Virus record (IMG/VR): IMGVR_UViG_3300044742_000097
Coordinates: 6,146-70,145 of that record
Source: a virus
Length of the DNA stretch: 64,000 nt
Reading direction: 5' to 3' (one strand)
A program made the position numbers and the translations under genes. Positions 1 through 64,000 of this stretch are shown here, piece by piece (position 1 is the first letter of the stretch; every line of letters starts with the position of its first letter). The notes beneath the pieces were generated by a model. It saw only the letters and a list, made by a program, of their open reading frames with translations, had not been told where the DNA came from and ran no database searches.

Positions 1-3
1 CCA

Positions 4-414
4 TTAGTGTTGTGCTCCTCTGAGTGCGGCCTTGAGATCATCGATCACCGGACCCGACTTCGTAAGCCACGAATCGAGACTGGCCATTGTCGCGTTGAAT
101 CTTCCCTGCTCGGCTGCGTCCACCTTGAAGGCTGCGGTAGCCGCCTCAGCCTCCGTGTATGCCTTCAGTCCGGCTTTCGCGAACGCCCCGCCCTTCTCAG
201 CCGCTGCGATCAATGGAGTCTGAACGTTGTCCGGAAGAGTGTCCGGCGCCAAGAGCGCGGCGATCTGCTCGACTCCAATCGTAACGGACCCATAGGCGGC
301 GAGAGCCTTCTGCTGGACCGTCTCGGCCTGTGCGATCGGATTGAACTGAGCGCACGCCGCGATCGTTACGATCGCCAGCGCTACCCAGACATCCGCGAAT
401 TTACGTAGGACCAT
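4..414 (-). CDS. lipoprotein, spanin-like lysis accessory (putative)
   Basis: Hydrophobic N-terminus with lipobox-like TIAA-C, helical Ala-rich body, next to holin-like and endolysin genes. Confidence 0.55.
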   Translation of the reverse strand: MVLRKFADVWVALAIVTIAACAQFNPIAQAETVQQKALAAYGSVTIGVEQIAALLAPDTLPDNVQTPLIAAAEKGGAFAKAGLKAYTEAEAATAAFKVDAAEQGRFNATMASLDSWLTKSGPVIDDLKAALRGAQH

Positions 415-426
415 GGGCTACTCCTT

Positions 427-837
427 TTATTTACCAGCGAGAACTGTGGAACGAGTACCGACCGGGTTCAAGTCTGCGAGTGAGTTGATCGCATACCCGA
501 TGCTGACGGCGCTGATGAAGTTCAGCGTACCGGTGTCTATCAGCAGGAAGAACGCGATTGAGTTTCCGAACAGAGTCGTAAGCGTCTCCTGCCAGTGGCC
601 CAGAAGGCCGCCGATGGTCGCCGTCGCGCCGTCCATCTTCGCCGCTCCCCACTGCTTGATCAGAGACACGACGGACCCCGCGATCATTAGAGCGTACAGA
701 ACGTATGGATTCGCGAGAGCGCTCTTGATTTCCCCAGTCTGATCCTGCGCGAGTACGCCCCCGGCGAGTAGAACCATAGCCAAGAAGAACATTACCCCAA
801 TACGATCACTCAAAACGTCTTTCCAGTAAGCTTTCAT
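427..837 (-). CDS. holin-like multi-pass membrane protein
   Basis: Several hydrophobic segments; directly downstream of endolysin. Confidence 0.55.
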   Translation of the reverse strand: MKAYWKDVLSDRIGVMFFLAMVLLAGGVLAQDQTGEIKSALANPYVLYALMIAGSVVSLIKQWGAAKMDGATATIGGLLGHWQETLTTLFGNSIAFFLLIDTGTLNFISAVSIGYAINSLADLNPVGTRSTVLAGK

Positions 838-845
838 AAATCCTC

Positions 846-1262
846 CTAAACGACCTTTTCAACGTGTGGCGCATCAAGAAAGGACTCGTCCGGGTCTCGC
901 CCTACTGACCTGAAGTCCCCGTCCCAGTCCATTCCGAATCTAAGTTTGACCCCGTGGCGGTAAGCGACGGCCTGTACCACTCCCATGATACGCCCGAAGG
1001 CGATGAGGTCGTCCCAGTCGATTTTCGTACCTTCTTGGAAGTAAGTAGGCGCGAGGTCAACTGCGAGAGAAGGGATGGCGTTGTGCTTTCCATGTGGCCA
1101 ATGAAGCTTGGTCGCTCCACGCTCGAAAGCGGCCTCCTGTGCCTCTTGACCTCGGTGACCCTCCAAGACCGTAAGGGGAACGATTTTCTCTGCCTCATAA
1201 ACAACTTCCCGCAGATACGAGTCTACGGTTTCTAGACGCTCCATGGCGGCGGTAGACAACAT
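846..1262 (-). CDS. endolysin, M15-family (L-Ala-D-Glu-type) zinc peptidase
   Basis: EGHR..EAQ, KHN..PSLAVD and DAPHVE motifs typical of phage M15 peptidases. Confidence 0.85.
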   Translation of the reverse strand: MLSTAAMERLETVDSYLREVVYEAEKIVPLTVLEGHRGQEAQEAAFERGATKLHWPHGKHNAIPSLAVDLAPTYFQEGTKIDWDDLIAFGRIMGVVQAVAYRHGVKLRFGMDWDGDFRSVGRDPDESFLDAPHVEKVV

Positions 1263-1622
1263 CTATTGCTTCAGCGCCGTAAGGGCTGCCTGTGCCGCCG
1301 ACAGATCGTTCCGAGCCGCCTGAAGATCTCCCGCGTCTCGAACGGTCCAGCAGTCCGGAGACGCACCACACATGTCGCGCTTGAACTCCAAAGCGATGAT
1401 CGCGTTCTGCAGATTCCGAACCGTGGCCGTAATGGTGATGATGTTCGCATCCTGGATCGGCTTGATCTTCTGCTCTAGCTGCTTCTCGATCTCTCCAGCC
1501 AGTGCGGTCTCTGCGATCGGAGCCGCAAATAGCCAGATGGATCCTAGCGTAGCCGCGATAGAAGCCAGGGTACTTACGGATACCGTAATGCCCTGGTCCT
1601 TCGTCATGTTTATTCCCATCAA
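1263..1622 (-). CDS. membrane-anchored coiled-coil protein (lysis module)
   Basis: N-terminal hydrophobic helix, coiled coil, C-x5-C pair; abuts endolysin. Confidence 0.5.
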   Translation of the reverse strand: MMGINMTKDQGITVSVSTLASIAATLGSIWLFAAPIAETALAGEIEKQLEQKIKPIQDANIITITATVRNLQNAIIALEFKRDMCGASPDCWTVRDAGDLQAARNDLSAAQAALTALKQ

Positions 1623-1628
1623 GTGCTC

Positions 1629-3422
1629 CTAGGGGTTGCCCTTCATGTACGTGAAAGTTCCGAGTAAGGACACGCCCTTCTGGTTGGCTGACGTCCAAGT
1701 CGTGCCGGTGCAGAGATTAGTCCCGCCGCGTAAGAATGAGAGGTTCCCGCTGGAGTTGATCGAGATACAGGCGCCTACCTCGTCCACGCTATTGTCCTGA
1801 ACTGCGACGGGATACGAGGCAACCACGCTCGTATTTCCAGGACGTATCGCGGCCGGAACATCCGCCGTCGTTGATGCGAAGGTCGTCGCGTCGCTGGTGC
1901 AGGTTGCGGCGCTACGAGCCACGAGTTCCAGTGTGACGACGTCACCGATCGAGTAATAGTCGAATGTCGCCGTGTAGTCCGTGGTACAGGCGTTCTGGAA
2001 CGTAACTACGAATGAGCCTGTCTTTGGACTCATATCGACGCCGTTCGAGTCTACCGCAGTTGTGTCGATCTCGGTGAGTGAGCCGTCTCCGGCGATCTGA
2101 ACGCGCTTCGTGTTCGACGTGCCGAGCAGCATCGGCTGACCGCTCCCGGTGAACACGGCTACCTGGAATCCTGTCGGTCCGTTCGTCAGAAGAGCCGAGC
2201 TGAGATTGCCGGTCTGCTCGATCGAGATGTGGCGAGTTCCGTCGGTCGCTCGAACGACCGCGCCCGCCGAAGTACCGGCATTGCTATTCAGCGCTTCGAG
2301 TCCGGTGACGACGTTGTTAGAAGACTCAGTCGCCTGGAACGTACCCTGAAGAACTCCAGACGTGATGGTATTCGCCGATCGATTCAGCGTGAGACATTCG
2401 CCGATCGCCGTGCGCGCATCGTCGGAGGTGCAGATCGCGAACACGCCAGCGTCATTGCGAATGTCCCAGATCTTGAGATCCGTACCGGCGTTGCTATCCC
2501 TAAACTGTGCAACGGGGAGCGTCGAGTTCAGCAGGACAGCCGGAACCGATAGCGAGCCCACCGCAGAGAACGTAGCCTGATTCGCGGTGGTCGTGGTCCC
2601 CGTAGCTACGTCGAACTCGACCGCGCCTCCGTTCGTGTTAACTGATAGCGTATTGTCGATAGTCACCGGTCCTTGAATCGAGACTCCCGCCGTCGTACCG
2701 AAGGTGATTCCGCCGGACGTGAAGGCCACCACGTTCGTGCCGCCAGCGAGAATATTCACGCCGTTCGCGGCGGGATGACGGAGCCCGGTATCTGGATCAC
2801 CGACGAATGCGTAGGACGCGGTACTAATGGCCCCGTCGCCGGTGAAGATGTGACCAGCGGAGGTTAGATCATCACTCGCGGCTATGTACGTGAGTCCGGC
2901 GTCTCCGGCGAATGCTCCCATCGCGTTGTACTGGACTTGGGTGTCGGCTCCGGCTGCGGGCGTAGATGCTGCCGCCCAGGTACCATCACCCCTCCAAAAC
3001 GTAGAACCACTCGCCAAAGTTCCGCTATTGAGATTGGTAATGGGAAGGTTGCCCGTGACGCCGTTCGCCAAATTAACCTGCGCCCACGCCGGATTGTTCG
3101 AAGCCCCCGTATTCGAGATGTACCGCGTAGCGGATGTATTCTTTGCCAGAGCGGATAGGGTGTTCACCCCCGAAGCAAATAGCGTATCTCCCTGAACAGT
3201 CCCGGGAACCGAACTTCCAGCTCCGCATCCGGTACAACCCCCCATGACCACGAGGGCGTCATTGACGGTGACGCTGCCCGTCCCGTTGACGATGTCGCCG
3301 CGCAGATCCGATTGTCCATTGACCCGGATCGAACTGAATATCGTCGGCGTCTGCGCTTCGAGGATACCCCCGATAGCGAAGCCGAGCGTGACAAGAAGAA
3401 CCTTGTTCCAGTTAATCTTCAT
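1629..3422 (-). CDS. long fibre/receptor-binding-like protein with predicted signal peptide
   Basis: Start at 3422 overlaps upstream stop (ATGA); [24 protein letters not shown]; Gly/Thr/Ser-rich fibre motifs ([14 protein letters not shown]); C-terminal head-like domain; 8 Cys. Confidence 0.7.
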
Positions 3423-3883
3423 TGCTTTACCCACCGTTGAATGACGCCGTCATAGATGAAGAGTGCTCCGCACCGAGGAGGTACGATGAGGTCTCCGTTG
3501 ATTGCAAAGCGATTCGCCGCTGTCGAGCCCGCCGCCTCATTGAGAATCGTTAGTGTGTCGACCAAGTCTCGATTCTGGATCGAGATGACCTTTCCGTCTG
3601 CACCTCCCGTCTTCCCTCCCAGGTCCGTGTCCCCTGTGAGAGTAACAGCCAGCCGAGAGACTGCAGCTATGTCCGTGGCCTCGTTGTTGATCGGACCAGC
3701 TCCCAGGGCGACGAAGGCGGCTCCAGCCCACACTATCGGTCCCGCCAGCGCTGCCTCTCTAATGGCGTCGACAGTAGTCCGTTTCGTAGTACCGGTCTGT
3801 ACGATCGGTACCTGCTCGGTTCCGGACAGCGGCGCATCAGCCGCCGGCAGCCGAGAGATCTTAATTCCAGTAACAGTCGCCAT
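3419..3883 (-). CDS. virion fibre-associated protein
   Basis: N-terminal [22 protein letters not shown] motif common at the start of phage fibre proteins. Confidence 0.6.
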
Positions 3884-3892
3884 GATCTCTCC

Positions 3893-4663
3893 TCAGGGTC
3901 CGGTGACGCGATACATTACCAGGTTGTTCAGGGCGCAGTTACCGACCACGCCGGCCAGCTCCACTCGATACTGGAACGCCGCCGCCGTAAGTCCCGTGAA
4001 GTTCGCCGCAACCGCCCTAGTGTCAAGCGAGGGTGTCCCGCCAGTAGCCACCGCCATACCCCCTGTAGTACCCACCAGCGGACCGATCGCCGTGATCGTA
4101 ATGAGATGCCGGAAGTAGATCTGGTTCGTGCCTCCAGCTCCAAGTATGTCGAACAGAGTCTGCAGAAGCGTCGTGTCGGCGACATCTCTGAGCTGTACGG
4201 CCAGTGCCTGTCCCCCGGATACGCCCGTGAAGCGTGCGGACCCTTCGATAATGAACTGATCTCCTACAGCCGCGGTAGTAGCCGCCGTGGGTATGTTGAT
4301 TGCGTCCCCGACCGAAACCAGAGTCTGATTGCTCTTAGCGAGAACCGCAACCTGCGGTGCCGCTCCCACGGCCGGTGCCCAGGTTCCGTCCGCTCGCAGG
4401 AAGTTGGTCGTGCCTCCCCCGGACGCCGGAACAACACCCTGGGTCGCCGAGTCGAACTGTAGCCCCGGGTCTGTAATGACATCGCCTCCCGCCGCTGCGA
4501 CAGCCGCTGCGACCGCCACCGGGACGATTATGCCAGAGGCCAGGGTAACGAATGCGTTCGGTGTCGTCTGTCGAGAGGTGCCGCCTTGAGAAACGCAGAC
4601 CAGTTCAGAGCCCGCAAGAACTCCGGCCAGTGGCATGTCCGAGTATTTCTGCCCGTCGGTCAT
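3893..4663 (-). CDS. short fibre-like virion protein
   Basis: Similar N-terminal motif (KYSDMP...GSELV.VSQGG) and FLRADGTW fibre motif. Confidence 0.6.
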   Translation of the reverse strand: MTDGQKYSDMPLAGVLAGSELVCVSQGGTSRQTTPNAFVTLASGIIVPVAVAAAVAAAGGDVITDPGLQFDSATQGVVPASGGGTTNFLRADGTWAPAVGAAPQVAVLAKSNQTLVSVGDAINIPTAATTAAVGDQFIIEGSARFTGVSGGQALAVQLRDVADTTLLQTLFDILGAGGTNQIYFRHLITITAIGPLVGTTGGMAVATGGTPSLDTRAVAANFTGLTAAAFQYRVELAGVVGNCALNNLVMYRVTGP

Positions 4664-5067
4664 GCGGCCTCCTCTACGATCATGTCCTCAGCGTCGTCGG
4701 TCAACATACTCTCGTCTCCGTCTGTGAGCATCAAGAAGTCTTCTAGGGTTGCGAACTCGACTTCGATTGGATGATCGCTCTCGGTGAAGATCAGGATTCG
4801 TTCATCGGCCTCGGTGCACAACGCGAAGTAATTGTCGATGTCGTTCGTCAGCGGAGAGTCCGGCCGCGTGAACGGGAGCGAGATGTCCTCCGTCTGTCGA
4901 GCGGGCAAGCGGTAAGGATCAAGAACGTCCAAGTCCGCCAGACAGACGCGAAGCCCCGGTGAATTCGGATCGGGATACAGGTCCTCGATCGAGAACTTCT
5001 CGTGGCACCGGTCGCAGGTCCCCAGCCCGTAGGTCGAGCGTCCGGTCGGATCTAGCCACTGACTCAT
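4660..5067 (-). CDS. small Cys-containing virion/tail protein
   Basis: CDRC...GLRVC...D..DP...RPD pattern seen next to adaptor genes in podovirus-type modules. Confidence 0.55.
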   Translation of the reverse strand: MSQWLDPTGRSTYGLGTCDRCHEKFSIEDLYPDPNSPGLRVCLADLDVLDPYRLPARQTEDISLPFTRPDSPLTNDIDNYFALCTEADERILIFTESDHPIEVEFATLEDFLMLTDGDESMLTDDAEDMIVEEAA

Positions 5068-6113
5068 CGCGTATAGACTCCGATGTTCGGGGTGAGCATG
5101 GTCGAGCTAGTGTCAGACTCCCCATCCCACATGTCACTCCAAGCCGAGGCCGCCTCGATTGGCAGGTTGGGGTCGGGCTTAGCCTCCTTGTCGACCAGCG
5201 AGAGATCGAACCCGAGGTTCAGGACGAGTGCCCGGTATGCGCTCTGTCGGAACTGAATCTCCTGCGCCATCGTCCCTACGTCCTGCACCTGGTACTGGAG
5301 ATACGCCACGAGGTTCCAGAACCGCGAGATCTCCCCCGGCCCGGGCCACATGGTCACGATCTGCTGTGTCCGCTGCTTATTGAGCCAATACGAAGTCGGC
5401 TGCCCGAGCGAGGTCTTGTCGGGTAGACTTGCGTAGTTGTCGAGATTCAACTCGGCCATGTTGGTCTCGCTTGGAGTATTCGCGAGCACCAGCTCCTCGA
5501 CGTTGAGGATCGTACCGCCTGTGGCCTGTAGGCGGTAGTAGGACCACTCCTCCATTCCCTCGACATCGAACCAGAACCACTCGCCGTCTACGACGACCTG
5601 GGCCGTGGCCGTGTAGAAGGTCGTGAAAGCGACCCCGTCATTCGATCCCTGCATCGTATAGCTCCAGGTCCCCGAAGCGCCTGGAAGTATCCCGAACATC
5701 GGAACTCGGGTCGCACCGTCGGTTAGCTGAAGCTGAATCCACCCATTAGCCAGGGTAATGCACTCGGTGGCAAAATCCCCGTCGAACGCATTGTCCGCTG
5801 TACCGGCCGACGACGACCCTGTTCCGGAGAGCCGGTTGATGCGGCGGAGATTGATCTCCATGATGTCCGTTACGCCGACGGGGAGTGGAACCGATTGCCG
5901 GGCTACGTAGAGGGGCAGGATTGTCTTCTGGATCAACCAGAGGGGAATACCTCTGTTCGCCATGGCTGAGAGACGAAGGAACAGCCAGTCATTGGCGACC
6001 TCGATCCGTTCCGGCGTTATCTCCTGCCGGACGATCTTGCAGACGCCGTAGGCGTTGTCTATGACCTTTCGGGTTGAGAACCGAGTAAGTCCGACTGTTC
6101 CAGACGTAGCCAT
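5064..6113 (-). CDS. head-tail adaptor-like protein with inserted discoidin-like domain
   Basis: MATSGT start, ANRG..LW motif, NAFDGD...YYRL insert; position after head genes. Confidence 0.55.
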   Translation of the reverse strand: MATSGTVGLTRFSTRKVIDNAYGVCKIVRQEITPERIEVANDWLFLRLSAMANRGIPLWLIQKTILPLYVARQSVPLPVGVTDIMEINLRRINRLSGTGSSSAGTADNAFDGDFATECITLANGWIQLQLTDGATRVPMFGILPGASGTWSYTMQGSNDGVAFTTFYTATAQVVVDGEWFWFDVEGMEEWSYYRLQATGGTILNVEELVLANTPSETNMAELNLDNYASLPDKTSLGQPTSYWLNKQRTQQIVTMWPGPGEISRFWNLVAYLQYQVQDVGTMAQEIQFRQSAYRALVLNLGFDLSLVDKEAKPDPNLPIEAASAWSDMWDGESDTSSTMLTPNIGVYTR

Positions 6114-6183
6114 GTTTTCTCCTGAAACATCGGTCTACTTAGAACAGCCGACCAGAAGTTGTAAAGTGCCACCTACTCGAAAA

Positions 6184-6588
6184 TCAGCAGCCCCTCAGAC
6201 CCTTGTGTCCCTTCGGGGCCGGAGTATTCACGTGTTTCTTCAGCGCAGAGTCGATCGCCTTTTTGTCCTGGGCGACATCCCCGCCTTTGGCATAGCGCTT
6301 GACTTTTCCGCCCTTCTTCAGGCCCAGTTCCTTCTCCTGCTGACGACGGCGATCGCCCTTCATGATCTCTGCCAGGGACATCTTGTTGTCGTCCTTGGGC
6401 GGGGGCGGGGGTTGCGCCTTGATCTTCGGGTCGGGGTCCTTGGGCTTCTCGACCTTGCCCCCCTCCGCATATCCTGGCCGCTGTCGCTCGTGCGGGCGAA
6501 CCGAGATACGCGGACTGTCGTGCGCCGAGCCCGTAAAGCCGAAGCCTGACGGGAACTCGAAGTCCTTGACGTACTTGGGACCGGACAT
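6184..6588 (-). CDS. small basic internal virion protein with three GG motifs
   Basis: GAGGAG RBS before ATG at 6588; YAEGGKV, LKKGGKV, YAKGGDV. Confidence 0.6.
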   Translation of the reverse strand: MSGPKYVKDFEFPSGFGFTGSAHDSPRISVRPHERQRPGYAEGGKVEKPKDPDPKIKAQPPPPPKDDNKMSLAEIMKGDRRRQQEKELGLKKGGKVKRYAKGGDVAQDKKAIDSALKKHVNTPAPKGHKGLRGC

Positions 6589-6598
6589 GTACTTCTCC

Positions 6599-7279
6599 TC
6601 AGTCTGCGTCGAGTGTGTAAACGAGCGCCGGACCCTGTCCGCTTCCGCCCGTGATTCCCTTGGCCCCCGATGCGGTCCAGCTCGCGGTGCCAGTGCTGCA
6701 AGATGCGGCGGTCGCGAGCGTGTTCGCAAAGGTCATCGTAATGATTCCAGCTGCGTCGAACCGCATACATCCAGTTCCGAGCGATCCGTTATCCGTCACC
6801 GACACGTTCCGAACGAACTCGTTTCGAGCCGGTCGAATCGCCACTGGAAGCTGTGCGGCTGTAGATGCAAAGCTCGTCGTACCACTCGTGCAGCTGAAAT
6901 TGTCGACGACGCGAACGACGACTAGGTTTCCCGTCAACGTGTAATTGAACGTCTGGGTCGCAGGGCTAGGCGACGTACAGTCGCTCGTATTCCACGTGAC
7001 CTCGAACGTCCCGGTGGTCTGCGTGACTCCTCCGGCGGCCGGTGCTTGGAACGTCGGAGCAGATCCAGCGCCATTCGACGTCAGTACCTGAGTCGCAGAG
7101 CCGGGACCAGTGCCGCCGAGAGCGTTCGCACTCGCCTTATACTGGATGGAAAAGTTGGACCCTCCAGGCGCTCCACTGCCGCTCGTCGGTCCCTGAAGTC
7201 CGCCACCTCCAATCTGGGCCCACGCAAATGCAGCCGACAGCGCCAGCGCAAATGAGAGGGGAACGAGGTACTTCTTCAT
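6599..7279 (-). CDS. short fibre/receptor-binding-like protein with signal peptide (paralogue A)
   Basis: MKKYLVPLSFALALSAAFAWA/Q; QVLTSNGAGSAPTFQ shaft motif; head-like domain with 4 Cys. Confidence 0.7.
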   Translation of the reverse strand: MKKYLVPLSFALALSAAFAWAQIGGGGLQGPTSGSGAPGGSNFSIQYKASANALGGTGPGSATQVLTSNGAGSAPTFQAPAAGGVTQTTGTFEVTWNTSDCTSPSPATQTFNYTLTGNLVVVRVVDNFSCTSGTTSFASTAAQLPVAIRPARNEFVRNVSVTDNGSLGTGCMRFDAAGIITMTFANTLATAASCSTGTASWTASGAKGITGGSGQGPALVYTLDAD

Positions 7280-7292
7280 ATCATGTCTCCGG

Positions 7293-7910
7293 TCAGATAA
7301 TCGTGTAGGTGAAAATGCATTGCCAACTTGCGCCAGCCGTGCCGCCCTGCGCCGTGAACTGCATCATCGCTCTGTCGTTGGCGGCGTCAGCCACGATCTG
7401 GGCGCCCTGGGTCTGTGTCGAGAGAAGACTGACGCAGTCGCCGGAGACCTCATAGGCGTTCGCTAGGGCCGAGGCAACCGGAAGCGTCGCGCCTAGCTGC
7501 GTGAATGTCGACGTGGTCGTGATATCTACGGTCGCGGTGCACGAGACGTTAACCACCGAGCCGACCCGCATGTACTGACACGGACCCATCGTCGTGGAGG
7601 TTCCGGCGCCGTCTACGTTCGCGACCGCCGTCAGGGTAGGAGTGTAGTTCCCAGACGCCGTGACGCCACCGGCCGTTGCCTGGAATGTCGGCGCTGACCC
7701 GGCCCCGTTGGAGGTGAGAACCTGCGTCGCCGTTCCCGGACCGGTGCCCCCCAACACAATCCCGTTCTTGTACTGAATCGAGAAGTTGCTTCCCGCCGGA
7801 GCCCCGGAGCTGCTTGTCGGACCCTGCAGACCTCCGCCCCCAATCTGAGCCCACGCAATCGCAGCCGAGACGGCCAGAGCCAGCGCGGTAGAAATGATGT
7901 ACTTATTCAT
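7293..7910 (-). CDS. short fibre/receptor-binding-like protein with signal peptide (paralogue B)
   Basis: MNKYIISTALALAVSAAIAWA/Q; N-terminal part nearly identical to paralogue A; different head with 4 Cys. Confidence 0.7.
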   Translation of the reverse strand: MNKYIISTALALAVSAAIAWAQIGGGGLQGPTSSSGAPAGSNFSIQYKNGIVLGGTGPGTATQVLTSNGAGSAPTFQATAGGVTASGNYTPTLTAVANVDGAGTSTTMGPCQYMRVGSVVNVSCTATVDITTTSTFTQLGATLPVASALANAYEVSGDCVSLLSTQTQGAQIVADAANDRAMMQFTAQGGTAGASWQCIFTYTII

Positions 7911-7918
7911 AGATCCCA

Positions 7919-8287
7919 TCAACCCGCGACGCCGATTTCGCCTTCACCCTGGATGCTCAGGGTTGAGACGACGCTGGCGACACCTGTGAAAAAGTCCGCA
8001 ACGTCGAGCCTGACCGCCCCGTACCAATCGATGTACGAGTTCGCCGGGATGCTCAGAGCCGATCCGATGAATTCTGTGTTCGCGGCAGAACCGCCGGTCG
8101 CACCGATGAAGCCCGAGAACGTACGTGCGGCCACGTCGCGATTGATGATGCGAATGTGCCGGAGAACGATGTAGTTCCCCGATGCGCCCGCGTTGACGCC
8201 TCCAGCCGCCGTCGGAGGATTGAGCAAGTTGCCCACCGCCGCGGGAACGGCGACAGGACCGAATCGAAAGACCTTGTTAGCAGCCAT
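7919..8287 (-). CDS. virion structural protein
   Basis: Beta-rich small protein in the structural operon. Confidence 0.5.
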   Translation of the reverse strand: MAANKVFRFGPVAVPAAVGNLLNPPTAAGGVNAGASGNYIVLRHIRIINRDVAARTFSGFIGATGGSAANTEFIGSALSIPANSYIDWYGAVRLDVADFFTGVASVVSTLSIQGEGEIGVAG

Positions 8288-8296
8288 GCATATCTC

Positions 8297-8593
8297 CTAG
8301 AATGTCATTCGGCCCATCATCGTCATCGGCTCGCCGAGCGGAATTGCTGAAACGAATGTGAACGTGATGTCTCCATTCTGTCCCAGAGTAGCCACGATCG
8401 GCGGATCGGGCTGCGTAATGATCTCAATGCTCGTCGGCACGAGAGTGGACAGGCCAGGAACTATCAACGTCCCCTCGCCGACGTTTGCAGCCGGAACCAA
8501 ACCGAAAGGATCGGTCTGGAGATTGAAGGTCTGTTCGAGAGTCTCACCGTCACCGATGAGCCCGAGAGTCCAGTAGCACCAGGGTCGTAGCAT
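8297..8593 (-). CDS. hypothetical virion-module protein
   Basis: Co-oriented ORF filling the operon. Confidence 0.45.
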   Translation of the reverse strand: MLRPWCYWTLGLIGDGETLEQTFNLQTDPFGLVPAANVGEGTLIVPGLSTLVPTSIEIITQPDPPIVATLGQNGDITFTFVSAIPLGEPMTMMGRMTF

Positions 8594-8606
8594 ATTCGGG
8601 GTCCTT

Positions 8607-9413
8607 CTAGGAACCGAGATAGTAAGACACGTTGACGCGGTTCAGAACGGCCAATCCCGCCGCTGGCATGACGACAGTCGTCGCCGTATTCGCCAACAAG
8701 CTCTTCAACGGCGTTGTAGGACTGTAGTTCAGATCGAGAGACGAGCCACCCGCCACCATCGCGTTTCCATAGCTCCACGCCGGGTTGCCGGGAAGATTCG
8801 TGCTTGTGGCGACGAGCGTCGCTGTTCCCGCCAGAACAGCAGTCGCGTTCCTCGTCAGATGGATGTTCGTGATGTAGTGGAACAGTCCCGCGACCGCCGG
8901 AAGCGTGGCCGTAGCCGCCGTGTTCGCCGCCGCCGTTGACGTGACGTGCAAGATAGACGGAACTGGTCGAGTGTAGATCAGATAGTCTGCGCGAGTGGCG
9001 CGCGCTGCGACCGTGATGCCTCCAGACGTGAAGGCCGAGACTCGCAGCCTGACTCGCCGGAACCCCGCGACACTCACGAGATACTGACCGGCGAGCGTAG
9101 TCGCTACCGTCACGGAGGCGACGTACTGCTCGGCGACCAGCACTCCGGCGAGCGACTGAGCGAACACGAACATCGGAAGCGCGAAGTAGTTGGTTCCGTC
9201 TAGCGTGGCCTCGACGACGAACGTCAGAACGCCCGCAGCACTCCGAACGTCGAACGCCGCGTTCACCGCGCCGTTGAGGTCCATAATGACTTCAGCGTTG
9301 ACGGCGTTGAGCGTGTTGGTCGCGGTACGACCGTCGGTAACAACTCCACCGTTGACCTGGTCGGCGAACCCGACGAGGATCTCGTTGGCGCGTGCGTCGT
9401 ATAGTTGTGCCAT
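8607..9413 (-). CDS. virion structural protein (beta-sandwich-like)
   Basis: VEATLDGTNYF...RVRLRVSAFTSG pattern; operon position. Confidence 0.55.
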   Translation of the reverse strand: MAQLYDARANEILVGFADQVNGGVVTDGRTATNTLNAVNAEVIMDLNGAVNAAFDVRSAAGVLTFVVEATLDGTNYFALPMFVFAQSLAGVLVAEQYVASVTVATTLAGQYLVSVAGFRRVRLRVSAFTSGGITVAARATRADYLIYTRPVPSILHVTSTAAANTAATATLPAVAGLFHYITNIHLTRNATAVLAGTATLVATSTNLPGNPAWSYGNAMVAGGSSLDLNYSPTTPLKSLLANTATTVVMPAAGLAVLNRVNVSYYLGS

Positions 9414-10303
9414 TACGCAGCCCTCATGTAGTTAATTACCAAGGGGCCAGCGGACGGCGTAAGCGTCTGAAGCTGGAAGGTGAACGATCCCGTCCCTGGA
9501 ACAGCCTGCATGCTGAGCGGGTCGATGCTGTCCGACGCGTTCGCCTGAGTCTCGGGCACTCCAGCCAGACCAACCATGATTCTGTCCGTGGGAAGCACCG
9601 CAGCATCCACGACGCTGACAGACTGAAAGCGACTCGCCGGAAATGGAAGCACGACCGTTGCCTGCGTAATAGATCCGCCTCCCCCTCCACTACCCGCCGG
9701 ACCCGTGGCACCGGGAGGTCCACGCTCACCCTCTTGACTGAGAGAGTCCATGTCCGACAAAAAGAAGAGTGCAGGTCCGGCTGGTCCTGCTGCTCCCTGG
9801 GCTCCAGCCGCGCCGGGATTGCCTGGAGGGCCGGGAAAGCTAATAGCATCTCCCTCTGAGCTACCGAAGCCCCCATCTGAGAGAAAGAACTGACCAGAGC
9901 CGTCTGGCCCAGATGGGCCGGGAGGTCCCTGCGGTCCCGGAGGGCCTGGGAAGCTGATGGCGTCGCTGTCCGAGCCTCCAAGTCCGAAGGCGCTGTCGGA
10001 CATCATAAACTGACCGGAGGTGCTGTCGGCTCCCGCTGGCCCTGGAGGGCCGATTGGACCGGGCTCTCCTCTCATCCCCGGAGCACCGTCCTCCCCGAAG
10101 ATGTCCCCGTCTCCCAGCATAAACAGTGCGATACCGGGAAGGCCCTGATCTCCTTGGGGTCCAGGTGGGCCGGGACCTCCTCCACCTGGAGACCAGAAGG
10201 TGTCGTAGTTCCGAGCAGTCAGCTTGGTGAGAACGTCCCCCGGGTCTCCGAGGGGCGGGATCGGCACCGCAACGATGCCGCCTGTTCCCATTCCAGATTG
10301 CAT
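9413..10303 (-). CDS. collagen-like fibre protein
   Basis: Multiple G-X-Y runs (GPPGPQGPPGPSGPDG) interrupted by repeated hydrophobic/acidic units. Confidence 0.8.
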   Translation of the reverse strand: MQSGMGTGGIVAVPIPPLGDPGDVLTKLTARNYDTFWSPGGGGPGPPGPQGDQGLPGIALFMLGDGDIFGEDGAPGMRGEPGPIGPPGPAGADSTSGQFMMSDSAFGLGGSDSDAISFPGPPGPQGPPGPSGPDGSGQFFLSDGGFGSSEGDAISFPGPPGNPGAAGAQGAAGPAGPALFFLSDMDSLSQEGERGPPGATGPAGSGGGGGSITQATVVLPFPASRFQSVSVVDAAVLPTDRIMVGLAGVPETQANASDSIDPLSMQAVPGTGSFTFQLQTLTPSAGPLVINYMRAA

Positions 10304-10306
10304 GGG

Positions 10307-10855
10307 CTACCCCACCGCCGCCTGGAGTTGAGCTCGAACCGCCTGGAGGCGCGTGCGCTCGGTCGCTAGCTCCTCAGCACGTTTAGTAAGCTCTGCCCCT
10401 TGTGCGGCCAGTGAAGCTTGCTGTGCTGTGACGGCCGTCTCCATCTCGTCGGCGTGGGCTAGCTTCTCCTCGGCCGCTCGATCTTTCGAGGTAGCTGAGT
10501 CGAGGACCACAGACGCTTGTGTCATCCGCTTCTCGGCTTCCGCTCGAATGCGATCGGCGTCCTTTCCGGCCTCCGCAACGATGGCTCGGGCGTCAGTATC
10601 GGCCTTGGCTCTGAGAGCCGCCGCCACTCCCTCGGCCTCCTTTCGCAGATTCGCAAGCGCATCGTGCTCCTTCTGAATCTTCTCACGCAGCGCGACAATC
10701 TCACTCGCCGGAGCAGCGAGCTTGACCATAGCATCGGCCTCCTCGTACGCCTTCGTGAGAGCCTCGATGCGCTGGCGCACGGCCTCGGGGTTGTTGATCA
10801 AGGCGACGATCGCATCCAATGCCGATCGCTCGCCTGCGGTCAGTCCACTGCTCAT
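10307..10855 (-). CDS. coiled-coil protein
   Basis: Ala/Glu/Lys/Arg-rich heptad character. Confidence 0.55.
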   Translation of the reverse strand: MSSGLTAGERSALDAIVALINNPEAVRQRIEALTKAYEEADAMVKLAAPASEIVALREKIQKEHDALANLRKEAEGVAAALRAKADTDARAIVAEAGKDADRIRAEAEKRMTQASVVLDSATSKDRAAEEKLAHADEMETAVTAQQASLAAQGAELTKRAEELATERTRLQAVRAQLQAAVG

Positions 10856-10865
10856 GCGTTTCTCC

Positions 10866-11189
10866 TCAGCCGGTCGCGCCAGCTTGAATGATCGCCAAGC
10901 GCGCGCTTCCAGCCCCCGCCGTCTGATTCAGGCGGATGGCTCGTGGCGGATAGGCGTAGTTTCCGTCCTGATTCGCCGCGATCGCCGCCAGGGTGGGGTG
11001 CGGAAACCAGGTAGCCGTCGCCGGGTTGAACGTCGGAGAGAATGGATCGTCGAACGTGTGCTCCACCGTAACGGTAGCAGCAGGCGTGATGATAACACCC
11101 AGTCCGATGTTTACCGGCGACTGATACTGGTCAATGGGGCAGACCGCACTAACACTGACCCCATTGGTCGTAAGGTAAACGGGCCTCAC
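10866..11189 (-). CDS. small virion protein
   Basis: TVEHTFDDP..W.PH..RAIRL pattern; structural operon. Confidence 0.5.
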   Translation of the reverse strand: MRPVYLTTNGVSVSAVCPIDQYQSPVNIGLGVIITPAATVTVEHTFDDPFSPTFNPATATWFPHPTLAAIAANQDGNYAYPPRAIRLNQTAGAGSARLAIIQAGATG

Positions 11190-11191
11190 GT

Positions 11192-11893
11192 CTAACGCTC
11201 CTGAAGAACAAGAATCTGATCGATGTCCATGTTCTTCGCGACCGCCTCTCCATTCTGAACGCCGATCGTCGGACCCATCAGAACTGAGGGAAGCGCCACA
11301 GGAGTGATTCTCGCCAGGACCGTGCCGTTGATTCCCGCCCAGAGATCCACTCCGCCGTCGTAGTAGAACTGGAACCGGTACGAGGTGGCCGCCGCGATCG
11401 TAACGCCGAGCGCGCCCGAAGTAGTCTCGACTGTCGCCGCGCGGCTGACGAAGGCGATGGTCGCGGCGCCGTCGTCCTTGCGGAAGAAGATGCCATTCGC
11501 CGGAGTCAGGAAGTCGTTCGCCGCGACTGCGATCTGCAGACCGATCGAGAAGTCCGACTGAGTGGCATCAGAAATCTGCGCGATGCGAGCTTGGAAGAAC
11601 AGCTTCTTGCCGGCGACGATCTGGAAGTTTGGATTGTTTCGCTGAATGTATCGATTGTCGTTGTCCGCCGCCGCGTTCGTTAGACGCAGCAGACCGCCGA
11701 GACCCGCCTGAACGGCAGTGGTCCCGGCGCCGACGCCACCTGTGGCCCAGTCGGTGACGAGGTAGTGGTCGAACTCGGTGAAGTCTCGAATGAAGTCGGA
11801 CATGTCCGGCTCCATCAGAGATGCGAAGATATCCGAGACTGGGACGTTGCCGACGCCGCCAGGATACCGCGTGACGAGATTGTCGATAAGCAT
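11192..11893 (-). CDS. virion protein, lectin/ConA-like beta-sandwich (putative)
   Basis: Follows MCP; beta-rich, ends in DIDQILVLQER. Confidence 0.5.
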   Translation of the reverse strand: MLIDNLVTRYPGGVGNVPVSDIFASLMEPDMSDFIRDFTEFDHYLVTDWATGGVGAGTTAVQAGLGGLLRLTNAAADNDNRYIQRNNPNFQIVAGKKLFFQARIAQISDATQSDFSIGLQIAVAANDFLTPANGIFFRKDDGAATIAFVSRAATVETTSGALGVTIAAATSYRFQFYYDGGVDLWAGINGTVLARITPVALPSVLMGPTIGVQNGEAVAKNMDIDQILVLQER

Positions 11894-11986
11894 TGAATAC
11901 TCCTACAGTTCGTTCTCTTCCGAACCAGGAGCTGGAGGTTCTCTTCCCCCCAGCCCCTGGAGTCTAGGACTTTGAGTTGCTGTGTA

Positions 11987-12904
11987 CTAGAGACCCGGTG
12001 TCCCCCAGTTGTCGCGGGGATCGGTCCAGCCCGGAATGTACCGTTCCGTGCTCTTGTAGCGCATCGAGTCGGTCTCGAAGTCACCCTCCATCGCCTTCTG
12101 GAGTCCACGGCGCATCATGAGCTGAACACCGCGGCGGACATTCCCGTTCTGGATCCACCAGGCTGTGGTCGAGGTAACGCGGCTGAGAACCGCGACTCCC
12201 TGCGACAGCATTCCGGTAGTGTTGATCGGGTTGATGTCGTTGTTCGCCGCACCCGTTCGCAACACGCTCTTGATGATGACTTCCGCCTGGAACATGTTGC
12301 TCGGGGAAACGATGAACTTCACGGGGTTGAGCCGGACCTTCTTGCCGTTGGCATCGACGGCGCTTCGGATCTGGATCAACATCTGCTCGGCCGAGGTCTG
12401 GCTGAGCGCCGCCGCCGTCGTCAACAGGTTTGAATAGACGCCACTCACCAGAGGGTGGCTGAGGCTATTCATCGGTTGACCGTCGCCGCCGGGGAACGCT
12501 GCGTTGAACGCGCGGTTGAAAATCTGCGCGACCAGCGTCTCCTTCGTCTCGATCATGGACTGCGCGAGGTGCTCCGAGTAGATCTTGCCGATGGAGATGT
12601 GATCTCCGTCTTCGACCAAGATCCGCGTCAGAGCGAACGCCAAGCCGAAGACACGGTAGATGTACCGCTGTCTGAACAGCTCGCCGCCCTGTCCGTAAGT
12701 GACGGGGTCACCGTCCGGAACTTCGGGCGCGGCGTTGAAGCCGTACAGGACCGGCTCCTCGTGGTAGGCGCGCTTGATGCCGTCTCTCTGCTTGGCAACG
12801 TCCTTCCACTCGTCCTTGCGCTGATCGTAGATACCGTCGAACACTTCGTTGAGAATGGGCTCGACCACCGACCGGAAGTCGGTACTACGCATTGGATTGG
12901 CCAT
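11987..12904 (-). CDS. major capsid protein (HK97 fold)
   Basis: 305 aa; FNRAF..FPGGDG, DFETDSMRYK..ERY..GWTDPR..WGTPG motifs; follows scaffold and cement genes. Confidence 0.88.
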   Translation of the reverse strand: MANPMRSTDFRSVVEPILNEVFDGIYDQRKDEWKDVAKQRDGIKRAYHEEPVLYGFNAAPEVPDGDPVTYGQGGELFRQRYIYRVFGLAFALTRILVEDGDHISIGKIYSEHLAQSMIETKETLVAQIFNRAFNAAFPGGDGQPMNSLSHPLVSGVYSNLLTTAAALSQTSAEQMLIQIRSAVDANGKKVRLNPVKFIVSPSNMFQAEVIIKSVLRTGAANNDINPINTTGMLSQGVAVLSRVTSTTAWWIQNGNVRRGVQLMMRRGLQKAMEGDFETDSMRYKSTERYIPGWTDPRDNWGTPGL

Positions 12905-12928
12905 TGTAGTGCTCCTCCTTCAGGTTGG

Positions 12929-13495
12929 TTAGACCGACACGATGTCGGCGGTGTATTGATGTTCGGAGAACTGCACGAGGACGATCGGGAAGGGATCGCC
13001 CCAGTCGTTGTCCGGCCCTGGATTGAGACCGATCACGCGAAGACCCGCGTTCGCCGCCGCTGTGGATACGCCCAGCGCCACGGACGACAGTCCGGTAATG
13101 GTACTACCCGCAAGGGCAGTCCAATCGTACTGCTGTCCGAGGGCCGCACGTGTCAGCGTCGCGTCCGCCTGGATCTCGTAGACCAACCCCGGCTGGTCGA
13201 TCGTCCAGTACGCCCTCATGTTCGAGGTCGTGGGAAGGACGGTATTCGCCACCCATTGATTGGCCATGTTGTGATGGCCAAGGACATCCGTGTACTCGAC
13301 GCCTTGGAAGACGCCGAGGGCACGAGTGCCCGCTGCAGCCGACGTCAGGAAACCGTTCACGTCTACTGAGACGGGACCGTTCTGAAATACGGCTGTGTTG
13401 TACGCCGATGCGATAGCCGCCAGTGGGCCCGGACGGACTGTGCCCGTCGGGGAAAACACTGGCCGGATACCGAAGGGCGCGGCTAGTTGAGACAT
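12929..13495 (-). CDS. capsid cement/decoration protein
   Basis: APFGIRPV, GVFQGVEYTD, YEIQAD; directly upstream of MCP. Confidence 0.65.
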   Translation of the reverse strand: MSQLAAPFGIRPVFSPTGTVRPGPLAAIASAYNTAVFQNGPVSVDVNGFLTSAAAGTRALGVFQGVEYTDVLGHHNMANQWVANTVLPTTSNMRAYWTIDQPGLVYEIQADATLTRAALGQQYDWTALAGSTITGLSSVALGVSTAAANAGLRVIGLNPGPDNDWGDPFPIVLVQFSEHQYTADIVSV

Positions 13496-13530
13496 TCGCC
13501 TGACTCCTTGGTGAAACTAGGTCTTTCCGC

Positions 13531-14097
13531 CTAGCGTTCCCCGGTCTGCCTAGCAAACCGAGGTGCTGGACGGTCCGCGACGATGTCTTCTGAGCCTTCC
13601 TCGATCTCGATTCGGATGCTCTTCTTGCCACGCTTGGCCTGGCGAGCCATCTGCTCGCGCATAACCTCGACGGCATCGTTGAGCTTCTCCTCTTCGAGCA
13701 ACGGTTGATCGTGATGTGCCTCTTTCATGTACATCTGGTAGAGGCGAAGGGGCAACTTGAAGGCAACCATCTCGTTTACGGTGATGAGCTCACCGTACGA
13801 CCCCGACTTGACCGAGTCAATCTGAAAGCCGGGAATATCCGACTTCTTGACTGGCTCATATCCCAGGCGCATACGCGCGGGGATCGAGTCGGCAGGGTTG
13901 GTAGTGGTCAGCCATATGACGTGATACCCCTTGATCTTGGGAAGATTCGGAAGAATCGATTGAAACAATGATTGGCGAAACTCGTCCAGTCTTTCCTGGT
14001 CGTCGAGTACACGACTATCCGCTGCCCTTGATCCATCCAGGCTACGATCACGCCGTACTTTGCTTCCTAGTCTCGCGTCGTTCAGTCTGCGTGCCAT
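13531..14097 (-). CDS. conserved head-module protein
   Basis: GYHVIW...RLGYEPVK pattern between scaffold and cement genes. Confidence 0.55.
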   Translation of the reverse strand: MARRLNDARLGSKVRRDRSLDGSRAADSRVLDDQERLDEFRQSLFQSILPNLPKIKGYHVIWLTTTNPADSIPARMRLGYEPVKKSDIPGFQIDSVKSGSYGELITVNEMVAFKLPLRLYQMYMKEAHHDQPLLEEEKLNDAVEVMREQMARQAKRGKKSIRIEIEEGSEDIVADRPAPRFARQTGER

Positions 14098-14125
14098 TAG
14101 AGGCTCCTGCTAAAAATCGTTGTTG

Positions 14126-15217
14126 TTAGGAGATGCCGTGCTCGCGATCATAGTCCCGATATCGCTTCAGGTACTTCTCGCGTAGCTCCAGATCATCCCA
14201 CGCCCCAGCCTCTTTCAGAGCCTCGATGCGCTCACGGCTGAGGTACACTTCGTTCGCTCGGAGGTCACGACCAGGACCGCCTGTCCTGAACTTCGGACCC
14301 CCATTACCAGCGCGGACACCCTCGCGCTCTTTCCGCTTCTTCGACTTGGGACGCTCATCCTCATCCTCGTCGTCATCGATGTCCTCGTCCTCGGTGTCTC
14401 GACCGTTCTTGGCCTTCTTGCCCTTTACGCGCTTGGGCAGGACCTCGGCAATCCGACTATCCAACTCGTCCCAGTACTCCTTGGTAGCCGGGTCGAACCC
14501 CTCATCGATCATCTCCAGATCGATCACGCGCGCGATCTTTGAGTCACGATCCTTCAGGTTGAAGTCGTACCAGTCGTTCCGCTTCGCCCAGGCACGAGCG
14601 TTGGCAACAACCTTCGGGTTCGGGGGCGGCGGCTTCTCCTGCTCAGGTGCTCTCTCGGAATCCTCCTTGGCAGCCTCGAAGTCCTTGAGCTGGTCGCGAA
14701 GCTGATCGCGAATCCTCTGCGCCTCCGCCAGCTCGTCACCCTTCGAATTGGTGACGGCCTCGGCCATGACGCTCTCGGCCTTCCGAATGAGAGCCTTGTG
14801 CTGCGAAATCTTGGTGTCCAGGGCGGACTTGTCGGTCGAGTCCTGCCGACTGACGATCTCCTGGATCTGCCGTTCGAGCTTGTCGTTGCGAGTCTCCAGG
14901 AACCGAACCTCGGTCCTGAGACGCGCTTCAGCTGCTTTGCGCTTCTGATTACGGGTCTTGTGCGAGGCTCTTTCCTGTTTCTTCTGCTCAGCCTCTGCCT
15001 CGGTCTCCTCGGAAGCACCAAGGCGCTCGTCCTCGGCTTCCGGCTCATCCTCGTCCTTGTCTTCCTGGTCCTCTTTCTTATCTCCCTTGTCCTTGGCTTC
15101 CTTTGGGTCCGGAAGATCCTCGTCCTTCTCGCTGATCGCGGGGACATCCAGGTTCTTCGGGTCATCCGTTACGATGACCAGTCCTTCCTCTTTCTCTTCT
15201 TTGTCTTCTTTAGCCAT
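14126..15217 (-). CDS. capsid scaffolding protein
   Basis: Acidic N-terminus, coiled coil, W..RN.W and EGFDP...YWDELD motifs, position between portal and MCP. Confidence 0.7.
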   Translation of the reverse strand: MAKEDKEEKEEGLVIVTDDPKNLDVPAISEKDEDLPDPKEAKDKGDKKEDQEDKDEDEPEAEDERLGASEETEAEAEQKKQERASHKTRNQKRKAAEARLRTEVRFLETRNDKLERQIQEIVSRQDSTDKSALDTKISQHKALIRKAESVMAEAVTNSKGDELAEAQRIRDQLRDQLKDFEAAKEDSERAPEQEKPPPPNPKVVANARAWAKRNDWYDFNLKDRDSKIARVIDLEMIDEGFDPATKEYWDELDSRIAEVLPKRVKGKKAKNGRDTEDEDIDDDEDEDERPKSKKRKEREGVRAGNGGPKFRTGGPGRDLRANEVYLSRERIEALKEAGAWDDLELREKYLKRYRDYDREHGIS

Positions 15218-15233
15218 TCCAGTTTACCTCGGG

Positions 15234-15737
15234 TTACTCAAAGTAGGCAACCATCTCTAGTGGGTCGCCTTCGATTTCCCCGCTCAGGTCCACGTCTCTG
15301 AAGAGAGCGAACAAAGCGGGGTCTGGTGAGCCTGGTACGCGAACATGCCATCGATCGCCGCCGTACATGGGGCAACGAATGAACATGCCTTCGTGTACCC
15401 AAGCTTTCTCGGGCCAGGGTTGCAGGGTGTCTCGGTTCTTGAACGCCACGGGACCGACGGCGATGACTTTCGCAACTTGAGTATTCCACTTCTCAACTTC
15501 GCGGGACTCCTGTGGAAGAATGAATCCCGTTTTCGTGCGGGTCATCGGCGTGCGGATCTGAACTAGGACCTTGTCTCCGAAGGGCTTCAAACCGGGCTTG
15601 ACGTTGGGAAAGGCATCCTCCAGGGAGCCATAATCCCAACCGCCGATCTTGGAGACCTCAGATGGCCCCTCGTTCTTCCGCTGGAAGTCCGATGGTGTAA
15701 CCGCCTTACTTGTTTTCGTCATCGTCCTCTGCCTCAA
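15234..15737 (-). CDS. groES: GroES-like co-chaperonin (start uncertain)
   Basis: LKPFGDKVLV, TKTGFILP mobile loop, KVIAVGP. Confidence 0.8.
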   Translation of the reverse strand: MRQRTMTKTSKAVTPSDFQRKNEGPSEVSKIGGWDYGSLEDAFPNVKPGLKPFGDKVLVQIRTPMTRTKTGFILPQESREVEKWNTQVAKVIAVGPVAFKNRDTLQPWPEKAWVHEGMFIRCPMYGGDRWHVRVPGSPDPALFALFRDVDLSGEIEGDPLEMVAYFE

Positions 15738-15897
15738 GCATCTCAGTTAACCATTGCTCGACGAGACCGAAGCCTTTCATCACGCCGTGGTGGACACCAT
15801 ACTCGAAGGACGTTTTGTCGACGACCGCTTCGGTGAGTGCCTCTACTGCATAGTTCTTGGCTTCGTCCTGCAACTTGGAAAGGAACTTATTGAGCAC
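15706..15897 (-). CDS. small head-module protein
   Basis: Short helical ORF upstream of GroES-like gene. Confidence 0.55.
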   Translation of the reverse strand: MLNKFLSKLQDEAKNYAVEALTEAVVDKTSFEYGVHHGVMKGFGLVEQWLTEMLEAEDDDENK

Positions 15898-15945
15898 GAC
15901 TCTACTCCTACCGGGTGCCGATGTAAACCGGTCCCCTATGGGGTA

Positions 15946-16065
15946 CTACTTCTTCCCCTTAACGGGAGGCGCCTTAGCGGCACCGCGCACCTTTCCGGAG
16001 CCTGAAACCTTCTGTGTCGGCTTGCCTGTCGTTGCCAAACCGAAGTGCTGTCTGACTGCGCCCAT
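15946..16065 (-). CDS. 39-aa basic protein (below ORF-track cutoff)
   Basis: AAGGAG RBS then MGAVRQHFGLATTGKPTQKVSGSGKVRGAAKAPPVKGKK*. Confidence 0.55.
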   Translation of the reverse strand: MGAVRQHFGLATTGKPTQKVSGSGKVRGAAKAPPVKGKK

Positions 16066-16164
16066 TGGCTTTCTCCTTCGTCCATATTGAGGGGCTCGTG
16101 ACGTAAAAAAGTCCAGTCTGCGTAGTGTTCGAGGTTACCAGGTCTGGGTTAACCCAACTGGTCC

Positions 16165-18831
16165 CTAGCCTTTAGGGCGTCCGCCCGAGGGATTTTTGTT
16201 TGCTCCCGTACCGGTGGAGACCTTTACTTTCTCCGCTGACTGGATTTCGGCCGCTGCGACTCGAAGCGCGGTCAGGTTGTCCTGAGTGTTCCGACGTTCC
16301 TCCGAGCTCAGCTCGGCGGCAGCACGCTGATCTTCGGCCCGTTCCTGCGTAGCGATCTCCTGGAGTCGAGCAACCAGCTCCTGAGCCTGCCTCGCATTCT
16401 CTTGGGCCTCTTGGATAGCCACCTCCCGCTCGCTTGCCGAAAGCTTTGTGAACTCCAGTTGACTCTTCGCCTGTCGATCGGCGGCCTTCGACTGGAAGTC
16501 CAATATCTTGTTCTCTTTGGTAAGACCCAGTTTCTCTTTCTCGCGCTGGTCTTTCATCTGGTCTGCCTTCGCCTTGCGTTCGACCTCGGCACGCTTGTCC
16601 GGATCGCTCGGGAGGGTCTGAGGCGTGTACTGCTGGATAAGTGTCTGCGCCTGTTGTATGACCTGCGGGAGAACTCCAAAGACCGCAGCCTCTCTCTGGA
16701 GGATTCCATTGCTCGCCGCCGCCAGAACCCGGTCCAGATCTTTGCGAGTCTCCGGATCGCGCTCCTTCATTATCAGGGTCATACCGTCCTCATCCACTTC
16801 GAGCGTCGCTCGGGTCAGCTCGTAGAATTCGTTTGCGTACCAGAGGACGAGATGTTCTTTCAGGTGGTCCAGAGCGGGCGGGAGGAAGACTGGAGCAACA
16901 ATCGGAAGCTGCCCGAAGAGAGGCGACATGATCGCCTGAACCAGGACGGTGATATGTGCCAGATGGTCCTGTAACGGGAACGCGGTCACCGGCCGACCAA
17001 GCGCCATGGCGACGTTCTCGTTGACCTGGTTCATCTCCTCCGGGGTAGGCTTCGGTACCAAGAACCGGTCTGGATTTGGTATCTTGGCTCTCTCCAGCAG
17101 GAACTTCTCGGTCTCTCTGACGTCGTACACGCCTGGGAGCGCGGCCGCGCGGTCCGCTATGATCTGTGCCTGTGCGATGCGCTGAACGTCGCTGAAGATC
17201 TCCGGATCGGCAGTCGGGATGCAATCAAGCGGACCCTCGAAGTCCGATCGCTGTGCCAGGACCTCTCCCACGTCATTCTTCAACTCGTCCTCGGTCAGAT
17301 ACATCTTGTTGATGCGATGGAGGATACGAATGAAATACGACATCGAGTGGAAGAGCCGCAAGTGAATTGCGGACATGACCTTCATGCCCTCTTCGATCAG
17401 CGCGAGAGTCGTGCCGACCGGGAGGTTCTTGTTGTCTTCCGATAGCTTGTCGAGAGCGACGTGGATCGCCTGTCTGCCAGCGTCTGTAAGGAACCCAAGA
17501 AGTTCCATCAGCGTCGCGGACGGCCCTGCGAACGGGATCGGCATCAGGAGCTTGCGGATGTCCGCGTCCCCTGCGACTCCGCCCTTGATCTCGATAACCT
17601 GCGTGGCGTTGACCGTCTCGTTCTGACCGCTGAAGTTCGCGCCCTTCAGACGTGCGAGTGTCGGAATGTTCTGAATATGCGCCGAATCGAGCAGTGCGCG
17701 CAGTGCGCCGGTCGCGGCGCCCGCAAGCGAGCCGATCGCCTGTCCAAGGCCGATACCCTGCGCTCCACGCCATTGGAAGAAGATCCACTCGACCATCCAC
17801 TGCATGCGGTCGTAGTTTGGATCTTCCTCCTCCCAGTTGCGTGTAATCGAAACGACCTTGCTGCTCGGATGATCGATCGAGATCAGGTAAGGTGCGATGC
17901 CGTACTGTGGCTCCAGGTTTTCATAAACCGAAATCTCGCAAACATTCCGCTGGCCGTCGGAGTTCAGAGGATCGATCTTCTTGCCCTCGACCTTCTGCGC
18001 TGCCTTCTCCGACTCTGTTTCTTCAGGTGGAGTACTGGTCGGGACCGAATCGATGTTTCGATACATGCCCTCGCGAATGCGGGTCTCGAACTCGTCGGTG
18101 GTGACGGGCTCCCAATAGCATTGGCGCTCGGCCGTGTAGTAGTTCGAGGCTGCGGCCGGAATGCTGACGTAATCGAGCGGGACGAAGGTGGGAACCGGAC
18201 GGCGACGACGCTTGGAGTAGTCTGGAATGAGTCGGAGATACATCGCGCCGCCTAGAGGCAGCTGCGAGAGGAGTTGTTCCAGTTCCGATCTGAACTCTGG
18301 CATCTGGAAGATACATTGCCAGTTCATGTAATTTTTCTTGCGTTCGGCCTTCCGTAGCCGCTCGGGCTCGACGTTCTCGCCAGGGACGAACATCTTCACC
18401 GGTCCGTTTGGAGGCATCAGCTCGCGGATCGCCCGACTGGCGAAGTCGAGACAGGCTTCCAGAAGCATCGGATGGACGACTCGGCTCGCACCCTGGAACT
18501 GTGCGCCGCCGGGAGCCTCCTTGCCCAGGCCCGTTCGTTTCTGCGCCTCGGCGTATGCCTTGTCTCGATCCTTCCGCGCCTCCTTGTCTCGATCGACCTG
18601 TTCGAGGAGCCGCGTGGCCATGGAGCTTAGGGTGGTTTCTTGGAACTGACCGGCGATGTTGTCGTAGAAGCCTGCCACCTGGTCGGCGGCCTCGTCCGAC
18701 TCCTCACTAGCGATCTTCGCGATGGCTCCACCATCCTCGGTCATCTCGATATCGTCCGGAGGTGGCTCCTCCCCGATCGTAGCGATGATGCCCCCGTTCG
18801 CCCGCTGGATAGGCTCGATCAGATTTGCCAT
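16165..18831 (-). CDS. portal protein with long C-terminal coiled coil
   Basis: 888 aa downstream of TerL; GASRVVHPMLLEA, VGTTLALIE, SAIH.RL, QRIAQAQ motifs. Confidence 0.88.
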   Translation of the reverse strand: MANLIEPIQRANGGIIATIGEEPPPDDIEMTEDGGAIAKIASEESDEAADQVAGFYDNIAGQFQETTLSSMATRLLEQVDRDKEARKDRDKAYAEAQKRTGLGKEAPGGAQFQGASRVVHPMLLEACLDFASRAIRELMPPNGPVKMFVPGENVEPERLRKAERKKNYMNWQCIFQMPEFRSELEQLLSQLPLGGAMYLRLIPDYSKRRRRPVPTFVPLDYVSIPAAASNYYTAERQCYWEPVTTDEFETRIREGMYRNIDSVPTSTPPEETESEKAAQKVEGKKIDPLNSDGQRNVCEISVYENLEPQYGIAPYLISIDHPSSKVVSITRNWEEEDPNYDRMQWMVEWIFFQWRGAQGIGLGQAIGSLAGAATGALRALLDSAHIQNIPTLARLKGANFSGQNETVNATQVIEIKGGVAGDADIRKLLMPIPFAGPSATLMELLGFLTDAGRQAIHVALDKLSEDNKNLPVGTTLALIEEGMKVMSAIHLRLFHSMSYFIRILHRINKMYLTEDELKNDVGEVLAQRSDFEGPLDCIPTADPEIFSDVQRIAQAQIIADRAAALPGVYDVRETEKFLLERAKIPNPDRFLVPKPTPEEMNQVNENVAMALGRPVTAFPLQDHLAHITVLVQAIMSPLFGQLPIVAPVFLPPALDHLKEHLVLWYANEFYELTRATLEVDEDGMTLIMKERDPETRKDLDRVLAAASNGILQREAAVFGVLPQVIQQAQTLIQQYTPQTLPSDPDKRAEVERKAKADQMKDQREKEKLGLTKENKILDFQSKAADRQAKSQLEFTKLSASEREVAIQEAQENARQAQELVARLQEIATQERAEDQRAAAELSSEERRNTQDNLTALRVAAAEIQSAEKVKVSTGTGANKNPSGGRPKG

Positions 18832-18840
18832 TGCGAACTC

Positions 18841-20460
18841 CTAACCGTCGTACGGATTGACTCGGCTCTTGATCTCATCGATCTCTTCCCTAGCCTCTCG
18901 CTCCCGCCGTGTATCTTCATCTTCAACAACCGTGAGAGGTCCGATGAACTCGTCCATGAACTTGCGAACCGCCTGCGTAGTTGTATCCAGCAGATCGTCG
19001 TGCCTGACGGAGCCCGGCCCCGTGTACGTACACACCTGACTGATTAACGGCTCTGCCCACTGCTTGAACTCCCCTTTCCGCTTCTCGCTCTCGACCGCCC
19101 AAACCCTGCCGTGAGCCCAGAGCGGTGAGACGTAGTGTAGTCTCGATAGTTTGTCTGCTCGCCGGGGATTATAGCCCTCTGTGAAGATTTCCTCTACCTC
19201 CAACGCCTGTCTGAGAGATATACCACTCCCCTTCTCCTCGATGAGTATGAGGTCTATCTTCTTCCCCTGAGGACCGGCTCTCTCCCCTATAGGCAAGATC
19301 TTCGGTCGCATCCTCGGCTCGTGAGGAGAAGCCCCATATCGTATCCGCCGGGCCTTCTTTACCCTCTTGATGAGCTGGGGTAGAGTCAACCAGTCTTCCC
19401 AGGCGTCAAGGAGTATGATATGACTCTCTATCTTCTTTTTACCGCTGCGAAAACGAATCGGCCGCTCGAACAATCCCCAAACCGAACAAGCGGTCGGATC
19501 TCGCAACTGCTTCTTCTTGTCGAACGTCTTCTCGGTAAATGCGGTATCCAGAGAGAGAATAATGAACTGGAACTTCGGAAGCGGCTTGTCCGCAGGCCAA
19601 ACTCGCCACTCGGACCGCTTGACGAATCCCTCCTCCTCCGGATCCAGAACCTCGCCGTGTAGCTCCTGCCGTCCGACCTTCGTGCCTTCGTACTTCGCAA
19701 CCGACTGAAAGAATAGCTTCGGCAGGTTCTTCTTGTTCTCGTAGGTGCTTCCGACTACGTTCACGACCTCCTTGCTCGATACCAGCTCGCGAATGAACGG
19801 GCTGGGCTTCGGCGTACCGGTAACCAGAAGGCGTGGATGCGGGCCCAGGCGAAGACCGAACATTATGTTGTCCCACGCCTCCTGGGGGTATAGCCAGCTC
19901 GCTATCTCGTCGAGCCAACCCGCTGCCGCCTGCGGTCCACGTAACCGCTCGGGCGTGTCGCCTGCGAACCCGCGTATTACAGATCCATTCCATAGGGTGA
20001 TTGAAGGGAGGGCAAGATTACTCGCCACGATGAGTTTAGGGGGTATGACAGAATACAGCCCCGTAGGACCCTCGAAGCAGACGTAACGAACGTCGTCTTT
20101 GGTGGGTGCCACCACGTAGTACTGACTGGAAAAGGCTGCGGCTTCCATACCGAGCCAATTGGAACCGACGAGTGTTTTACCCCAACCACGCCCAGACCTC
20201 GCTACCCAGATAGTCTTTTCAAATGTCTCGAACTCTTTCGGCGGCAGTTGCTTCTGCCTCGCCATAGCTCTCCACATCATCCTCCATCGAAGGAAAAGCA
20301 GCTCTTCCTGCGTGAACTGGGCTAGAGTATCTTTGTACTGTGTGAGCTGCGAGGAGATTTCCTGCGGCAGCCCCGTCAGCAGCGGAGAGTCGTAATTGAG
20401 AGCGACTCGCTGGTAGACCGTTGCGAAGTTGACCGTAACCGATCGAGTATGTTCCATCAC
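18841..20460 (-). CDS. terL: terminase large subunit
   Basis: Walker A SGRGWGKT, Walker B WLDE, nuclease SLDTA and HDDLLD. Confidence 0.93.
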   Translation of the reverse strand: MMEHTRSVTVNFATVYQRVALNYDSPLLTGLPQEISSQLTQYKDTLAQFTQEELLFLRWRMMWRAMARQKQLPPKEFETFEKTIWVARSGRGWGKTLVGSNWLGMEAAAFSSQYYVVAPTKDDVRYVCFEGPTGLYSVIPPKLIVASNLALPSITLWNGSVIRGFAGDTPERLRGPQAAAGWLDEIASWLYPQEAWDNIMFGLRLGPHPRLLVTGTPKPSPFIRELVSSKEVVNVVGSTYENKKNLPKLFFQSVAKYEGTKVGRQELHGEVLDPEEEGFVKRSEWRVWPADKPLPKFQFIILSLDTAFTEKTFDKKKQLRDPTACSVWGLFERPIRFRSGKKKIESHIILLDAWEDWLTLPQLIKRVKKARRIRYGASPHEPRMRPKILPIGERAGPQGKKIDLILIEEKGSGISLRQALEVEEIFTEGYNPRRADKLSRLHYVSPLWAHGRVWAVESEKRKGEFKQWAEPLISQVCTYTGPGSVRHDDLLDTTTQAVRKFMDEFIGPLTVVEDEDTRREREAREEIDEIKSRVNPYDG

Positions 20461-20765
20461 TTAAACTGCATTTCGAGCTGAACCTCAGCACGCTTCCGTT
20501 TTTCAGCTCGATGGAGCCGTCGTTCCCGTATCCCAGCCTCTCTCGCCCGTGCCTCAGCCTGTTTCGCATCCCGGAGTCTCCTATTCGCCAGCTCCACCTC
20601 GTCCATTGCGATTGCACGGCGGATCGTCATCTCGGAGCAATGGAACTGCCCTGCCAGTTCCTCGACCTTCTGTCCGTTGAAGACGCGAACGATCTGCCCG
20701 TTCCTCCAAAGCCTCCGGATCTCCTCGATGTTCGCGGCGGTGAGAATGGCCCAGCGGCCTTTCAT
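20457..20765 (-). CDS. HTH DNA-binding protein
   Basis: VEELAGQFHCSEMTIRRAI helix-turn-helix. Confidence 0.6.
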   Translation of the reverse strand: MKGRWAILTAANIEEIRRLWRNGQIVRVFNGQKVEELAGQFHCSEMTIRRAIAMDEVELANRRLRDAKQAEARAREAGIRERRLHRAEKRKRAEVQLEMQFK

Positions 20766-20950
20766 CTTGGCTCCCTCGTGATGCGGTATCCCTCGGGCGC
20801 GTCTACCCCGAGCTTGACCCGCCGTCCCTTGACCTCAAGTACAGTAATCGTAATCGTATCGACTTCCACCGCATCACTCCGGTTCGTTCCCGGGACGTGT
20901 TCGCGTTCGATGACGACGGCCTCAGTCAGATTACGGCTCAGGATGAGCAC
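20762..20950 (-). CDS. csrA: CsrA/RsmA-like RNA-binding protein
   Basis: MLILSR..E.VVI...ITITVLEVKG.RVKLGVDAP....TRE matches the CsrA pattern, with a loop insertion. Confidence 0.8.
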   Translation of the reverse strand: MLILSRNLTEAVVIEREHVPGTNRSDAVEVDTITITVLEVKGRRVKLGVDAPEGYRITREPR

Positions 20951-20951
20951 G

Positions 20952-21452
20952 TTACAGGCCGAAGTAGCTTCGGACGATCGTCAGGAAGATCAGGTCTTTC
21001 GCCTGCTGAATCGGCGGAAGCTCCTCGAACGGAACCAAACAGGGGTGGGTCTTAGCTACGATATCCTTCGTCGGCCCGTAAACCCAGCCCTCTTTCAACC
21101 GATACGCCATCCACTCCCTGTGATTCTGGTCCGGGCTCTCTGCCGGGTTCTCCAGGACTCGGTTGATCCCGGCGATGACGCTGTCCCGGCTTTGATCCCA
21201 GGAGAGTGTCGGCTCGTCGATCGACCGGTTCAGCGCCTCGACCGCCCCGTGGATCAGCCGCGCGCAGTGCAGGACGGCTGCTTCCTTCGGCTCCACCAGG
21301 TCGTACCTGATTTTCGGTAGAAGGCGCTCGAACCCGTCGGCCTGCGCCCGCTCGATCTCTTTATCCATTTCGGTCTTGCTCTCGTTCATACGAAAATGCT
21401 CCTTCACTCTGGCTGTTGTTTCTCGACAGACTCTTTCTACGTCGTGTTTCAT
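20952..21452 (-). CDS. RyR-domain protein
   Basis: HREWM....EGWVYGPTKD...KTHPCLVPFEELP..Q.AKD. Confidence 0.85.
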   Translation of the reverse strand: MKHDVERVCRETTARVKEHFRMNESKTEMDKEIERAQADGFERLLPKIRYDLVEPKEAAVLHCARLIHGAVEALNRSIDEPTLSWDQSRDSVIAGINRVLENPAESPDQNHREWMAYRLKEGWVYGPTKDIVAKTHPCLVPFEELPPIQQAKDLIFLTIVRSYFGL

Positions 21453-21500
21453 ACGCCCCCCGGAAAGGACCGTGCCTCCGCGGGCACGGCCCCGAATGGA

Positions 21501-21785
21501 CTAGCCCTTCTTGGAAGGCTCTTTCGGCTCCTCCTTCTTGGCGGGCGCGGACTCCTTCGATGCCATGGAAGGATTTGGGCTCTTCCCAGCAGCCAGCTCG
21601 GGATGCGCCAGCTCATGTTCCAGATCCGCGAGCGCGGCCTCGTTCTCCGAGGTGATCGCGTCCGGGTTCTGGAGAACGGTCTCCAGATCGCCGACCTTCG
21701 TCAGGAATTCGGTGCTGGCCCGCTTGTTGATGGCCCGGGACTTGAGATTGCGAACGGCTTGAAGTAGTTCCGACTGCGTTTTCAT
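21501..21785 (-). CDS. hypothetical protein
   Basis: AGGAG RBS before ATG at 21785. Confidence 0.5.
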   Translation of the reverse strand: MKTQSELLQAVRNLKSRAINKRASTEFLTKVGDLETVLQNPDAITSENEAALADLEHELAHPELAAGKSPNPSMASKESAPAKKEEPKEPSKKG

Positions 21786-22111
21786 GACTTTCTCTCCTGG
21801 AATTGATGGATTGGACGCTAACTGACGTTTCCACTCCCGAAGTATCTGAACACAAGTCTGCCTAGTGGGCAGGTATACCAGATTCCGAGGGTAGTAAGCT
21901 CCGTGAGGGCCGTTCGGCGTCAGCCCCAGCTCTCTCACGACTGCAAAGTTCATCCGAATGCTCATTGTTCTTACTCGTTTTCAGGTTGTTGCGTGAGTAG
22001 GCGAAATACCGTCCCCAGTTCCCTCGCTCAGTCAGTGAAATCAGTAGCTCGGCCTGATCTCGGTCGGGCCAGCTCAAGTACTCCTTGAGCGAAGGGTCCA
22101 GGTGCGTATAC

Positions 22112-22306
22112 TCACCGCCCGACACGGGTGTTCAGACCGCTCCACATCTCGGGAACGAAGATCCCAATCAGCCAGATCGCGACGAACACGATCACGAGCA
22201 CGTAGATGACCTTCTTCATCTTCGCGTCGATGAAATCTACTTGCCCCAGCGCCCACAAGAGGACGCCGACGACGAGTAGTACTCCGATGACTCCTAACAG
22301 ACTCAT
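22112..22306 (-). CDS. small two-helix membrane protein
   Basis: Two hydrophobic segments. Confidence 0.6.
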   Translation of the reverse strand: MSLLGVIGVLLVVGVLLWALGQVDFIDAKMKKVIYVLVIVFVAIWLIGIFVPEMWSGLNTRVGR

Positions 22307-22545
22307 GGCTGTGCTCCTGCTGCTGCTGCGTTTTCTGCGTTTTCGGTTTTAACTTGCTCCCTGCCCTCTGCAATGGACGAGGCTCTGACCTCCTTGACTA
22401 GCTCGTCCTTCATCGAGTTCGTAGCGTGGTGGATCTCCGCGATCCCCTTATGGTTTCTCAGCGACAAGTAGATCCCGGCTACGGTCCCCACGAGTGTGGA
22501 GACCGCAACCAAAAGTTGTGCTAAGGCTAAAAGCGTCTCGCTCAA
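22303..22545 (-). CDS. small membrane protein
   Basis: N-terminal TM helix, IH..TNS.KD.LV motif. Confidence 0.55.
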   Translation of the reverse strand: MSETLLALAQLLVAVSTLVGTVAGIYLSLRNHKGIAEIHHATNSMKDELVKEVRASSIAEGREQVKTENAENAAAAGAQP

Positions 22546-22547
22546 GC

Positions 22548-22880
22548 CTACGGCACCACTACGCCTGAGATGCTACCCCCCGTGAGCGGAGACACCACGG
22601 CCGGGCCGACCTCGACCGTTGTCTGCACGCGCAGATCCGGCCCGCCGAGCGCGTCGTGAAACACCGCAGCGAACATCCAACTGCCGTTCGACACGTTGCT
22701 CACGTCCTGGTCGAACTGGAACGCGGTCGGGACCACGTCGGGGCCGAGGGGCGCCCATGCCGACGCGGGCGCGGACGCCAGCTTCTGCTCCAGAGTAACC
22801 CCGCTGATGTTCTGGAAAGTGACCGGTGTGCTGTCTAGGCGCACCGTGGGAAGGACTACTGTCAGTCTAACTGTTGCCAC
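22548..22880 (-). CDS. FN3/Ig-like single-domain protein
   Basis: LPT.R.D..P...G.W.F...D pattern resembling FN3. Confidence 0.5.
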   Translation of the reverse strand: MATVRLTVVLPTVRLDSTPVTFQNISGVTLEQKLASAPASAWAPLGPDVVPTAFQFDQDVSNVSNGSWMFAAVFHDALGGPDLRVQTTVEVGPAVVSPLTGGSISGVVVP

Positions 22881-23018
22881 AAACTACTCCTCATCGCTCT
22901 TTCGCGTGGATCGAGCCGCCAACAAGCGGCGATACGACCGGTGATGGAGACTCGCGTCTCCGAAGAAGAAACAAAACTGCCAAAAGCACTACTAAACCGA
23001 GTGCTATGCCTACGAGGA

Positions 23019-24056
23019 TCATGGCGCTGCGCACTGCGCGTAGACCACGTCCGGATCCACCCCCGCCAGAAGATGCAGCCCCGCACTCCCCTTCGGAATC
23101 AGGTAAAGATCCCTTTGGTCGTCTGCCCGGGTCCCCCAGGCGTTAACCTTCTGCGTTCCGTCGCACGCGGTCCCGGCGTCTACACTCCCAATGTCGTTGA
23201 TGACCAGCGCATTCGCTACGGTCGAGATGGTATACGCTCTCAGAACCGCCGTCGCTCCTTTCGCCACTAGGCCAACCGGCGGCGCGGGGTCGGGGGACAG
23301 GATTCCAGGTATGAGTGTCGCCTCGTTCGAATACACTGACTCGTCTCCCACCGTATTGAACGCGGTGACCGCGAAGTAGTACCGCACATTCGACGACAGA
23401 CCCATCACGTCGTACGCCGTCGCGGTGGGGCTTGGAAGTGACACGTTGTTCGAATACACCCCGCTCTGCGTTCCCCAGAAAACCCTGTAGCCCCCCGGAT
23501 TCGTGTACGGACTGCCGTCATCGTTCATCGTCGGCGGCGTCCAACTCAGCTGCGCTGGCTCGCCGGGGCTCGGCACGGTGGCAGGAGGAATTGTAGCGCT
23601 CCACGTCCAACTCGGCGCTGCTCCGGTCCTCTGCAAGCTCGCCGCCCCAACTACGCCGTTCTCCCACGTAACTTTCGCGGTCACTCCCATCAGTCCGCCG
23701 GTGCTGTCGATGTCCCCTGTTGCGACTATCGGAGCGTCCTTGTCGGCGAGCGTCGTGACCGTGATCTTCTCGGCCTTGGTCCCGTCGGCGTTCGTGCCGA
23801 CTGTGGGGGCTATGGTGAAAGCCGGGCCGCTGACCCTATCGAACTGGTCCCAGACTGCGTCTGCGGTGGGAAGCAGACTCAGCTCCACGCTCGCGAGACG
23901 CCTCGTCTCCTTGTTCGTGATCGTTGTCGTGTGTGACTCGTTCGCTCCGAGCTGCACTGTAACGAGGGCCTGCGCTTGGATTGCTAGCGGGAGGAGGGCG
24001 GGTACGAGAAGGGAAATCGCTGATATGAAGGCTGTGGGTAGTGTTCGGGTATGCAT
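23019..24056 (-). CDS. secreted fibronectin type III domain protein
   Basis: GGAG RBS at 24056; signal-like N-terminus ending IQA/Q; LSW.PP...GYRVFWG..SGVY...YYFAVTAFN..G.ES.YSNE. Confidence 0.8.
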   Translation of the reverse strand: MHTRTLPTAFISAISLLVPALLPLAIQAQALVTVQLGANESHTTTITNKETRRLASVELSLLPTADAVWDQFDRVSGPAFTIAPTVGTNADGTKAEKITVTTLADKDAPIVATGDIDSTGGLMGVTAKVTWENGVVGAASLQRTGAAPSWTWSATIPPATVPSPGEPAQLSWTPPTMNDDGSPYTNPGGYRVFWGTQSGVYSNNVSLPSPTATAYDVMGLSSNVRYYFAVTAFNTVGDESVYSNEATLIPGILSPDPAPPVGLVAKGATAVLRAYTISTVANALVINDIGSVDAGTACDGTQKVNAWGTRADDQRDLYLIPKGSAGLHLLAGVDPDVVYAQCAAP

Positions 24057-24327
24057 ATGGTAGTCTCCGGGTTTCGTAGCCGTAGTATACGCGAGGCGGG
24101 GAGTCAAGTGTCACAGTCTCCTCCATGGGGTCCTATAATATAGGGAGGGTGGAGGTCGTTTTATAGTGTCAGAGGGTTGCTTTTTGGTCATACGGGGCTG
24201 CACGGGTCCTGCGCACGACCACCCTGGGTGCAAACATGTGGTGAGTGGGGTGGGGGTCGTTGCATCCTGCAATTATCCAATCACGAGATCGTCCCAACCA
24301 CGGGAACACGTCACACCACAGACAGAC

Positions 24328-24360
24328 AAAAAGAGAGGGCGACTAGCGCCCTCCCTCTTG
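24328..24360 (-). terminator. intrinsic terminator
   Basis: On minus strand GAGGGC/GCCCTC hairpin followed by a T run, downstream of 24377-24631. Confidence 0.6.
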
Positions 24361-24376
24361 CCTCGTGGTTCGAGGC

Positions 24377-24631
24377 TTAGCCTGCGAGTATCGCGCGAAC
24401 CTCTTTCGCTTCCTTCGCCGTCAGATCCCAGCGCGAGCCCTTCGAGTGAAAGGCAACCGCGCCTTCCTCTTCATCCTTCCGCCAGACGCGACGGAGCTTG
24501 ACGCGCGCTCGCTTCGGTTCGATTCCGAGATCCGAGCAGATCCGCTTCAGCGGAATCCGCGCGCTCGAACCGTTCGTTGCCTTCGCCGCTGTCGCGCGGG
24601 CCTTCCGTCCGACCTTGCCTTTCTTGGCCAT
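24377..24631 (-). CDS. basic HTH-like DNA-binding protein (paralogue family)
   Basis: Lys-rich tail then IPLKRICSDLGIEPKRARVKLRR...RW...AKEVRA. Confidence 0.7.
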   Translation of the reverse strand: MAKKGKVGRKARATAAKATNGSSARIPLKRICSDLGIEPKRARVKLRRVWRKDEEEGAVAFHSKGSRWDLTAKEAKEVRAILAG

Positions 24632-24849
24632 GCTACTTTCTCCGCGGAGATTAGCGTCTCCGGATCGCGGGATAAGCGATTCGCTTACCTTGGATCTAAC
24701 TATACTCGCCCGATCCGCGAAGAGTAGCCGATTTAACAATAACCAAGGATTTCCGACGAACGGTAGTCGATTTAACCCAGCCATTATTTGGGTGGAGTTT
24801 GGAAGCTGGTTGGTTCGAGGTATCGTGGCCCGCGGAGCGGGACGCGTAG

Positions 24850-25416
24850 TTAGCTGGCGTTATCGGGCTGGGGTCGGATCATGTTCAGGAGGGAGTTGAT
24901 GATGTCGCTCTTGTTCTCGACGCGCACGGCCTCACCCTTCGGTGTGGATAGGCTCACACGCTGCGCACCATTCCAGTGGCTCGGGGCGCGATTCTGCAGC
25001 CAGTATTTCTGAGCAGCGGTCTCGGCTGGGAAGTATTTATCCACCTGCACGACCTGCGCACCACGCCTAGTCCGCACAACTTCATCGGTTGTCTTGGAGT
25101 AACCGACGGCATTCCTGTGCAGAGCTGCTACCACTTCTGCGTCAGATACCATTCGGCCTTCTTCGATGGCCTTCGACATTGCAGGGTAGTAGGCTTTCCA
25201 GGATGCCAGGAGTTCGGCGGACACACCCATCACCACGGCCATCTCGTCATCAGTCATGCCTCGCATGGCGATGGCTTTCACATGATCTATGCGATCCGGC
25301 CAGAAAATGGTAGTTGGCACAACCTCAGGAGTTGTACGCTTGGCTCTTGTAAACCTTGCCTTGACACCACCAGTTGTGCGCCTAGTGGATTTTCGGACGC
25401 CTGTCTTTCGTGCCAT
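24850..25416 (-). CDS. terminase small subunit
   Basis: HTH (GMTDDEMA..MGVS...W), V..AL...A.GY, AAQKYWL.NR....W. Confidence 0.75.
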   Translation of the reverse strand: MARKTGVRKSTRRTTGGVKARFTRAKRTTPEVVPTTIFWPDRIDHVKAIAMRGMTDDEMAVVMGVSAELLASWKAYYPAMSKAIEEGRMVSDAEVVAALHRNAVGYSKTTDEVVRTRRGAQVVQVDKYFPAETAAQKYWLQNRAPSHWNGAQRVSLSTPKGEAVRVENKSDIINSLLNMIRPQPDNAS

Positions 25417-25763
25417 TCAAGTGCTCCCTGTAACCAATTCGCCAGAACCCTGCAGATACCAATACTATACCACTACATCCCGAACAAGTCTAACTGCTGT
25501 TTACTCCAACTCCTCCATACTCAGCCCCACTCCACTCTCCCTCTATAGGGGTGTTTACGCTGTATTGATGCGCTTGCTTTATTAAACGCTCGTTCCGCGA
25601 CCTAGTAGGTATCGATTAAATTGTATGATCCGTGTATTAAAGATCAATATAATTAGTAACTACCCTCCTATATACCTCTAACACTAGAAAGACCATTAAA
25701 TAAACCAATCTATTCAACTATCCCCTTTAATTTCAACGACTTATCTCTTATTCACCGCCAATC

Positions 25764-25792
25764 TTAACAACGTGCCGCCGTTGTTTTATACT
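25764..25792 (+). promoter_or_regulatory. sigma70-like early promoter
   Basis: TTAACA-17 nt-TATACT at the end of an AT-rich intergenic region. Confidence 0.65.
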
Positions 25793-25825
25793 ACGCTCCG
25801 CGGCTACGAACTCGAAGGAACGACC

Positions 25826-26326
25826 ATGACATTGCCCACTTCTATCGACACGAAGGCGAAAGTCCTCACGGTACTAAGGCGTGTCCACGAACTTGCCCAT
25901 TTAGCGTTGGAAGGTGACGAGAGGTTCGCAGTAGCTGCAGGACTAACGCCCAAGACGTTCCTAGCCGAGTACTGCAACGGCTATCCGACCGAATGGGTCA
26001 GACGCCTAGTAGCCGAAGGCAAGGTATGGGAAAGCGAGACGTATCTCAAGCCCAACCCCCGAGTACGCACACACGCGCTGCCTACGCGATATGACATCGA
26101 CAAGCCCCGCGTCTCCGGAACTATCCAGCGATATACATCCACGTACAAAGTGAGAGGGAAGGACAAGCTCTTACTGTGGTATGCGGCAGCCAACAGAGAC
26201 CTGACCGGGTCGCTAGGAGAACCAACGGGACTCATCCTCATACTCGACTTCTTCCGCTCCCGTCCAGTACAGCGTATTTGGAAGCGGCTACATCCAGGCT
26301 GGCGATTACCAGAGGACGCAGACTAA
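25826..26326 (+). CDS. hypothetical early protein
   Basis: GAAGGA RBS; first gene after promoter. Confidence 0.55.
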   Translation: MTLPTSIDTKAKVLTVLRRVHELAHLALEGDERFAVAAGLTPKTFLAEYCNGYPTEWVRRLVAEGKVWESETYLKPNPRVRTHALPTRYDIDKPRVSGTIQRYTSTYKVRGKDKLLLWYAAANRDLTGSLGEPTGLILILDFFRSRPVQRIWKRLHPGWRLPEDAD

Positions 26327-28640
26327 TGGCAAGAAAGCTAACACCCCACGAGTCGAAATACCGCCGCGACCAGAGGGAGCTATACAAGATCGTGGACGAA
26401 CAGGTGGAAACTCTATACAAGGCACACGTCCTGCGCGTCGGGCTCGAACCTAATCCCGTCAAGCGCGCAGCTATCATCGACAAGATCTACCTGCGAGTCT
26501 GTAAAACAATCGGCGTCGCACCCAGAGAGAAGGATCTGCTATCATGAAATACCTACTCACCCTCCAGCTCATACTACTTGGCGTACAGGTTGTCGCGCTC
26601 ATCGTACAGATGCGCATATACGGCCAGCTCATGCGCACCATACACGAGAGAACTAGCAAGAGCAGCGAAGACATCTACTCCGTCGAACGCCTGCGGAACG
26701 CCGTAACCAACCTCACGAAACTCAGGGAGAAGAACCCATGATCTGGATATTACTGACATTCTTCCCAATGATCGCCGTCCTCGTCATACGCGTTGACGCG
26801 ATATACCGCGTGCTTATCGAAATCAGGGATATGAATGCTCGCAGGTAAGCCGCACATCTATTTCAGGCGGGGCTACTGGCGAGTTAGCCCTATGGGGAAG
26901 CCATACTACCTGAAATCTCCCTATTGGATACCCGCACACCGATTCGTCCACCGACTAAACGAGAAGAGGAAATGAAGAGCAGACGCCAGGTTAAGAAAGA
27001 ACAGGCACGCGCAAGCGGTAAGCGAGCGGCCGCGAAACGCGTGGAGAACGATCTCAACGCGATCAAGCTACAGGAGATAGCCGCGATCATCGAAGCGCGC
27101 AGGAGCGACCGAGACCGGCGCTCAGACTCGCAGCTATTCCACGAGATCGAACGCATAATCAGAGGAGAACCGTAGTGGGTTGGACATTCCGCAATCGGAA
27201 TGCGCTCGGGGATATCTATTTCAATCCCGGGAGCCGCTTGCGTATTTCATCCGAACTCGGAAGGCGAGGGCCGTTCATCCTTTGGATACGCTGGGGATGG
27301 AGGGCTCAGTGGCAATTCGCAATTCTAAAACGTAGACCATTCTTCTTTTGGCTCAGGAGACCGTAATGGAAGAAATCGACATCTCATTCAATCACTGGTT
27401 TAACCAAGCGCAGCCTATAGCCGCGATCATGCAGGAAGCGCTCGAAGGACCTGTGGGAGCTAGCTTAGCCAAAGCGATTAAGGCTCAGCTCAAGCACGCA
27501 TTCACTCATGGGTACGCGCGAGGCGTAGCGGCAGAGGTCGCGAAGCCTCTACCCGACCATCCCCAGCTCGGGCCAGTGCGATAATGCTCGATCCCCTCTG
27601 GAGGTGCAAGGACGGACGCCAGCTAAAGGCGGGGCAGATGACGAACTCGCATCTAGCCAATTGCATTGCGAAGATCGAGCGGTCGAAGAACTGGAGGAAG
27701 CATTGGCTGCCTCGCCTTCTATTGGAACAAGAGATTCGGAGATTGAAATGAAAGTCTCAGACATACTGGAACAGATAGGAAACGAGCTGATGGATGAGGT
27801 ACCCAAGCAGCACATGTCGCTGGATTTTTACAAGAAGCTCATGTCCTGGTCGGGACGCTTAGCCGCTTGTGTAATCGAGACGCGCATACTCGAATCAGTA
27901 GCGGAGAAGAAATGAGATACTGCGCATTACTCGCACTATTCGCACTACCCGCGTACGCCGAGCGGCCTACCGTCGAGCCGTACATCGACTATGCGCACCT
28001 TAGCTCCATACAGCTACACAGCGACGCGAGCATGGACTCGATCAAGATAGGCTTTACAATAGCCAAAGGCAAATGGGAGATCGACCTAGCACAGGGCGTC
28101 AAGGTCGTTAACGGTACGCGCAATCCGACTGAGAGCGCGACCTCATTCGCAGTTCGGGTGTATCCGTGGAGGAAGAAATGAGACGATACGATCTGGTTCA
28201 GGGGTCCACGCAGATCAAGCTAGTGGAGGCGATGAACGACTTCCTCGAATATCACCCAGGCTGGACTCCACAGGGAGGGTTTCAGGTTGTGGCCGATACG
28301 CTTGGAACCTATTACGTTCAAGCCGTCTACCTATACAAGCCAGGAGAAGCGAATGAAGCCTGATCTATCCAAGGTACGCGAGCTAACGCCCGCCGAGATC
28401 GCCGAACGCAGGCACATGCGGGATAACCGGATTCCGATACCCAAGCGCAAGAAGAGAAAGAAGCGCAAGATTCGCATTGAGCACGGGCGGAATACCGTTG
28501 TAGCGACAGTCTCTATAACTCCGGAGCTAAAGATACGGGCCCAACGCGACCTAGGCGGGGGCAGCTTTACAAAGGCCGTCATTTCGAGTCTACTTGAGGC
28601 GCTTCTAGCCTTCGATAAGGCGAAGGAACGCAATCGCTGA
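26326..28640 (+). other. cluster of small, tightly packed early hypothetical genes
   Basis: Many short ORFs with stop/start overlaps; no recognisable motifs. Confidence 0.55.
27912..28181 (+). CDS. small secreted beta-strand-rich protein
   Basis: MRYCALLALFALPAYA/E signal; alternating-pattern strands ending FAVRVYPW. Confidence 0.55.
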   Translation: MRYCALLALFALPAYAERPTVEPYIDYAHLSSIQLHSDASMDSIKIGFTIAKGKWEIDLAQGVKVVNGTRNPTESATSFAVRVYPWRKK

Positions 28641-28654
28641 ATTAAGGCTAGACC

Positions 28655-28679
28655 TGCTGCTTCAGGATCGCTTATACTA
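28655..28679 (+). promoter_or_regulatory. repeated promoter motif, copy 1 (degenerate)
   Basis: TGCTGCTTCAGGATCGCTTATACTA followed by TCCCT. Confidence 0.55.
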
Positions 28680-28932
28680 TCCCTGACGGCGTAGACCCTA
28701 ACCGGAGGATGAAATGGAAAATACGAGAATAAGGCCAAAAGGTGATGGATCGCTCGGCTGGGCTTATCGGCCGGACGCCGTTACGGTAGCCGCACTGACG
28801 CGGGGTAGGTCCAAGCTCAATAAGAGCAACTTCACTCTAGGGATGGGCCGACCGCATATGGGCGGTAGTGGTAATCTGAAGGACGCGCTCGAAGCGGCCA
28901 GAGGCAAGCCGAGAGCGCATAGGAGAAAGAAA

Positions 28933-29223
28933 GTGGCAAAGAGAGTAACGCCATCGAAGAAGAAGTCGGTGGCCCCAGTGTCCAAGAAGAGAACGCTTCA
29001 GGCGAAGACGACATCGAAGAAGCGGACAGTCGAGGCCAAGAGCAACGGGAAGATGATCCCGCTGAAGACGCTCTGCAGCCAGCTGGATCTCGACCCGAAG
29101 GCGACACGCGTCAAACTCAGACGCATGATCGCTAACGACGAGATCGATTTCCACCCGCACTCAGCGCGTTGGGAGTTCACGCCCTCTCAGGCGAAGGAGG
29201 TACGCGCGGCACTCGGCGAGTAA
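28933..29223 (+). CDS. basic HTH-like DNA-binding protein (paralogue family; may start at 28714)
   Basis: AGGAG RBS + GTG; IPLKTLCSQLDLDPKATRVKLRR...RWEFT...AKEVRA. Confidence 0.7.
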   Translation: MAKRVTPSKKKSVAPVSKKRTLQAKTTSKKRTVEAKSNGKMIPLKTLCSQLDLDPKATRVKLRRMIANDEIDFHPHSARWEFTPSQAKEVRAALGE

Positions 29224-29259
29224 CCGCGATCCCTGGGAGGTGACATGGTTCTAGTGGGT

Positions 29260-29298
29260 AGGGGCGTCTCGGCTAGTACGGGACGCCCTTTTTCTTTT
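29260..29298 (+). terminator. intrinsic terminator
   Basis: GGGCGTC...GACGCCC followed by TTTTTCTTTT. Confidence 0.7.
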
Positions 29299-29313
29299 CA
29301 AGCACCGCGAATC

Positions 29314-29338
29314 CATCACGACAGGGCGGGTTATACTA
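29314..29338 (+). promoter_or_regulatory. repeated promoter motif, copy 2
   Basis: CATCACGACAGGGCGGGTTATACTA. Confidence 0.65.
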
Positions 29339-31192
29339 GAGGCGCGGCTACGCGGCCGCGTGAAAGAAGAAAGGAGACTGCAATGAGACCTCGAATCGGA
29401 AATGTACTGCCCAATGGGGCGATCGTCCTCGAAATCAACGATCACGTCATCCTCGCCAAGAACAATACCGGGACGAAGGATGAATACGTGACCTGGCGTT
29501 GGGACGGTAAGGACCCGGCGTCGACAGTCTTCGGCCACTACTTCGAGCGCCTCCACAACGCGGCGCTGGACTTCGAGGAGCGGCCGCGATGAAAGGCGCA
29601 GTCGTAACGATCACCTGCCCGCCTCTTCCGATGAAGATCGCGGGCTACAAGCTCCACTACCGTCAGAACGAGGACGGCTCGTGGTATGTCTGGGCTACGC
29701 ATAAGGGCATCCTCCAAAGCGAGAGCGTCATGAACATGGCCGAAGCCTGGCACTCCTGGTGTTGGCTAATGGGGAAGGGATGGAGATGAGGAAGTTCAAA
29801 GAGTGGATAGAGGATCGGGCTAAGAGCCCAGCGGGTATCTGGCTCATCCTCATCGTAGGCGTCATCGAGATAGGCGTCCTGATCTGGGTCGCCTGGTAAG
29901 GAGATTGACATGTTCGTATTGATACTATTGGGATGGAGCGGGTCGGCTGCGATCCGCGTCGGCGGGTATCCGACGAAAGAGGCGTGCGAGGCGCAGAAGC
30001 TGATCGCCGTCGCCACGATTCGTCAGGACCGAGGAACGAACTGGACGGACGGTTGGACTGCGGTCTGCCTTCGGATCGTAGTCGTAACCCCATGAGGGTC
30101 TGGGTAGTGATCTATCGAGCGGGCGACGACGACCGAGTTGATGGGGGAGTCGAGGACGACTTCTTTGTCGTTGCCTATAAGAACATAAACAAGGCTCAGC
30201 TCGAATGCCGCGGCCACCTCCGTGCGATCTTCGAGGGCGAGCCCGAGATCCACGGGACAGACTGGACCGACGAGATCGAATGGGCTGAGACTACCCGAAA
30301 GGGGGACAAGCTTCGCAAGTTCTTGGGGAGACCCAAGGCAGACGTAGAAGGTTGGTTCGACGTGCTTCAAGTCGAGGTCGTATAACCAGCGCAACGGGGA
30401 CGGCGCTTGCCCATTACAGTACCAGTTCGACTTTCGTTCTGAGCTTGGCCGCACAGAACACCGAGAGTCGATCTATGGGCAGGCGTCGTCTCCTCCTTAA
30501 ACTTAAAACCAAGGAGACTAGTATGACCTCGATCGTCATAGCTCGGGCGCAGCTCAAGAAAGCCAAAGAAATCATCGAACTCGGTGAGAACCGAGCCATG
30601 GCAGCCGAGGGGAACGTCGGGCATTGTCGCGAGTGCCTGAGTAATCGGGAGTTCGATGAGATGTGGGGTTATATCGCGATTGCCATGAAGGCTCTCGGTA
30701 ACGCGCCGCTCCCGTCGATACGGGGCGCGGTACTCAAGAAGAGTATCAACCACTCGATTCTCAACGACCATGACAGGAGAAAGAAATGAAACCAGCGGTC
30801 TGGATAATGATTGTCTCGTTCATCGGGCTCGGCATGATCATCGCAGCCGCGCTTTACTGGAAGGGGCCGAAGAAGAAACCACCTCTCCGCGGCGGGGTCC
30901 TGTCCGCGGCCAAGCCCTTGCCTCAGCCTGAGGAGTTGTACCCCCTCCAGCCCGGCGAGTTGGATACTCGGGGCGTCTCGCCCGAGCTGCTAGCGCAGAT
31001 GGAGGCGGCTGGGATGAATACGACGCACGAGCGATGGGATGACTTCGAGAGCGCGAGGCTCGCGCGCGAGGGACGACGCGGACCGAAGCACGCACTCGCA
31101 GGCGAGCTACGCAGCGCAGAGAAACGGAAGCCCGCGCGTGACGTGCTTGAGGAGAATGGATTCACTCCTCCCCTCGACCCGGGAGAAAAGAA

Positions 31193-31996
31193 ATGACGAT
31201 TGAAGTACTCGACCACGGCTACGTTCGTCTGGTTTCATATACTCAGCCAGTACCAATTGGCGTGAGACCGACCTACGGGTACGATGGGCCCGCGATCGGC
31301 GAGGAAGTCGGCCGCTCTCTGGGCTGGACAGGTGATCTGGAGATCGTTCGGGCTGCGCGCGTCTCGTACAACGCGGACTGGCGAGACGAGACCGACCTCA
31401 CCGAGCCGTCGAAGGACGCAAAGCTCATTCGCTATCTGTGGAAGAATGCTCATACCAGTCCGTTCGAGGCGATGACGTTCTCGTTCGAGGTGCAGGCTCC
31501 GATCTTCGTCTTCCGGCAGTGGCATCGGCATCGGACGCAGAGCTACAACGAGGTCTCGGCTCGCTACACGGAGCTACCCGATCTGTTCTACGTCCCAGAC
31601 TTCGACCAAGTACGCGCGCAGTCGAAGACGAACAAGCAGGGTCGGGACGAGCTGCTTGACGAGAGAAGTATCGAGGCGTTTCGGCGAGAGGTCGTCATCC
31701 ATAGTAACGCTGCCTACTACCGATACCAAGAGTTCCTCGCTCTAGGTGTAGCGCGTGAGCTAGCCCGTCTGGTCCTCCCCGTGAATACGTATAGCCGGAT
31801 GTACGCGAGCGCGAACCTTCTGAACTGGTTCCGGTTCCTTACCCTCCGCATGGACGCGCACGCGCAGTACGAGATCAGGACATACGCCGGAGCGATCTGT
31901 GAACTGCTCGGAACGGTCTGTCCGATAGCGGTAGACACGTTCAAGGATTCGCTAGGCTACGTCTCGCGCGGACTCGGAGAGGTGAAAAAGGAGTAA
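31193..31996 (+). CDS. thyX: flavin-dependent thymidylate synthase
   Basis: AARVS, H.SPFE, RQW.RHR..SYNEVSARY, ELAR.VLP, LR...HAQ.EIR. Confidence 0.95.
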   Translation: MTIEVLDHGYVRLVSYTQPVPIGVRPTYGYDGPAIGEEVGRSLGWTGDLEIVRAARVSYNADWRDETDLTEPSKDAKLIRYLWKNAHTSPFEAMTFSFEVQAPIFVFRQWHRHRTQSYNEVSARYTELPDLFYVPDFDQVRAQSKTNKQGRDELLDERSIEAFRREVVIHSNAAYYRYQEFLALGVARELARLVLPVNTYSRMYASANLLNWFRFLTLRMDAHAQYEIRTYAGAICELLGTVCPIAVDTFKDSLGYVSRGLGEVKKE

Positions 31997-31998
31997 AA

Positions 31999-32023
31999 CA
32001 TCACGTCAGGGTACGTTATACTA
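31999..32023 (+). promoter_or_regulatory. repeated promoter motif, copy 3
   Basis: CATCACGTCAGGGTACGTTATACTA followed by TCCCT. Confidence 0.65.
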
Positions 32024-32074
32024 TCCCTACGGAGGATCGCCCCTCCGGTGAGATGGTAAACTAAGGAGACTGAA

Positions 32075-33761
32075 ATGGGTGCTACGAGACTTATGCTACG
32101 AGTCGTCCAGAAGGACGCAGAGGGGAAGGAACATACACTCCCCGGGTTCTATACCAACGGCGACGCGACCGTCGGTGACCTCATGGCCATCGAGGAGAAG
32201 CTGAACAAGGTCGCGGCCTACGGGGTCAAATTCTCCCTCGTCAGCTGGTGGGACAAGGAGGAGAAGGTCGATGGCTAACGCACCGCATCGAACCAAGACC
32301 TACCTCGCGATGGCGATCAAGGAGTTCGCCGACAACCTCGCGAAGAAGGGAATGCCTCCACTCGACGATAGCGTACGCGTGGAGCACGTCAGCGGCGGCG
32401 ACTCGAACCTTGGGTGCATCGTAAAGATCATCGACGGAAACGGGCCGCCATACTTCTACGAGATCCGCATTCGGGAGTTCACATGAGTGGCTGGAACCTC
32501 CCGCCGGGGTGTACGACGGCGGATATCGACCGCGCCATGGGACTCGACGAGCCTTGCCGAATGTGCTGGCAATTCCCCGACGACTGCTCGTGCGAAGAGT
32601 GCCCGATCTGTAAGGAGTACGGAAATCCCGACTGCTTCCATGGGGGAAAGGGCCACGAGCTGAATCGCGAGGGGTTCTCCTGGCTCGCGTCGAAGTCTCA
32701 CTCGATGGGGTACAGCTGGAATGGCGAGAGGATCTGGTTCTGGCCGAACCCCGAGGTCGCGATCGGCTCGCGCGGTCGGCGGACGCTCTGGGAGATCGAG
32801 GAGATGCTTCAGGCCCAGGACCATGAAGTCTTCGTGCAGTTCTATGAAGAGGAGAAGCGTCTGCGGGACGAGGAGGTCGAGGCCGAACGAATCTCAGACA
32901 AGTGGAGGGGCCGATGAGCGATCTCCCAGTAAAGCCAGGGCCAAGACTCCCGATCGAGTATGAGGAAGCCGTCCGTAACCTCGAAGCCTGTACCACCCTC
33001 GACGATGCTAAGTACTGGGACAACATGTCCGACGCGCTCGCCGCCTACGCGAAAATGTACAACGACGACGAGGCGGGCCGCAAGTCCAAGAAGCTTAAGC
33101 TCCACTCTTACCGGAAAATGGGAAAGATCGCCCAGATTCTGAGGCCGGGCGTAGGAACTGGCCGACTAGCTCGCGCAGTAAAAGGTCGAGTCGGCTTTCA
33201 GAAGGGGCCACAGTCAGTGCTCATCGAACACGGACTGGACCGAAACCGGACGAACCAGGCCATACACGCGGCGAATCTCGGGGAAGAGGAGTTTACAGAG
33301 GTCGTCAATAGGACGAATCCACCCTCGCCTCGATCGCTATATCGCCAGGTGGTGGGCTCTCCGGCTTGGAATGCTCTTAATCAGTCACTATATGGACTTC
33401 GCGCGTTCGCTCGGAAGAACGACGCGGCAAACGTAGCCCAAGAACTCAGACCAAATGAAGCCGCAATCGCTCGGCTGGCCATTATCGAGTTGCTAGAATG
33501 GCTCGATCGCTTCGAGCAAGCTTTACCGAAGGAGACCAAACCATGAAAGTCCATGAGCTAATGAACTTCCTCCTGCATCAGTCGGGAGACGCCGAGGTCC
33601 GGATCGGTTCCTCATTCGAGGATGGGCCGTATAGTCATACAGCCATCGGAGGTATCCACCGATCGGGCAAAGGGAACGACGTGATCCTGACCGGGGGCGA
33701 CGAGTCGTGGTGTGACGAAGGTCCCGAGGACCTGGAGGTCTTATGGCCGGACGGAAAGTGA
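32075..33761 (+). other. cluster of small hypothetical genes, including a Cys-rich protein from ~32483
   Basis: Overlapping short ORFs with RBS. Confidence 0.5.
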
Positions 33762-34093
33762 AAAAGGACAAGCCAATCATCCTCAAGAAGAAGAAGAGGG
33801 TGAGTACGCTACCCAAACCAATTGAACTCTTCCGGATTCTCTTACAGCCGGACCAGACCACGCGGATCGAGATACGCGCCGTCCCTTCGATGGACCCAGG
33901 GGCGATCGGGTTCATCCTCGCGGATATCACGGCCAACTTCGCGAGGCTCTACCATGAGGCGCTGGGCTGCACCGAGGAGGAGGCGCAGAACCGGATCATC
34001 GAACTCTTCACAGCCGAGGTCGCGCATCCGACGGTCGAGCACGTCCACGGTTACGAGTATGAACAAGGCAAGGGAGCAAATCTCGATGGCTAA
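33743..34093 (+). CDS. DUF5076-like protein
   Basis: G.ILAD...FAR.Y......E....RI...F..E pattern. Confidence 0.45.
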   Translation: MAGRKVKKDKPIILKKKKRVSTLPKPIELFRILLQPDQTTRIEIRAVPSMDPGAIGFILADITANFARLYHEALGCTEEEAQNRIIELFTAEVAHPTVEHVHGYEYEQGKGANLDG

Positions 34094-34273
34094 CGGATTC
34101 CGTCGCGACCAGCGGGTCCGGGTACGTAAGGCGTTCCGGTCATGGTATCCGGGGCTGGACGAGGGGCGGGTGACCGAGCCGACCTCGCTTGGCATCGCCG
34201 TCAAGGTATTCTTCAAGACCAAGCGGAGGATCGAGAACAATCTCTGGATCGACATGAACCACCTGGAGAAGCG

Positions 34274-34759
34274 ATGAGCGTCCAACGGATAATGCGACTG
34301 AAGGCTCGGCCCTTGATCCGCGCGCTGAAGGCCCTACGTCGCGCAGGGGAGCGGATGCCGTCCGTATCGACGGGAGGGTATCGGGTATCCCTCCAACGGG
34401 ATACGGGGCGCCTCTATGCGCGGTCGCGCGGCCGTTACCTCGGCTCGGTCGGCGCGTCCGGGGTCTACCGTCCCGCTCGGGCCTCCACTGCGGTGGATAG
34501 GGCCTCCATCCAGGTACTCATAGAGGACCCGCTGAACGTCGCGCGCGGCGCGGCTATGCTTTCGGAGGAGCCTCGCTGTTTCGTATGTGGCCGTCCCCTA
34601 TCCCAAGAGGATATCCACCGGGGGATCGGTCCCAAGTGTTGGGAGAAGGGAGAGTTCTGGAGGCTTGAGAAAGAAGCTTCCGTTGGAGTTCGCAAGTCGG
34701 GTAGAATGAAGCCCGTCCGTAGTAGTAAAACCAAAATCAGGAGACACAGTCATGGCTAA
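34274..34759 (+). CDS. DUF6011-like zinc-finger protein
   Basis: CFVCGRPL......RGIGPKC. Confidence 0.7.
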   Translation: MSVQRIMRLKARPLIRALKALRRAGERMPSVSTGGYRVSLQRDTGRLYARSRGRYLGSVGASGVYRPARASTAVDRASIQVLIEDPLNVARGAAMLSEEPRCFVCGRPLSQEDIHRGIGPKCWEKGEFWRLEKEASVGVRKSGRMKPVRSSKTKIRRHSHG

Positions 34760-34973
34760 GTCCATAGGAAAGAATGTTTCGTATGAGGTGAGCGCGAAGA
34801 ACCAGCTCGTCATTACCGTCGATCTGAACAAGACCCACGGCATGTCGAAGACGGGCAAGACGGCGACGATCGCGACTACCCAGGGGAACACGAAGATCCT
34901 CGACAAGAACGAGGGCGAGGTGATCTTCGGACTCAACGTCTACAAGTATCCGACAGAGGGGGATGAGGAATAG
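34752..34973 (+). CDS. small conserved hypothetical protein
   Basis: LVITVDL....G.SKTGKT..IATT.GN...GLNVYK pattern. Confidence 0.6.
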   Translation: MAKSIGKNVSYEVSAKNQLVITVDLNKTHGMSKTGKTATIATTQGNTKILDKNEGEVIFGLNVYKYPTEGDEE

Positions 34974-35073
34974 CCCAGCGCAGAGGAGAGTAGGTCTCCC
35001 TTCCCTGCGAGGGGAGGTATGCCAGACGCCTTAAAGTCTGGAACTGGAAGCCGGGGGCGAACCGGTAACTGGG
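34974..35073 (+). ncRNA. candidate structured RNA (four-stem junction)
   Basis: CCCAG/CTGGG closes CGCAG/CTGCG, CCAGAC/GTCTGG and CCGG/CCGG stems; intergenic. Confidence 0.45.
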
Positions 35074-35077
35074 ACGG

Positions 35078-35104
35078 CGGGGGCTTCGGCCCCCGTTCGC
35101 TTTT
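35078..35104 (+). terminator. intrinsic terminator
   Basis: CGGGGGC-TTCG-GCCCCCG then TTCGCTTTT. Confidence 0.7.
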
Positions 35105-35118
35105 ACAGGAGACAGAAA

Positions 35119-35844
35119 ATGATAACGATTGAAGAGATGAAGAAGATCGTCGCGACCATGACGTACAAGCCGAAGGCGACCATCGACATTCGACAGAGCT
35201 TTGCGGACGAGTTTCCGATGCTGGAGATCGCCCTTCGGGTGGTTGACGCGATCGATATGGTCTCGGCGACGAAGTTCCACCAGAGGGAGAGGATTCCCGG
35301 TCGGGTCCGGGTGACCGAGGAGACCTTCATCGATTGGGTCTTCCGGATGATCGTGAAGGCCGAGCGTCACGAGGTAATGGAATTCTTCCGGGTAAAGGAC
35401 AAGCATTGGATCGAGCCTCATCCGAAGGAGTCGGAGAGCCTGCGCGAGATCGAACAGCGTCGCTACATGAACCACAAGCTGATGCGAGAGCATACGGATG
35501 GGCTCAACCGTCGAGCGATGGAGATAAATCCCGATGTCGTCTCGCTCTATGGATTCGGTGGACCGCCGGAGAAGTACAACTACGATGAGGCTTACTTCAA
35601 GTCCAAGTACGAGGAATACAAGGTGCCGAGCCTCAGCCAGGAGCAGCTCGATAAGATGATGAAGGACATCCAGCCCATAGTCACCGACTACCAGAAGAAG
35701 ACGAAGTTTCTGGCTCTGTATGGATTTGGACCGAAGGCCCCGCTAAAGGCCACGCCAGAGGGCAAGCGCAAGAAGGCGAAGCGGGCACGGGCAGCTCATA
35801 AGAAGGGATTCAGTAACAAGCCGTGGGATGCGCTACGCAAGTGA
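35119..35844 (+). CDS. hypothetical protein
   Basis: AGGAG RBS; E.HE..EFF......PH motif. Confidence 0.6.
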   Translation: MITIEEMKKIVATMTYKPKATIDIRQSFADEFPMLEIALRVVDAIDMVSATKFHQRERIPGRVRVTEETFIDWVFRMIVKAERHEVMEFFRVKDKHWIEPHPKESESLREIEQRRYMNHKLMREHTDGLNRRAMEINPDVVSLYGFGGPPEKYNYDEAYFKSKYEEYKVPSLSQEQLDKMMKDIQPIVTDYQKKTKFLALYGFGPKAPLKATPEGKRKKAKRARAAHKKGFSNKPWDALRK

Positions 35845-36252
35845 GGGACTATGAACAAGTACATGACGATTCTGGAGCTTCCCCGTAACCCGTGGATTCT
35901 CGGGTCGCTTCTGGCTGCCTACGAGCGGAGGCAGAAAGCGCCTGCGGATCGGAAGCCCTACGGATCCAAGTACAAGTACGTTCCCGCCGACGAGAAGACT
36001 CACGCGTGGCCCGGTCGATCTCCGTACTCATACGACTACTAGACTTGCAAGTACGGGGCGGATCGCGGGATCGGCCTAGACCCTAGGCGCGGCGCGGTCC
36101 TACGGGCGAGCGTAGGGCTCTATAGGCCGCGCGCGAGACCGGACCCGCTATAGGGCTAGCGGCTCGGCTCGAACGTCGCGCCTCGGCGAGCTTATAGCGG
36201 CTCGCGCGATCGTCAATTAGCGTCTGGAGCGCGGTCGGCGTATACTTGATCT

Positions 36253-36412
36253 CGTCCGTTTATGGTAAGTGGAATAGACGTGCCAGCCACCAGGACCTAG
36301 GAGGCTCGATATGACCCGTTGGTAAAGGGGTTACAAACGCCAGCTAGCACAACTCAGTCAAAGACGCAACTTTGATAACGATAGGGAGGGGGACCACGAG
36401 GTCCCTCTTCTT
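36253..36412 (+). ncRNA. candidate small RNA or minigene transcript
   Basis: TATACT at 36241, several hairpins, terminal GGGGACC/GGTCCCT hairpin, no long ORF. Confidence 0.35.
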
Positions 36413-36417
36413 GTATA

Positions 36418-38523
36418 CTAGTGAAGTGCCCAGTAGCACTCGACGTCAGACTCCTCGCCCGCTCCGATGAGTTGAGCCTCGACTAGCTGGTCGATGATCT
36501 CGGAGAATTCTCTGACCTGGAGATGTCGATTGAGCTTCTGGAGTACCGAGTAGGGCATGAGACCCCGACGCATAAGATCTTTGTATTTGTTCGGAGCCTT
36601 GTGGATATAGCGCTGGGGCGAACGAATGAACCGCTCGACTCCCTTCGACTCACGCTCGCGGAATGTCCGCGCGGTGGACTCGCCGATCCTAGCTGACCAG
36701 CAGGAGATACCCCACCGAACCATCTGGATAGCCCACGCCCCGATCGCCGACGATATGAGAGGCCGCTTAGGGTTGACGCCTACGGCCACGATACCGGCGA
36801 TAATCAGTGCGTTCTGATTCGCTCGGCCCCAGATCTCGTTGTCTCCCTCGCCCGCGCTGTGCTGTCGAGCCTCCTCGTCGAAGTCACGGAACTTAGACCA
36901 GACGTGTGCCGACTCGAATTGGATCTCTATAGGCAGCTTCCTCGAATCCATTTCCTTCATGATCTTCACCTTCTGGCCGATCGAAGCGGGGAACACGTCG
37001 GCGCGTTCGAGGTTGGCTTTCGGAGCCGCGTCACCCGAGTCGAATAGGATGAACCGATTAAGCAGGCCCATCGCTAGATCCGAGACGGTCACCGAGTCGA
37101 TTAGCTGTGCGGGCTGCGCGGCCGCCATTAGACCGAGCCAAGGCCGGTCGAGTGCGGGGATCTCTGTCTTCCGGCCCGGGAACGCAGGCACATGCGCGTT
37201 CGCCTTACCATAGAGTGCGAGGAGCCACGTGATGATTTGGTAGTCGAACGATCCGGGGTTCTTCGTGGCTTTGAGTCTTCGTGCCGCTTCGTCCCAGAGC
37301 CAACACGCCATACCAGGAGGTTCACCGAGCTTATCGAGCAGAGCGTAGTATGACTGGAACCCCTGGAAGACCGACCCGCTGAGCTTTACGCGTGTGGCGA
37401 ATTCGTACACGCTATTCAGCGAAGACTCCTTGCCTCCCGCGGTCGGCGCGAGTAGCATGAAGTAAGGTTGAAGCGGGGTTGCCCAACCCTGTACGACGTA
37501 CTTATTGCACGAGGCCAGCGCCGTACACATCAGACCAACTGAGATATCGAACGATGGCTGTGACAGATAGGATCGCTTAGCGGCCCACTTCGCTAGCTCA
37601 CCCACCATACCCGGAACGTCCCGCAGAGCCGGATCCAACTCGGGGATCGTGACTGCGATCTCTCCATTCATGAGCTGTGGAGGAGCCTGGAACTTCCGCG
37701 TAGGAGCTAACCACTCGCGCAACTTCTTCACCGTATCGCCCTTGATCCACTGCGCTAGTGTTCTCCAGCCTGCGATCCGATCTCCCTTCTTGAAGTGCTC
37801 GATCGTATTCTTGACAGTGAGCTTCCGATCTCCGGGTTCATCGTCTGCCTGCCGGATACACTTAAGGATCGCTTCCATGAACTCGGTCACGTCCTTCTCG
37901 TCCCAACCGCTCCACATCAGAGCCCCGGTAAGCGAGTGGATATAGTCGTGACGTGCGCCCGAGGTCGGGAAGTGTCTCAGGAGGACAGCTGCTCCCGCAA
38001 CTCGATCGACCAGCTTCTCTAGCTGTATCTTTGTGATTGGAGTAAATGGAAGATCGGTATTGATTTCGTACCTCTCACGATCCGGATGCATAGAGGGTGG
38101 AAGTACCGACTGTGATCCGGTCGAACGGATCTCAATAATCTTGCCGTCCTCCTTGGTCATCCGCGAGAGCGAGACCGCACCCTTACATTTATACAAGTAG
38201 TGGGACCCCGGCCGACTCAACCTCCCGTACACGAAGGTTTCAGGTAAGTAGTACTCAGCGAACTGTGATGCCTCGTCCCAATCGAGGTCGATATCCACAA
38301 TCCAGTTACTAGGCTCTCCCCACAAGCCGCCGAGGTTGTAGCCCGACTTGAAGAACTGTGGGAGGGTCTTCTCAGTTACACGCAAGGAATTCCAACCTTC
38401 TCCTCCAGAGGGGATCTTCGTACCGGGCCTCAACGGTACGGGCTTTATCCCTAGCTCAAGCCAAGAGCGTGCCGCTCCAACCGTATCAAGTTTACTTTTC
38501 GTCGTCTTTCCGTTACGCTTCAA
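36418..38523 (-). CDS. bifunctional primase-polymerase with C-terminal DUF3987-like domain
   Basis: NLG...G...IVDID, HYLY, EIRSTGSQSVLPPS.H; later APTAGGKE, WDE, GLLNRF. Confidence 0.85.
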   Translation of the reverse strand: MKRNGKTTKSKLDTVGAARSWLELGIKPVPLRPGTKIPSGGEGWNSLRVTEKTLPQFFKSGYNLGGLWGEPSNWIVDIDLDWDEASQFAEYYLPETFVYGRLSRPGSHYLYKCKGAVSLSRMTKEDGKIIEIRSTGSQSVLPPSMHPDRERYEINTDLPFTPITKIQLEKLVDRVAGAAVLLRHFPTSGARHDYIHSLTGALMWSGWDEKDVTEFMEAILKCIRQADDEPGDRKLTVKNTIEHFKKGDRIAGWRTLAQWIKGDTVKKLREWLAPTRKFQAPPQLMNGEIAVTIPELDPALRDVPGMVGELAKWAAKRSYLSQPSFDISVGLMCTALASCNKYVVQGWATPLQPYFMLLAPTAGGKESSLNSVYEFATRVKLSGSVFQGFQSYYALLDKLGEPPGMACWLWDEAARRLKATKNPGSFDYQIITWLLALYGKANAHVPAFPGRKTEIPALDRPWLGLMAAAQPAQLIDSVTVSDLAMGLLNRFILFDSGDAAPKANLERADVFPASIGQKVKIMKEMDSRKLPIEIQFESAHVWSKFRDFDEEARQHSAGEGDNEIWGRANQNALIIAGIVAVGVNPKRPLISSAIGAWAIQMVRWGISCWSARIGESTARTFRERESKGVERFIRSPQRYIHKAPNKYKDLMRRGLMPYSVLQKLNRHLQVREFSEIIDQLVEAQLIGAGEESDVECYWALH

Positions 38524-38561
38524 TTCGTCTTACTCCGACAGTAGGTTTTGTCGATCCTTAT

Positions 38562-38600
38562 AGAGACGGTTTGGGTTCCTCCAGCCGTCTCTCTTTTTTT
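38562..38600 (+). terminator. terminator-like hairpin between divergent genes
   Basis: AGAGACGG...CCGTCTCT followed by T7. Confidence 0.55.
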
Positions 38601-38698
38601 AGGGGCAAAACATTCTGCACCCTTCATCTTCCCAAGCGCCGCAGCGAACGAGTATCTTACGCTCGACGACTAACCAAAAAAACTTGCGGAGACAGACA

Positions 38699-39238
38699 AT
38701 GCCCCTAGTAGTCTTAGAGGGAGCCGATGGCTCCGGAAAGAGTACGCTTGCGCACAAATTACTCAAAGGGACCGGGCAACCGACCCTCTTGGTAAAGCGG
38801 TCCGGCCCACCCGGATCCATCGAAACCCTTGTCTTCATGTCTGAATGGCTATCCCAGCAGGGTAGGATCGGACTCAACATTATAGCCGATCGACACCCCA
38901 TTATATCAGAAGCCATATACGGTCCAGTAGTGCGCAAGGCACCAGGTCCGTACTGGAGTATGGAGGACGCTTACCGAGCGCTCAAGCGTCACAACATCCT
39001 TCTGGTCTACTGCCGAACGGATATGGGCAAGCTACTCGAAGGAGCCCAGCAAGAGGACCAGATGGCCGGAGTCCATCAATACTACTGGGACCTCGTGAAA
39101 GAGTACGACCGGTGGATGGACTACTTCCAAGACAAGGGAATCGCTTTCTACCAGTATAATTGGGCGAACGACCAGGACGCCACGAAGGCCATTAAGAACA
39201 TCCGAACATTCTGGGAGGGGAAATGGAAGATCGACTAA
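38699..39238 (+). CDS. dNMP (thymidylate-kinase-like) kinase
   Basis: LEGADGSGKST P-loop, DRH..ISE.IYG. Confidence 0.85.
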   Translation: MPLVVLEGADGSGKSTLAHKLLKGTGQPTLLVKRSGPPGSIETLVFMSEWLSQQGRIGLNIIADRHPIISEAIYGPVVRKAPGPYWSMEDAYRALKRHNILLVYCRTDMGKLLEGAQQEDQMAGVHQYYWDLVKEYDRWMDYFQDKGIAFYQYNWANDQDATKAIKNIRTFWEGKWKID

Positions 39239-39828
39239 GAGACATCTTCGATCACAAGGTCGTATCGAGCACGGAGTTTCGGGGAGTGCAGAGCGTACTT
39301 GGTATGCTCGATCCGAAGCTGGTTATCGTAGCGGACTGGAAGACTCGCGAGGGGACGATCGAGTTGCACAAGGGGCTCCATTGGATAAACCTGGAGCTGG
39401 CCGAGTTCCTAGGCGCGTCGAGTTCTGAGCAGTTCGAGGAGCTAGCGGACGTGCTCCACTTCCTCGTGGAGTTCTGTATTCTGTGCGGAATCGATCACAC
39501 CGTCATCGACGAGGAGAAGGACCTGGACCGTCTGGATGTGGTCTTCAATGCGTCCCTCGGCGATCCGTTCGTATTCGAGGACGCACACACGAACGCCCGA
39601 TTTACCATGCACTCTGTTCTTCACGTCGCCGAGCTGCTAAAGAACAAACCGTGGAAACAGACCCTCAAGCTCGAACGAAACGAGAAGGATTTCATCCGAC
39701 GGGTAAAGGGAATGTGGTACTGGTACGGAGCGACTTGTCGTACGGCGGGCATGACTCCGCAGAACCTCTATGACGAATTCGTCCGGAAAGAAGAAATCAA
39801 TCACAACCGAGTGGCTACTGGAGTATGA
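39223..39828 (+). CDS. all-alpha dNTP pyrophosphatase (dimeric dUTPase/dCTPase-like)
   Basis: ELAE...EELAD.LHF, KNKPWK, K..IN..R. Confidence 0.75.
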   Translation: MEDRLRDIFDHKVVSSTEFRGVQSVLGMLDPKLVIVADWKTREGTIELHKGLHWINLELAEFLGASSSEQFEELADVLHFLVEFCILCGIDHTVIDEEKDLDRLDVVFNASLGDPFVFEDAHTNARFTMHSVLHVAELLKNKPWKQTLKLERNEKDFIRRVKGMWYWYGATCRTAGMTPQNLYDEFVRKEEINHNRVATGV

Positions 39829-39921
39829 TCTTCTTCAGGGAGAGTCCAAAGAAGCGACGAGGACGATGGGCGTACTGCGATCACTGTCGACGGTTTCCTT
39901 GTATTTATCCGGAGTGCCAAA

Positions 39922-40719
39922 ATGCTAACCCGCCTAATCCGCCACCTGGTCCGAACCGAGCCGGTGTTCCGCGGCGGACTCTACAAGCTGTTCAACGGAC
40001 TGACTTGGGAGGAGAAACGGCTACCGTCGTTGACCTACGACGACATAGGCTACAAAAACAACAAGGACGGACAGCTCCGGAAGAACTATATCAACCAGGA
40101 GGAGCTAGAGCGCGTAGACTCTATCTTGAAGCGACGGGCTGGTGGACGAGGCCATCACAATACTTCAGTCGCTCTGAGTTTTCGTGGCGAAAAGAAGGCA
40201 AGCAAGTCCCAGGGGTGGTGCTTACTTTCACTCGTTGTAAGCCGAATGAGAAGCCCGGCCCGGGAAGTCGTCGAGATTCACTACCGTTCGACGGAAGCGA
40301 TTTTTAAGTTCCACGCAGACCTCGTTCTCCTGAATTGGGTCTTCGAGCGACTTTCACTAAATCCGGACGCCGTGAAGTTCCGATTCGCGAACATACACCT
40401 GTCCGGCGTGTACCTCCCGGTCCTCTTTCAGTACTGGGATCAGGCGGACTTTATTGACTTCGTAGACCGGACCGATCCGGACTTCTTCAAGCGGGGACTC
40501 CGCTGGTTCCTCCGATCCTCGTACAAGAAAGACCAGTGGTTCCCCTTCTCGCCAGAGAACGTCATGCACAAGCTTAACTGGGAGCGCGGCGATCCGAAGG
40601 CGGCCGTGAAAATACTTGATCCGTTGTTCCGCAAATACGGGTATGATTTACCTCGCCTTCATCACCAGAAGGAAACTTACGTGACGCGCCGAAAACAAAG
40701 TATGGAGGAAGAACAATGA
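39922..40719 (+). CDS. divergent thymidylate-synthase-fold protein
   Basis: WCL...IHYRSTEAIFKFHADL...ANIH aligns to TS PC...YQRSCD..LG.PFN...D.H. Confidence 0.55.
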   Translation: MLTRLIRHLVRTEPVFRGGLYKLFNGLTWEEKRLPSLTYDDIGYKNNKDGQLRKNYINQEELERVDSILKRRAGGRGHHNTSVALSFRGEKKASKSQGWCLLSLVVSRMRSPAREVVEIHYRSTEAIFKFHADLVLLNWVFERLSLNPDAVKFRFANIHLSGVYLPVLFQYWDQADFIDFVDRTDPDFFKRGLRWFLRSSYKKDQWFPFSPENVMHKLNWERGDPKAAVKILDPLFRKYGYDLPRLHHQKETYVTRRKQSMEEEQ

Positions 40720-41072
40720 AGCTCTGCTTAATAGGTTCGACCCGGTTCATGGAACTCTACGTCGCAACGAATCGAGCACTTACGCTCCGGGGACACGTCG
40801 TCTATACCGTCGCGACGATTTCCACGGCCTCGGCAATGAAGCCGACCGAGGAGTCTCCGATCACTCCCGAGGAGAAAGAGATCCTTGACCTGGTCCATCT
40901 CAAGAAGATCCAAGAGTCAGAGGCGGTCGTACTCATCACGGACGAGACCAACTACTTCGGCGACTCGACCCGCCGCGAGATGCTCTGGGCACAGATGAAC
41001 GCGAAGCCGATCTACACGATCTTCCAGCTCGATCTGATCGGTGGAGTACTTCACCCGAAGGAGTTCCTATGA
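40716..41072 (+). CDS. nucleoside 2-deoxyribosyltransferase-like protein
   Basis: LIGS.RF, H..KI..SEAV, Y.G.ST..E..WA....KPI. Confidence 0.55.
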   Translation: MKLCLIGSTRFMELYVATNRALTLRGHVVYTVATISTASAMKPTEESPITPEEKEILDLVHLKKIQESEAVVLITDETNYFGDSTRREMLWAQMNAKPIYTIFQLDLIGGVLHPKEFL

Positions 41073-41992
41073 GACCTCTTTGCATATACCATGGGAACTG
41101 CGCGGACGGATTCGGCTCGGCCTGGGTCGTGTGGCGATTCTTCGGTGGCTTCGTGGAACTCTTCCCCGGGATTTATCAGAATCCGCCACCGGACGTGAAG
41201 GACCGGGACGTGATCATCGTAGACTTCTCCTACAAGCGGCCGGTCATGCAGGAGATCGCGGCGAAGGCCAAATCGGTTCTCGTTCTCGATCACCACAAGA
41301 CAGCGATGGAAGATCTTACGCCGAAGGACAATTTCATTGCGATGTTCAACCCCACCTGGGAGGGGTTCCAGGGGAACGTCGCACAGGACGTGGTTGAGGG
41401 AGCTGGGACACAGATCTACGTCGTCTTCGACATGAACCGATCTGGGTCGGGGATTACCTGGGACTTCTTTTACCCCGACGAGAAACGACCGACACTCATC
41501 AACCACATCGAAGATCGCGACCTTTGGAAGTTCGCGCTACCTCATACTCGGGAGATTCAGGCGGCTCTGTTCTCCTACGAGTACGAGATCGACCTCTGGG
41601 ACCAGCTTATCAACGACGTGAACCTGTTCGGAACCGATGACATGGTTATGGAAGGGGCGGCGATCGAGCGGAAGCATCACAAGGATATCGCCGAGCTTCT
41701 CAAGGTCACTACCCGAGACATGATCATCGGCGGCGTCGTCGTCCCGGTCGCGAACCTGCCCTATACCATGACCTCGGACGCGGGGCATAAGCTGTGTGAG
41801 AAGTTCGACGCACCGTTCGCGGCTTGTTACTGGGATACTCCGGAGGGTCGGCAGTTCTCGCTTCGGTCTCGTGAGGGCGGCACGGACGTAGGAGAGATAG
41901 CGAAACAGTACGGAGGCGGCGGACATAAGAACGCGTCAGGCTTTCGTATCCCCTGGGGCGAACATGATCTAGCGCAAGGCGAGCCTCCGTGA
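41069..41992 (+). CDS. DHH/DHHA1 phosphoesterase
   Basis: YH.NC.DG, DFS, LDHH, GGGGHKNASG. Confidence 0.9.
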   Translation: MRPLCIYHGNCADGFGSAWVVWRFFGGFVELFPGIYQNPPPDVKDRDVIIVDFSYKRPVMQEIAAKAKSVLVLDHHKTAMEDLTPKDNFIAMFNPTWEGFQGNVAQDVVEGAGTQIYVVFDMNRSGSGITWDFFYPDEKRPTLINHIEDRDLWKFALPHTREIQAALFSYEYEIDLWDQLINDVNLFGTDDMVMEGAAIERKHHKDIAELLKVTTRDMIIGGVVVPVANLPYTMTSDAGHKLCEKFDAPFAACYWDTPEGRQFSLRSREGGTDVGEIAKQYGGGGHKNASGFRIPWGEHDLAQGEPP

Positions 41993-42167
41993 ACCGCGTC
42001 GAGATCCTAGAACAGGTCAAGCGATTCGGGCGAGCAGTCCGGTCTATTCCCGATACGAGAATCAAGATCGAAGGCGAGCAGCCGATGACCGAAGCGCAGG
42101 CAATCGCGTGGATCGAGCGACAGAGCCTCATCCAGTGCCCATGCTGTGGAAAATACAGGAAGAAGAA

Positions 42168-42551
42168 ATGAGAATCGCAATCACGGGTGTTCCACACGGG
42201 GGCAAGACCTATACGGCCAAGCTCCTCAGCGCCGTCCTCGAAATCCCCTATAGTGGGACAGACGACGTAATGCACCTGGAGTGGAGCGAGGGCAGCCGGA
42301 TCGTGAGCGAGTGGTTCGATAAGCCGGGGCCGTGGATCATTGAAGGTGTTGTTGTGCCTCGGGCAATCCGGAAGTGGAGGGCTCGATTCGCGGACGACAA
42401 GCCAATCCCAGATCCGCCCTTCGACAAGCTCATCGTCTTACGGGGGACGGGATCGACGCTGCTTCGCGGTCAGGAAATCATGGGCAAGCAGGTCCTCGGA
42501 CTCATCGACACGTACAAAGACTGGATCGGAGAGAGGTGGATAGAAATATGA
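42168..42551 (+). CDS. small P-loop kinase-like protein
   Basis: IAITGVPHGGKT, TDD, WIIEG. Confidence 0.75.
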   Translation: MRIAITGVPHGGKTYTAKLLSAVLEIPYSGTDDVMHLEWSEGSRIVSEWFDKPGPWIIEGVVVPRAIRKWRARFADDKPIPDPPFDKLIVLRGTGSTLLRGQEIMGKQVLGLIDTYKDWIGERWIEI

Positions 42552-42913
42552 TACTGCTAGAATTTCCGCTAGAGGCACTCCAAACCCTAGGGCCAGATCA
42601 GCTCCCTCGGGTACGGGTAGCGTTTCCGCAGGGGTCGCAGATTCTCCACCTGGGATCGACCGGGCCGGACAAGCCCATCTGTCTCTGTGTCCTCGCGCCA
42701 CTCCGACCGAAGAACGCCGACGGCACCGTCAAGGAGCTTGCTCCTCACGAGGTAGCGGTCCTGGAGTTCATCGTCGCGGTTCCGGGCAATCTTGTGCCAG
42801 AGGGATACGTCTTCCGCGCTCCGGTCCGAACACCCGAGGGCGGACTAATTTATCTATTCGAGAAAAGAGACACCTCCCCACTACTCGTTCCAGGAAGGAT
42901 AGCACGAGCATGA
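42548..42913 (+). CDS. hypothetical protein
   Basis: ATG overlapping upstream stop; fills operon. Confidence 0.5.
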   Translation: MILLEFPLEALQTLGPDQLPRVRVAFPQGSQILHLGSTGPDKPICLCVLAPLRPKNADGTVKELAPHEVAVLEFIVAVPGNLVPEGYVFRAPVRTPEGGLIYLFEKRDTSPLLVPGRIARA

Positions 42914-43761
42914 GAACCTACGCAAATTTCGAGCGGGCCATCGAATCGATCGGAGACCTCATGCGAGTCATGTCGTACGAGGTCAAGGGGGCAAGGTGGC
43001 AGTCGATCGACGTATCGACGAAGCCAGAGATGCGGATGAAGGAGGTCCTCAATGTCTCCTTTCAGGTCATGACGCAGGGGATCGAGGAACCGACTTACTA
43101 CCACAACGACATCCAACCAAACTATCCGTGGGCCGAAGACCATTTTCAGGAGCGGGTCGCGGGGCAGCCTCTGAATCCCGGCGAGCAGTGGAAGAACTGG
43201 CCCTGGGCCCTCTCGGCCGACAAATTCCGAACCGAAGGCGAGAAGTTCAGCCATACCTACATGGAACGGTACTGGCCGAAGAACGCGGGCTCTAAACCGG
43301 GCGAGCTTACCTCCAATGGCTTCGACTGTGGAGAATTCGCTCGACACGGGATTCGGTACAAGTACGGAGACCTTAACGATGTCGTCAACCATCTACTGGG
43401 AGATCCGCTCTCGCGACAAGCGTACCTCCCTATCTGGTTTCCGGAGGACACCGGCGTTGTCCATGGCGAGCGCGTTCCGTGTAGCCTGGGCTACCACTGG
43501 ATTCTCCGTAACGGATATCTCCATACCACGTATTACATCCGCTCCTGCGATTTCTACCGTCACTTCCGAGACGATCTATACCTGAGCATCCGCCTCTCGA
43601 TCTGGCTCCTCCAGCAGCTCCGAGAGACAGAACAGGCGTCGGATCATCGCCGCTGGAACGACGTGAAACTCGGTTTCTTCGTTTTCCACTGCGTATCCAT
43701 GCATATGTTCGTAAACGACTGGAACAAGCTGTATGGCCAAGCTGATTCTGAAAGTCCCTGA
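42910..43761 (+). CDS. thymidylate-synthase-family pyrimidine-modifying enzyme, Asp-type (probably dCMP-acting)
   Basis: DP.SRQA..IW, VPC, YIRSCDFYRHFRDD, SMH; Asp at the position of E. coli ThyA Asn177. Confidence 0.8.
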   Translation: MRTYANFERAIESIGDLMRVMSYEVKGARWQSIDVSTKPEMRMKEVLNVSFQVMTQGIEEPTYYHNDIQPNYPWAEDHFQERVAGQPLNPGEQWKNWPWALSADKFRTEGEKFSHTYMERYWPKNAGSKPGELTSNGFDCGEFARHGIRYKYGDLNDVVNHLLGDPLSRQAYLPIWFPEDTGVVHGERVPCSLGYHWILRNGYLHTTYYIRSCDFYRHFRDDLYLSIRLSIWLLQQLRETEQASDHRRWNDVKLGFFVFHCVSMHMFVNDWNKLYGQADSESP

Positions 43762-43988
43762 GGATCTTACGTTCCAGCGAATCTACGATCGTGAGAGGAA
43801 CGGACTCCGGTGTGTCGAATACCAGTGCGAGCGATACCCCGACCTACGTATCCGGTCGCAAGGTCCTCCCGCCAACTGGTGGGACTGGACGGCGTACTAC
43901 GTCCTCGATTCAGCCCTAAACATCGAGGGGTTTATGAATCTGCGTAGAGCCTACAACTTTCTGATGTCAAGACCCAGGAGGGTAGTCC

Positions 43989-44423
43989 GTGACAAGAATA
44001 TCCCGCGACGAGATGCTGATGGACATCGCATTAGTCGTAAAGCTGAGAAGCACGTGTCTTCGACGTCAGGTCGGAGCCGTCCTTGCCGTTGACGGTCGTG
44101 TTCTATCCTCCGGATACAACGGAGCGCCCGGCGGCCTTCCGCATTGCATTCCTCAGACATGCAGTGACGAGCGGCCGTGTATCGATACCGTCCATGGCGA
44201 GGCTAATGCGATCGCCTTTGCCGCCCGCTACGGAATCCGGATTGAGGGATCCACGCTTTACACCACGGCATCCCCTTGTCGGGCCTGCGCAATCCTCCTT
44301 ATCAACGCTGGCATCATTCGCGTGGTCTATGACGAACGCTACCGAGATACTACGCCGATCGAAGTGATGGAAAAGGCCGGAGTCGTCGTCGAGCGTTGGG
44401 TTCCAGTCGATGCCCTCCCTTAA
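43989..44423 (+). CDS. dCMP deaminase
   Basis: RSTC.RRQVGAV, GYNG, HGEANA, PC..C. Confidence 0.92.
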   Translation: MTRISRDEMLMDIALVVKLRSTCLRRQVGAVLAVDGRVLSSGYNGAPGGLPHCIPQTCSDERPCIDTVHGEANAIAFAARYGIRIEGSTLYTTASPCRACAILLINAGIIRVVYDERYRDTTPIEVMEKAGVVVERWVPVDALP

Positions 44424-46965
44424 TCCTGCCTGTGAGAAGTGCGGTCTCTATAAGACCACCACGGGGACCGTCTGTTTGGCAGGTGAGGGGCCGAGAGACG
44501 CTAAGGTCATGGTCGTCGGCGAGGCTCCCGGTCGTGAAGAGGAAAGGACCGGCCGACCGTTCATGGGATCATCGGGAAAGAAGCTGCGAGAGGAGCTACG
44601 CAAGAATGGTCTGGACGTATTCATTACTAACACGGTTCGCTGTCGACCACCGGACAATCGGACTCCTAGTGCGGCAGAAATCAAGGCTTGTCGTGAGTAC
44701 CTCGACTACGAGATTGGGCGAATCAAGCCTGAGATCGTTGTATCGCTCGGAGCTACACCCACGAAAGCTCTCTTCAAGGGCGTCGCGGCAGTCTCGAAAC
44801 ATCACGGGAAGCTAATCCCTCCCGACAAGCACCCGTTCACAGGCTACGTCTCCTACCACCCCGCGGCTATGCTCTATAACCCCGGTCTGGAGGTAGACTT
44901 CCAACGGGATATCGCCCGGCTTGCGCGGATCGTACGCGACGAACCTCCGCCGGACAATACGCTTAACTGGAGTATTCTCAGGAGAGGGAACCTTCAGAAG
45001 TTCCTCCGTGAGTTCCGCGCGGCACCTGAGTTCTCGTTCGACTTGGAAACCTCCGGCCTCTTCATGCACGACGGAAAAGGCTGGATCAACTGCGTCGGTA
45101 TCGGCCTGAAGAATCGGACGTGGGTTATCCCGAGGATGCGACCGGGCTGGTATCCGTCGCGAGCTAATCCAAAAAAGCTCAAGTTCCACCGAGGCTCGCC
45201 GTGGTGTCGTGGGAAGTCCTTCGAGTTCCTCATGCGGATGATTATCGGCATGGCGATCCGGGGGAACAAGGGAGTCATTGCACAGAACGGAAAGTTCGAT
45301 AACCTCTGGCTACAGCGCTACGTCAAGCGTCGCTTTAGGATCACGTTCGATACGATGCTCGCGAGCCACACGCTCGACGAGAACGAGGACCATGATCTTA
45401 AGTCGATGTCCCGTAAGCACCTAGACGTGCCCGAGTACGATCTGACGACCGCCGAGAAGCGCGGCATAGTCGATCCGATGAAGCTGTTTCAGTATAACGC
45501 CCGGGACTGCGGATATACCCTCCGCCTGAAGAAGGTCTTTCAGGAAAGGCTTGAGGAAGAAAAAGACCTGTTCCGGCTGTTCTATGAGCTCGTCATGCCA
45601 GCCGTCCGGGCAATGGAGGATATCGAGCTAGAGGGTAAGACGATGAACGTCGAAGCCCTGGATATGCTCGGGCTCGATCTTCTGTCCCGAGAGATCAAGC
45701 TCAAACGAGCGCTGAATAAGCTCGTCGGCAAAGAAGTAAACTGGGGATCGCCGAAGCAAGTTGGTGTGGTGCTCTACGAGGACCTCGGGATCAAGTGCAC
45801 TCTCAAGACCCCGAAGGGAGCAAACTCCACGTCCGAGGCGGCGATTCTCGATCTCAAGGGGAAGCACCCGGTCGTCGACAAACTCATAGAGTATCGCGAA
45901 GTCGCGAAATTCAGGAGTACCTATGTCATCGGTTTCAAAGAACTTATGGTCGATGACCGGCTCTACATTTCCTACAAGATACACGGTACAGTTACCGGAA
46001 GGTACTCTTCTCGCATTCACTCAATACCGCGAGATGGTTCAGTTCGGAATCTGGTTATCGCTCCTCCCGGGTGGAAGTTCTTCCAGGCCGACATCTCACA
46101 AGCCGAGTTGAGGATTATTGCCCAGATGTCGGGCGACCTCGAAATGAGGAAGTGCTTCTTGGAGGGAATCGACATCCACTGGCGAACTCTCATGTTCGCT
46201 ATCGCGGCCGGTTATATCAAGGGCGACTATGCGCAGCGGGTAAAGGAGACGGCGAACCAGCTAATCCTTGGACACAAGGACGAGGACATATCCATTACCG
46301 AGGCGTGCGAGATCTGCCTCGATTACGGACACGAGAAAGCGATCGAGGTCTGGCCTGGCTGGAAAGAAGGTCGCAAGAAAGCCAAGGCGATCAACTTCGG
46401 GTACGTCTATGGGATGTATGAGAAGAAGTTCGTCCAGACCGCCAAAGAGAAATATCAATGGGAGCCGACATGGGACGAGGCACACGCCTGTCGAGAAGGC
46501 TACTTTCAGCTATACTCCGACTTACCCCGCTGGCACGAAAAGCAGAAAAAGCTCGTAAAGCTGAACGGCTTCGTCAGGACCTTCTTTGGCAGGAGGCGGA
46601 GGCTGCCCGGAATCGAATCAAGCGAGAAAGGGCTTCGCATGGAAGCCGAGCGGCAAGCGATCAACTCTCCGGTTCAAGGGACGATTGGTGACTGGAAGGC
46701 CGCGGTGCTCGTAGAGATGCACGAATTAGATCACGATAAGCTCCGCCTGGTCGGCGAGCATCACGACGCGCTCCTCGGGTTGGTTCGCGACGGCTGCGAG
46801 GACGAGATGTTGCCGAGGGTAATCGAAATCATCCGAAAGCCCCGATTGCTCCGTACCTTCAAGATCCGCATGGAGATCCCGATGGACGGCGAGATAGAGG
46901 TTGGCCCGTGGGGGGCTGGAAAGAAATACACGCCACCACTTCCAACCGTCGGCAAAGCGGCGTAG
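44410..46965 (+). CDS. polA: family A DNA polymerase with N-terminal family-4 uracil-DNA-glycosylase domain and 3'-5' exonuclease
   Basis: C..C, GEAPG..E, RCRPP, HPAA; FDLET, NGKFD, YNARD; DISQAELR, KAINFGYVYG, HD. Confidence 0.93.
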   Translation: MPSLNPACEKCGLYKTTTGTVCLAGEGPRDAKVMVVGEAPGREEERTGRPFMGSSGKKLREELRKNGLDVFITNTVRCRPPDNRTPSAAEIKACREYLDYEIGRIKPEIVVSLGATPTKALFKGVAAVSKHHGKLIPPDKHPFTGYVSYHPAAMLYNPGLEVDFQRDIARLARIVRDEPPPDNTLNWSILRRGNLQKFLREFRAAPEFSFDLETSGLFMHDGKGWINCVGIGLKNRTWVIPRMRPGWYPSRANPKKLKFHRGSPWCRGKSFEFLMRMIIGMAIRGNKGVIAQNGKFDNLWLQRYVKRRFRITFDTMLASHTLDENEDHDLKSMSRKHLDVPEYDLTTAEKRGIVDPMKLFQYNARDCGYTLRLKKVFQERLEEEKDLFRLFYELVMPAVRAMEDIELEGKTMNVEALDMLGLDLLSREIKLKRALNKLVGKEVNWGSPKQVGVVLYEDLGIKCTLKTPKGANSTSEAAILDLKGKHPVVDKLIEYREVAKFRSTYVIGFKELMVDDRLYISYKIHGTVTGRYSSRIHSIPRDGSVRNLVIAPPGWKFFQADISQAELRIIAQMSGDLEMRKCFLEGIDIHWRTLMFAIAAGYIKGDYAQRVKETANQLILGHKDEDISITEACEICLDYGHEKAIEVWPGWKEGRKKAKAINFGYVYGMYEKKFVQTAKEKYQWEPTWDEAHACREGYFQLYSDLPRWHEKQKKLVKLNGFVRTFFGRRRRLPGIESSEKGLRMEAERQAINSPVQGTIGDWKAAVLVEMHELDHDKLRLVGEHHDALLGLVRDGCEDEMLPRVIEIIRKPRLLRTFKIRMEIPMDGEIEVGPWGAGKKYTPPLPTVGKAA

Positions 46966-46990
46966 ACTTCGCAGCTCTAGGAGAACAACA

Positions 46991-47278
46991 ATGACGCCCG
47001 CACAAATCGAACGACTTGGCTTACTCGCAGAAGAAGCTGCCGAAGTCATCCAGGCGGTAGGAAAGATCCTCCGTCACGGATTCAGCTCGTACAACCCAGA
47101 CGATCCAGAGCAAAGGACCAACGACGTAACCCTGGCAATGGAACTCGGCGACATGGAGTATGCGATTAATCTGCTTGTAACTGCTAACGACATTTCGGTC
47201 GAAAACGTCGCTCGCGGCCGGGAACTGGCAAATCGAAAGAAGCCACAATACCTCCATTACCAGATTCCACGAGGCTAA
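46991..47278 (+). CDS. MazG-like protein
   Basis: EEAAEVIQAVGKILRHG...ELGD. Confidence 0.7.
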   Translation: MTPAQIERLGLLAEEAAEVIQAVGKILRHGFSSYNPDDPEQRTNDVTLAMELGDMEYAINLLVTANDISVENVARGRELANRKKPQYLHYQIPRG

Positions 47279-47279
47279 C

Positions 47280-48281
47280 ATGCCAAAAACGTCATATAGC
47301 GAAATCAAGCTCGCTCGGAAGTGTGCCAAAGCCTGGTACTACCGATACGTGGAGAACCTGAAGCGGAAACGGCCGTCCAGACCAGCGTTCATCGGTACGA
47401 TCCTCCACGAAATGATCGACGTGTGGATCAAGGCCAGGATACTTCCGAATTACATGAACGATCCTTGGAAGATCCTGGAGAAGTACAAGCGCGAGTACAA
47501 GGAGCTGTTCAAGTCTGAGAAAGAGGAGTTCGGGGACGTTCCACTCACGGCAGAGAAGCTGTTCGAGGGATACCTCCGACGCTGGCGCAAGGACGGCCTG
47601 ACCTACGAGCGCAGTGAAGCGCCGATAGTCACGGATCTCACGAAGGACATCCGACTCATCGGATTCATCGATGCAATCGCGATCGATAAGAGCGGCCGCC
47701 GGTTCGCGATCGACCACAAATTCCATAGGGTACTGCCCGGCCCCGAGGATCGATTCGCCGATATCCAAACCCTGCTCTATTTCTGGGCCTGGAATCAGTC
47801 GCACCCGAAGGCCGAACATCTCGACGGCGTTCTTTGGGACTACGGTCGGATGAAGATGCCCGCCGTCCCCGAGCTACTGAAGAACGGCGAGCTGACGAAG
47901 CGAGCGAACATCGATACCGATCAGCACACTTACCTGGAAGCGATCGAGGAGCACGGCCTCAATCGAAAGAAGTACCAGGACATACTCGACAAGCTCGAAG
48001 GCAAGGAGCGTACATTCTTCGAGCGCGTCCCACTACCGGCACCTCCCAAGAAGATGGTTGAGTCCGTAGTCGAGGACGCCCGCGCTACCGCCGTGATCCG
48101 TAAGACGCTCCGCGAGATCGCGCCGAGGAGTCAGAGCGGCTTTAACTGCCGCACCTGTGATTACCGTTCCGTCTGCGAGGCTGAGGTTCGCGGACTCGAT
48201 CATCAGTTCGTGAGAAAGAGAGACTACATTATCGAAGAACATCAAGGAGATTGGGGCGATGCCGAAGAAGATCTTGCGTAA
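47280..48281 (+). CDS. PD-(D/E)XK RecB/Cas4-like exonuclease
   Basis: SYS....C...WYY.Y, GT..H, G.ID, IDHK, Q..LY, C..C.Y...C. Confidence 0.85.
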   Translation: MPKTSYSEIKLARKCAKAWYYRYVENLKRKRPSRPAFIGTILHEMIDVWIKARILPNYMNDPWKILEKYKREYKELFKSEKEEFGDVPLTAEKLFEGYLRRWRKDGLTYERSEAPIVTDLTKDIRLIGFIDAIAIDKSGRRFAIDHKFHRVLPGPEDRFADIQTLLYFWAWNQSHPKAEHLDGVLWDYGRMKMPAVPELLKNGELTKRANIDTDQHTYLEAIEEHGLNRKKYQDILDKLEGKERTFFERVPLPAPPKKMVESVVEDARATAVIRKTLREIAPRSQSGFNCRTCDYRSVCEAEVRGLDHQFVRKRDYIIEEHQGDWGDAEEDLA

Positions 48282-49119
48282 GACCAAGAAGAACCGACTT
48301 CCCTCTGTGGTCCGAGGAATCAAGAGCATTAAGGAGCTGGCCGAGAATATCGTTGCGCTGTTCTATGGGAAGTCCGGCCGAGGGAAGACCAAGACGGCGG
48401 CGACGTTCCCCGGCCCGATCCTTTTCATCGACATCAATAACGAGAGAGGACTCAAGACTATCCGAAAGGTCAGGGGAGTTGAAGTCGCGAAGGTCCAGAG
48501 CTGGGAGGACTTCACCGACCTCTACTGGTGGCTACGCGGAGGCACAAAATTCAAGACGGTCGTCCTAGACCAGATCACGGGACTCCAGGACCTCTGTATG
48601 AAGGCGGTCCGAGAACACTTCAGGATGGACGACGACGAAGCCTTTCAGGGTTTCAAGAAGTTCGGCAAGCTATCGGGAGACATGAAGCAGTGGCTCCAGT
48701 CGTACCGAGAGCTATCCGATACGTACAACGTCGTCTTCATAGCTCACGAGCGGGCGTTCGACTCCGACAGCGAGGGAGACGTCAACGACCTGGACCCCTC
48801 TGTGTCGGCCCGGGTCATGCCCTCGATCGGCTCGTTCATCGAAGGCGCCTGTGATATTATCGGACAGTGCTATATCCGAAAGTCCAAGGAGAAAAACAAG
48901 AAGACTGGGAAGCCGATCGTCCGAACCGAGTACTGCATGCGCGTAGGTCCTCACCCGATCTATGCGACCAAGATTCGACGCCCACCGGACTATGGCAAGC
49001 TGCCAGAGTTCATCGTCGATCCCTCTTACCAGAAGCTCGTGGCCATCGAGGCTGGTGAGAATTTCAACAACGTTGTGAAGAAGGAGAAGAAGCATGGCAA
49101 GACCGAAGCCCGCGCGTAA
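48259..49119 (+). CDS. AAA_24 / Sak4-like ATPase
   Basis: LFYGKSGRGKT, TVVLD, VVFIAHE. Confidence 0.8.
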   Translation: MPKKILRKTKKNRLPSVVRGIKSIKELAENIVALFYGKSGRGKTKTAATFPGPILFIDINNERGLKTIRKVRGVEVAKVQSWEDFTDLYWWLRGGTKFKTVVLDQITGLQDLCMKAVREHFRMDDDEAFQGFKKFGKLSGDMKQWLQSYRELSDTYNVVFIAHERAFDSDSEGDVNDLDPSVSARVMPSIGSFIEGACDIIGQCYIRKSKEKNKKTGKPIVRTEYCMRVGPHPIYATKIRRPPDYGKLPEFIVDPSYQKLVAIEAGENFNNVVKKEKKHGKTEARA

Positions 49120-49936
49120 GGGCAAAAAGAAGAAGTCAGTTACTGTCTCAATGAGCGGCGTCGAGTCCGGCGGCCGTTCGATCGAGGATGGCTGGGCGCA
49201 TGGCCGAGTCAAAGAGGCCGAGCTGACTACCTCGAAGAACGACAACGAGATGTTCGCCTTGAAGTGGGACGTAACCCGCGGAAAGGAGAAGGCGACGGTA
49301 TTCGACAACGTCGTTCTCACGCCCAACGCGCTTTGGAAAGCGAAGACCCTGCTCGAAGCCTGCGGCGTCGAAGTCCCAGACGACGACATGGAACTCACCG
49401 AGGACATGTTCGTGGATCTCGAATGCGATGTCGAGATCACCAACGAGGAGTTCGAGGACAAGGTCCGTCCACGCATCACCGGCTTCCGTGCGCCCGAGGG
49501 AACGGATGATGAAGACGAAGAGGACGATGACGACGAAGACGAGGATGAAGAGGAGGACGAGGACGAAGATGACGAGGAGGAGGCACCTCCCAAGAAAAAG
49601 GGCAAGAAGAAGCCCAAGCCTCAAGAGGACGACCCTGAAGAGGACGAGGAGGAAGACGACTCCGACGATGACGATGATGAAGACGACGAAGATGACGAGG
49701 AGGAGTCCGACGACGACGATGAGGATGAGGACGACGAGGAGGAAGACGAGAAGCCCAAGAAGAAGAGCAAGAAGAAAGCAAAGAAGCTCCGCGCGGGCAT
49801 GAAGGTCAAGTTCAAGGACGACAAAGACAAGGCTCGGTCCGGCGTCATTACCTCGATCGACGGCGACATCGTCTACGTCGAGGACTCCAAGCAGACGGAG
49901 TGGGAGCTGGAAGAGGACGAGATCGAACTCGCCTGA
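49094..49936 (+). CDS. DUF669-like ssDNA-binding protein with long acidic tract
   Basis: SKN.NEM....W.V...ALWK.K.LL.ACG; D/E low-complexity region. Confidence 0.7.
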   Translation: MARPKPARKGKKKKSVTVSMSGVESGGRSIEDGWAHGRVKEAELTTSKNDNEMFALKWDVTRGKEKATVFDNVVLTPNALWKAKTLLEACGVEVPDDDMELTEDMFVDLECDVEITNEEFEDKVRPRITGFRAPEGTDDEDEEDDDDEDEDEEEDEDEDDEEEAPPKKKGKKKPKPQEDDPEEDEEEDDSDDDDDEDDEDDEEESDDDDEDEDDEEEDEKPKKKSKKKAKKLRAGMKVKFKDDKDKARSGVITSIDGDIVYVEDSKQTEWELEEDEIELA

Positions 49937-49939
49937 TTC

Positions 49940-51325
49940 GTGCTCCGAACTGAGTTAAGGCCCTACCAGGGCGAAGCCGTTTCGCGTGCTTTAGAGTACG
50001 ACGGCTTCGCTCTCATTCCCGAGCAGCGTACCGGGAAGTGTTTGATCGCGTTCGCTGTAGCCGATGCTCGAAAGCCCGATGTCCTTTTCGTAGTTTGCCC
50101 GAAGAAGGCTATCAGGGTTTGGAGAGAGCAGCTAAAGGAACATATCAAGTTCGACTGGCCTTGCGAAAAGGTTCTAATCCACTACGAGGGGCTTTGCCGA
50201 TCCGCGAAGGATCGCAGGTGGTGGAGGAATCGGTTTCGCAAGACCTGGGCAGGTAAGAAGATCCTCACGATCGTAGACGAGGGGCACCGGATCAAGGGCC
50301 GAGGATCGCTCCAGTCTACCATGATCCGCTCGCTCGGTAAGATGTCCAAGTACCGTCTGCTCTTGACGGGGACGCCCGTCGACAAGGTCCGCGAGGACGC
50401 CTGGGCGATCATGGATTTCGTACAGCATGGAGCCCTGGAAGATACCTGGGAAGAATTCTCAGACCGCTATCTCAAGTACGACGTAGCTCAGAACAAGAAG
50501 AGCAAGAGGTTCTACAAGATCGTCACGGGATACCGGAACTCCAAGCGGTTCCGAAAGATCTTCCAACAATACAGCTACCGGGTAACGCTACGAGAAGCCC
50601 AGAGGAGTACCGGGCTGCGGCCCTACCTCGTTCGGAGGCGCGTTGTTCGGTTCGACCTTAAGCCCGAGTCGCGCCGGATCTACAACGAGCTAGAAACCGA
50701 TCTAAAGACCGAGGTGCGAAAGAAGAAAGTCAGTACCCCGTTGGTTGTTACCCTCGTCTCGAAGCTCCAACAGCTGACGGGCGGGTATCTGATCCATAAG
50801 GAACCAATATACGATGAAGACGATATCCCCGTCCTTACTCCCCGGGGGAAACCGAAAATAATCAAAAGCATCATTCCCATCGGACGGGAAAAGCTGATAG
50901 AGTTAGTCAAAGTCGTAAAGCGCTACCCGAAACGAAAGAAGCTTGTTATATGCGTCCAGTACACTCACGAGATCGAACGCATCGGCCGTCAGATAGAGAG
51001 GCTGGGCCGCTCATGGAAGAGGCTAGCGGGTGGAGAGTACTTCGACGGCAAGTTCGACGCCGATACGATACTGATGCAGATCCGGTCCGGAGAAGCAGTG
51101 GACTTGGCGGAGGCCGATACGTTCCTCATGTACAGTTGGGACTACTCCAACATCAGTCATGAGCAAGCGAAGTTCCGAATCCTAGAATTCACCACGAAGC
51201 GGGTTACTTACATCTACTTCATGGCGAACGAGAGCGTAGACGAACAGATCTACGAAGCAGTCCGAAAGAAGAAGAGCATAACAAGTCTGGTAATCGATAA
51301 ATACCGAAAGCGGAAGAAACGATGA
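49940..51325 (+). CDS. SF2 (SNF2-like) helicase
   Basis: LRPYQ, TGK, DEGH.IK, LTGTP, KLQQL.GG, QA..RI. Confidence 0.85.
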   Translation: MLRTELRPYQGEAVSRALEYDGFALIPEQRTGKCLIAFAVADARKPDVLFVVCPKKAIRVWREQLKEHIKFDWPCEKVLIHYEGLCRSAKDRRWWRNRFRKTWAGKKILTIVDEGHRIKGRGSLQSTMIRSLGKMSKYRLLLTGTPVDKVREDAWAIMDFVQHGALEDTWEEFSDRYLKYDVAQNKKSKRFYKIVTGYRNSKRFRKIFQQYSYRVTLREAQRSTGLRPYLVRRRVVRFDLKPESRRIYNELETDLKTEVRKKKVSTPLVVTLVSKLQQLTGGYLIHKEPIYDEDDIPVLTPRGKPKIIKSIIPIGREKLIELVKVVKRYPKRKKLVICVQYTHEIERIGRQIERLGRSWKRLAGGEYFDGKFDADTILMQIRSGEAVDLAEADTFLMYSWDYSNISHEQAKFRILEFTTKRVTYIYFMANESVDEQIYEAVRKKKSITSLVIDKYRKRKKR

Positions 51326-51759
51326 AGATGTCCAAAGTACTCGAAGCCATCCGGGAGGAACTGAAGAAGCCCCTCCCCGAGCCGAGAGTTGTTGTAACCA
51401 AGAAGGAGAGAAAGAAAGTGGCCAAGAAAGCAAAGAAGATCGAGGACGACGACGAGGACACCGGTCGCGACGATGACGACGAGGATGAAGGCGACGAGGA
51501 CGACGACGAGGACGACGCCCCCAAGTCCAAGAAGGGCAAGAAGGCGGCCAAGTCCGCAAAGGGCAAGTCTTCCAAGAAGTCGAAGTCGTCCGACGACGGC
51601 GTTTCCATCCAGGAGCTGGCCGAAGAGGCCGGAATCAACGCGCAGTCCGCTCGCGTGAAGCTCCGCGACGCCGAGTTGGGCAAGCCCGACGGCGGCCGCT
51701 GGCGCTGGAAGGAAGGGTCCAAGGACCTCAAGGCCGCACGCAAGGCGCTGGGTCTCTAG
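51322..51759 (+). CDS. acidic/basic HTH-like protein (paralogue family)
   Basis: VSIQELAEEAGINAQSARVKLR...RWRW. Confidence 0.65.
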   Translation: MKMSKVLEAIREELKKPLPEPRVVVTKKERKKVAKKAKKIEDDDEDTGRDDDDEDEGDEDDDEDDAPKSKKGKKAAKSAKGKSSKKSKSSDDGVSIQELAEEAGINAQSARVKLRDAELGKPDGGRWRWKEGSKDLKAARKALGL

Positions 51760-51767
51760 TCGATCAC

Positions 51768-51852
51768 GGACGCTGGAACAAGGTTCCGTGGTAGCGTACG
51801 GCCGGGAACGGAAACAGCTACCACCCGTCGGTGAGTACACTACGGGGCGTCC
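51768..51852 (+). ncRNA. candidate structured RNA, perfect four-way junction
   Basis: Four stems with no unpaired junction bases (see findings). Confidence 0.5.
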
Positions 51853-52078
51853 TTTCCAGGAGAGCAATGATGGCTCGTAAGAAAACAACTCGAAAGAATC
51901 ATGGCATTATCGCCATTCATCTCGATGGCTTCTGGAACCCTACCAAGGGTCACCCGGAGTATCGAGGCTCGCTGAAACTCGGAACGGACGAACTCGACGT
52001 GTCGCTCTGGGTCAAGCAGAGACACCCAGGCTCGCCGATTCCAATGCGAATGACGGGTGAGGTTACTCTCAAGCCGAG

Positions 52079-52546
52079 ATGAACCGCAGAGGATTTCTCA
52101 AGTCCCTTGGGGGTGCCGCTATCGCAGCGGCGCTTCCTTTGCCTGCTGTTTCGGAATCGACCTTTACTCCTACCTGGACTGAAGTCTCTCGCCGCATCTA
52201 CACCGATGAGCTGGGCGCGGCGATTGGCGCTCGGTACTCTGAGCTGCTGGCGCTATCGTTGAGACAGACGAAAGAGGAGCTCATAGCGCAGATCGCAACC
52301 CGTCTCTACACCGAACCACGTTTAGAAAAACTATGTCGGAAACTAATCTCTGGGATTGGCTGCGACCCTACCTCCCTCGTGGCCACTATACCAGAATCGA
52401 GACCGGAGACACCGGTCCGGGAACCCCTGACGTACACTACCGTATCCAGAGTGCTTCGGGGTGGCTCGAACTCAAAGATGCTCGACATCCCAACGCAGAC
52501 GTTCCCTTCCCCAACGAACGAGTCGGACTACATCGAAGCCAGATAA
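52079..52546 (+). CDS. twin-arginine-signal protein with major-capsid-like segment
   Basis: MNRRGFLK + hydrophobic stretch; IGARYSELLALSLRQTKEELIAQI; 3' part overlaps the next gene. Confidence 0.6.
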   Translation: MNRRGFLKSLGGAAIAAALPLPAVSESTFTPTWTEVSRRIYTDELGAAIGARYSELLALSLRQTKEELIAQIATRLYTEPRLEKLCRKLISGIGCDPTSLVATIPESRPETPVREPLTYTTVSRVLRGGSNSKMLDIPTQTFPSPTNESDYIEAR

Positions 52547-52761
52547 TCTGGATCCGAGAGCACGTCGAGTTCGGCGGGCTGGTGTATGTCGTCGCCCGGG
52601 TCGGCGCACGGATCTATTTCATCCCGGGCAAGTATGGGAACTCCTTCAACGGAGCACCCCTCCATCGCCTCAAGCACTTCTCTGTTCTAACCATCGACCA
52701 AACCGATCCGGGTTATGCTCTAAAGAAAATCAAACAAACCCTTGAAGGAGACAGACGCTAA
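52333..52761 (+). CDS. VRR-NUC/Holliday-junction-resolvase-like nuclease
   Basis: SE..L, RIE, GTPD, WLELK, Q..W. Confidence 0.75.
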   Translation: MSETNLWDWLRPYLPRGHYTRIETGDTGPGTPDVHYRIQSASGWLELKDARHPNADVPFPNERVGLHRSQIIWIREHVEFGGLVYVVARVGARIYFIPGKYGNSFNGAPLHRLKHFSVLTIDQTDPGYALKKIKQTLEGDRR

Positions 52762-54839
52762 TGGACATTCGAATCTGCACCTATCTCGATCCCCGTCAGA
52801 TCGCCCGATGCACCGAGTGTGGTGTAACCGCCGATCTCTGCCTGTGTCCACAGGTAAGTGAGCTCGCCCACCGCCGACTCTCGACCCCAGCCGGGAAATT
52901 CCTCCAGTCGGTCTTCGCACAGGCCGAAACCAGCCAGCCCAGCGACAACCTATTCGAGCGTTTGAATTGGGAGTTCGGTGATCTCGGAATGAAACTCGTC
53001 AGACACAATCGAACTCGCGATCCCTCTCCTGAGGAGATCTATGCCGCTATGGTGAAGATCGCCGCCGGTCTCACTCGCCTCGCGACCGAGGGAACGGACG
53101 AATACGCCTATCCATCAGGGTGAATTCTGTGTAAATTGATGTTCTCAAAGCGCGTATAATCGGAGATACGGCGCGGAATTCCCCGCGCTCGGTGAGGAGA
53201 CTAAAATGGGAAAGCCAAAGAGAGATGACCGCGACACGAAGGAGTTCACGCGGCGAGTCAAGAAGGTAGGGAAACACGTCGTAGAGCTTCGGAAGCTGAT
53301 CCAGACGGACAAGCAGGCTAAGGACCTGGATCGGATGACCGACGCGCTTACGTCGATTGAGAGGGATCAGAAGCCGCTACCCGCGTGAGCCATGGAGGCT
53401 CCAAGCGTCCGGTTCATTCCGACGGATCGGAGTACCGAGCACGGCTGGAACGGGAACAAACCAGCCCTCTGCTTCATGGGCGAACGGTGCGCCCACTGCG
53501 TAGTGTTCCTAGAAACCGAGGTTGGAACGATCGACCTACCCCTGGAGGTGGTAGCCGCCTGTCGACCGGTCTCTGACCCTTTCGGACCTGGCGTTCCGTA
53601 TGCGCCCGCGAAGTTTGTCGATCGCGTACTCAAGAGCGGGAAGCCTCTATCGCTGGAGGCCCGCTCGCTGTTGCAGTCGATGAACGGAAAGCGGAAGTCC
53701 TTGCCCCCGAACAGACCAAAGGTCGAGGTCAGGGTCTCTGCTACTGCCCCCCCGAAGGCTCCTCTGAAGACCGCCGGAGCCGAGCTAATCATCAAGTTAG
53801 CCACGGAGTGGAAGCTACCTAGCCCCAAGCTCCGTCGGTATCTCAGATCCCAGGGCCTACACGCTCCTTACACAGAGGAGAGGTCCCTGCGCGCGGTCCT
53901 CAAGAAACTGAAAAAAGGAAAGTCGAAATGAAAAGGAGAAGATCCAAACGGGTGGGCAGGTGCCGACTCTGCGGAGACTCGGGCGAGCTTACGCAAGGGC
54001 TCGACTCGAAGTGCTACAGCAGTACTCGACACTGGTCGGCTAACAAGACAGAACCAGAAAGAGATAAGTACCAAGCCAAGCTCCGTCTCCGTCTCGTACG
54101 GATGAAGGCGCTCGATGATGGTACCGTTACGTTCAACCACATCGGAGAGACTGCCAATGATAAAGTTCGTCGCACTTATCGAGGGGCCAGACCTAGAGCG
54201 AAAGCTAAGCCTGCTCCTCGACGCGGCCAAGGTCGCGGGGGTTCCCATGGAGCTGGGAGTAGTCGTCGCCGACCTGCCCTCTCGGCGGAAGTCCCAGCGA
54301 AAAGGACGATCAACTAAGGGAGCCAAGCGACCGAAGCGGCACCCAGGTAAGATGTCCGTGAAGCTCGGGACTCGCCCGGAGGGACCGCCTAGGCTGGTCG
54401 AGGTTCACCAGACTCTCTACAAGGAGTTCGGCACCGTACCCTTCGAGAAGCGACTGGCCAAGGGAGTCCTCATCAAGAAACTGAAGATGACGGGAGCCTC
54501 GGGCCAGGTCTCGGCCTTGATGAATCGGGGGGGTCTGGTCCCGGCGTAGGACCGATGGGGAGGAAGCGTTTGGGGGGCCTTCGGGCTCCCCTCTTTTTTC
54601 AGGAGATAGCGATGGGCAAGAAGAAATTCACGTCAGGTCAGAAGGCAGCTCGTAAAGAGAAGCGTGTTGCGGAGATGGTCGAGAGCTTTGTGGAGGACTT
54701 GGACTCAGATATCGATGCTCAGGTCCGAGAGCTATCGATCGAGGACTACGTGAGATGGTTATCCGAATTCACGGAGGCAGTCAATACCATGCTCCGGGGA
54801 CGGATCGAGGCGGCCAAGGAAGACGTGGAGAGGGGTTAA
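52761..54839 (+). other. small hypothetical genes ending the plus-strand block
   Basis: ORFs 52761-53123, 53206-53388, 53392-53931, 54115-54549 and one ending at 54839; TATAAT near 53155. Confidence 0.5.
54571..54599 (+). terminator. intrinsic terminator
   Basis: GGGGGCC-TTCG-GGCTCCC then a T run. Confidence 0.65.
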
Positions 54840-55297
54840 CGGGGCTTTCTGGCTTGGGTATGGAGACGGTCTAGCCGGTCCTTAGCCTCATGGTATACCG
54901 TACCCGATAGAGCAAGTCGCGGGTTGACGCCGCGTCCGGGCCTAGGCCGCGTTTTGGAGGGGGGGGTCTTAGCGCGGGTAGCGGGTCTACCCGACAACGC
55001 CGCTCCCGGCCGCGTAGGCTTCGCCGCTAGGCCGCTCCCGGCGTAGACCGAGGCGCCTAGCGCGCCGACGCGAGCTGTGGAGCCTAGGGTGGAGGCTTTA
55101 CCCGGTCCCGGGGATCTCGGAGCCCTACCCGTTAGAGCCTCCAGCCCAGAGCCGGTAATGCGGCCTCCCCCAGCGTAACCCTGGGAGTCCGAGATGAACT
55201 TCCGAGCCACTGCCTTACTTGGTCCGCCCTTCCGAGGCTTCATACCATGCGCGATGGCTTGGAAGAATCGTTCCTGCTTCTTGCTCTTAAAGGGCAT
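54836..55297 (-). CDS. basic virion-associated protein
   Basis: MPFKSKKQERFF.A.AH start; YAGGGRI motif. Confidence 0.55.
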   Translation of the reverse strand: MPFKSKKQERFFQAIAHGMKPRKGGPSKAVARKFISDSQGYAGGGRITGSGLEALTGRAPRSPGPGKASTLGSTARVGALGASVYAGSGLAAKPTRPGAALSGRPATRAKTPPSKTRPRPGRGVNPRLALSGTVYHEAKDRLDRLHTQARKPR

Positions 55298-58200
55298 CGT
55301 AGGACTCCCTGAATGAGCCTTCGATCAGCCACCGGAGTTCGGCAGCCTCGGCCCAGGTCAGCTCCGGATATGCTTGCTTGAGATCGTCGATCTGGTACTC
55401 GCGTCGATCGTCCAGGATCGAGTCGTCGGCGGCAAGTTCATCGAAGATCTTCCGAACTTGTGAAGACGCTTCCAGGTCCTCGGGATCGTAGACCAGCTCT
55501 TGCTCGCTCTCCTGCTTGATTCGCTTGCGAAGCTCCTCTTTAACCTGCTCAATCGGAACTCCCAGCTCGTCGGCGGCCTCCTGAATAGTGTGCTGCATGT
55601 TTTCGTTCTCGACATGATACTCGACCAGGTCCTTCGTACTCGACCGAGCCGGTGGCATCTCGTCTTGGTCATGGACGTATTCGGCTTCTCGCAGATAGTT
55701 CCGCTCGCCCCGGACCCACGACATGACGTTATCGATCGGATCAGACATTTGATCCGAGAGGTCCTTGTCGGTCCCCTGGCTGTAATCGATTCCATGCTCG
55801 TTGAGTACGTCCAAGAGTTGCTGAATATCCTCGAACTCGGACGACTCTCCTGGCTTGGTCGGGTTTGGCTCTAGACCCTCGGCCATGTGATTGACGAGGT
55901 TCCGCCAGGCGGCTGCGGCGGTCGGTCCCCAGGCTCCGCGCTCGTAGCCCTCCTTGTCATTCATCCGAGCGATCACGCCCATGATCGGAGCGGCTACGTC
56001 TTCGACGGCCGCAGCTACCGGAGCGTCCGCTCCCGAGAGCAAAGCCATCGGATCGAACTGGATCGGATTCGCGAGCGAGGCCATGCCCTTAAGCACGTCC
56101 CGCCTGGACACCGGCGTCTCTGCTAGTGAGGGCTTGGCTTTCCCTTCTAACTCCTGCAGCTGAACCTCTAACGGCGGCTGCTCGATCGACTCGACCGGAT
56201 TCGCTGACGTATCGAGAGGAGCCAACTCCTTTCCGGTGCCCTCGACATTCGGGTTCGACAGCATCCCCGAGACCATCTTACGCAGATCCATCAGGCTGAC
56301 GCCCTTCGGCGGGACCTTGCCGCCCTTCGCGTGCTTGGTCGGTTCCTCCTGTACGTCTTCGAGCTTATAGATCAAGTCGTAGATGCGCTTGGCCTTCTCG
56401 TCGTTCTTGATGAATCCCTTCTCGTCCATCTGCCCCGATCGAATACCATGCGACAGGTCGTCAGCGATATCACCAAGCCTCTCCCGTAGCTTACCGATGA
56501 TTCGATCCGCTCTGACTATCCGACCACCTTTCGCCTTTTTTGTGGGTTTGTAGGGAGAGATATGCTCAATTCCGATCCGCTTCAGCAGTTCGGGATCTAG
56601 CTCGGTTTCCGGTCGATCGAGACTATCCAGAATCTTTTGCAGCTCCTGAACATCAGCCTTTAGTTTCGGCTTGAAAGGAACTATCTTCCCACCCTTCGCT
56701 TTCCGAACCATCGAAGTCTCCTCTTTCGGAGACTCGATTATACTCGTCCTTGCTTCCAGAGCGTCAAGCAACTTCTCGGCTTCTTCAAGCGAAACCGCGC
56801 CCGATTTCACCGCCCCGAGCAGTTGACTCTTCCGTAGTCCTGGGCCGATAACGGGATCCATCTCGAAGCTTTCGTCAGAGGTCTGCCGAACATCTCCGTG
56901 CTCGCTGTCCTCGGGGTGGTCGCCCTGGCTCATGATCTTGTCGACGGCACTGCGAAGCGCCGTACCGAAGGCCGTGCCTTGGAGATAGTTCAACGGAGAG
57001 GCTTCGATCATCGGTCCAAAGAACTCGATACCAGCTCGGGGAACCAGAGACGCGGCTTGACCGATCCGACCGAGAACCGGACCGGCAGCCTCACGAGCGT
57101 ACTTGCCTGCTGCTGCGAACGGAGCCTTCAGCGCCTTGAACGTCCCGCCCGGGACCGGCGGCTGTGTAAGCATCGTCGCAGCGCTCTCAAGCGCGTACTC
57201 GCCTGGGGTGTCCGCCGGATCGTAGTCCATCCGAGCCATGATCTCGTCCAGCGCCTTATCGCTGCGCGCCCCAGCCTCCTGCGACCACTGCGGTCCGCGA
57301 GTCCCGAACCACTGCGCGAACCAATCTGGAAGCTCCAGGGTTTGGTCTACGATCCCCGGCAGCGGAGCCGGTGCGCTGTGTACGCTCGGGTCATGGATGA
57401 AAGGCAGTCGGACATTACCCTCCTCGTCGGTCGCGTAGAGACTCGACGCTCCGGTGCCCAAAAACCGACGGGTGTCCTGCTTGCTCTGTGTCCGCGCGGA
57501 ACCGAGGTCCGCGATCCGTTGCGCGTAGTCCTCTGGGTACTGATCCTTAAGCGCTCGCTTGGTCTCGTCGGGAACACCGCCGGGGAGCATGAACTCGTTC
57601 CACCAAGTCGCTAGATTACGCAGCTCATCAAGGCCGGTCGGTCCCTTGTCTACCGCGCCACCCTCAGCCTTCTTGGCTCTACCTCCCTTTGCCATACCCT
57701 CGGGCTCCTCTTCCTGGTCTAGCATTTCAAGACCAGCTGCAGCGGCGGGCGCGGCCCACAGCGAAACACCAGCATCCTTAATCCGCTGCTTGACCTCGGG
57801 CGTTAGCTTTAGTGCGGGGAACGACTCGACTCCCTCCAACCCGAGCTTGGGATTGTCCTCATAGGTCTTCTTGGAATAGAGCGAGTACATCGTATCCGCG
57901 ATATCCTTGTACTCGTTGAACAGCTCGCGAATCCGGCTGTTCGTTCTCATCATGTATCGGTTCCACTCGTCGGCGGACATGCGTTCACTCGGTCGATCGT
58001 GCTGAGCGTTATCAGCCTGATCCTGCTCGTCCATGATCTTGGCAATCTCGCCCCCGATTGCGCTCCCACGCTCTCGCATCTCGTCGGGAACCGCCCCGAC
58101 ATCGATCTGGTGCAGGTAGGTATTCAAGGCCGTAAGAGAGCCTGCGCTCTCGTTCTGGCGAACGAAGTCAATGAACTCGTTGGTATCTTCGACACCGAAC

Positions 58201-59495
58201 TCTTGCAGGATATCGGGCCGAATATCAGCTTGTGTTCCGACGCTCATCGGAAGGTCCACGATCTCCGCGCCGTACTGCCGAGCGAGCTTCGTCAGCTCGC
58301 CCTTATTCACCTCGTCGTAGATGTGCTCGAACGCCACAGCCTTTGGATGCAGTGGGTCGTAGCCGTAACGAATGGCCTGATCTCGGCCGCGTGTCAAGGC
58401 GAGATAGTCCTCGTCGTTGTTCACAGCGTTCAGCAGCTGCTTCTTGAGCTCTAGGCGCGCGTAGTCCGCCGGATTCTTAAACGGCGCGTCAGGAACGCGA
58501 GTGTTCAGGATATCGTATCGAGCCTCGCCGCCGGGAGTTAGGAACGCTCCATTCGGCATCTGGCCTTTGCGAAGGCTCGCCATCTCCTCCTCGTCACCCG
58601 GAAGACTATGTCCACGCCGCCCCGCCGCCGCCTCAGCCTCTTTCTTAACCTGCTCTATGCGTTCTTGAATCGCGTCGAGGCGAGTACGGTATCCTACTTC
58701 GTTTGCCCCTCGGCTGTGTCCAGTTCCCGCTAACTGGGTCAGCTCAGCCTGGAGTTGGTTATATTCCAGTTGGCGTTCATACGTCAGGCCATCCTGCCAC
58801 TGCCGAGACTCCGCTGCGTCCTGATGGGGGTCCGATTGAATCTCCTCGACCAACCGAACGCCTGCTCCCTCCGGTAGCTTATGTGAACTTGACCGAGACC
58901 AGCTAATGGCCTCAGGATCGAAGTGCTGCGGATAGCTGTAGCCCTTCATCCGAGTGATTGACTCGTTGTAAGTCGAGCCGGGTGTCTGATGCGAGAGTCG
59001 AACCCCGTAGTCATGGTCGGGTCCGTACTGGGCACTCCTGACTTTAAGTCGTGTGCCAGGAGGAGTCGTGACCTGACCGGAGCTTCCGGACATCACGAAG
59101 CTACCTACGGCCTCGCCCGTCCCCGGGCCCACAAGCTTCTCGATCGCCTTCGAGGTAGTCATCACCGGATCGGACTGATCGGTAAGTCTGAACTCCGGTC
59201 GGGTCTTACGCACGAAGTCCAGAACCTGTTCCTTCGTAGCCGTCTCCCACTTCGGGAAGTTCTTCAGGGCGTAGTCCAGCTCCTCTTTCTTGAGCGGGAA
59301 CTCCATCCCCTCGCGCTTGAGCATCCGACCAGGCTTCAGATAGCCACGCCATTGCGCCTCCGATCCACGCTCGAACGGCGCGGCCTGAATTAGCTGGTCC
59401 AGGGTTGAGAAGAAGCCCTTCTGAGGAGCAAGAGACTCGGCGTACTCCCTCAACTCACGGAGCGCGTCCTTGGGAACCTTACCGCCCTTGGCCAT
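55287..59495 (-). CDS. large multidomain internal/ejected virion protein
   Basis: ~1400 aa; starts MAKGGKV; LVEEIQSD motif; six GG motifs. Confidence 0.65.
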   Translation of the reverse strand: MAKGGKVPKDALRELREYAESLAPQKGFFSTLDQLIQAAPFERGSEAQWRGYLKPGRMLKREGMEFPLKKEELDYALKNFPKWETATKEQVLDFVRKTRPEFRLTDQSDPVMTTSKAIEKLVGPGTGEAVGSFVMSGSSGQVTTPPGTRLKVRSAQYGPDHDYGVRLSHQTPGSTYNESITRMKGYSYPQHFDPEAISWSRSSSHKLPEGAGVRLVEEIQSDPHQDAAESRQWQDGLTYERQLEYNQLQAELTQLAGTGHSRGANEVGYRTRLDAIQERIEQVKKEAEAAAGRRGHSLPGDEEEMASLRKGQMPNGAFLTPGGEARYDILNTRVPDAPFKNPADYARLELKKQLLNAVNNDEDYLALTRGRDQAIRYGYDPLHPKAVAFEHIYDEVNKGELTKLARQYGAEIVDLPMSVGTQADIRPDILQEFGVEDTNEFIDFVRQNESAGSLTALNTYLHQIDVGAVPDEMRERGSAIGGEIAKIMDEQDQADNAQHDRPSERMSADEWNRYMMRTNSRIRELFNEYKDIADTMYSLYSKKTYEDNPKLGLEGVESFPALKLTPEVKQRIKDAGVSLWAAPAAAAGLEMLDQEEEPEGMAKGGRAKKAEGGAVDKGPTGLDELRNLATWWNEFMLPGGVPDETKRALKDQYPEDYAQRIADLGSARTQSKQDTRRFLGTGASSLYATDEEGNVRLPFIHDPSVHSAPAPLPGIVDQTLELPDWFAQWFGTRGPQWSQEAGARSDKALDEIMARMDYDPADTPGEYALESAATMLTQPPVPGGTFKALKAPFAAAGKYAREAAGPVLGRIGQAASLVPRAGIEFFGPMIEASPLNYLQGTAFGTALRSAVDKIMSQGDHPEDSEHGDVRQTSDESFEMDPVIGPGLRKSQLLGAVKSGAVSLEEAEKLLDALEARTSIIESPKEETSMVRKAKGGKIVPFKPKLKADVQELQKILDSLDRPETELDPELLKRIGIEHISPYKPTKKAKGGRIVRADRIIGKLRERLGDIADDLSHGIRSGQMDEKGFIKNDEKAKRIYDLIYKLEDVQEEPTKHAKGGKVPPKGVSLMDLRKMVSGMLSNPNVEGTGKELAPLDTSANPVESIEQPPLEVQLQELEGKAKPSLAETPVSRRDVLKGMASLANPIQFDPMALLSGADAPVAAAVEDVAAPIMGVIARMNDKEGYERGAWGPTAAAAWRNLVNHMAEGLEPNPTKPGESSEFEDIQQLLDVLNEHGIDYSQGTDKDLSDQMSDPIDNVMSWVRGERNYLREAEYVHDQDEMPPARSSTKDLVEYHVENENMQHTIQEAADELGVPIEQVKEELRKRIKQESEQELVYDPEDLEASSQVRKIFDELAADDSILDDRREYQIDDLKQAYPELTWAEAAELRWLIEGSFRESYDAL

Positions 59496-59496
59496 G

Positions 59497-62346
59497 TTAC
59501 GGCGCCGGTTGAGGCTGAGCTTCTCGGTTGCCGATCGCCGCGCCGAGGGCCGCACCTACTCCGGCCGCCGCAGCCCGACGAGGCCAGCGATAGGCGTTCA
59601 ACCGCGAGAGGCGTTTGGCCGTCCGTGCGAAGTTGTCCATCTCCTTCGGATTTCCCTGCTGGAGAAGCGCGATCATTTGCTTCGCTTGTTTCTCGCTCAT
59701 GTTGGGGAGGTCGTTGTAGATACGCAGGACCCAGCCCGGGAGCGAGATCGCGTAGCGAAGGCCGCCCGCCCGCTTGATGGCATACTCGATCGGCTCCTGT
59801 CTCTGTCGCTCTCCCTTGAGTCGTGCGTCCTCTCCCTGTTTCAGGATCTTCCCTCCGGTCCGCGCCAGCTCGGCCTCGCGCTCGATCGCGTCCTTGAACA
59901 CCCCGAAGGCGTGGGGGTTGTCGAAGAATGGCTCGACCTTGTTCATGATCTCCGGAGCGGTGAGTCGCTGCGCGGCCTTGTAGTTCTCCGCAGACGACTT
60001 ATCCAGCATCTCGAACAGATCCTGCGCCATGCCCGTACGGAAAGCATTCTTCTCGTAGAACCCCATTCCCGAAGCCATCTGTTGAAGCTCCGGGGGCTCA
60101 TAGCTCCGGAAGTCTCGACCCTTCTTCAGCGCATCGCGAATCTCCAAGTCTCCGGCGTACTGCATTCGGGCAGACTTGTATTCCTTCGGAGCGAGCTGAT
60201 CCAGTCGATCGACGTAGGTCTTTCGCAGGTCGCGAAGCACGTCGCCGAATCCAGAGTCATCCTTCTTGTTCTCCTCGGTCGCGATGAGTTTATCGAGTCC
60301 GCGTCGCACGTAGTCGTAGAACTCCAACGAAGGCTTCCGGACCATCCCGGTAATGTCCTCCTTGCCGATCTTCTTTCCAGGTGTGTTCTGGTAGAAGCGC
60401 ATAGCCCAGTTCAGAGCCTTCTGTCCCTCGGGCGTATCGATGATTTGCGTCAGGATTGGATCCTGTGGAATCCCCGGGTACTTGTCGTAGACCGGTTGAA
60501 ACAACTTCTGACGCGCCTGGTTCGAGGTAGCTTCCGTGAACTTGTCCTCCTGAGTAAAGAAGTCGTCCGGTTTCAGACCGGAGTTAACCCGTGCATCTAC
60601 GCGATCCCGGCCGCCCTCGATCCTCTCGCGGAGAGCATCCAGAGCCTCAGTCGCGTCCTTGCCTCCGTGCTGGAAGGCTCGCTCGGCGAGGACCCCGATC
60701 CCGGGAGCGTCCACGTCCATGAGCTGCTGCGGTACGCCCGCGCGCCGTCCGCGCTTAACGTCGGCAGCCGCCTCGGACGGATCGATACCCGCACGCTCCA
60801 TCGCCGCGATCACCCGCCGCTGAGCGTCGTTCGTTGCGAGACGCTTGGATGAACCCTTCACGAGAGCCTCACCGGCCATTCCCATCGGAGCGCCGAGGAC
60901 TGTGCCGATTTCTACGCCGTGGTCGGAGAGAAAGTTCAGAGCCGCCTCGAACCAGGTGTCGTCGTTCTGCTTTGAGTTTGGACGAACGATGACCTCGTTT
61001 CCCTCGAAGGGACTGGTATCTTCATCGAACGCACCTCCCTCCTGCATCCGAACCGCGCCACCTCCTTGATAACGAACGCGACCGCCCTCAGCTCGGCCCT
61101 CTCGCTGGATCCGAGCCATTTCCCTTTCACGCTCCTCCTCCGAGATACGAAATCCCTCATTCAGAGAGCGCTTGGTTTCGGGATCGGTCATCTGGTCGGT
61201 CGGGTCCTGATTGATTGGAGCCTCGTCCTGCAGCTCCTCGTCGGGAGGCGGAATGAAATCTGTATAGCTGTAGAAGGGCGTTCCCTCGTATCCGACCAGG
61301 GTTTGGTTGTGCGAGGCGTAGTAGCGGGCGAGATCGACCTTACTCAGGTAGGCCCGCTTCAGCTGCTTAACGAACCATTCGAGCCGTAGAGCATTGATCT
61401 TTTCCTCCGACCGAGGATTGTAGATACGGCTGATGAGTCTCTCACCCTCCTGTTGTGTGAACTGCGATCCGAGAATCGGCCGCAACGACCGCTGAACTGT
61501 CTGTTCGATAAGAGCCCTGACGTTCGATCCGCTGGGGAAGAAGATGTCCTGTACGGCGTCGCCAATGACCGGAAGCGTAGACATTGATCCGACGTACGGG
61601 CCGGTGAGCACGTCGCTCCCGCCCTTGAGCTCTCTAACCGCAACCTCCAAGGCTCCGATTCCGCCCGCCGCATCGGCCGATCCGTTGGAAACGAAGTCCA
61701 GATACTCAGGTGCGTACTTCGCGTTGAGCGCTCGCAGAGAATCCGGAACAACCGCAGCGAAGGGATTCTTGCCACCGATCGGCGTCTTTCCCAAAGTCTT
61801 GAGAGCCTCCTCCTGCATGCGGCCTTGGATCTGGCGCTGAAGCTGCTCGATCTGAAACTCCATGCTCGTGACGCCCTCGTCCACACCCGCCTCGGCGATA
61901 TCGAGATCAGACAGCGCGGAGTCCCGCTGCCGACTGAATTGTCGACGCTCAGCCAGGGGTTGTCGGATAGCGGCGACGGCATTGGAGAGCGACTCACCCA
62001 TCGAGCCCGTCCGGGTAGGTTGCCCTAGCGCGGCCGAGGCTGCCAAGAGCAAGTCGCCCTTGTTGAAGTCTTGTGCGAGTAGGGTCTGTCGCGCCTTCTG
62101 TAGCGCCGCGCGAACCGCCGCCGATTGAGTCTTCTTGGCCTCGACCGCCTTCGATACAGGGTTAGGACCCTGCGCCATGCTCTCGTCGAGAATGCGCTTG
62201 GAATACTCCTGGGCCTCTGGCGAGGTGAAGTTCCCGAAGACGCTCATCAGCATCATCGCGGTCGGGTCGAGCCCGCCCAGGGAAGAGCCGGTGTCTGTAT
62301 CGAGAGCTGCGGCGTTCAAGCCGCCCTCTTGGAATTTACGAACCAT
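59497..62346 (-). CDS. large internal/ejection protein
   Basis: 949 aa helical; hydrophobic Gly/Ala C-terminus; four GG motifs. Confidence 0.65.
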   Translation of the reverse strand: MVRKFQEGGLNAAALDTDTGSSLGGLDPTAMMLMSVFGNFTSPEAQEYSKRILDESMAQGPNPVSKAVEAKKTQSAAVRAALQKARQTLLAQDFNKGDLLLAASAALGQPTRTGSMGESLSNAVAAIRQPLAERRQFSRQRDSALSDLDIAEAGVDEGVTSMEFQIEQLQRQIQGRMQEEALKTLGKTPIGGKNPFAAVVPDSLRALNAKYAPEYLDFVSNGSADAAGGIGALEVAVRELKGGSDVLTGPYVGSMSTLPVIGDAVQDIFFPSGSNVRALIEQTVQRSLRPILGSQFTQQEGERLISRIYNPRSEEKINALRLEWFVKQLKRAYLSKVDLARYYASHNQTLVGYEGTPFYSYTDFIPPPDEELQDEAPINQDPTDQMTDPETKRSLNEGFRISEEEREREMARIQREGRAEGGRVRYQGGGAVRMQEGGAFDEDTSPFEGNEVIVRPNSKQNDDTWFEAALNFLSDHGVEIGTVLGAPMGMAGEALVKGSSKRLATNDAQRRVIAAMERAGIDPSEAAADVKRGRRAGVPQQLMDVDAPGIGVLAERAFQHGGKDATEALDALRERIEGGRDRVDARVNSGLKPDDFFTQEDKFTEATSNQARQKLFQPVYDKYPGIPQDPILTQIIDTPEGQKALNWAMRFYQNTPGKKIGKEDITGMVRKPSLEFYDYVRRGLDKLIATEENKKDDSGFGDVLRDLRKTYVDRLDQLAPKEYKSARMQYAGDLEIRDALKKGRDFRSYEPPELQQMASGMGFYEKNAFRTGMAQDLFEMLDKSSAENYKAAQRLTAPEIMNKVEPFFDNPHAFGVFKDAIEREAELARTGGKILKQGEDARLKGERQRQEPIEYAIKRAGGLRYAISLPGWVLRIYNDLPNMSEKQAKQMIALLQQGNPKEMDNFARTAKRLSRLNAYRWPRRAAAAGVGAALGAAIGNREAQPQPAP

Positions 62347-63379
62347 ATGCGTACCTCAGGCCACCTTCGTTGTACCGTGGTCGCGGTCGCCGACGGATTC
62401 GGCCGCCTCGCGCGTTCTGATCCCCGAAGACTTCCATAATTCCGCCGACGCCCGTAGCCAGCGAGCCGAGCTGGGCGAGCGGAGATGGTTGGAAGATACT
62501 GCCCGGACCAGTCGATGTCGACGTGCCCGTTGTCCCGTGCGGTGTACCTCGGATGATATTCGAGAGCCAGTCGGCTTGCTGCATCGGGTAATCCCTCTGC
62601 TGCTCGAAGTCCTGGTGCGCGAGATCGAGCGAGCGCTGCGTATCTTGCTGCTGTTGCGCTCCGATAGCGTTCTGAGCCTGTGCGTCCCGTAGCTGCGCGG
62701 TCTGCATATCCGTCGCGAGCCCGCCGCCTAGCGCCGCCGATCCGAGCTGAAGGTTTCCGGCCATCTGTCCGATAGCACCCATCCGAGAGGCGTCTGCTCC
62801 GAAAGCCGAAGCTCCTTGCTGATATCCCTGCGAGAGCGCCCCCAAGGCTTGTTCGTGTAGACCCTCGGTAAGATCCCGTACTCCCTGATCCACCGTTCGT
62901 CGCATGTTCGTCGATCGCGGCGACGCCCCGGCCGCTCCGAACATCTGCTGGACACCAGGTAGGAACTTCTCGTTCAGCTGCCTCTGCGCGAGCGTACCCG
63001 CCCGGTCGATTACATTGCTGATGTACGGATTCATGTAGCGAGACGCTTGATCCGGATACGTCTGCGCGGCCTTGTCGAAATACGGCTGCGCGGTTCCGGG
63101 TGCTCCTTGGGCCGCTCCTTGCGCCGCGGTCATTCCCGGCATGTACGAGCCCGAGCTGCCTCGCGTAATGTCGAACGACCTCATCTGGTCTTCGTTCAGA
63201 CCCGCCAGACGGGGACCTCCATACGCCTGATATGGTTCGGCGGCGATCGAGTTCGCCCGTCCGATCAGACCCTGCGTATAGTCGCTCAGCCACTTCGGCA
63301 TGTCCGTTGTGGTCGAGCCGTAGGTCGTCGTCGAGGGTGGCGGCTTGCCCTCGAAGAGAAAATCCAGTGCGTTACCCAT
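62336..63379 (-). CDS. DNA ejection/pilot protein
   Basis: Gln/Gly/Ala-rich; Y.G.R.A, YMNPY...V, Q..LD.A..DF.QQ..YP. Confidence 0.7.
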   Translation of the reverse strand: MGNALDFLFEGKPPPSTTTYGSTTTDMPKWLSDYTQGLIGRANSIAAEPYQAYGGPRLAGLNEDQMRSFDITRGSSGSYMPGMTAAQGAAQGAPGTAQPYFDKAAQTYPDQASRYMNPYISNVIDRAGTLAQRQLNEKFLPGVQQMFGAAGASPRSTNMRRTVDQGVRDLTEGLHEQALGALSQGYQQGASAFGADASRMGAIGQMAGNLQLGSAALGGGLATDMQTAQLRDAQAQNAIGAQQQQDTQRSLDLAHQDFEQQRDYPMQQADWLSNIIRGTPHGTTGTSTSTGPGSIFQPSPLAQLGSLATGVGGIMEVFGDQNARGGRIRRRPRPRYNEGGLRYAYGS

Positions 63380-63999
63380 TACGGTGTACCTCGTTGAGCT
63401 TTGACCTGTGCGGCTCGTGCTTCCCGAATCTTTGAGAGAATATCTCGGTCTCTGTCGACTGCCCGACGCTCCTGGAGCTGGCCAATAACCGGCGAGGTCG
63501 GATCGAGCGACTGGAGATAGGCAATCGCTTGCTCGTCTGTAAGAGGCTGGGCGTTGAGATCCTTCATCTTCAAGGCATCGATCTGTTCGCCCATGGTGGG
63601 TTCGTTCGCGCCCATGAGCGTATTCAGAATGTGCTTGAGCGAGAAGCTAACCTTCCCGCCCTTGGCATATTCCTTTTTCACCAGCTCGACAGAGCCCGGG
63701 ACCATACCCTCCATCTGTGCGTTCAGCTGTTGAAGTCTCGGCTGGTCCCCGCCGATCAGAGCAGCCTCTAGCTTGTCGGCGAACGACTTCATCTCCGTGA
63801 CCGCGCCCCCGTCTTTCTTCTTGAGCGGATCTTCCAGCGGAAGCTGAGGTTCCATCTGTGCCCGCATGACTTTGATCATCTTCCGAATACGCTCTACGTC
63901 AGCAATCCGATCGCCTGTGGTCGGTGGAGGGAGGTTCGTAGGCTCGCGGCCCGGGGCGAGCGGCCGACGATTCTGAAGCCGACGCAGATCGAGAGTCCG
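63379..63999 (-). CDS. internal virion protein, 5' end outside window
   Basis: Frame is open from the window edge; KDGGAV and YAKGGKV motifs. Confidence 0.55.
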   Translation of the reverse strand, partial: RTLDLRRLQNRRPLAPGREPTNLPPPTTGDRIADVERIRKMIKVMRAQMEPQLPLEDPLKKKDGGAVTEMKSFADKLEAALIGGDQPRLQQLNAQMEGMVPGSVELVKKEYAKGGKVSFSLKHILNTLMGANEPTMGEQIDALKMKDLNAQPLTDEQAIAYLQSLDPTSPVIGQLQERRAVDRDRDILSKIREARAAQVKAQRGTP

Positions 64000-64000
64000 A

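What the first reader, a model, noticed from the sequence alone, without database searches (positions are those of the whole stretch)
1629..7910. Phage fibre/receptor-binding-like proteins with Sec-type signal peptides and paired cysteines
Seen: three genes in the virion operon (1629-3422, 6599-7279, 7293-7910) start with a basic/hydrophobic/cleavage-type signal (LEA/Q, AWA/Q, AWA/Q). They continue with fibre-shaft motifs ([23 protein letters not shown]) and end in related head-like domains (G.F...Y..[IVT]G.[VL]V...[LV]P). They carry 8, 4 and 4 Cys. Established: tailed-phage virions assemble in the reducing cytoplasm and their fibres normally lack signal peptides. Inference: these proteins are exported and oxidatively folded in the periplasm. 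They may join the virion at or after lysis, or act as soluble receptor blockers or decoys. Either would be an unusual extracytoplasmic route.
Basis: partly seen in the sequence, partly recalled or inferred. Interest (0 to 1): 0.85.

Follow-up and report, generated by a model that had tools for sequence, protein, structure and literature searches.

The report
Sec-exported phage receptor-binding fibre proteins
An uncultivated tailed phage encodes three fibre-tip (receptor-binding type) proteins that carry classic export signals and paired cysteines, so part of its attachment machinery seems to be made outside the cytoplasm, which is not how tailed-phage fibres are normally thought to be made.

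Summary
Three minus-strand genes (1629-3422, 6599-7279, 7293-7910) lie in the late virion block of a complete ~70-kb phage genome. Each starts with a textbook Sec/signal-peptidase-I type N-terminus ending A-x-A before Gln. All three share a C-terminal head domain.

The P0002 model (pLDDT 84.6) matches viral fibre heads. A homotrimer is supported (score 0.89, best control 0.01).

The pattern is a family trait, not chance:
- Of 137 proteins with this head, 131 pass a crude signal test.
- Of 136 fibre relatives without the head, 19 pass.
- Two cysteine pairs co-occur, the first in 109 domains together, 2 singly and 23 not at all.
- 130 of 135 heads have an even number of Cys.
- The five clearly signal-less heads lack these cysteines.

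Export and oxidative folding are therefore well supported, though only by inference. No SignalP, coordinates or experiment was available.

The fate of the proteins after export is open. Genomic slot replacement, shared fibre modules and a conserved gene pair with a signal-less mini-fibre favour late docking onto virions. An exported non-virion role is nearly as likely.

No cultured phage carries the family, and four full-text searches for signal-bearing or DsbA-dependent tail fibres found no description.

The parts
1629..3422 (-). P0001, a 597-aa signal-bearing fibre protein. It has a signal, a CTGC motif, a shaft module, a central part and a head, with 8 Cys.
3354..3422 (-). P0001 predicted signal peptide (aa 1-23), with predicted cleavage LEA/Q.
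   Evidence: The signal is kept in relatives P0118, P0157 and L092.
2961..3209 (-). P0001 shaft module (aa ~72-154). It is 70-80% identical to modules of signal-less tail fibres and includes FWRGDGTW.
1647..2090 (-). P0001 C-terminal head domain (aa ~445-592) with 4 Cys.
6599..7279 (-). P0002, a 226-aa signal-bearing mini-fibre: signal, Gly-rich linker, one shaft repeat and a head.
7217..7279 (-). P0002 predicted signal peptide (aa 1-21), with predicted cleavage AWA/Q.
6608..7039 (-). P0002 head domain (aa 81-224). It has a fibre-head fold and Cys 101/130 and 171/194.
7293..7910 (-). P0003, a 205-aa signal-bearing mini-fibre. Its N-terminal 80 aa are about 80% identical to P0002. The head is divergent and has 4 Cys.
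7848..7910 (-). P0003 predicted signal peptide (aa 1-21), with predicted cleavage AWA/Q.
3419..3883 (-). A 154-aa signal-less mini-fibre with the common fibre N-terminal motif. Its stop overlaps the P0001 start. It is a candidate cytoplasm-made docking partner.
3893..4663 (-). A 256-aa signal-less fibre-like protein with the same N-terminal motif and FLRADGTW.
9413..10303 (-). A 296-aa collagen-like, signal-less fibre protein in the same variable slot.
6184..6594 (-). A basic, low-complexity protein that closes the variable slot. Its family is conserved in relatives both with and without signal-bearing fibres.
4..1622 (-). Lysis block directly downstream of P0001. It holds a membrane-anchored coiled-coil protein (1263-1622), an endolysin (846-1262), a multi-pass holin-like protein (427-837) and a lipobox protein (4-414). 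This implies a host with two membranes.
   Evidence: The spanin and holin roles are inferred from sequence features only.
11987..12904 (-). Major capsid protein, which anchors the late virion block.

Best explanation
The three genes encode true Sec substrates. I propose five steps.

1. A signal peptide of about 21-23 residues takes each protein across the inner membrane. Signal peptidase I cuts after A-x-A and leaves an N-terminal Gln. (Inferred; my estimate 0.85.)
2. In the periplasm the C-terminal head folds with two disulfide bonds. P0001 adds a CTGC motif and one further pair. (Inferred from covariation; 0.8.)
3. The proteins form homotrimers with a short triple shaft and a fibre-head of the kind viruses use to bind receptors. 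(Model only; 0.8.)
4. They are made late, together with the virion genes.
5. Most likely, the holin, endolysin and spanin-like proteins encoded just downstream merge the cytoplasm and periplasm at lysis. The oxidised trimers then dock onto finished particles. P0001 would dock through the signal-less 154-aa mini-fibre whose gene it overlaps. The phage would thus gain disulfide-hardened receptor-binding tips that could not be oxidised in the cytoplasm. (This last step is inferred from gene context only; 0.4-0.45.)

The confidence given is for the whole chain.
For: **Signal**
- The n/h/c layout is visible in the sequences.
- There is no usable downstream start.
- The signal is kept in 9 of 10 first homologues and 139 of 156 proteins.
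- Of 140 proteins with the hydrophobic segment, 101 have Gln as the first polar residue. Among those, -1 is Ala in 86, and -3 is V in 35, A in 30, L in 12 and I in 9.
- Orthologues of P0001 differ in the signal's letters but keep its character, and they keep the mature start QTPTIF.

**Disulfides**
- Profile columns 145 and 172 both hold Cys in 109 domains, one alone in 1+1, neither in 23.
- The second pair gives the table [[15,23],[3,94]].
- Cys per head: none in 2, one in 2, two in 23, three in 3, four in 101, six in 4.
- On a tree with the Cys columns masked, the first pair changes about 18-19 times. It goes the same way in 5 of 5 independent contrasts on supported branches.
- The 5 clearly signal-less heads lack the conserved Cys.

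**Link between signal and head**
- The counts are 131/6 with the head against 19/117 without it.

**Fold and trimer**
- AF2 pLDDT 84.6.
- Foldseek matches Zamilon Zav_19 (E 2.7e-6), the lactococcal phage p2 and TP901-1 receptor-binding proteins, reovirus sigma1 and Listeria phage PSA gp15. BFVD matches phage minor tail proteins and receptor-binding proteins.
- Trimer score 0.89 against a best control of 0.01. The runs agree in at least 89% of contacts and partner pLDDT is at least 89. The mark was reached by 20 of 30 solved pairs of one chain and 1 of 23 single chains. Counts are rough because my own alignment and three copies were used, and a pass may rest on likeness to solved fibre heads.

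**Virion docking**
- In relatives L013, L092, L093, L096 and L098, the variable slot after the capsid genes holds only signal-bearing fibre genes. Other relatives hold signal-less fibres there.
- Shaft modules are shared at 70-80% identity with signal-less tail fibres.
- The signal-bearing fibre of L001 ends in Peptidase_S74 (E 2.4e-8).
- In family members the predicted mature N-terminus begins with the motif that forms the very N-terminus of signal-less fibres.
- All 4 loci with a full-length relative of the 154-aa gene (the window, L092, L093, L140) have a signal-bearing fibre gene directly after it. The genes overlap as ATGA in the window and in L093.
- The exported proteins are the genome's only copies of this head.
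- There is no excess of promoter-like or terminator-like sites within the block.
Against: - No signal-peptide predictor, no model coordinates and no experiment were available.
- The signal test is my own crude rule, and it gives false positives.
- The family profile included the signal columns, which may enrich signal-bearing hits.
- The tree contrasts are few: 5 pairs, p 0.06. The second Cys pair is less clean.
- Mature P0002 and P0003 show no recognisable anchor domain, only a Gly-rich linker and one shaft repeat.
- Most relatives lack such genes: 71 of the 80 capsid-related loci kept, and Caulobacter phage RW. They are therefore not core virion parts.
- The phage's holin-like membrane protein also has a hydrophobic stretch ending LAQ. 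That ending alone does not prove cleavage.
- Docking after lysis has no described precedent in tailed phages in the four literature searches on this question (for Q-rule signals). It would have to beat dilution.
Confidence: 0.4

Rival explanations
1. The proteins are exported and oxidised as above but never join the virion. They would be soluble periplasmic or released trimers that bind an envelope glycan or protein of the host. One role would be to mask receptors on infected cells and debris so that progeny are not lost. Another would be to exclude other phages, or to alter the cell surface.
For: - All the evidence for export, disulfides and a binding-type head applies here too.
- The genes are accessory: 9 of 80 related loci have them.
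- P0002 and P0003 lack a clear anchor domain.
- Phages of Porphyromonas gingivalis are reported to encode five unknown proteins with signal peptides exposing Gln. The authors read these as surface modifiers (PMC10367356, passages read).
- Exported receptor blockers such as T5 Llp and P1 Sim exist. This is recalled, not checked here.
Against: - The head has no signal-less copy in the genome that a decoy could mimic.
- The genes sit inside the late virion block without promoters of their own above chance.
- In five relatives they replace the slot's signal-less fibre.
- One relative carries the S74 maturation domain typical of virion fibres.
- P0001-type genes are paired, and in two cases overlap, with a signal-less mini-fibre gene.
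- A periplasmic protein cannot reach a receptor on the outer face before lysis.
Confidence: 0.35
2. The hydrophobic N-terminus is not cleaved. It would act as a signal-anchor, holding the trimer on the periplasmic face of the inner membrane by a Gly-rich tether. There it could work as part of lysis timing or as an envelope sensor.
For: - The AF2 model shows residues 2-23 as one helix followed by a flexible Gly-rich stretch.
- The phage's holin-like protein has a similar first hydrophobic stretch ending LAQ and is clearly multi-pass.
- P0001 lies directly upstream of the lysis genes.
Against: - The small -1 residue and aliphatic or small -3 residue are kept across 101 proteins. There is no reason for that in an anchor.
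- The hydrophobic core is short, about 14-15 residues, which is typical of signals.
- The segment's position is 18-31 residues from the start in 99 of 101.
Confidence: 0.12
3. The proteins stay in the cytoplasm and are ordinary virion fibres. The hydrophobic N-terminus would be a structural or membrane-piercing element of the particle, and the cysteines would oxidise only after release.
For: - Tailed-phage fibres are normally cytoplasmic: 106 of 117 shaft-module relatives fail the signal test.
- The genes lie in the virion block.
Against: - A positively charged start, an uncharged core and A-x-A are what the Sec pathway and signal peptidase I recognise. Such a protein would be expected to be exported (established knowledge).
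- The same head without a signal lacks the Cys.
- Even Cys counts and pairwise co-variation argue for bonds made as part of folding.
Confidence: 0.06

Closest known systems
Receptor-binding fibre heads of lactococcal phages p2 and TP901-1, Listeria phage PSA gp15, reovirus sigma1 and virophage Zamilon Zav_19
   Same: The P0002 model matches these heads by fold (Foldseek E 2.7e-6 to 3e-2). A trimer with contacts on the three-fold axis is predicted. A short shaft lies under the head. Zav_19 is described as a fibre-head fold used by unrelated viruses for receptor binding (abstract of bioRxiv 10.1101/2023.01.23.525297).
   Different: Sequence identity is 6-20%, and there is no Pfam, PHROG or NCBIfam match. 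As far as I recall, none of those proteins has a signal peptide, and they are not known for two conserved disulfides. Here 131 of 137 heads carry a signal.
Ordinary tailed-phage tail fibres with the shaft repeats ...QVLTSNGAG.AP.FQ... and ...[24 protein letters not shown]...
   Same: The same modules occur at up to 70-80% identity. The same N-terminal motif occurs in several family members. The S74 chaperone domain is present in the L001 relative.
   Different: Those fibres begin directly with Met and a docking motif. By my crude test, 106 of 117 lack a signal. By eye, 62 of 66 lack one.
Filamentous phage (Inovirus) g3p attachment protein
   Same: A phage attachment protein made with a Sec signal, oxidised in the periplasm and then built into the particle. 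This is recalled textbook knowledge. One search lists reviews on filamentous phage secretion, seen as search listings only.
   Different: Inoviruses assemble by extrusion through the envelope without lysis. This phage has an HK97-type capsid, portal, terminase, ejection proteins and a lysis cassette. The folds are unrelated.
Sec-exported phage proteins of other roles: signal-peptide or SAR endolysins, and exclusion or receptor-blocking proteins such as T5 Llp and P1 Sim
   Same: These are phage proteins that use the host Sec pathway. Signal-bearing endolysins are described in PMC8878798 (passages read). Llp and Sim are recalled.
   Different: They are enzymes or small lipoproteins, not trimeric fibre-head proteins. 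They are not encoded as fibre-slot replacements in the virion block.
Signal-peptide proteins of Porphyromonas gingivalis phages that follow the Bacteroidetes Q-rule
   Same: These are phage genes of unknown function whose predicted signal cleavage exposes Gln (PMC10367356, passages read). Here Gln is the first polar residue after the segment in 101 of 140 (72%). The mean for Bacteroidetes is 71% (PMC5837995, section 16 passages).
   Different: Those proteins are not described as fibres. Relatedness was not tested. The host of the present phage is unknown, and its capsid is closest to Caulobacter phages (66.6% identity).

Membership tests
Sec / signal peptidase I (SPI) signal peptide | Positively charged n-region at the start | tested here: met
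   P0001, P0002 and P0003 have 2, 2 and 1 Lys before the core.
Sec / signal peptidase I (SPI) signal peptide | Uncharged hydrophobic h-region of about 7-15 residues within the first 30 | tested here: met
   The best 10-residue Kyte-Doolittle windows score 2.3-2.8 and hold no charged residue.
Sec / signal peptidase I (SPI) signal peptide | Small residues at -1 and -3 before the cut | tested here: met
   The endings are LEA/Q, AWA/Q and AWA/Q. In the family, -1 is Ala in 86 of 101 and -3 is V/A/L/I in 86 of 101.
Sec / signal peptidase I (SPI) signal peptide | Score from a trained predictor (SignalP, DeepTMHMM) | not testable with these tools
Only my own rule was used.
Sec / signal peptidase I (SPI) signal peptide | Export and cleavage shown experimentally | not testable with these tools
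   This needs fusions, N-terminal sequencing or mass spectrometry.
Lipoprotein (SPII) signal | Lipobox with Cys at +1 | tested here: not met
   Position +1 is Gln in all three, and there is no Cys before residue 63, 101 or 111.
Tat signal | Twin-arginine motif in the n-region | tested here: not met
   None of the three N-termini has RR. Another ORF of the window (52079-52546) does have one.
Type IX secretion cargo | C-terminal sorting domain (Por_Secre_tail type) | tested here: not met
   P0001-P0003 give no NCBIfam or Pfam hit at E up to 0.05 or 0.1 apart from chance-level rows.
Viral fibre-head receptor-binding proteins | Beta-barrel head fold at the C-terminus | tested here: met
   Foldseek PDB and BFVD matches for the P0002 model. 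P0001 and P0003 are assigned by profile homology only.
Viral fibre-head receptor-binding proteins | Homotrimer | tested here: met
   Score 0.89 against a best control of 0.01. The mark was reached by 20 of 30 solved pairs of one chain and 1 of 23 single chains. This is a model only, and it may lean on solved fibre heads.
Viral fibre-head receptor-binding proteins | Presence on the virion and binding of a host receptor | not testable with these tools
   No cultured relative carries the family. 4 of 4 tblastn queries found no relevant match in 50,697 phage records.
Disulfide-bonded extracytoplasmic domain | Cysteines conserved and lost in pairs, with even counts | tested here: met
Disulfide-bonded extracytoplasmic domain | Paired Cys side by side in the structure | not testable with these tools
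   Structure prediction gives no coordinates.

The most novel reading that the evidence does not exclude
A tailed, lytic phage finishes its virion in two compartments. The capsid, tail and small adaptor fibres are made in the cytoplasm. The receptor-binding tips are exported by Sec, trimmed to an N-terminal Gln, and locked by disulfides in the periplasm. They snap onto the particles only when the holin opens the inner membrane. Given 616 profile hits at E up to 1e-10, this would be a widespread but unstudied assembly route in uncultivated phages.
Probability: 0.35. Interest if true: 0.92.

Novelty: new variant of a known kind. Interest (0 to 1): 0.78.

Why it matters
Tail fibres and receptor-binding proteins decide which hosts a phage infects. 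They are taken to fold and assemble in the reducing cytoplasm. A large family of fibre-head proteins that instead goes through the Sec pathway and relies on periplasmic disulfide formation has several consequences.

- If the proteins are virion parts, it adds a new step to tailed-phage morphogenesis: assembly across compartments at lysis.
- If they are not, it defines a new class of exported phage factors built from receptor-binding parts.
- It ties phage fitness to host Sec, signal peptidase, Dsb and perhaps glutaminyl cyclase functions.
- It warns that annotation pipelines, and receptor-binding-protein engineering by cytoplasmic expression, would mishandle such proteins.

The question can be tested directly with a few cloned genes.

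Tried and rejected
**Ideas tested and dropped**
- Type IX secretion sorting domain, lipoprotein signal and Tat signal for the three proteins: none found.
- A special link between the signal-bearing fibres and the basic protein encoded just downstream (6184-6594). At first it looked associated: 13 loci by tblastn, including the signal-bearing ones. The fuller slot survey shows the same family, with an N-terminus like YVKDF.FP...GF[ST]GS, closing the slot in many relatives that have no signal-bearing fibre, such as L100, L105, L110 and L112. I dropped this idea.
- The C-terminal part of the 154-aa protein as a marker for signal-bearing neighbours outside this lineage. In L174, L175, L180 and L197 it sits inside long signal-less fibres with no signal-bearing gene after it. 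The pairing holds only for the 4 loci of this lineage.
- Close relatives of the P0001 C-terminus in IMG/VR: none.

**Host and relatives**
- The genome-contig scan returned mostly the generic shaft motif in MAGs of many phyla. Only L070 reached into the head region.
- The Gln-after-signal habit fits Bacteroidetes-like hosts, but the paper compared few phyla. The capsid is closest to Caulobacter phages. The host remains unknown.
- Atlas look-alikes were all labelled viral but scored under 0.9, so they are leads only.
- Cultured phages: P0002, P0072 and P0065 gave no match. P0095 gave one 25%-coverage match in an uncultured Caudoviricetes record.

**Literature**
- Four full-text searches on this question and the passages read gave no description of Sec-signal tail fibres in tailed phages. 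A fifth search only looked up the Zav_19 structure match.
The gene lists of PMC10367356 could bear on whether its five proteins are fibre-like.

- The look-up of encoding contigs was not called because it is closed.
- The second structure job, the last homologue search and the VIA-align searches were not used.

Full report
**What the window is**

The window is bases 6146-70145 of a single 70,145-base contig. The first 25 bases of that contig recur 203 bases before its end, and its last 100 bases recur at its start. It therefore looks like a complete phage genome with a terminal repeat or circular overlap. The repeat is not identical over 200 bases.

The minus strand of window 1-24,000 carries a late block:
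- terminase (18841-20460) and portal (16165-18831);
- an HK97-type major capsid protein (11987-12904; PHROG head families);
- a run of fibre-like genes;
- a lysis block with an endolysin (846-1262, phrog_465, E 1.3e-20).

Around the endolysin lie a membrane-anchored coiled-coil protein, a multi-pass holin-like protein and a lipobox protein. Their roles are inferred from sequence features. Together they point to a host with two membranes.

Past the lysis genes, across the contig ends, come virion structural proteins, a tail fibre protein and a DNA ejection protein. The plus strand carries a replication module:
- family A DNA polymerase fused to a UDG domain;
- prim-pol;
- ThyX;
- dCMP deaminase;
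- a PD-(D/E)XK nuclease;
- an SNF2 helicase.

No integrase was found among the 20 proteins scanned.

The capsid protein is 66.6% identical to those of Caulobacter phages RW, GB2A, RLK and KcrB. It has 548 relatives in IMG/VR.

**The observation**

- P0001 starts at an ATG that overlaps the upstream stop as ATGA.
- P0002 starts behind a GGAGA, and P0003 starts 8 nt after the upstream stop.
- The next in-frame start codons are at residues 58, 115 and 52, inside conserved mature sequence.

Each N-terminus has one or two lysines, an uncharged hydrophobic core of about 14-15 residues, and LEA, AWA or AWA followed by Gln. The quoted fibre motifs and the Cys counts of 8, 4 and 4 are correct.

The heads are related:
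- P0001 residues 445-590 align with the P0002 head at 33% identity (E 4e-12).
- P0002 and P0003 are 56% identical over 150 residues, mostly in the first 80.
- A family profile hits these three ORFs and nothing else in the genome.

None of the three matches Pfam, PHROGs or NCBIfam.

**Is the signal real?**

No trained predictor was on hand, so I relied on conservation.

In the first homologue search, 9 of the 10 sequences fetched begin with the same kind of segment ending A/G-Q. The tenth (P0013) begins like a classical fibre.

A profile of 11 sequences was searched against 1.84 billion representatives. It found 3619 proteins at E up to 0.001 and 616 at E up to 1e-10. Of the 156 proteins then in hand, 139 pass my crude rule.

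Among the 140 with the hydrophobic segment, 101 have Gln as the first polar residue. In those 101:
- -1 is Ala in 86;
- -3 is V in 35, A in 30, L in 12 and I in 9;
- Gln sits at position 18-31 in 99.

That is the signal peptidase I pattern. There is no reason for a mere membrane anchor to keep it.

Orthologues of P0001 (P0118, P0157 and the L092 gene) have different letters in the segment but the same character. They share the same mature start, QTPTIF or QSPQIF.

There are two caveats. My rule gives false positives on mis-started ORFs. The search profile also contained the signal columns. However, most of the 150 listed hits matched only the head part of the profile and still carry a signal.

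**The signal goes with the head and the head's cysteines**

The shaft modules are common property of phage fibres.
- P0001's roughly 80-residue module is 70-80% identical to modules in thousands of proteins. These bear Pfam domains typical of tail fibres, and only 11 of 117 pass the signal test.
- The QVLTSNG motif lies in ordinary signal-less fibres in 62 of 66 viral loci, judged by eye.

The head behaves differently. Across 273 proteins, head and signal occur together in 131, head alone in 6, signal alone in 19 and neither in 117. One of the six head-alone proteins is a truncated signal.

Within 135 head domains:
- two profile columns both hold Cys in 109, one alone in 1+1, neither in 23;
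- a second pair shows the same tendency, [[15,23],[3,94]];
- 130 of 135 heads have an even number of Cys, and 101 have four.

I built a tree with the Cys columns masked. On it the first pair changed state about 18-19 times. In the 5 independent contrasts on supported branches, both columns went the same way every time. A cross-pair control gave 1.4 the same way, 0.5 opposite and 3.1 unchanged. Five contrasts cannot reach p 0.05.

The five clearly signal-less heads (P0013, P0069, P0100, P0170, P0179) lack the conserved cysteines.

P0001 also has a CTGC motif soon after the predicted cut. Related motifs follow the signal in other family members. Together this is the signature of a domain that folds in an oxidising compartment.

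I could not measure Cys-Cys distances, because no coordinates are returned.

**What the proteins look like**

An AlphaFold2 model of P0002, built with 113 aligned sequences, has mean pLDDT 84.6. It shows:
- residues 2-23 as a helix;
- residues 24-44 as a low-confidence Gly-rich linker;
- the rest as beta strands.

Foldseek against the PDB finds the following:
- virophage Zamilon Zav_19 (E 2.7e-6);
- the receptor-binding proteins of lactococcal phages p2 and TP901-1;
- reovirus sigma1;
- a siadenovirus fibre head;
- Listeria phage PSA gp15.

Zav_19 is described as a fibre-head fold shared by unrelated viruses for receptor binding (abstract only). BFVD gives uncultured phage proteins, actinophage minor tail proteins and giant-virus fibre proteins.

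Three copies of residues 40-226 gave a score of 0.89 against a best control of 0.01. The runs agree in at least 89% of contacts and partner pLDDT is at least 89. Contacts lie on the three-fold axis at 66:66, 116:116 and 220:220. The mark was reached by 20 of 30 proteins solved as pairs of one chain and 1 of 23 solved as single chains. These counts hold only roughly here, and the pass may rest on likeness to solved fibre heads.

**Where the genes sit in relatives**

Of the 80 capsid-related IMG/VR loci kept, 9 carry a signal-bearing fibre gene downstream of the capsid gene. These are L092, L093, L013, L095, L096, L098, L125, L132 and L140, with capsid identity 70-88%. L125 and L132 needed their starts corrected. 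Caulobacter phage RW has none.

In 43 loci that hold both flanking genes, a variable slot follows the capsid-proximal genes.
- In most loci it holds a signal-less fibre. This is either a collagen-like fibre, like window 9413-10303, or an 800-900 residue fibre with a classical N-terminus.
- In L013, L092, L093, L096 and L098 the only fibre genes in the slot are signal-bearing ones.
- The window, L125 and L132 have both kinds.

The L001/L096 protein (678 aa) has a signal at one end and a Peptidase_S74 maturation domain at the other (E 2.4e-8, above the cut-off).

A second site lies just upstream of the lysis genes and holds the P0001 type. In all 4 loci with a full-length relative of the 154-aa signal-less gene 3419-3883 (the window, L092, L093, L140), a signal-bearing fibre gene follows directly. 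The genes overlap as ATGA in the window and in L093.

The 154-aa protein starts with the motif (...KIS.LP...L.G.E..P..Q.G...) that opens hundreds of signal-less fibre genes. In several family members that same motif starts right after the predicted cut.

The block shows no excess of promoter-like or terminator-like sites.

**Reading**

Export, cleavage before Gln, periplasmic disulfide formation and trimeric fibre-head architecture form a coherent chain. It is well supported, but it remains inferred.

For what happens next I weigh two fates. Several points favour late docking onto particles once the lysis proteins join the compartments:
- the replacement of signal-less fibres in the slot;
- the shared fibre modules and the S74 domain;
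- a mature N-terminus equal to that of classical fibres;
- the conserved pairing with a cytoplasmic mini-fibre;
- the absence of any signal-less copy of the head that a decoy could imitate.

That fibres can be added to finished particles in lysates is classical T4 knowledge. I recall this and did not check it here.

Against docking:
- There is no clear anchor domain in P0002 and P0003.
- The genes are accessory.
- There is no precedent.
- There are no virion data.

An exported, non-virion binding factor is nearly as likely. It could act as a receptor mask, an exclusion factor or a surface modifier. A report on Porphyromonas gingivalis phage genes with Q-rule signals fits that reading. An uncleaved anchor or a cytoplasmic fate is unlikely.

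**Host and novelty**

Gln follows the segment in 72% of the family. This resembles the 71% mean reported for Bacteroidetes (passages read). That paper compared only a few phyla, and this phage's capsid is nearest to Caulobacter phages, so the host stays open.

No cultured phage holds the family. Atlas look-alikes are labelled viral, with scores under 0.9. Four full-text searches on the question found no description of Sec-signal fibres in tailed phages.

I rate this a new variant of a known kind: receptor-binding fibre proteins routed through Sec and disulfide formation. If docking at lysis is shown, it would be a new assembly route.

Noticed in passing
window 52079-52546 (+): A 155-aa ORF starts with a twin-arginine export signal (NRRGFLK...). 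Pfam TAT_signal gives E 1.5e-4 and 21.9 bits, just under the 22.7 cut-off. The phage may use the Tat route as well.
   Followed up: partly
window 23019-24107 (-): A 362-aa ORF has a fibronectin type III domain (E 2e-8). From an internal Met it has a signal-like segment ending AIQA before Gln. This would be a fourth exported protein that exposes Gln.
   Followed up: partly
window 6184-6594 (-), and the N-termini of 54836-55297, 55287-59555 and 59497-62346 (-): These are basic, low-complexity proteins that repeat a short Gly-Gly motif of the type [YF]A.GG.V or KGGKV. The 6184 family keeps an N-terminus like YVKDF.FP...GF[ST]GS and closes the variable fibre slot in many relatives. The meaning of the motif is unknown.
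   Followed up: partly
window 3224-3235 (-), P0001 residues 63-66; also L098 3805-4656: A C-T-G-C motif lies shortly after the predicted signal cut. It recurs as G[TS]C[TM]GC in several family members. It could be an inter-chain disulfide staple of the trimer.
   Followed up: no
L001 9923-11959 (same contig as L096 12589-14625): A 678-aa protein combines an N-terminal signal with a C-terminal Peptidase_S74 self-cleaving chaperone domain. If exported, that domain would have to work in the periplasm.
   Followed up: partly
L075, L079, L082, L086 (candidate-phyla MAG contigs); proteins P0236, P0248, P0252, P0264, P0268: Proteins with an N-terminal membrane or signal segment followed by ...TPNPGHDF... 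and then the same fibre shaft module occur in Saccharibacteria and Parcubacteria-type MAGs. These may be cell-surface or prophage proteins.
   Followed up: no
window 44410-46965 (+): The family A DNA polymerase carries an N-terminal uracil-DNA glycosylase superfamily domain in the same ORF.
   Followed up: no
genome C1 1-203 and 69943-70145 (outside and at the end of the window): The contig ends repeat over about 203 bases, though not perfectly. The genome is probably complete. The tail genes continue from the window's start across the contig ends to window 54836-63879.
   Followed up: partly
window 427-837 (-): The first hydrophobic stretch of the holin-like multi-pass protein also ends in LAQ. 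The same is true in the L001 relative. This ending is therefore not by itself proof of cleavage.
   Followed up: no
L067 16861-17199 (Caulobacter phage RW gp080c): The cultured relative has a 112-aa ORF with a signal-like start in its variable slot, but no fibre-head gene.
   Followed up: no

Follow-up and report, generated by a model that had tools for sequence, protein, structure and literature searches.

A small phage protein that probably combines a Tat-type signal with a segment of the phage's own major capsid protein

The ORF1 locus and its coding evidence

The window is a stretch of 64,000 nucleotides from a virus record (IMGVR_UViG_3300044742_000097, positions 6,146 to 70,145), and all coordinates below are those of the window. 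The features considered here are as follows.

51831..52082, plus strand: small ORF ahead of ORF1, 83 aa if started at GTG 51831 and 71 aa if started at ATG 51867
52079..52546, plus strand: ORF1 (P0001), 155 aa, predicted Tat-signal protein with an MCP-derived segment, recognised by its open frame and its homologues
52079..52150, plus strand: putative Tat-type signal peptide, ORF1 residues 1-24, an NRRGFLK motif and then an Ala/Gly-rich hydrophobic stretch
52184..52312, plus strand: MCP-like segment, ORF1 residues 36-78, a short strand-like stretch and the copy of the spine helix
52331..52546, plus strand: C-terminal tail of ORF1, residues 85-155 and the stop, overprinting P0003 in another frame
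52333..52761, plus strand: downstream gene P0003, 142 aa (phrog_2165, E 3.7e-22)
11987..12904, minus strand: major capsid protein (MCP) gene, P0002, 305 aa (PF25209 Phage_capsid_4, E 2e-11; PHROG head-protein families)
12503..12631, minus strand: MCP residues 92-134, a strand and then a long helix, aligned to ORF1 by BLASTP and hhalign

ORF1 starts with the ATG at 52079, and its N-terminus reads MNRRGFLKSLGGAAIAAALP. This ATG shares an ATGA with the stop of the upstream ORF; the upstream ORF itself matched no Pfam or PHROG family. The preliminary description had ended the gene at 52330. However, the frame is open there, and the product is 155 aa long because no in-frame stop occurs before 52544-52546. 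Its function probably resides in residues 1 to about 84. The last 71 codons form a tail that overlaps the first 214 nt of P0003. We compared this stretch between the window and a related record (L003) and found identities of 62/72, 58/71 and 26/71 by codon position in the P0003 frame, while merely 22/72 amino acids were identical in the ORF1 frame. P0003 is kept both in L003 and in a close relative (G004), and in G004 the tail frame of ORF1 contains a stop. The tail thus appears to be under no selection of its own. The overlap arises because ORF1 lacks its own stop, and no frameshift is needed. A -1 frameshift at GAAAAAC, joining ORF1 to P0003, was considered and rejected because these seven bases, read in this frame, do not make up a canonical slippery site.

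The coding signal of the unique part of ORF1 is weak, with a GC3 of 0.58 vs 0.60-0.82 in the neighbouring genes; the remaining two same-strand frames carry 4 and 3 stops. No PHROG family matched ORF1 at E up to 0.1, and the Rfam, promoter and terminator scans around it gave nothing above chance. The contigs of four DNA runs over 51800-52800 showed five single-base differences at depths of 3-4, too few for an estimate of selection. Judging from the open frame and the homologues described below, we regard ORF1 as a genuine gene.

The capsid-like segment and the predicted export signal

The MCP shares 66.6% identity with the region of the capsid gene in Caulobacter phages RW, GB2A, KcrB and RLK. 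ORF1 has partial homology to this PF25209-family protein, and P0002 is to all appearance the source, or a paralogue, of the segment copied in ORF1. The preliminary description reported 15 identities over 24 positions, with weaker similarity just upstream. We recovered the same 15/24 between ORF1 residues 49-72 (52223-52294) and MCP residues 105-128 (12521-12592, minus strand), and the upstream stretch falls inside a BLASTP alignment of ORF1 36-110 with MCP 92-173 (36.6 bits, E 9e-8). The Smith-Waterman score of the two proteins was 71, while 5000 shuffles gave 26.1 +/- 4.1 with a maximum of 50, so that none reached 71 (Gumbel P about 5e-7). Among the 380 open frames of at least 80 aa in the window, the MCP ranked first against ORF1, and the runner-up scored 42. 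Profile comparison by hhalign aligned ORF1 42-78 with MCP 98-134 (probability 96.8, E 3.1e-10). The proposed similarity is therefore significant under pairwise, profile and shuffling tests.

The copied 72 bases are identical at 47/72 positions of the DNA and at 11/24 third codon positions, whereas the protein similarity has been held; the copy is therefore old rather than a recent duplication. First and second codon positions are about 70-75% identical, both here and in a second pair of proteins described below (G002). The ORF1 segment thus appears to be an old MCP copy kept similar at the protein level, with synonymous sites saturated.

The full HK97 fold comprises an N-arm, an E-loop, a P domain and an A domain in about 300 aa, and ORF1 aligns over merely 37-75 residues. 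A Pfam scan of ORF1 matched no capsid family. The AlphaFold2 model of the MCP contains a helix at 108-133 with low confidence (mean pLDDT 41); we take this region to be the spine helix from its position in the HK97-fold MCP. Because the model is poor, burial of the residues shared by ORF1 and the MCP cannot be judged from it. A complex prediction for the MCP and ORF1 residues 24-90 scored 0.00, which counts neither for nor against binding.

At the other end of the protein, ORF1 reads M-N-R-R-G-F-L-K and fits the S/T-R-R-x-F-L-K consensus near the N-terminus, and its h-region is SLGGAAIAAALPLPAV. The TIGR01409 model scored 17.2 bits on ORF1 (cut-off 16.7), and Pfam PF10518 (TAT_signal) scored 21.9 bits, slightly below its cut-off of 22.7. 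Among the related proteins introduced below, TIGR01409 was above cut-off for P0010, P0015 and P0017 as well as for P0001, and PF10518 was above cut-off in two family members (25.2 and 23.1 bits). ORF1 has no clean AxA signal-peptidase site, merely L-P-A before V-S; several relatives carry A-M-A, V-F-A, V-P-A or V-R-A. A pair of arginines with two hydrophobic residues lies within the first 25 aa in 125 of the 126 family members examined, and the sole member lacking it appears to be N-terminally truncated. The RRxFL-type motif, the TIGR01409 score and the arginine pair in the relatives uphold the earlier assignment of ORF1 as a twin-arginine-signal protein. Export by the Tat pathway is likely, given a host assumed to have a Tat system. 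The idea that the Tat-like N-terminus is itself a copy of MCP strand 78-99 was rejected: it had one weak BLAST segment in its favour, and the stretch is composed like a signal peptide.

A family of small proteins and its genomic settings

We explored the relatives of ORF1 by a profile search in which 8000 candidates were scored, 120 relatives were listed and 126 members were examined. The search gave 200 relatives (clusters) at E up to 1e-3 among the 8000 scored candidates, and all 120 listed relatives had E up to 1.7e-15. A phmmer search against 1.84 billion representatives returned six relatives besides the query at E up to 1e-3. Five of them align from the signal onwards; P0005 (1067 aa) matches ORF1 99-142 alone, in the tail. 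The strict helix motif was found in 116 of the 126 members, and the other 10 are visibly variant. Together with the near-universal arginine pair, this agrees with the expectation of the preliminary description that homologues would keep both the signal and the capsid segment. ORF1 is among the shortest and most divergent members, and its helix lacks the NRAF end.

A profile built from the small proteins only also found the capsid protein. It matched the MCP in 46/46 related viral records, where E per genome ran from 1e-8 to 1e-10, and the MCP helix in 10/10 MAG loci. The passenger, that is the part joined to the signal, appears to be the strand and spine-helix region in nearly all members, and relatives add N-arm, E-loop, post-helix or C-terminal pieces. 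P0010 carries an N-arm piece of the MCP (E 3e-6), P0009 a C-terminal piece (E 2e-7) and P0095 the E-loop together with the helix (E 1e-4). One class of 131 aa follows MCP 79-176 collinearly (probability 97.8 and E 1.3e-12 by hhalign). Its predicted model consists of a hairpin (23-36), a helix (54-91) and a second hairpin (107-122) with a mean pLDDT of 66.7, and Foldseek found no match for it in PDB or BFVD at E up to 0.001. This class has invariant residues of its own that the MCP does not share, and invariant His residues. A metal site based on these His residues was considered and set aside, since the window copy has no His at all.

The JGI name of 8 of the 120 listed relatives, EutN/CcmL microcompartment vertex protein, is not borne out by a Pfam scan of one member: P0015 (L124:8647-9045, 131-aa class) matched TAT_signal alone at E up to 0.01, and EutN/CcmL was not among its matches. 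We also searched cultured phages. With P0015 as tblastn query, the matches in 50,697 GenBank phage records were exclusively MCP genes, in 10 records; P0017 gave no tblastn match in GenBank phages, and ORF1 gave none at E up to 10. The family gene thus appears to be absent from cultured phages. No match was found for P0009 in viral contigs or for the small-protein alignment A3 in species-representative genomes, and three other Tat-signal phage proteins had no paralogues inside their own, incomplete records.

True small-protein homologues were present in 6/46 related records, and among the related records at least 90% complete 1/15 carries the gene. In L003 a syntenic homologue is kept together with the upstream ORF and the ATGA start-stop coupling; in G004 other genes fill the slot, and homologues are also found in other genomic contexts. 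The gene appears to be accessory, dispensable and variable in its surroundings. The preliminary description had placed ORF1 in the replication block and reasoned that it is probably expressed before the capsid. The location holds in the window, but the argument for early expression does not generalise, because relatives lie near terminase and portal genes: some are 1-6 kb away from the gene of the large terminase, and others are placed between the terminase and portal genes. The order in L005, for example, is terminase, a 162-aa ORF, the small protein and portal. Relatives of the MCP also appear in MAG bins of many phyla, which is probably due to mis-binning.

The claim that the segment copies the phage's own capsid was strengthened by an unrelated phage, G002. 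Its Tat protein P0011 matched residues 7-39 of its own MCP, P0014, at 16/33 positions (E 1e-8), and it thereby copies the N-terminal helix of a protein of a different family (phrog_9953, E 2.8e-74). The Smith-Waterman score was 81 vs 26.6 +/- 4.3 for shuffled sequences, P0014 ranked first among 114 frames, and third codon positions were identical at 10/33. No similarity was detectable between the window MCP and P0014, and no match was found between P0011 and the window MCP or between ORF1 and P0014. However, inside the MCP clade of the window the small proteins resemble their own MCP no more than they resemble the others, as seen in a 7 x 7 table of identities, so that own-capsid specificity rests mainly on G002. 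No co-variation with the own capsid was seen in this clade because the MCP helix is almost invariant there.

Candidate functions

ORF1 probably encodes a Tat-targeted capsid mimic. Our preferred explanation, to which we give a probability of about 0.4, is such a mimic of the MCP with kin superinfection exclusion as its leading variant. The host Tat system would carry the ORF1 protein to or across the inner membrane, and the passenger would land in the periplasm or stay membrane-anchored with its C-terminus outside. It would mimic the N-arm and spine helix of the MCP, elements that presumably face the capsid interior, and would compete for a partner that normally docks on them. The leading candidate for this partner would be a virion-borne protein that reaches the envelope from an infecting phage of the same type, in which case the function would be exclusion of kin. 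This choice of partner is unlikely to be the right one. We lean slightly towards mimicry as a selected property: the copying of a different, own capsid in the unrelated G002 points to selection for capsid resemblance as such. It may be, as a tentative and rather doubtful generalisation, that the family is a mimicry-based class in which tailed phages have repeatedly joined a Tat signal to fragments of their own MCP, whether for dragging a capsid sensor from the cytoplasm or for intercepting incoming kin virions in the envelope. Several points count against the exported mimic. The MCP-like residues conserved in the 131-aa class may reflect retained packing, so that mimicry is unnecessary; the ORF1 signal is below the PF10518 cut-off with no clean AxA site, and its GC3 is weak; own-capsid preference is absent within the window's MCP clade, and the gene is dispensable.

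In another explanation, which we consider unlikely, an old partial MCP duplication acquired an export signal and took up a periplasmic role unrelated to the capsid (e.g., envelope modification or lysis control), its MCP likeness being due to packing constraints. The collinearity of the 131-aa class with the MCP, its prediction as a small alpha/beta unit and its private invariant residues would fit, as would the other exported small proteins near the G008 member (another one with a Tat signal and one with a Sec signal). However, it leaves unexplained the non-collinear mosaic reuse of MCP pieces and the match of P0011 to the N-terminal helix of a different MCP family, and minimal members such as that of the window keep the helix though they lack the rest of the fold. 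A further possibility is that ORF1 is a spurious frame or the decaying, functionless remnant of a capsid gene in a recombination hot spot. The weak GC3, the missing stop with its 214-nt run into P0003 and the hypervariable slot, with different genes in G004, agree with this, but hundreds of homologues conserve the start, the RR motif and the helix, amino-acid similarity is held while synonymous sites are saturated, ORF1 and its ATGA coupling are kept in L003, and the other same-strand frames are interrupted by stops. Three differences in low-depth contigs from other samples (2 synonymous, 1 not; 0 indels or stops) are too few to weigh. We regard a remnant as very improbable.

Capsid proteins trigger several bacterial immune systems, and Tat hitchhiking of signal-less partners is established. 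The preliminary description proposed that ORF1 titrates or relocates a capsid sensor, or modulates assembly. As a decoy, either ahead of export or in place of it, the peptide would bind a host defence protein that detects unassembled MCP, and the complex would hitchhike on the Tat signal, reaching the membrane or leaving the cytoplasm, so that the real MCP would no longer trigger defence. A copy of the own MCP in two unrelated MCP lineages fits a decoy tracking its model, and the gene is fast-evolving and accessory. Moreover, a Tad2-like anti-Thoeris gene (PF11195, E 1.3e-23) is found no more than about 1.2 kb away from several members, and phage major capsid proteins are activators of staphylococcal and streptococcal Thoeris cyclases (PMC12578639). 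However, the Tad2-like association is limited to three loci (G020, G022 and G008) and is absent from the window, and a trigger-like peptide would be expected to activate the sensor unless binding were non-productive. Because the export signal is kept in 125/126 members, the site of action would lie outside the cytoplasm, and we judge the decoy quite unlikely. The signal bears in the same way on a role in assembly. In HK97-fold capsids such as those of P22 and 80alpha, the N-arm helix, the spine helix and the adjoining strands line the interior and contact scaffold or neighbouring subunits. These are the elements copied here, and the helix or N-arm could enter MCP-MCP or MCP-scaffold interfaces while the Tat-like N-terminus holds the protein at the membrane or the Tat receptor, so that assembly would be delayed, membrane-nucleated or capped. 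The position of the gene inside the head module in some phages (L005), or 1-6 kb from terminase in others, would suit such a modulator. However, a Tat signal would put the passenger outside the cytoplasm, away from assembly, and the window gene sits among replication genes rather than head genes. Since the gene is missing in 40/46 records with nearly the same MCP, it is not needed for assembly, and we hold this role to be decidedly improbable.

Full-text searches of the literature turned up no account of phage-encoded capsid-element copies that bear an export signal. The family, marked out by its two conserved modules (export signal plus capsid fragment), is large, so far uncharacterised and accessory in uncultivated tailed phages. 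The partner may be an immune sensor, a subunit of scaffold or capsid, or a virion protein that is ejected; in each case the family gives a compact entry into the use of host export machinery by phages and into the recognition of capsid interior surfaces, and it shows that pieces of structural genes can find new use as accessory genes. If the exported mimic is true, phages would have, in capsid-peptide display, a class of mimicry-based accessory factor that had gone unrecognised.

We also compared ORF1 with known systems. Its residues 36-78 are homologous to residues 92-134 of an HK97-fold MCP (PF25209), and relatives carry further pieces; however, ORF1 is a fragment, relatives are rearranged in places, and with an export signal fused such proteins cannot form the fold or a shell. 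The N-terminus of ORF1 resembles that of bacterial Tat substrates, including uncleaved anchors such as Rieske Fe-S subunits, in its consensus motif and mildly hydrophobic stretch. In the ESM Atlas the closest clusters with a name are likewise Tat-signal proteins, with scores under 0.9 that serve as leads only. Unlike those bacterial substrates, ORF1 is phage-encoded, its export is predicted, and it carries a piece of capsid protein where they carry a cofactor-binding enzyme. DSAD1, a small phage anti-defence protein, binds the tail-tube sensor DSR2 without activating it (PMC11087589); its likeness to ORF1 is one of concept, a small accessory product of a phage that vies with a virion protein for a sensor of the host. 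T4 Imm and Sp are small, early, envelope-located exclusion proteins, and a likeness of ORF1 to them in exclusion is something we purely infer. The Sie systems of T4 block DNA entry, mainly of close relatives (PMC13128918). Imm and Sp have no sequence similarity to ORF1. To our knowledge, they neither derive from a capsid protein nor use Tat. P4 Sid and SaPI CpmB are small satellite proteins that bind MCP surfaces; we know of them as satellite-encoded and cytoplasmic, and of neither as an MCP copy. They resemble ORF1 in being small, whereas ORF1 is phage-encoded and carries an apparent copy of a part of the MCP.

ORF1 and its match to the major capsid protein

The source record of the window (bases 6146–70145) is a 70,145-bp IMG/VR virus that CheckV rates as complete. 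ORF1 (P0001) starts at the ATG at 52079 and its N-terminal sequence is MNRRGFLKSLGGAAIAAALP.... It was compared with the major capsid protein (MCP) of the same phage.

11987–12904, minus strand: MCP gene (P0002), 305 aa, Pfam PF25209 Phage_capsid_4 (E 2e-11)

The preliminary description had aligned ORF1 residues 49–72 (52223–52294) with MCP residues 105–128 (12521–12592). The coordinates of both 24-residue segments are exact and the 15 identities were confirmed; the weaker similarity reported just upstream falls inside a BLASTP match between ORF1 36–110 and MCP 92–173 (E 9e-8). The mature part of ORF1 (residues 25–84) scored 71 against the MCP, a value reached by none of 5000 shuffles (26.1 ± 4.1, maximum 50). 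Among the 380 open frames of at least 80 aa in the window, the MCP ranked first for this part (runner-up, 42). Because 47 of 72 bases of the segment pair are identical, yet only 11 of 24 third positions, the capsid segment of ORF1 is an old copy whose similarity was maintained by protein-level selection. The matching helix lies at MCP 108–133 in a predicted structure (a low-confidence model); its position in the MCP and this model suggest that the helix common to ORF1 and the MCP may be the HK97 "spine helix".

Among Caulobacter phages, RW, GB2A, KcrB and RLK have a capsid-gene region 66.6% identical to the window MCP. Metagenomes contain this MCP family in great abundance (6018 proteins, E ≤ 1e-10). 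The MAG bins that hold contigs with close MCP relatives (60–75% identity, L144–L153) span widely separated phyla; Dehalococcoidia, Nitrospira, Coriobacteriia, Verrucomicrobia and several Proteobacteria are among the taxa represented. Mis-binning of phage contigs is the most likely cause, and the bins are therefore of no use for assigning a host.

The end of ORF1 had been placed at 52330, where there is no stop codon. No in-frame stop occurs before the one ending at 52546, which gives a product of 155 aa, and 214 nt are shared with the following gene (52333–52761, phrog_2165), read in a different frame. When the overlap was compared with that of the syntenic locus L003, identity at the three codon positions of the neighbour frame was 62/72, 58/71 and 26/71. 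The tail in the ORF1 frame is identical at only 22 of 72 positions and stops sooner in L003, and the close relative G004 has a stop codon inside the tail frame. The tail is thus a by-product of an ORF without its own stop, and the meaningful product is probably about residues 1–84.

The small-protein family and its capsid-derived pieces

ORF1 is part of a genuine gene family. A phmmer search of 1.84 billion representatives returned seven proteins at E ≤ 1e-3, the query included. A profile of 14 members found 200 proteins at the same threshold among 8000 scored candidates; the best 120 of these 200 all had E ≤ 1.7e-15 and lengths of 70–166 aa. We inspected 126 members (118 newly listed and eight earlier finds). 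Two arginines followed by two hydrophobic residues occur within the first 25 aa in 125 of them, and the lone exception looks N-terminally truncated. The strict helix motif is present in 116, with visible variants in the remaining 10, so that homologues keep both the signal and the capsid helix. The window protein scored 17.2 against TIGR01409 (cut-off 16.7), and three relatives likewise exceeded the cut-off; against Pfam TAT_signal it scored 21.9, slightly below the cut-off of 22.7 that two relatives passed. By sequence, ORF1 qualifies as the Tat-signal protein it had been described as. It matched no PHROG family.

Several 131-aa members among the listed matches carry the JGI name "microcompartment protein CcmL/EutN" (P0015, P0022, P0027, P0030, P0032, P0038 and P0041). 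For one of these, Pfam returned nothing but the Tat signal, and the name appears to be a misannotation.

The passenger descends from the MCP, and by sequence this homology is robust at profile level. A profile of nine small proteins, with no MCP included, matched the helix of the MCP in all 46 related viral records searched (those of 80 loci on contigs of at least 20 kb), with per-genome E-values of 1e-8 to 1e-10. An HMM of the small-protein alignment A2 matched only MCP frames, at the helix and C-terminus, in 10 of 10 MAG loci. The profile significance was also clear in hhalign between A2 and the MCP alignment (probability 96.8, E 3.1e-10); the 131-aa subclass is collinear with MCP 79–176 over 92 columns (probability 97.8, E 1.3e-12). 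A tblastn search of 50,697 GenBank phage records with the 131-aa member P0015 found MCP genes only (10 records, E 1e-8 to 1e-3).

Reuse of the MCP is mosaic: the extra pieces differ between members and their order is sometimes changed. P0010 carries the N-arm (MCP 5–36) C-terminal to the helix (E 3e-6), P0009 has a C-terminal piece (MCP 275–301, E 2e-7), P0008 matches the MCP C-terminus weakly, and P0095 combines an E-loop piece with the helix (E 1e-4).

In two unrelated capsid families, the passenger matches the MCP of the phage that encodes it. The MCP of phage G002 (locus L004), P0014, belongs to phrog_9953 (E 2.8e-74) and has no detectable similarity to the window MCP (best E 0.022, in unrelated regions). 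The Tat-signal protein of G002, P0011, is identical to residues 7–39 of P0014 at 16 of 33 positions (E 1e-8), and third-position identity of this pair is only 10/33. The Smith-Waterman score was 81, reached by 0 of 5000 shuffles (26.6 ± 4.3), and P0014 ranked first of 114 G002 frames (runner-up, 34). No match was found between P0011 and the window MCP, or between ORF1 and P0014.

Distribution and gene neighbourhood

True homologues, that is, matches running from the signal onward, were found in six of the 46 related records, and in one of the 15 records with a completeness of 90% or more; the gene is accessory. No family member was found among cultured phages in the GenBank phage collection. 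In L003, whose phage has an MCP 88% identical to the window MCP, the gene order is SNF2-type helicase, acidic protein, small ORF with ATGA coupling, Tat protein and phrog_2165 gene.

51831–52082, plus strand: small ORF 5' of ORF1, conserved with it; counterpart at L003:5744–6004

In both phages the stop of this small ORF and the start codon of ORF1 overlap as ATGA, and the pair may constitute a two-gene cassette; the small ORF matched neither a Pfam nor a PHROG family. This accessory slot, flanked by the acidic protein and the phrog_2165 gene, is hypervariable, because G004 (MCP also 88% identical to the window's) replaces the 83-aa ORF and the Tat protein with different genes. At L129:6384–6952, equivalent to window 51831–52330, it encodes a membrane protein of 62 aa, in which two helices are hydrophobic, and a beta-rich protein of 123 aa. 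The acidic protein (51322–51759, plus strand, 145 aa) has a long Asp/Glu-rich centre and Lys-rich flanks and is conserved in L003 and G004; its only PHROG match is a weak one, to a family of single-strand DNA-binding proteins (E 3.4e-5).

Homologues also occur in other gene contexts (L004, L005). In the other clade, the gene lies among small genes 1–6 kb from the large terminase gene, and in L005 between terminase and portal. The placement in a replication block therefore holds for the window's lineage and not elsewhere. In three records (G020, G022 and G008), a Tad2-like gene (PF11195, an anti-Thoeris sponge family) lies within about 1.2 kb of the family gene.

L124:8204–8425, minus strand: Tad2-like gene of G020 (PF11195, E 1.3e-23)
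L128:6582–6809, plus strand: Tad2-like gene, recognised by eye
L123 about 5080–5284, plus strand: Tad2-like gene, recognised by eye

Adjoining its family member, G008 has genes at L128:4435–4701 and L128:5355–5957 (both plus strand). One product is a second Tat-signal protein, of 88 aa and lacking the capsid-like helix; the other is 200 aa long and starts with a Sec-type signal. Judged by their signals, these proteins form a small cluster predicted to be exported.

Possible roles and other Tat-signal phage proteins

ORF1 is not an MCP because it holds only an MCP fragment. No account of a phage protein uniting an export signal with a capsid fragment turned up in full-text literature searches; the literature drawn on comprised PMC12578639, bioRxiv 10.64898/2026.06.04.730250, PMC13128918 and PMC11087589.

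That almost every member has the RR motif argues for engagement of the Tat machinery, whose passengers would normally end up outside the cytoplasm. Capsid pieces were captured recurrently and not always collinearly; along with the G002 case, this argues that selection acts on capsid resemblance as such. We favour, at a probability of roughly 0.4, a Tat-exported mimic of interior-facing capsid elements that would compete for a protein normally docking there. The favoured partner would be a virion protein brought by an incoming kin phage, and its interception could result in superinfection exclusion. Several points count against this exported mimic: no own-capsid co-variation was seen within the window's clade, the coding statistics of ORF1 are weak (GC3 0.58), and the window copy is a short, divergent family member. 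Support for own-capsid specificity comes mostly from a single case outside this clade, G002.

CapRel and Lit are examples of capsid-triggered defence, and the preliminary description had proposed a decoy or relocator of a cytoplasmic capsid sensor. We consider this role somewhat less probable than that of a capsid sub-domain exapted for a function outside capsid biology, itself unlikely. The decoy gains some plausibility since, according to PMC12578639, capsid proteins of phages activate Thoeris cyclases. An assembly modulator or membrane tether is more doubtful still, and a non-functional remnant is very improbable.

P0251 (L008), a further phage protein with a Tat signal, has weak matches to another head-protein family (phrog_1357, E 5.8e-4; TIGR04387, E 0.019); it lies on a partial contig without an MCP and is only suggestive as a third capsid-family case. 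Small viral proteins with an MNRRGFLK-type signal start and different passengers were also seen at L006:6001–6225, L012:10001–10354 and L143:5016–5264, one of these contigs being classed as a provirus. Family scans of the L006 and L012 proteins matched nothing. The L143 gene overlaps the gene upstream of it through an ATGA, and downstream of it lies a 475-aa ORF that resembles a UvrD-like helicase by eye.
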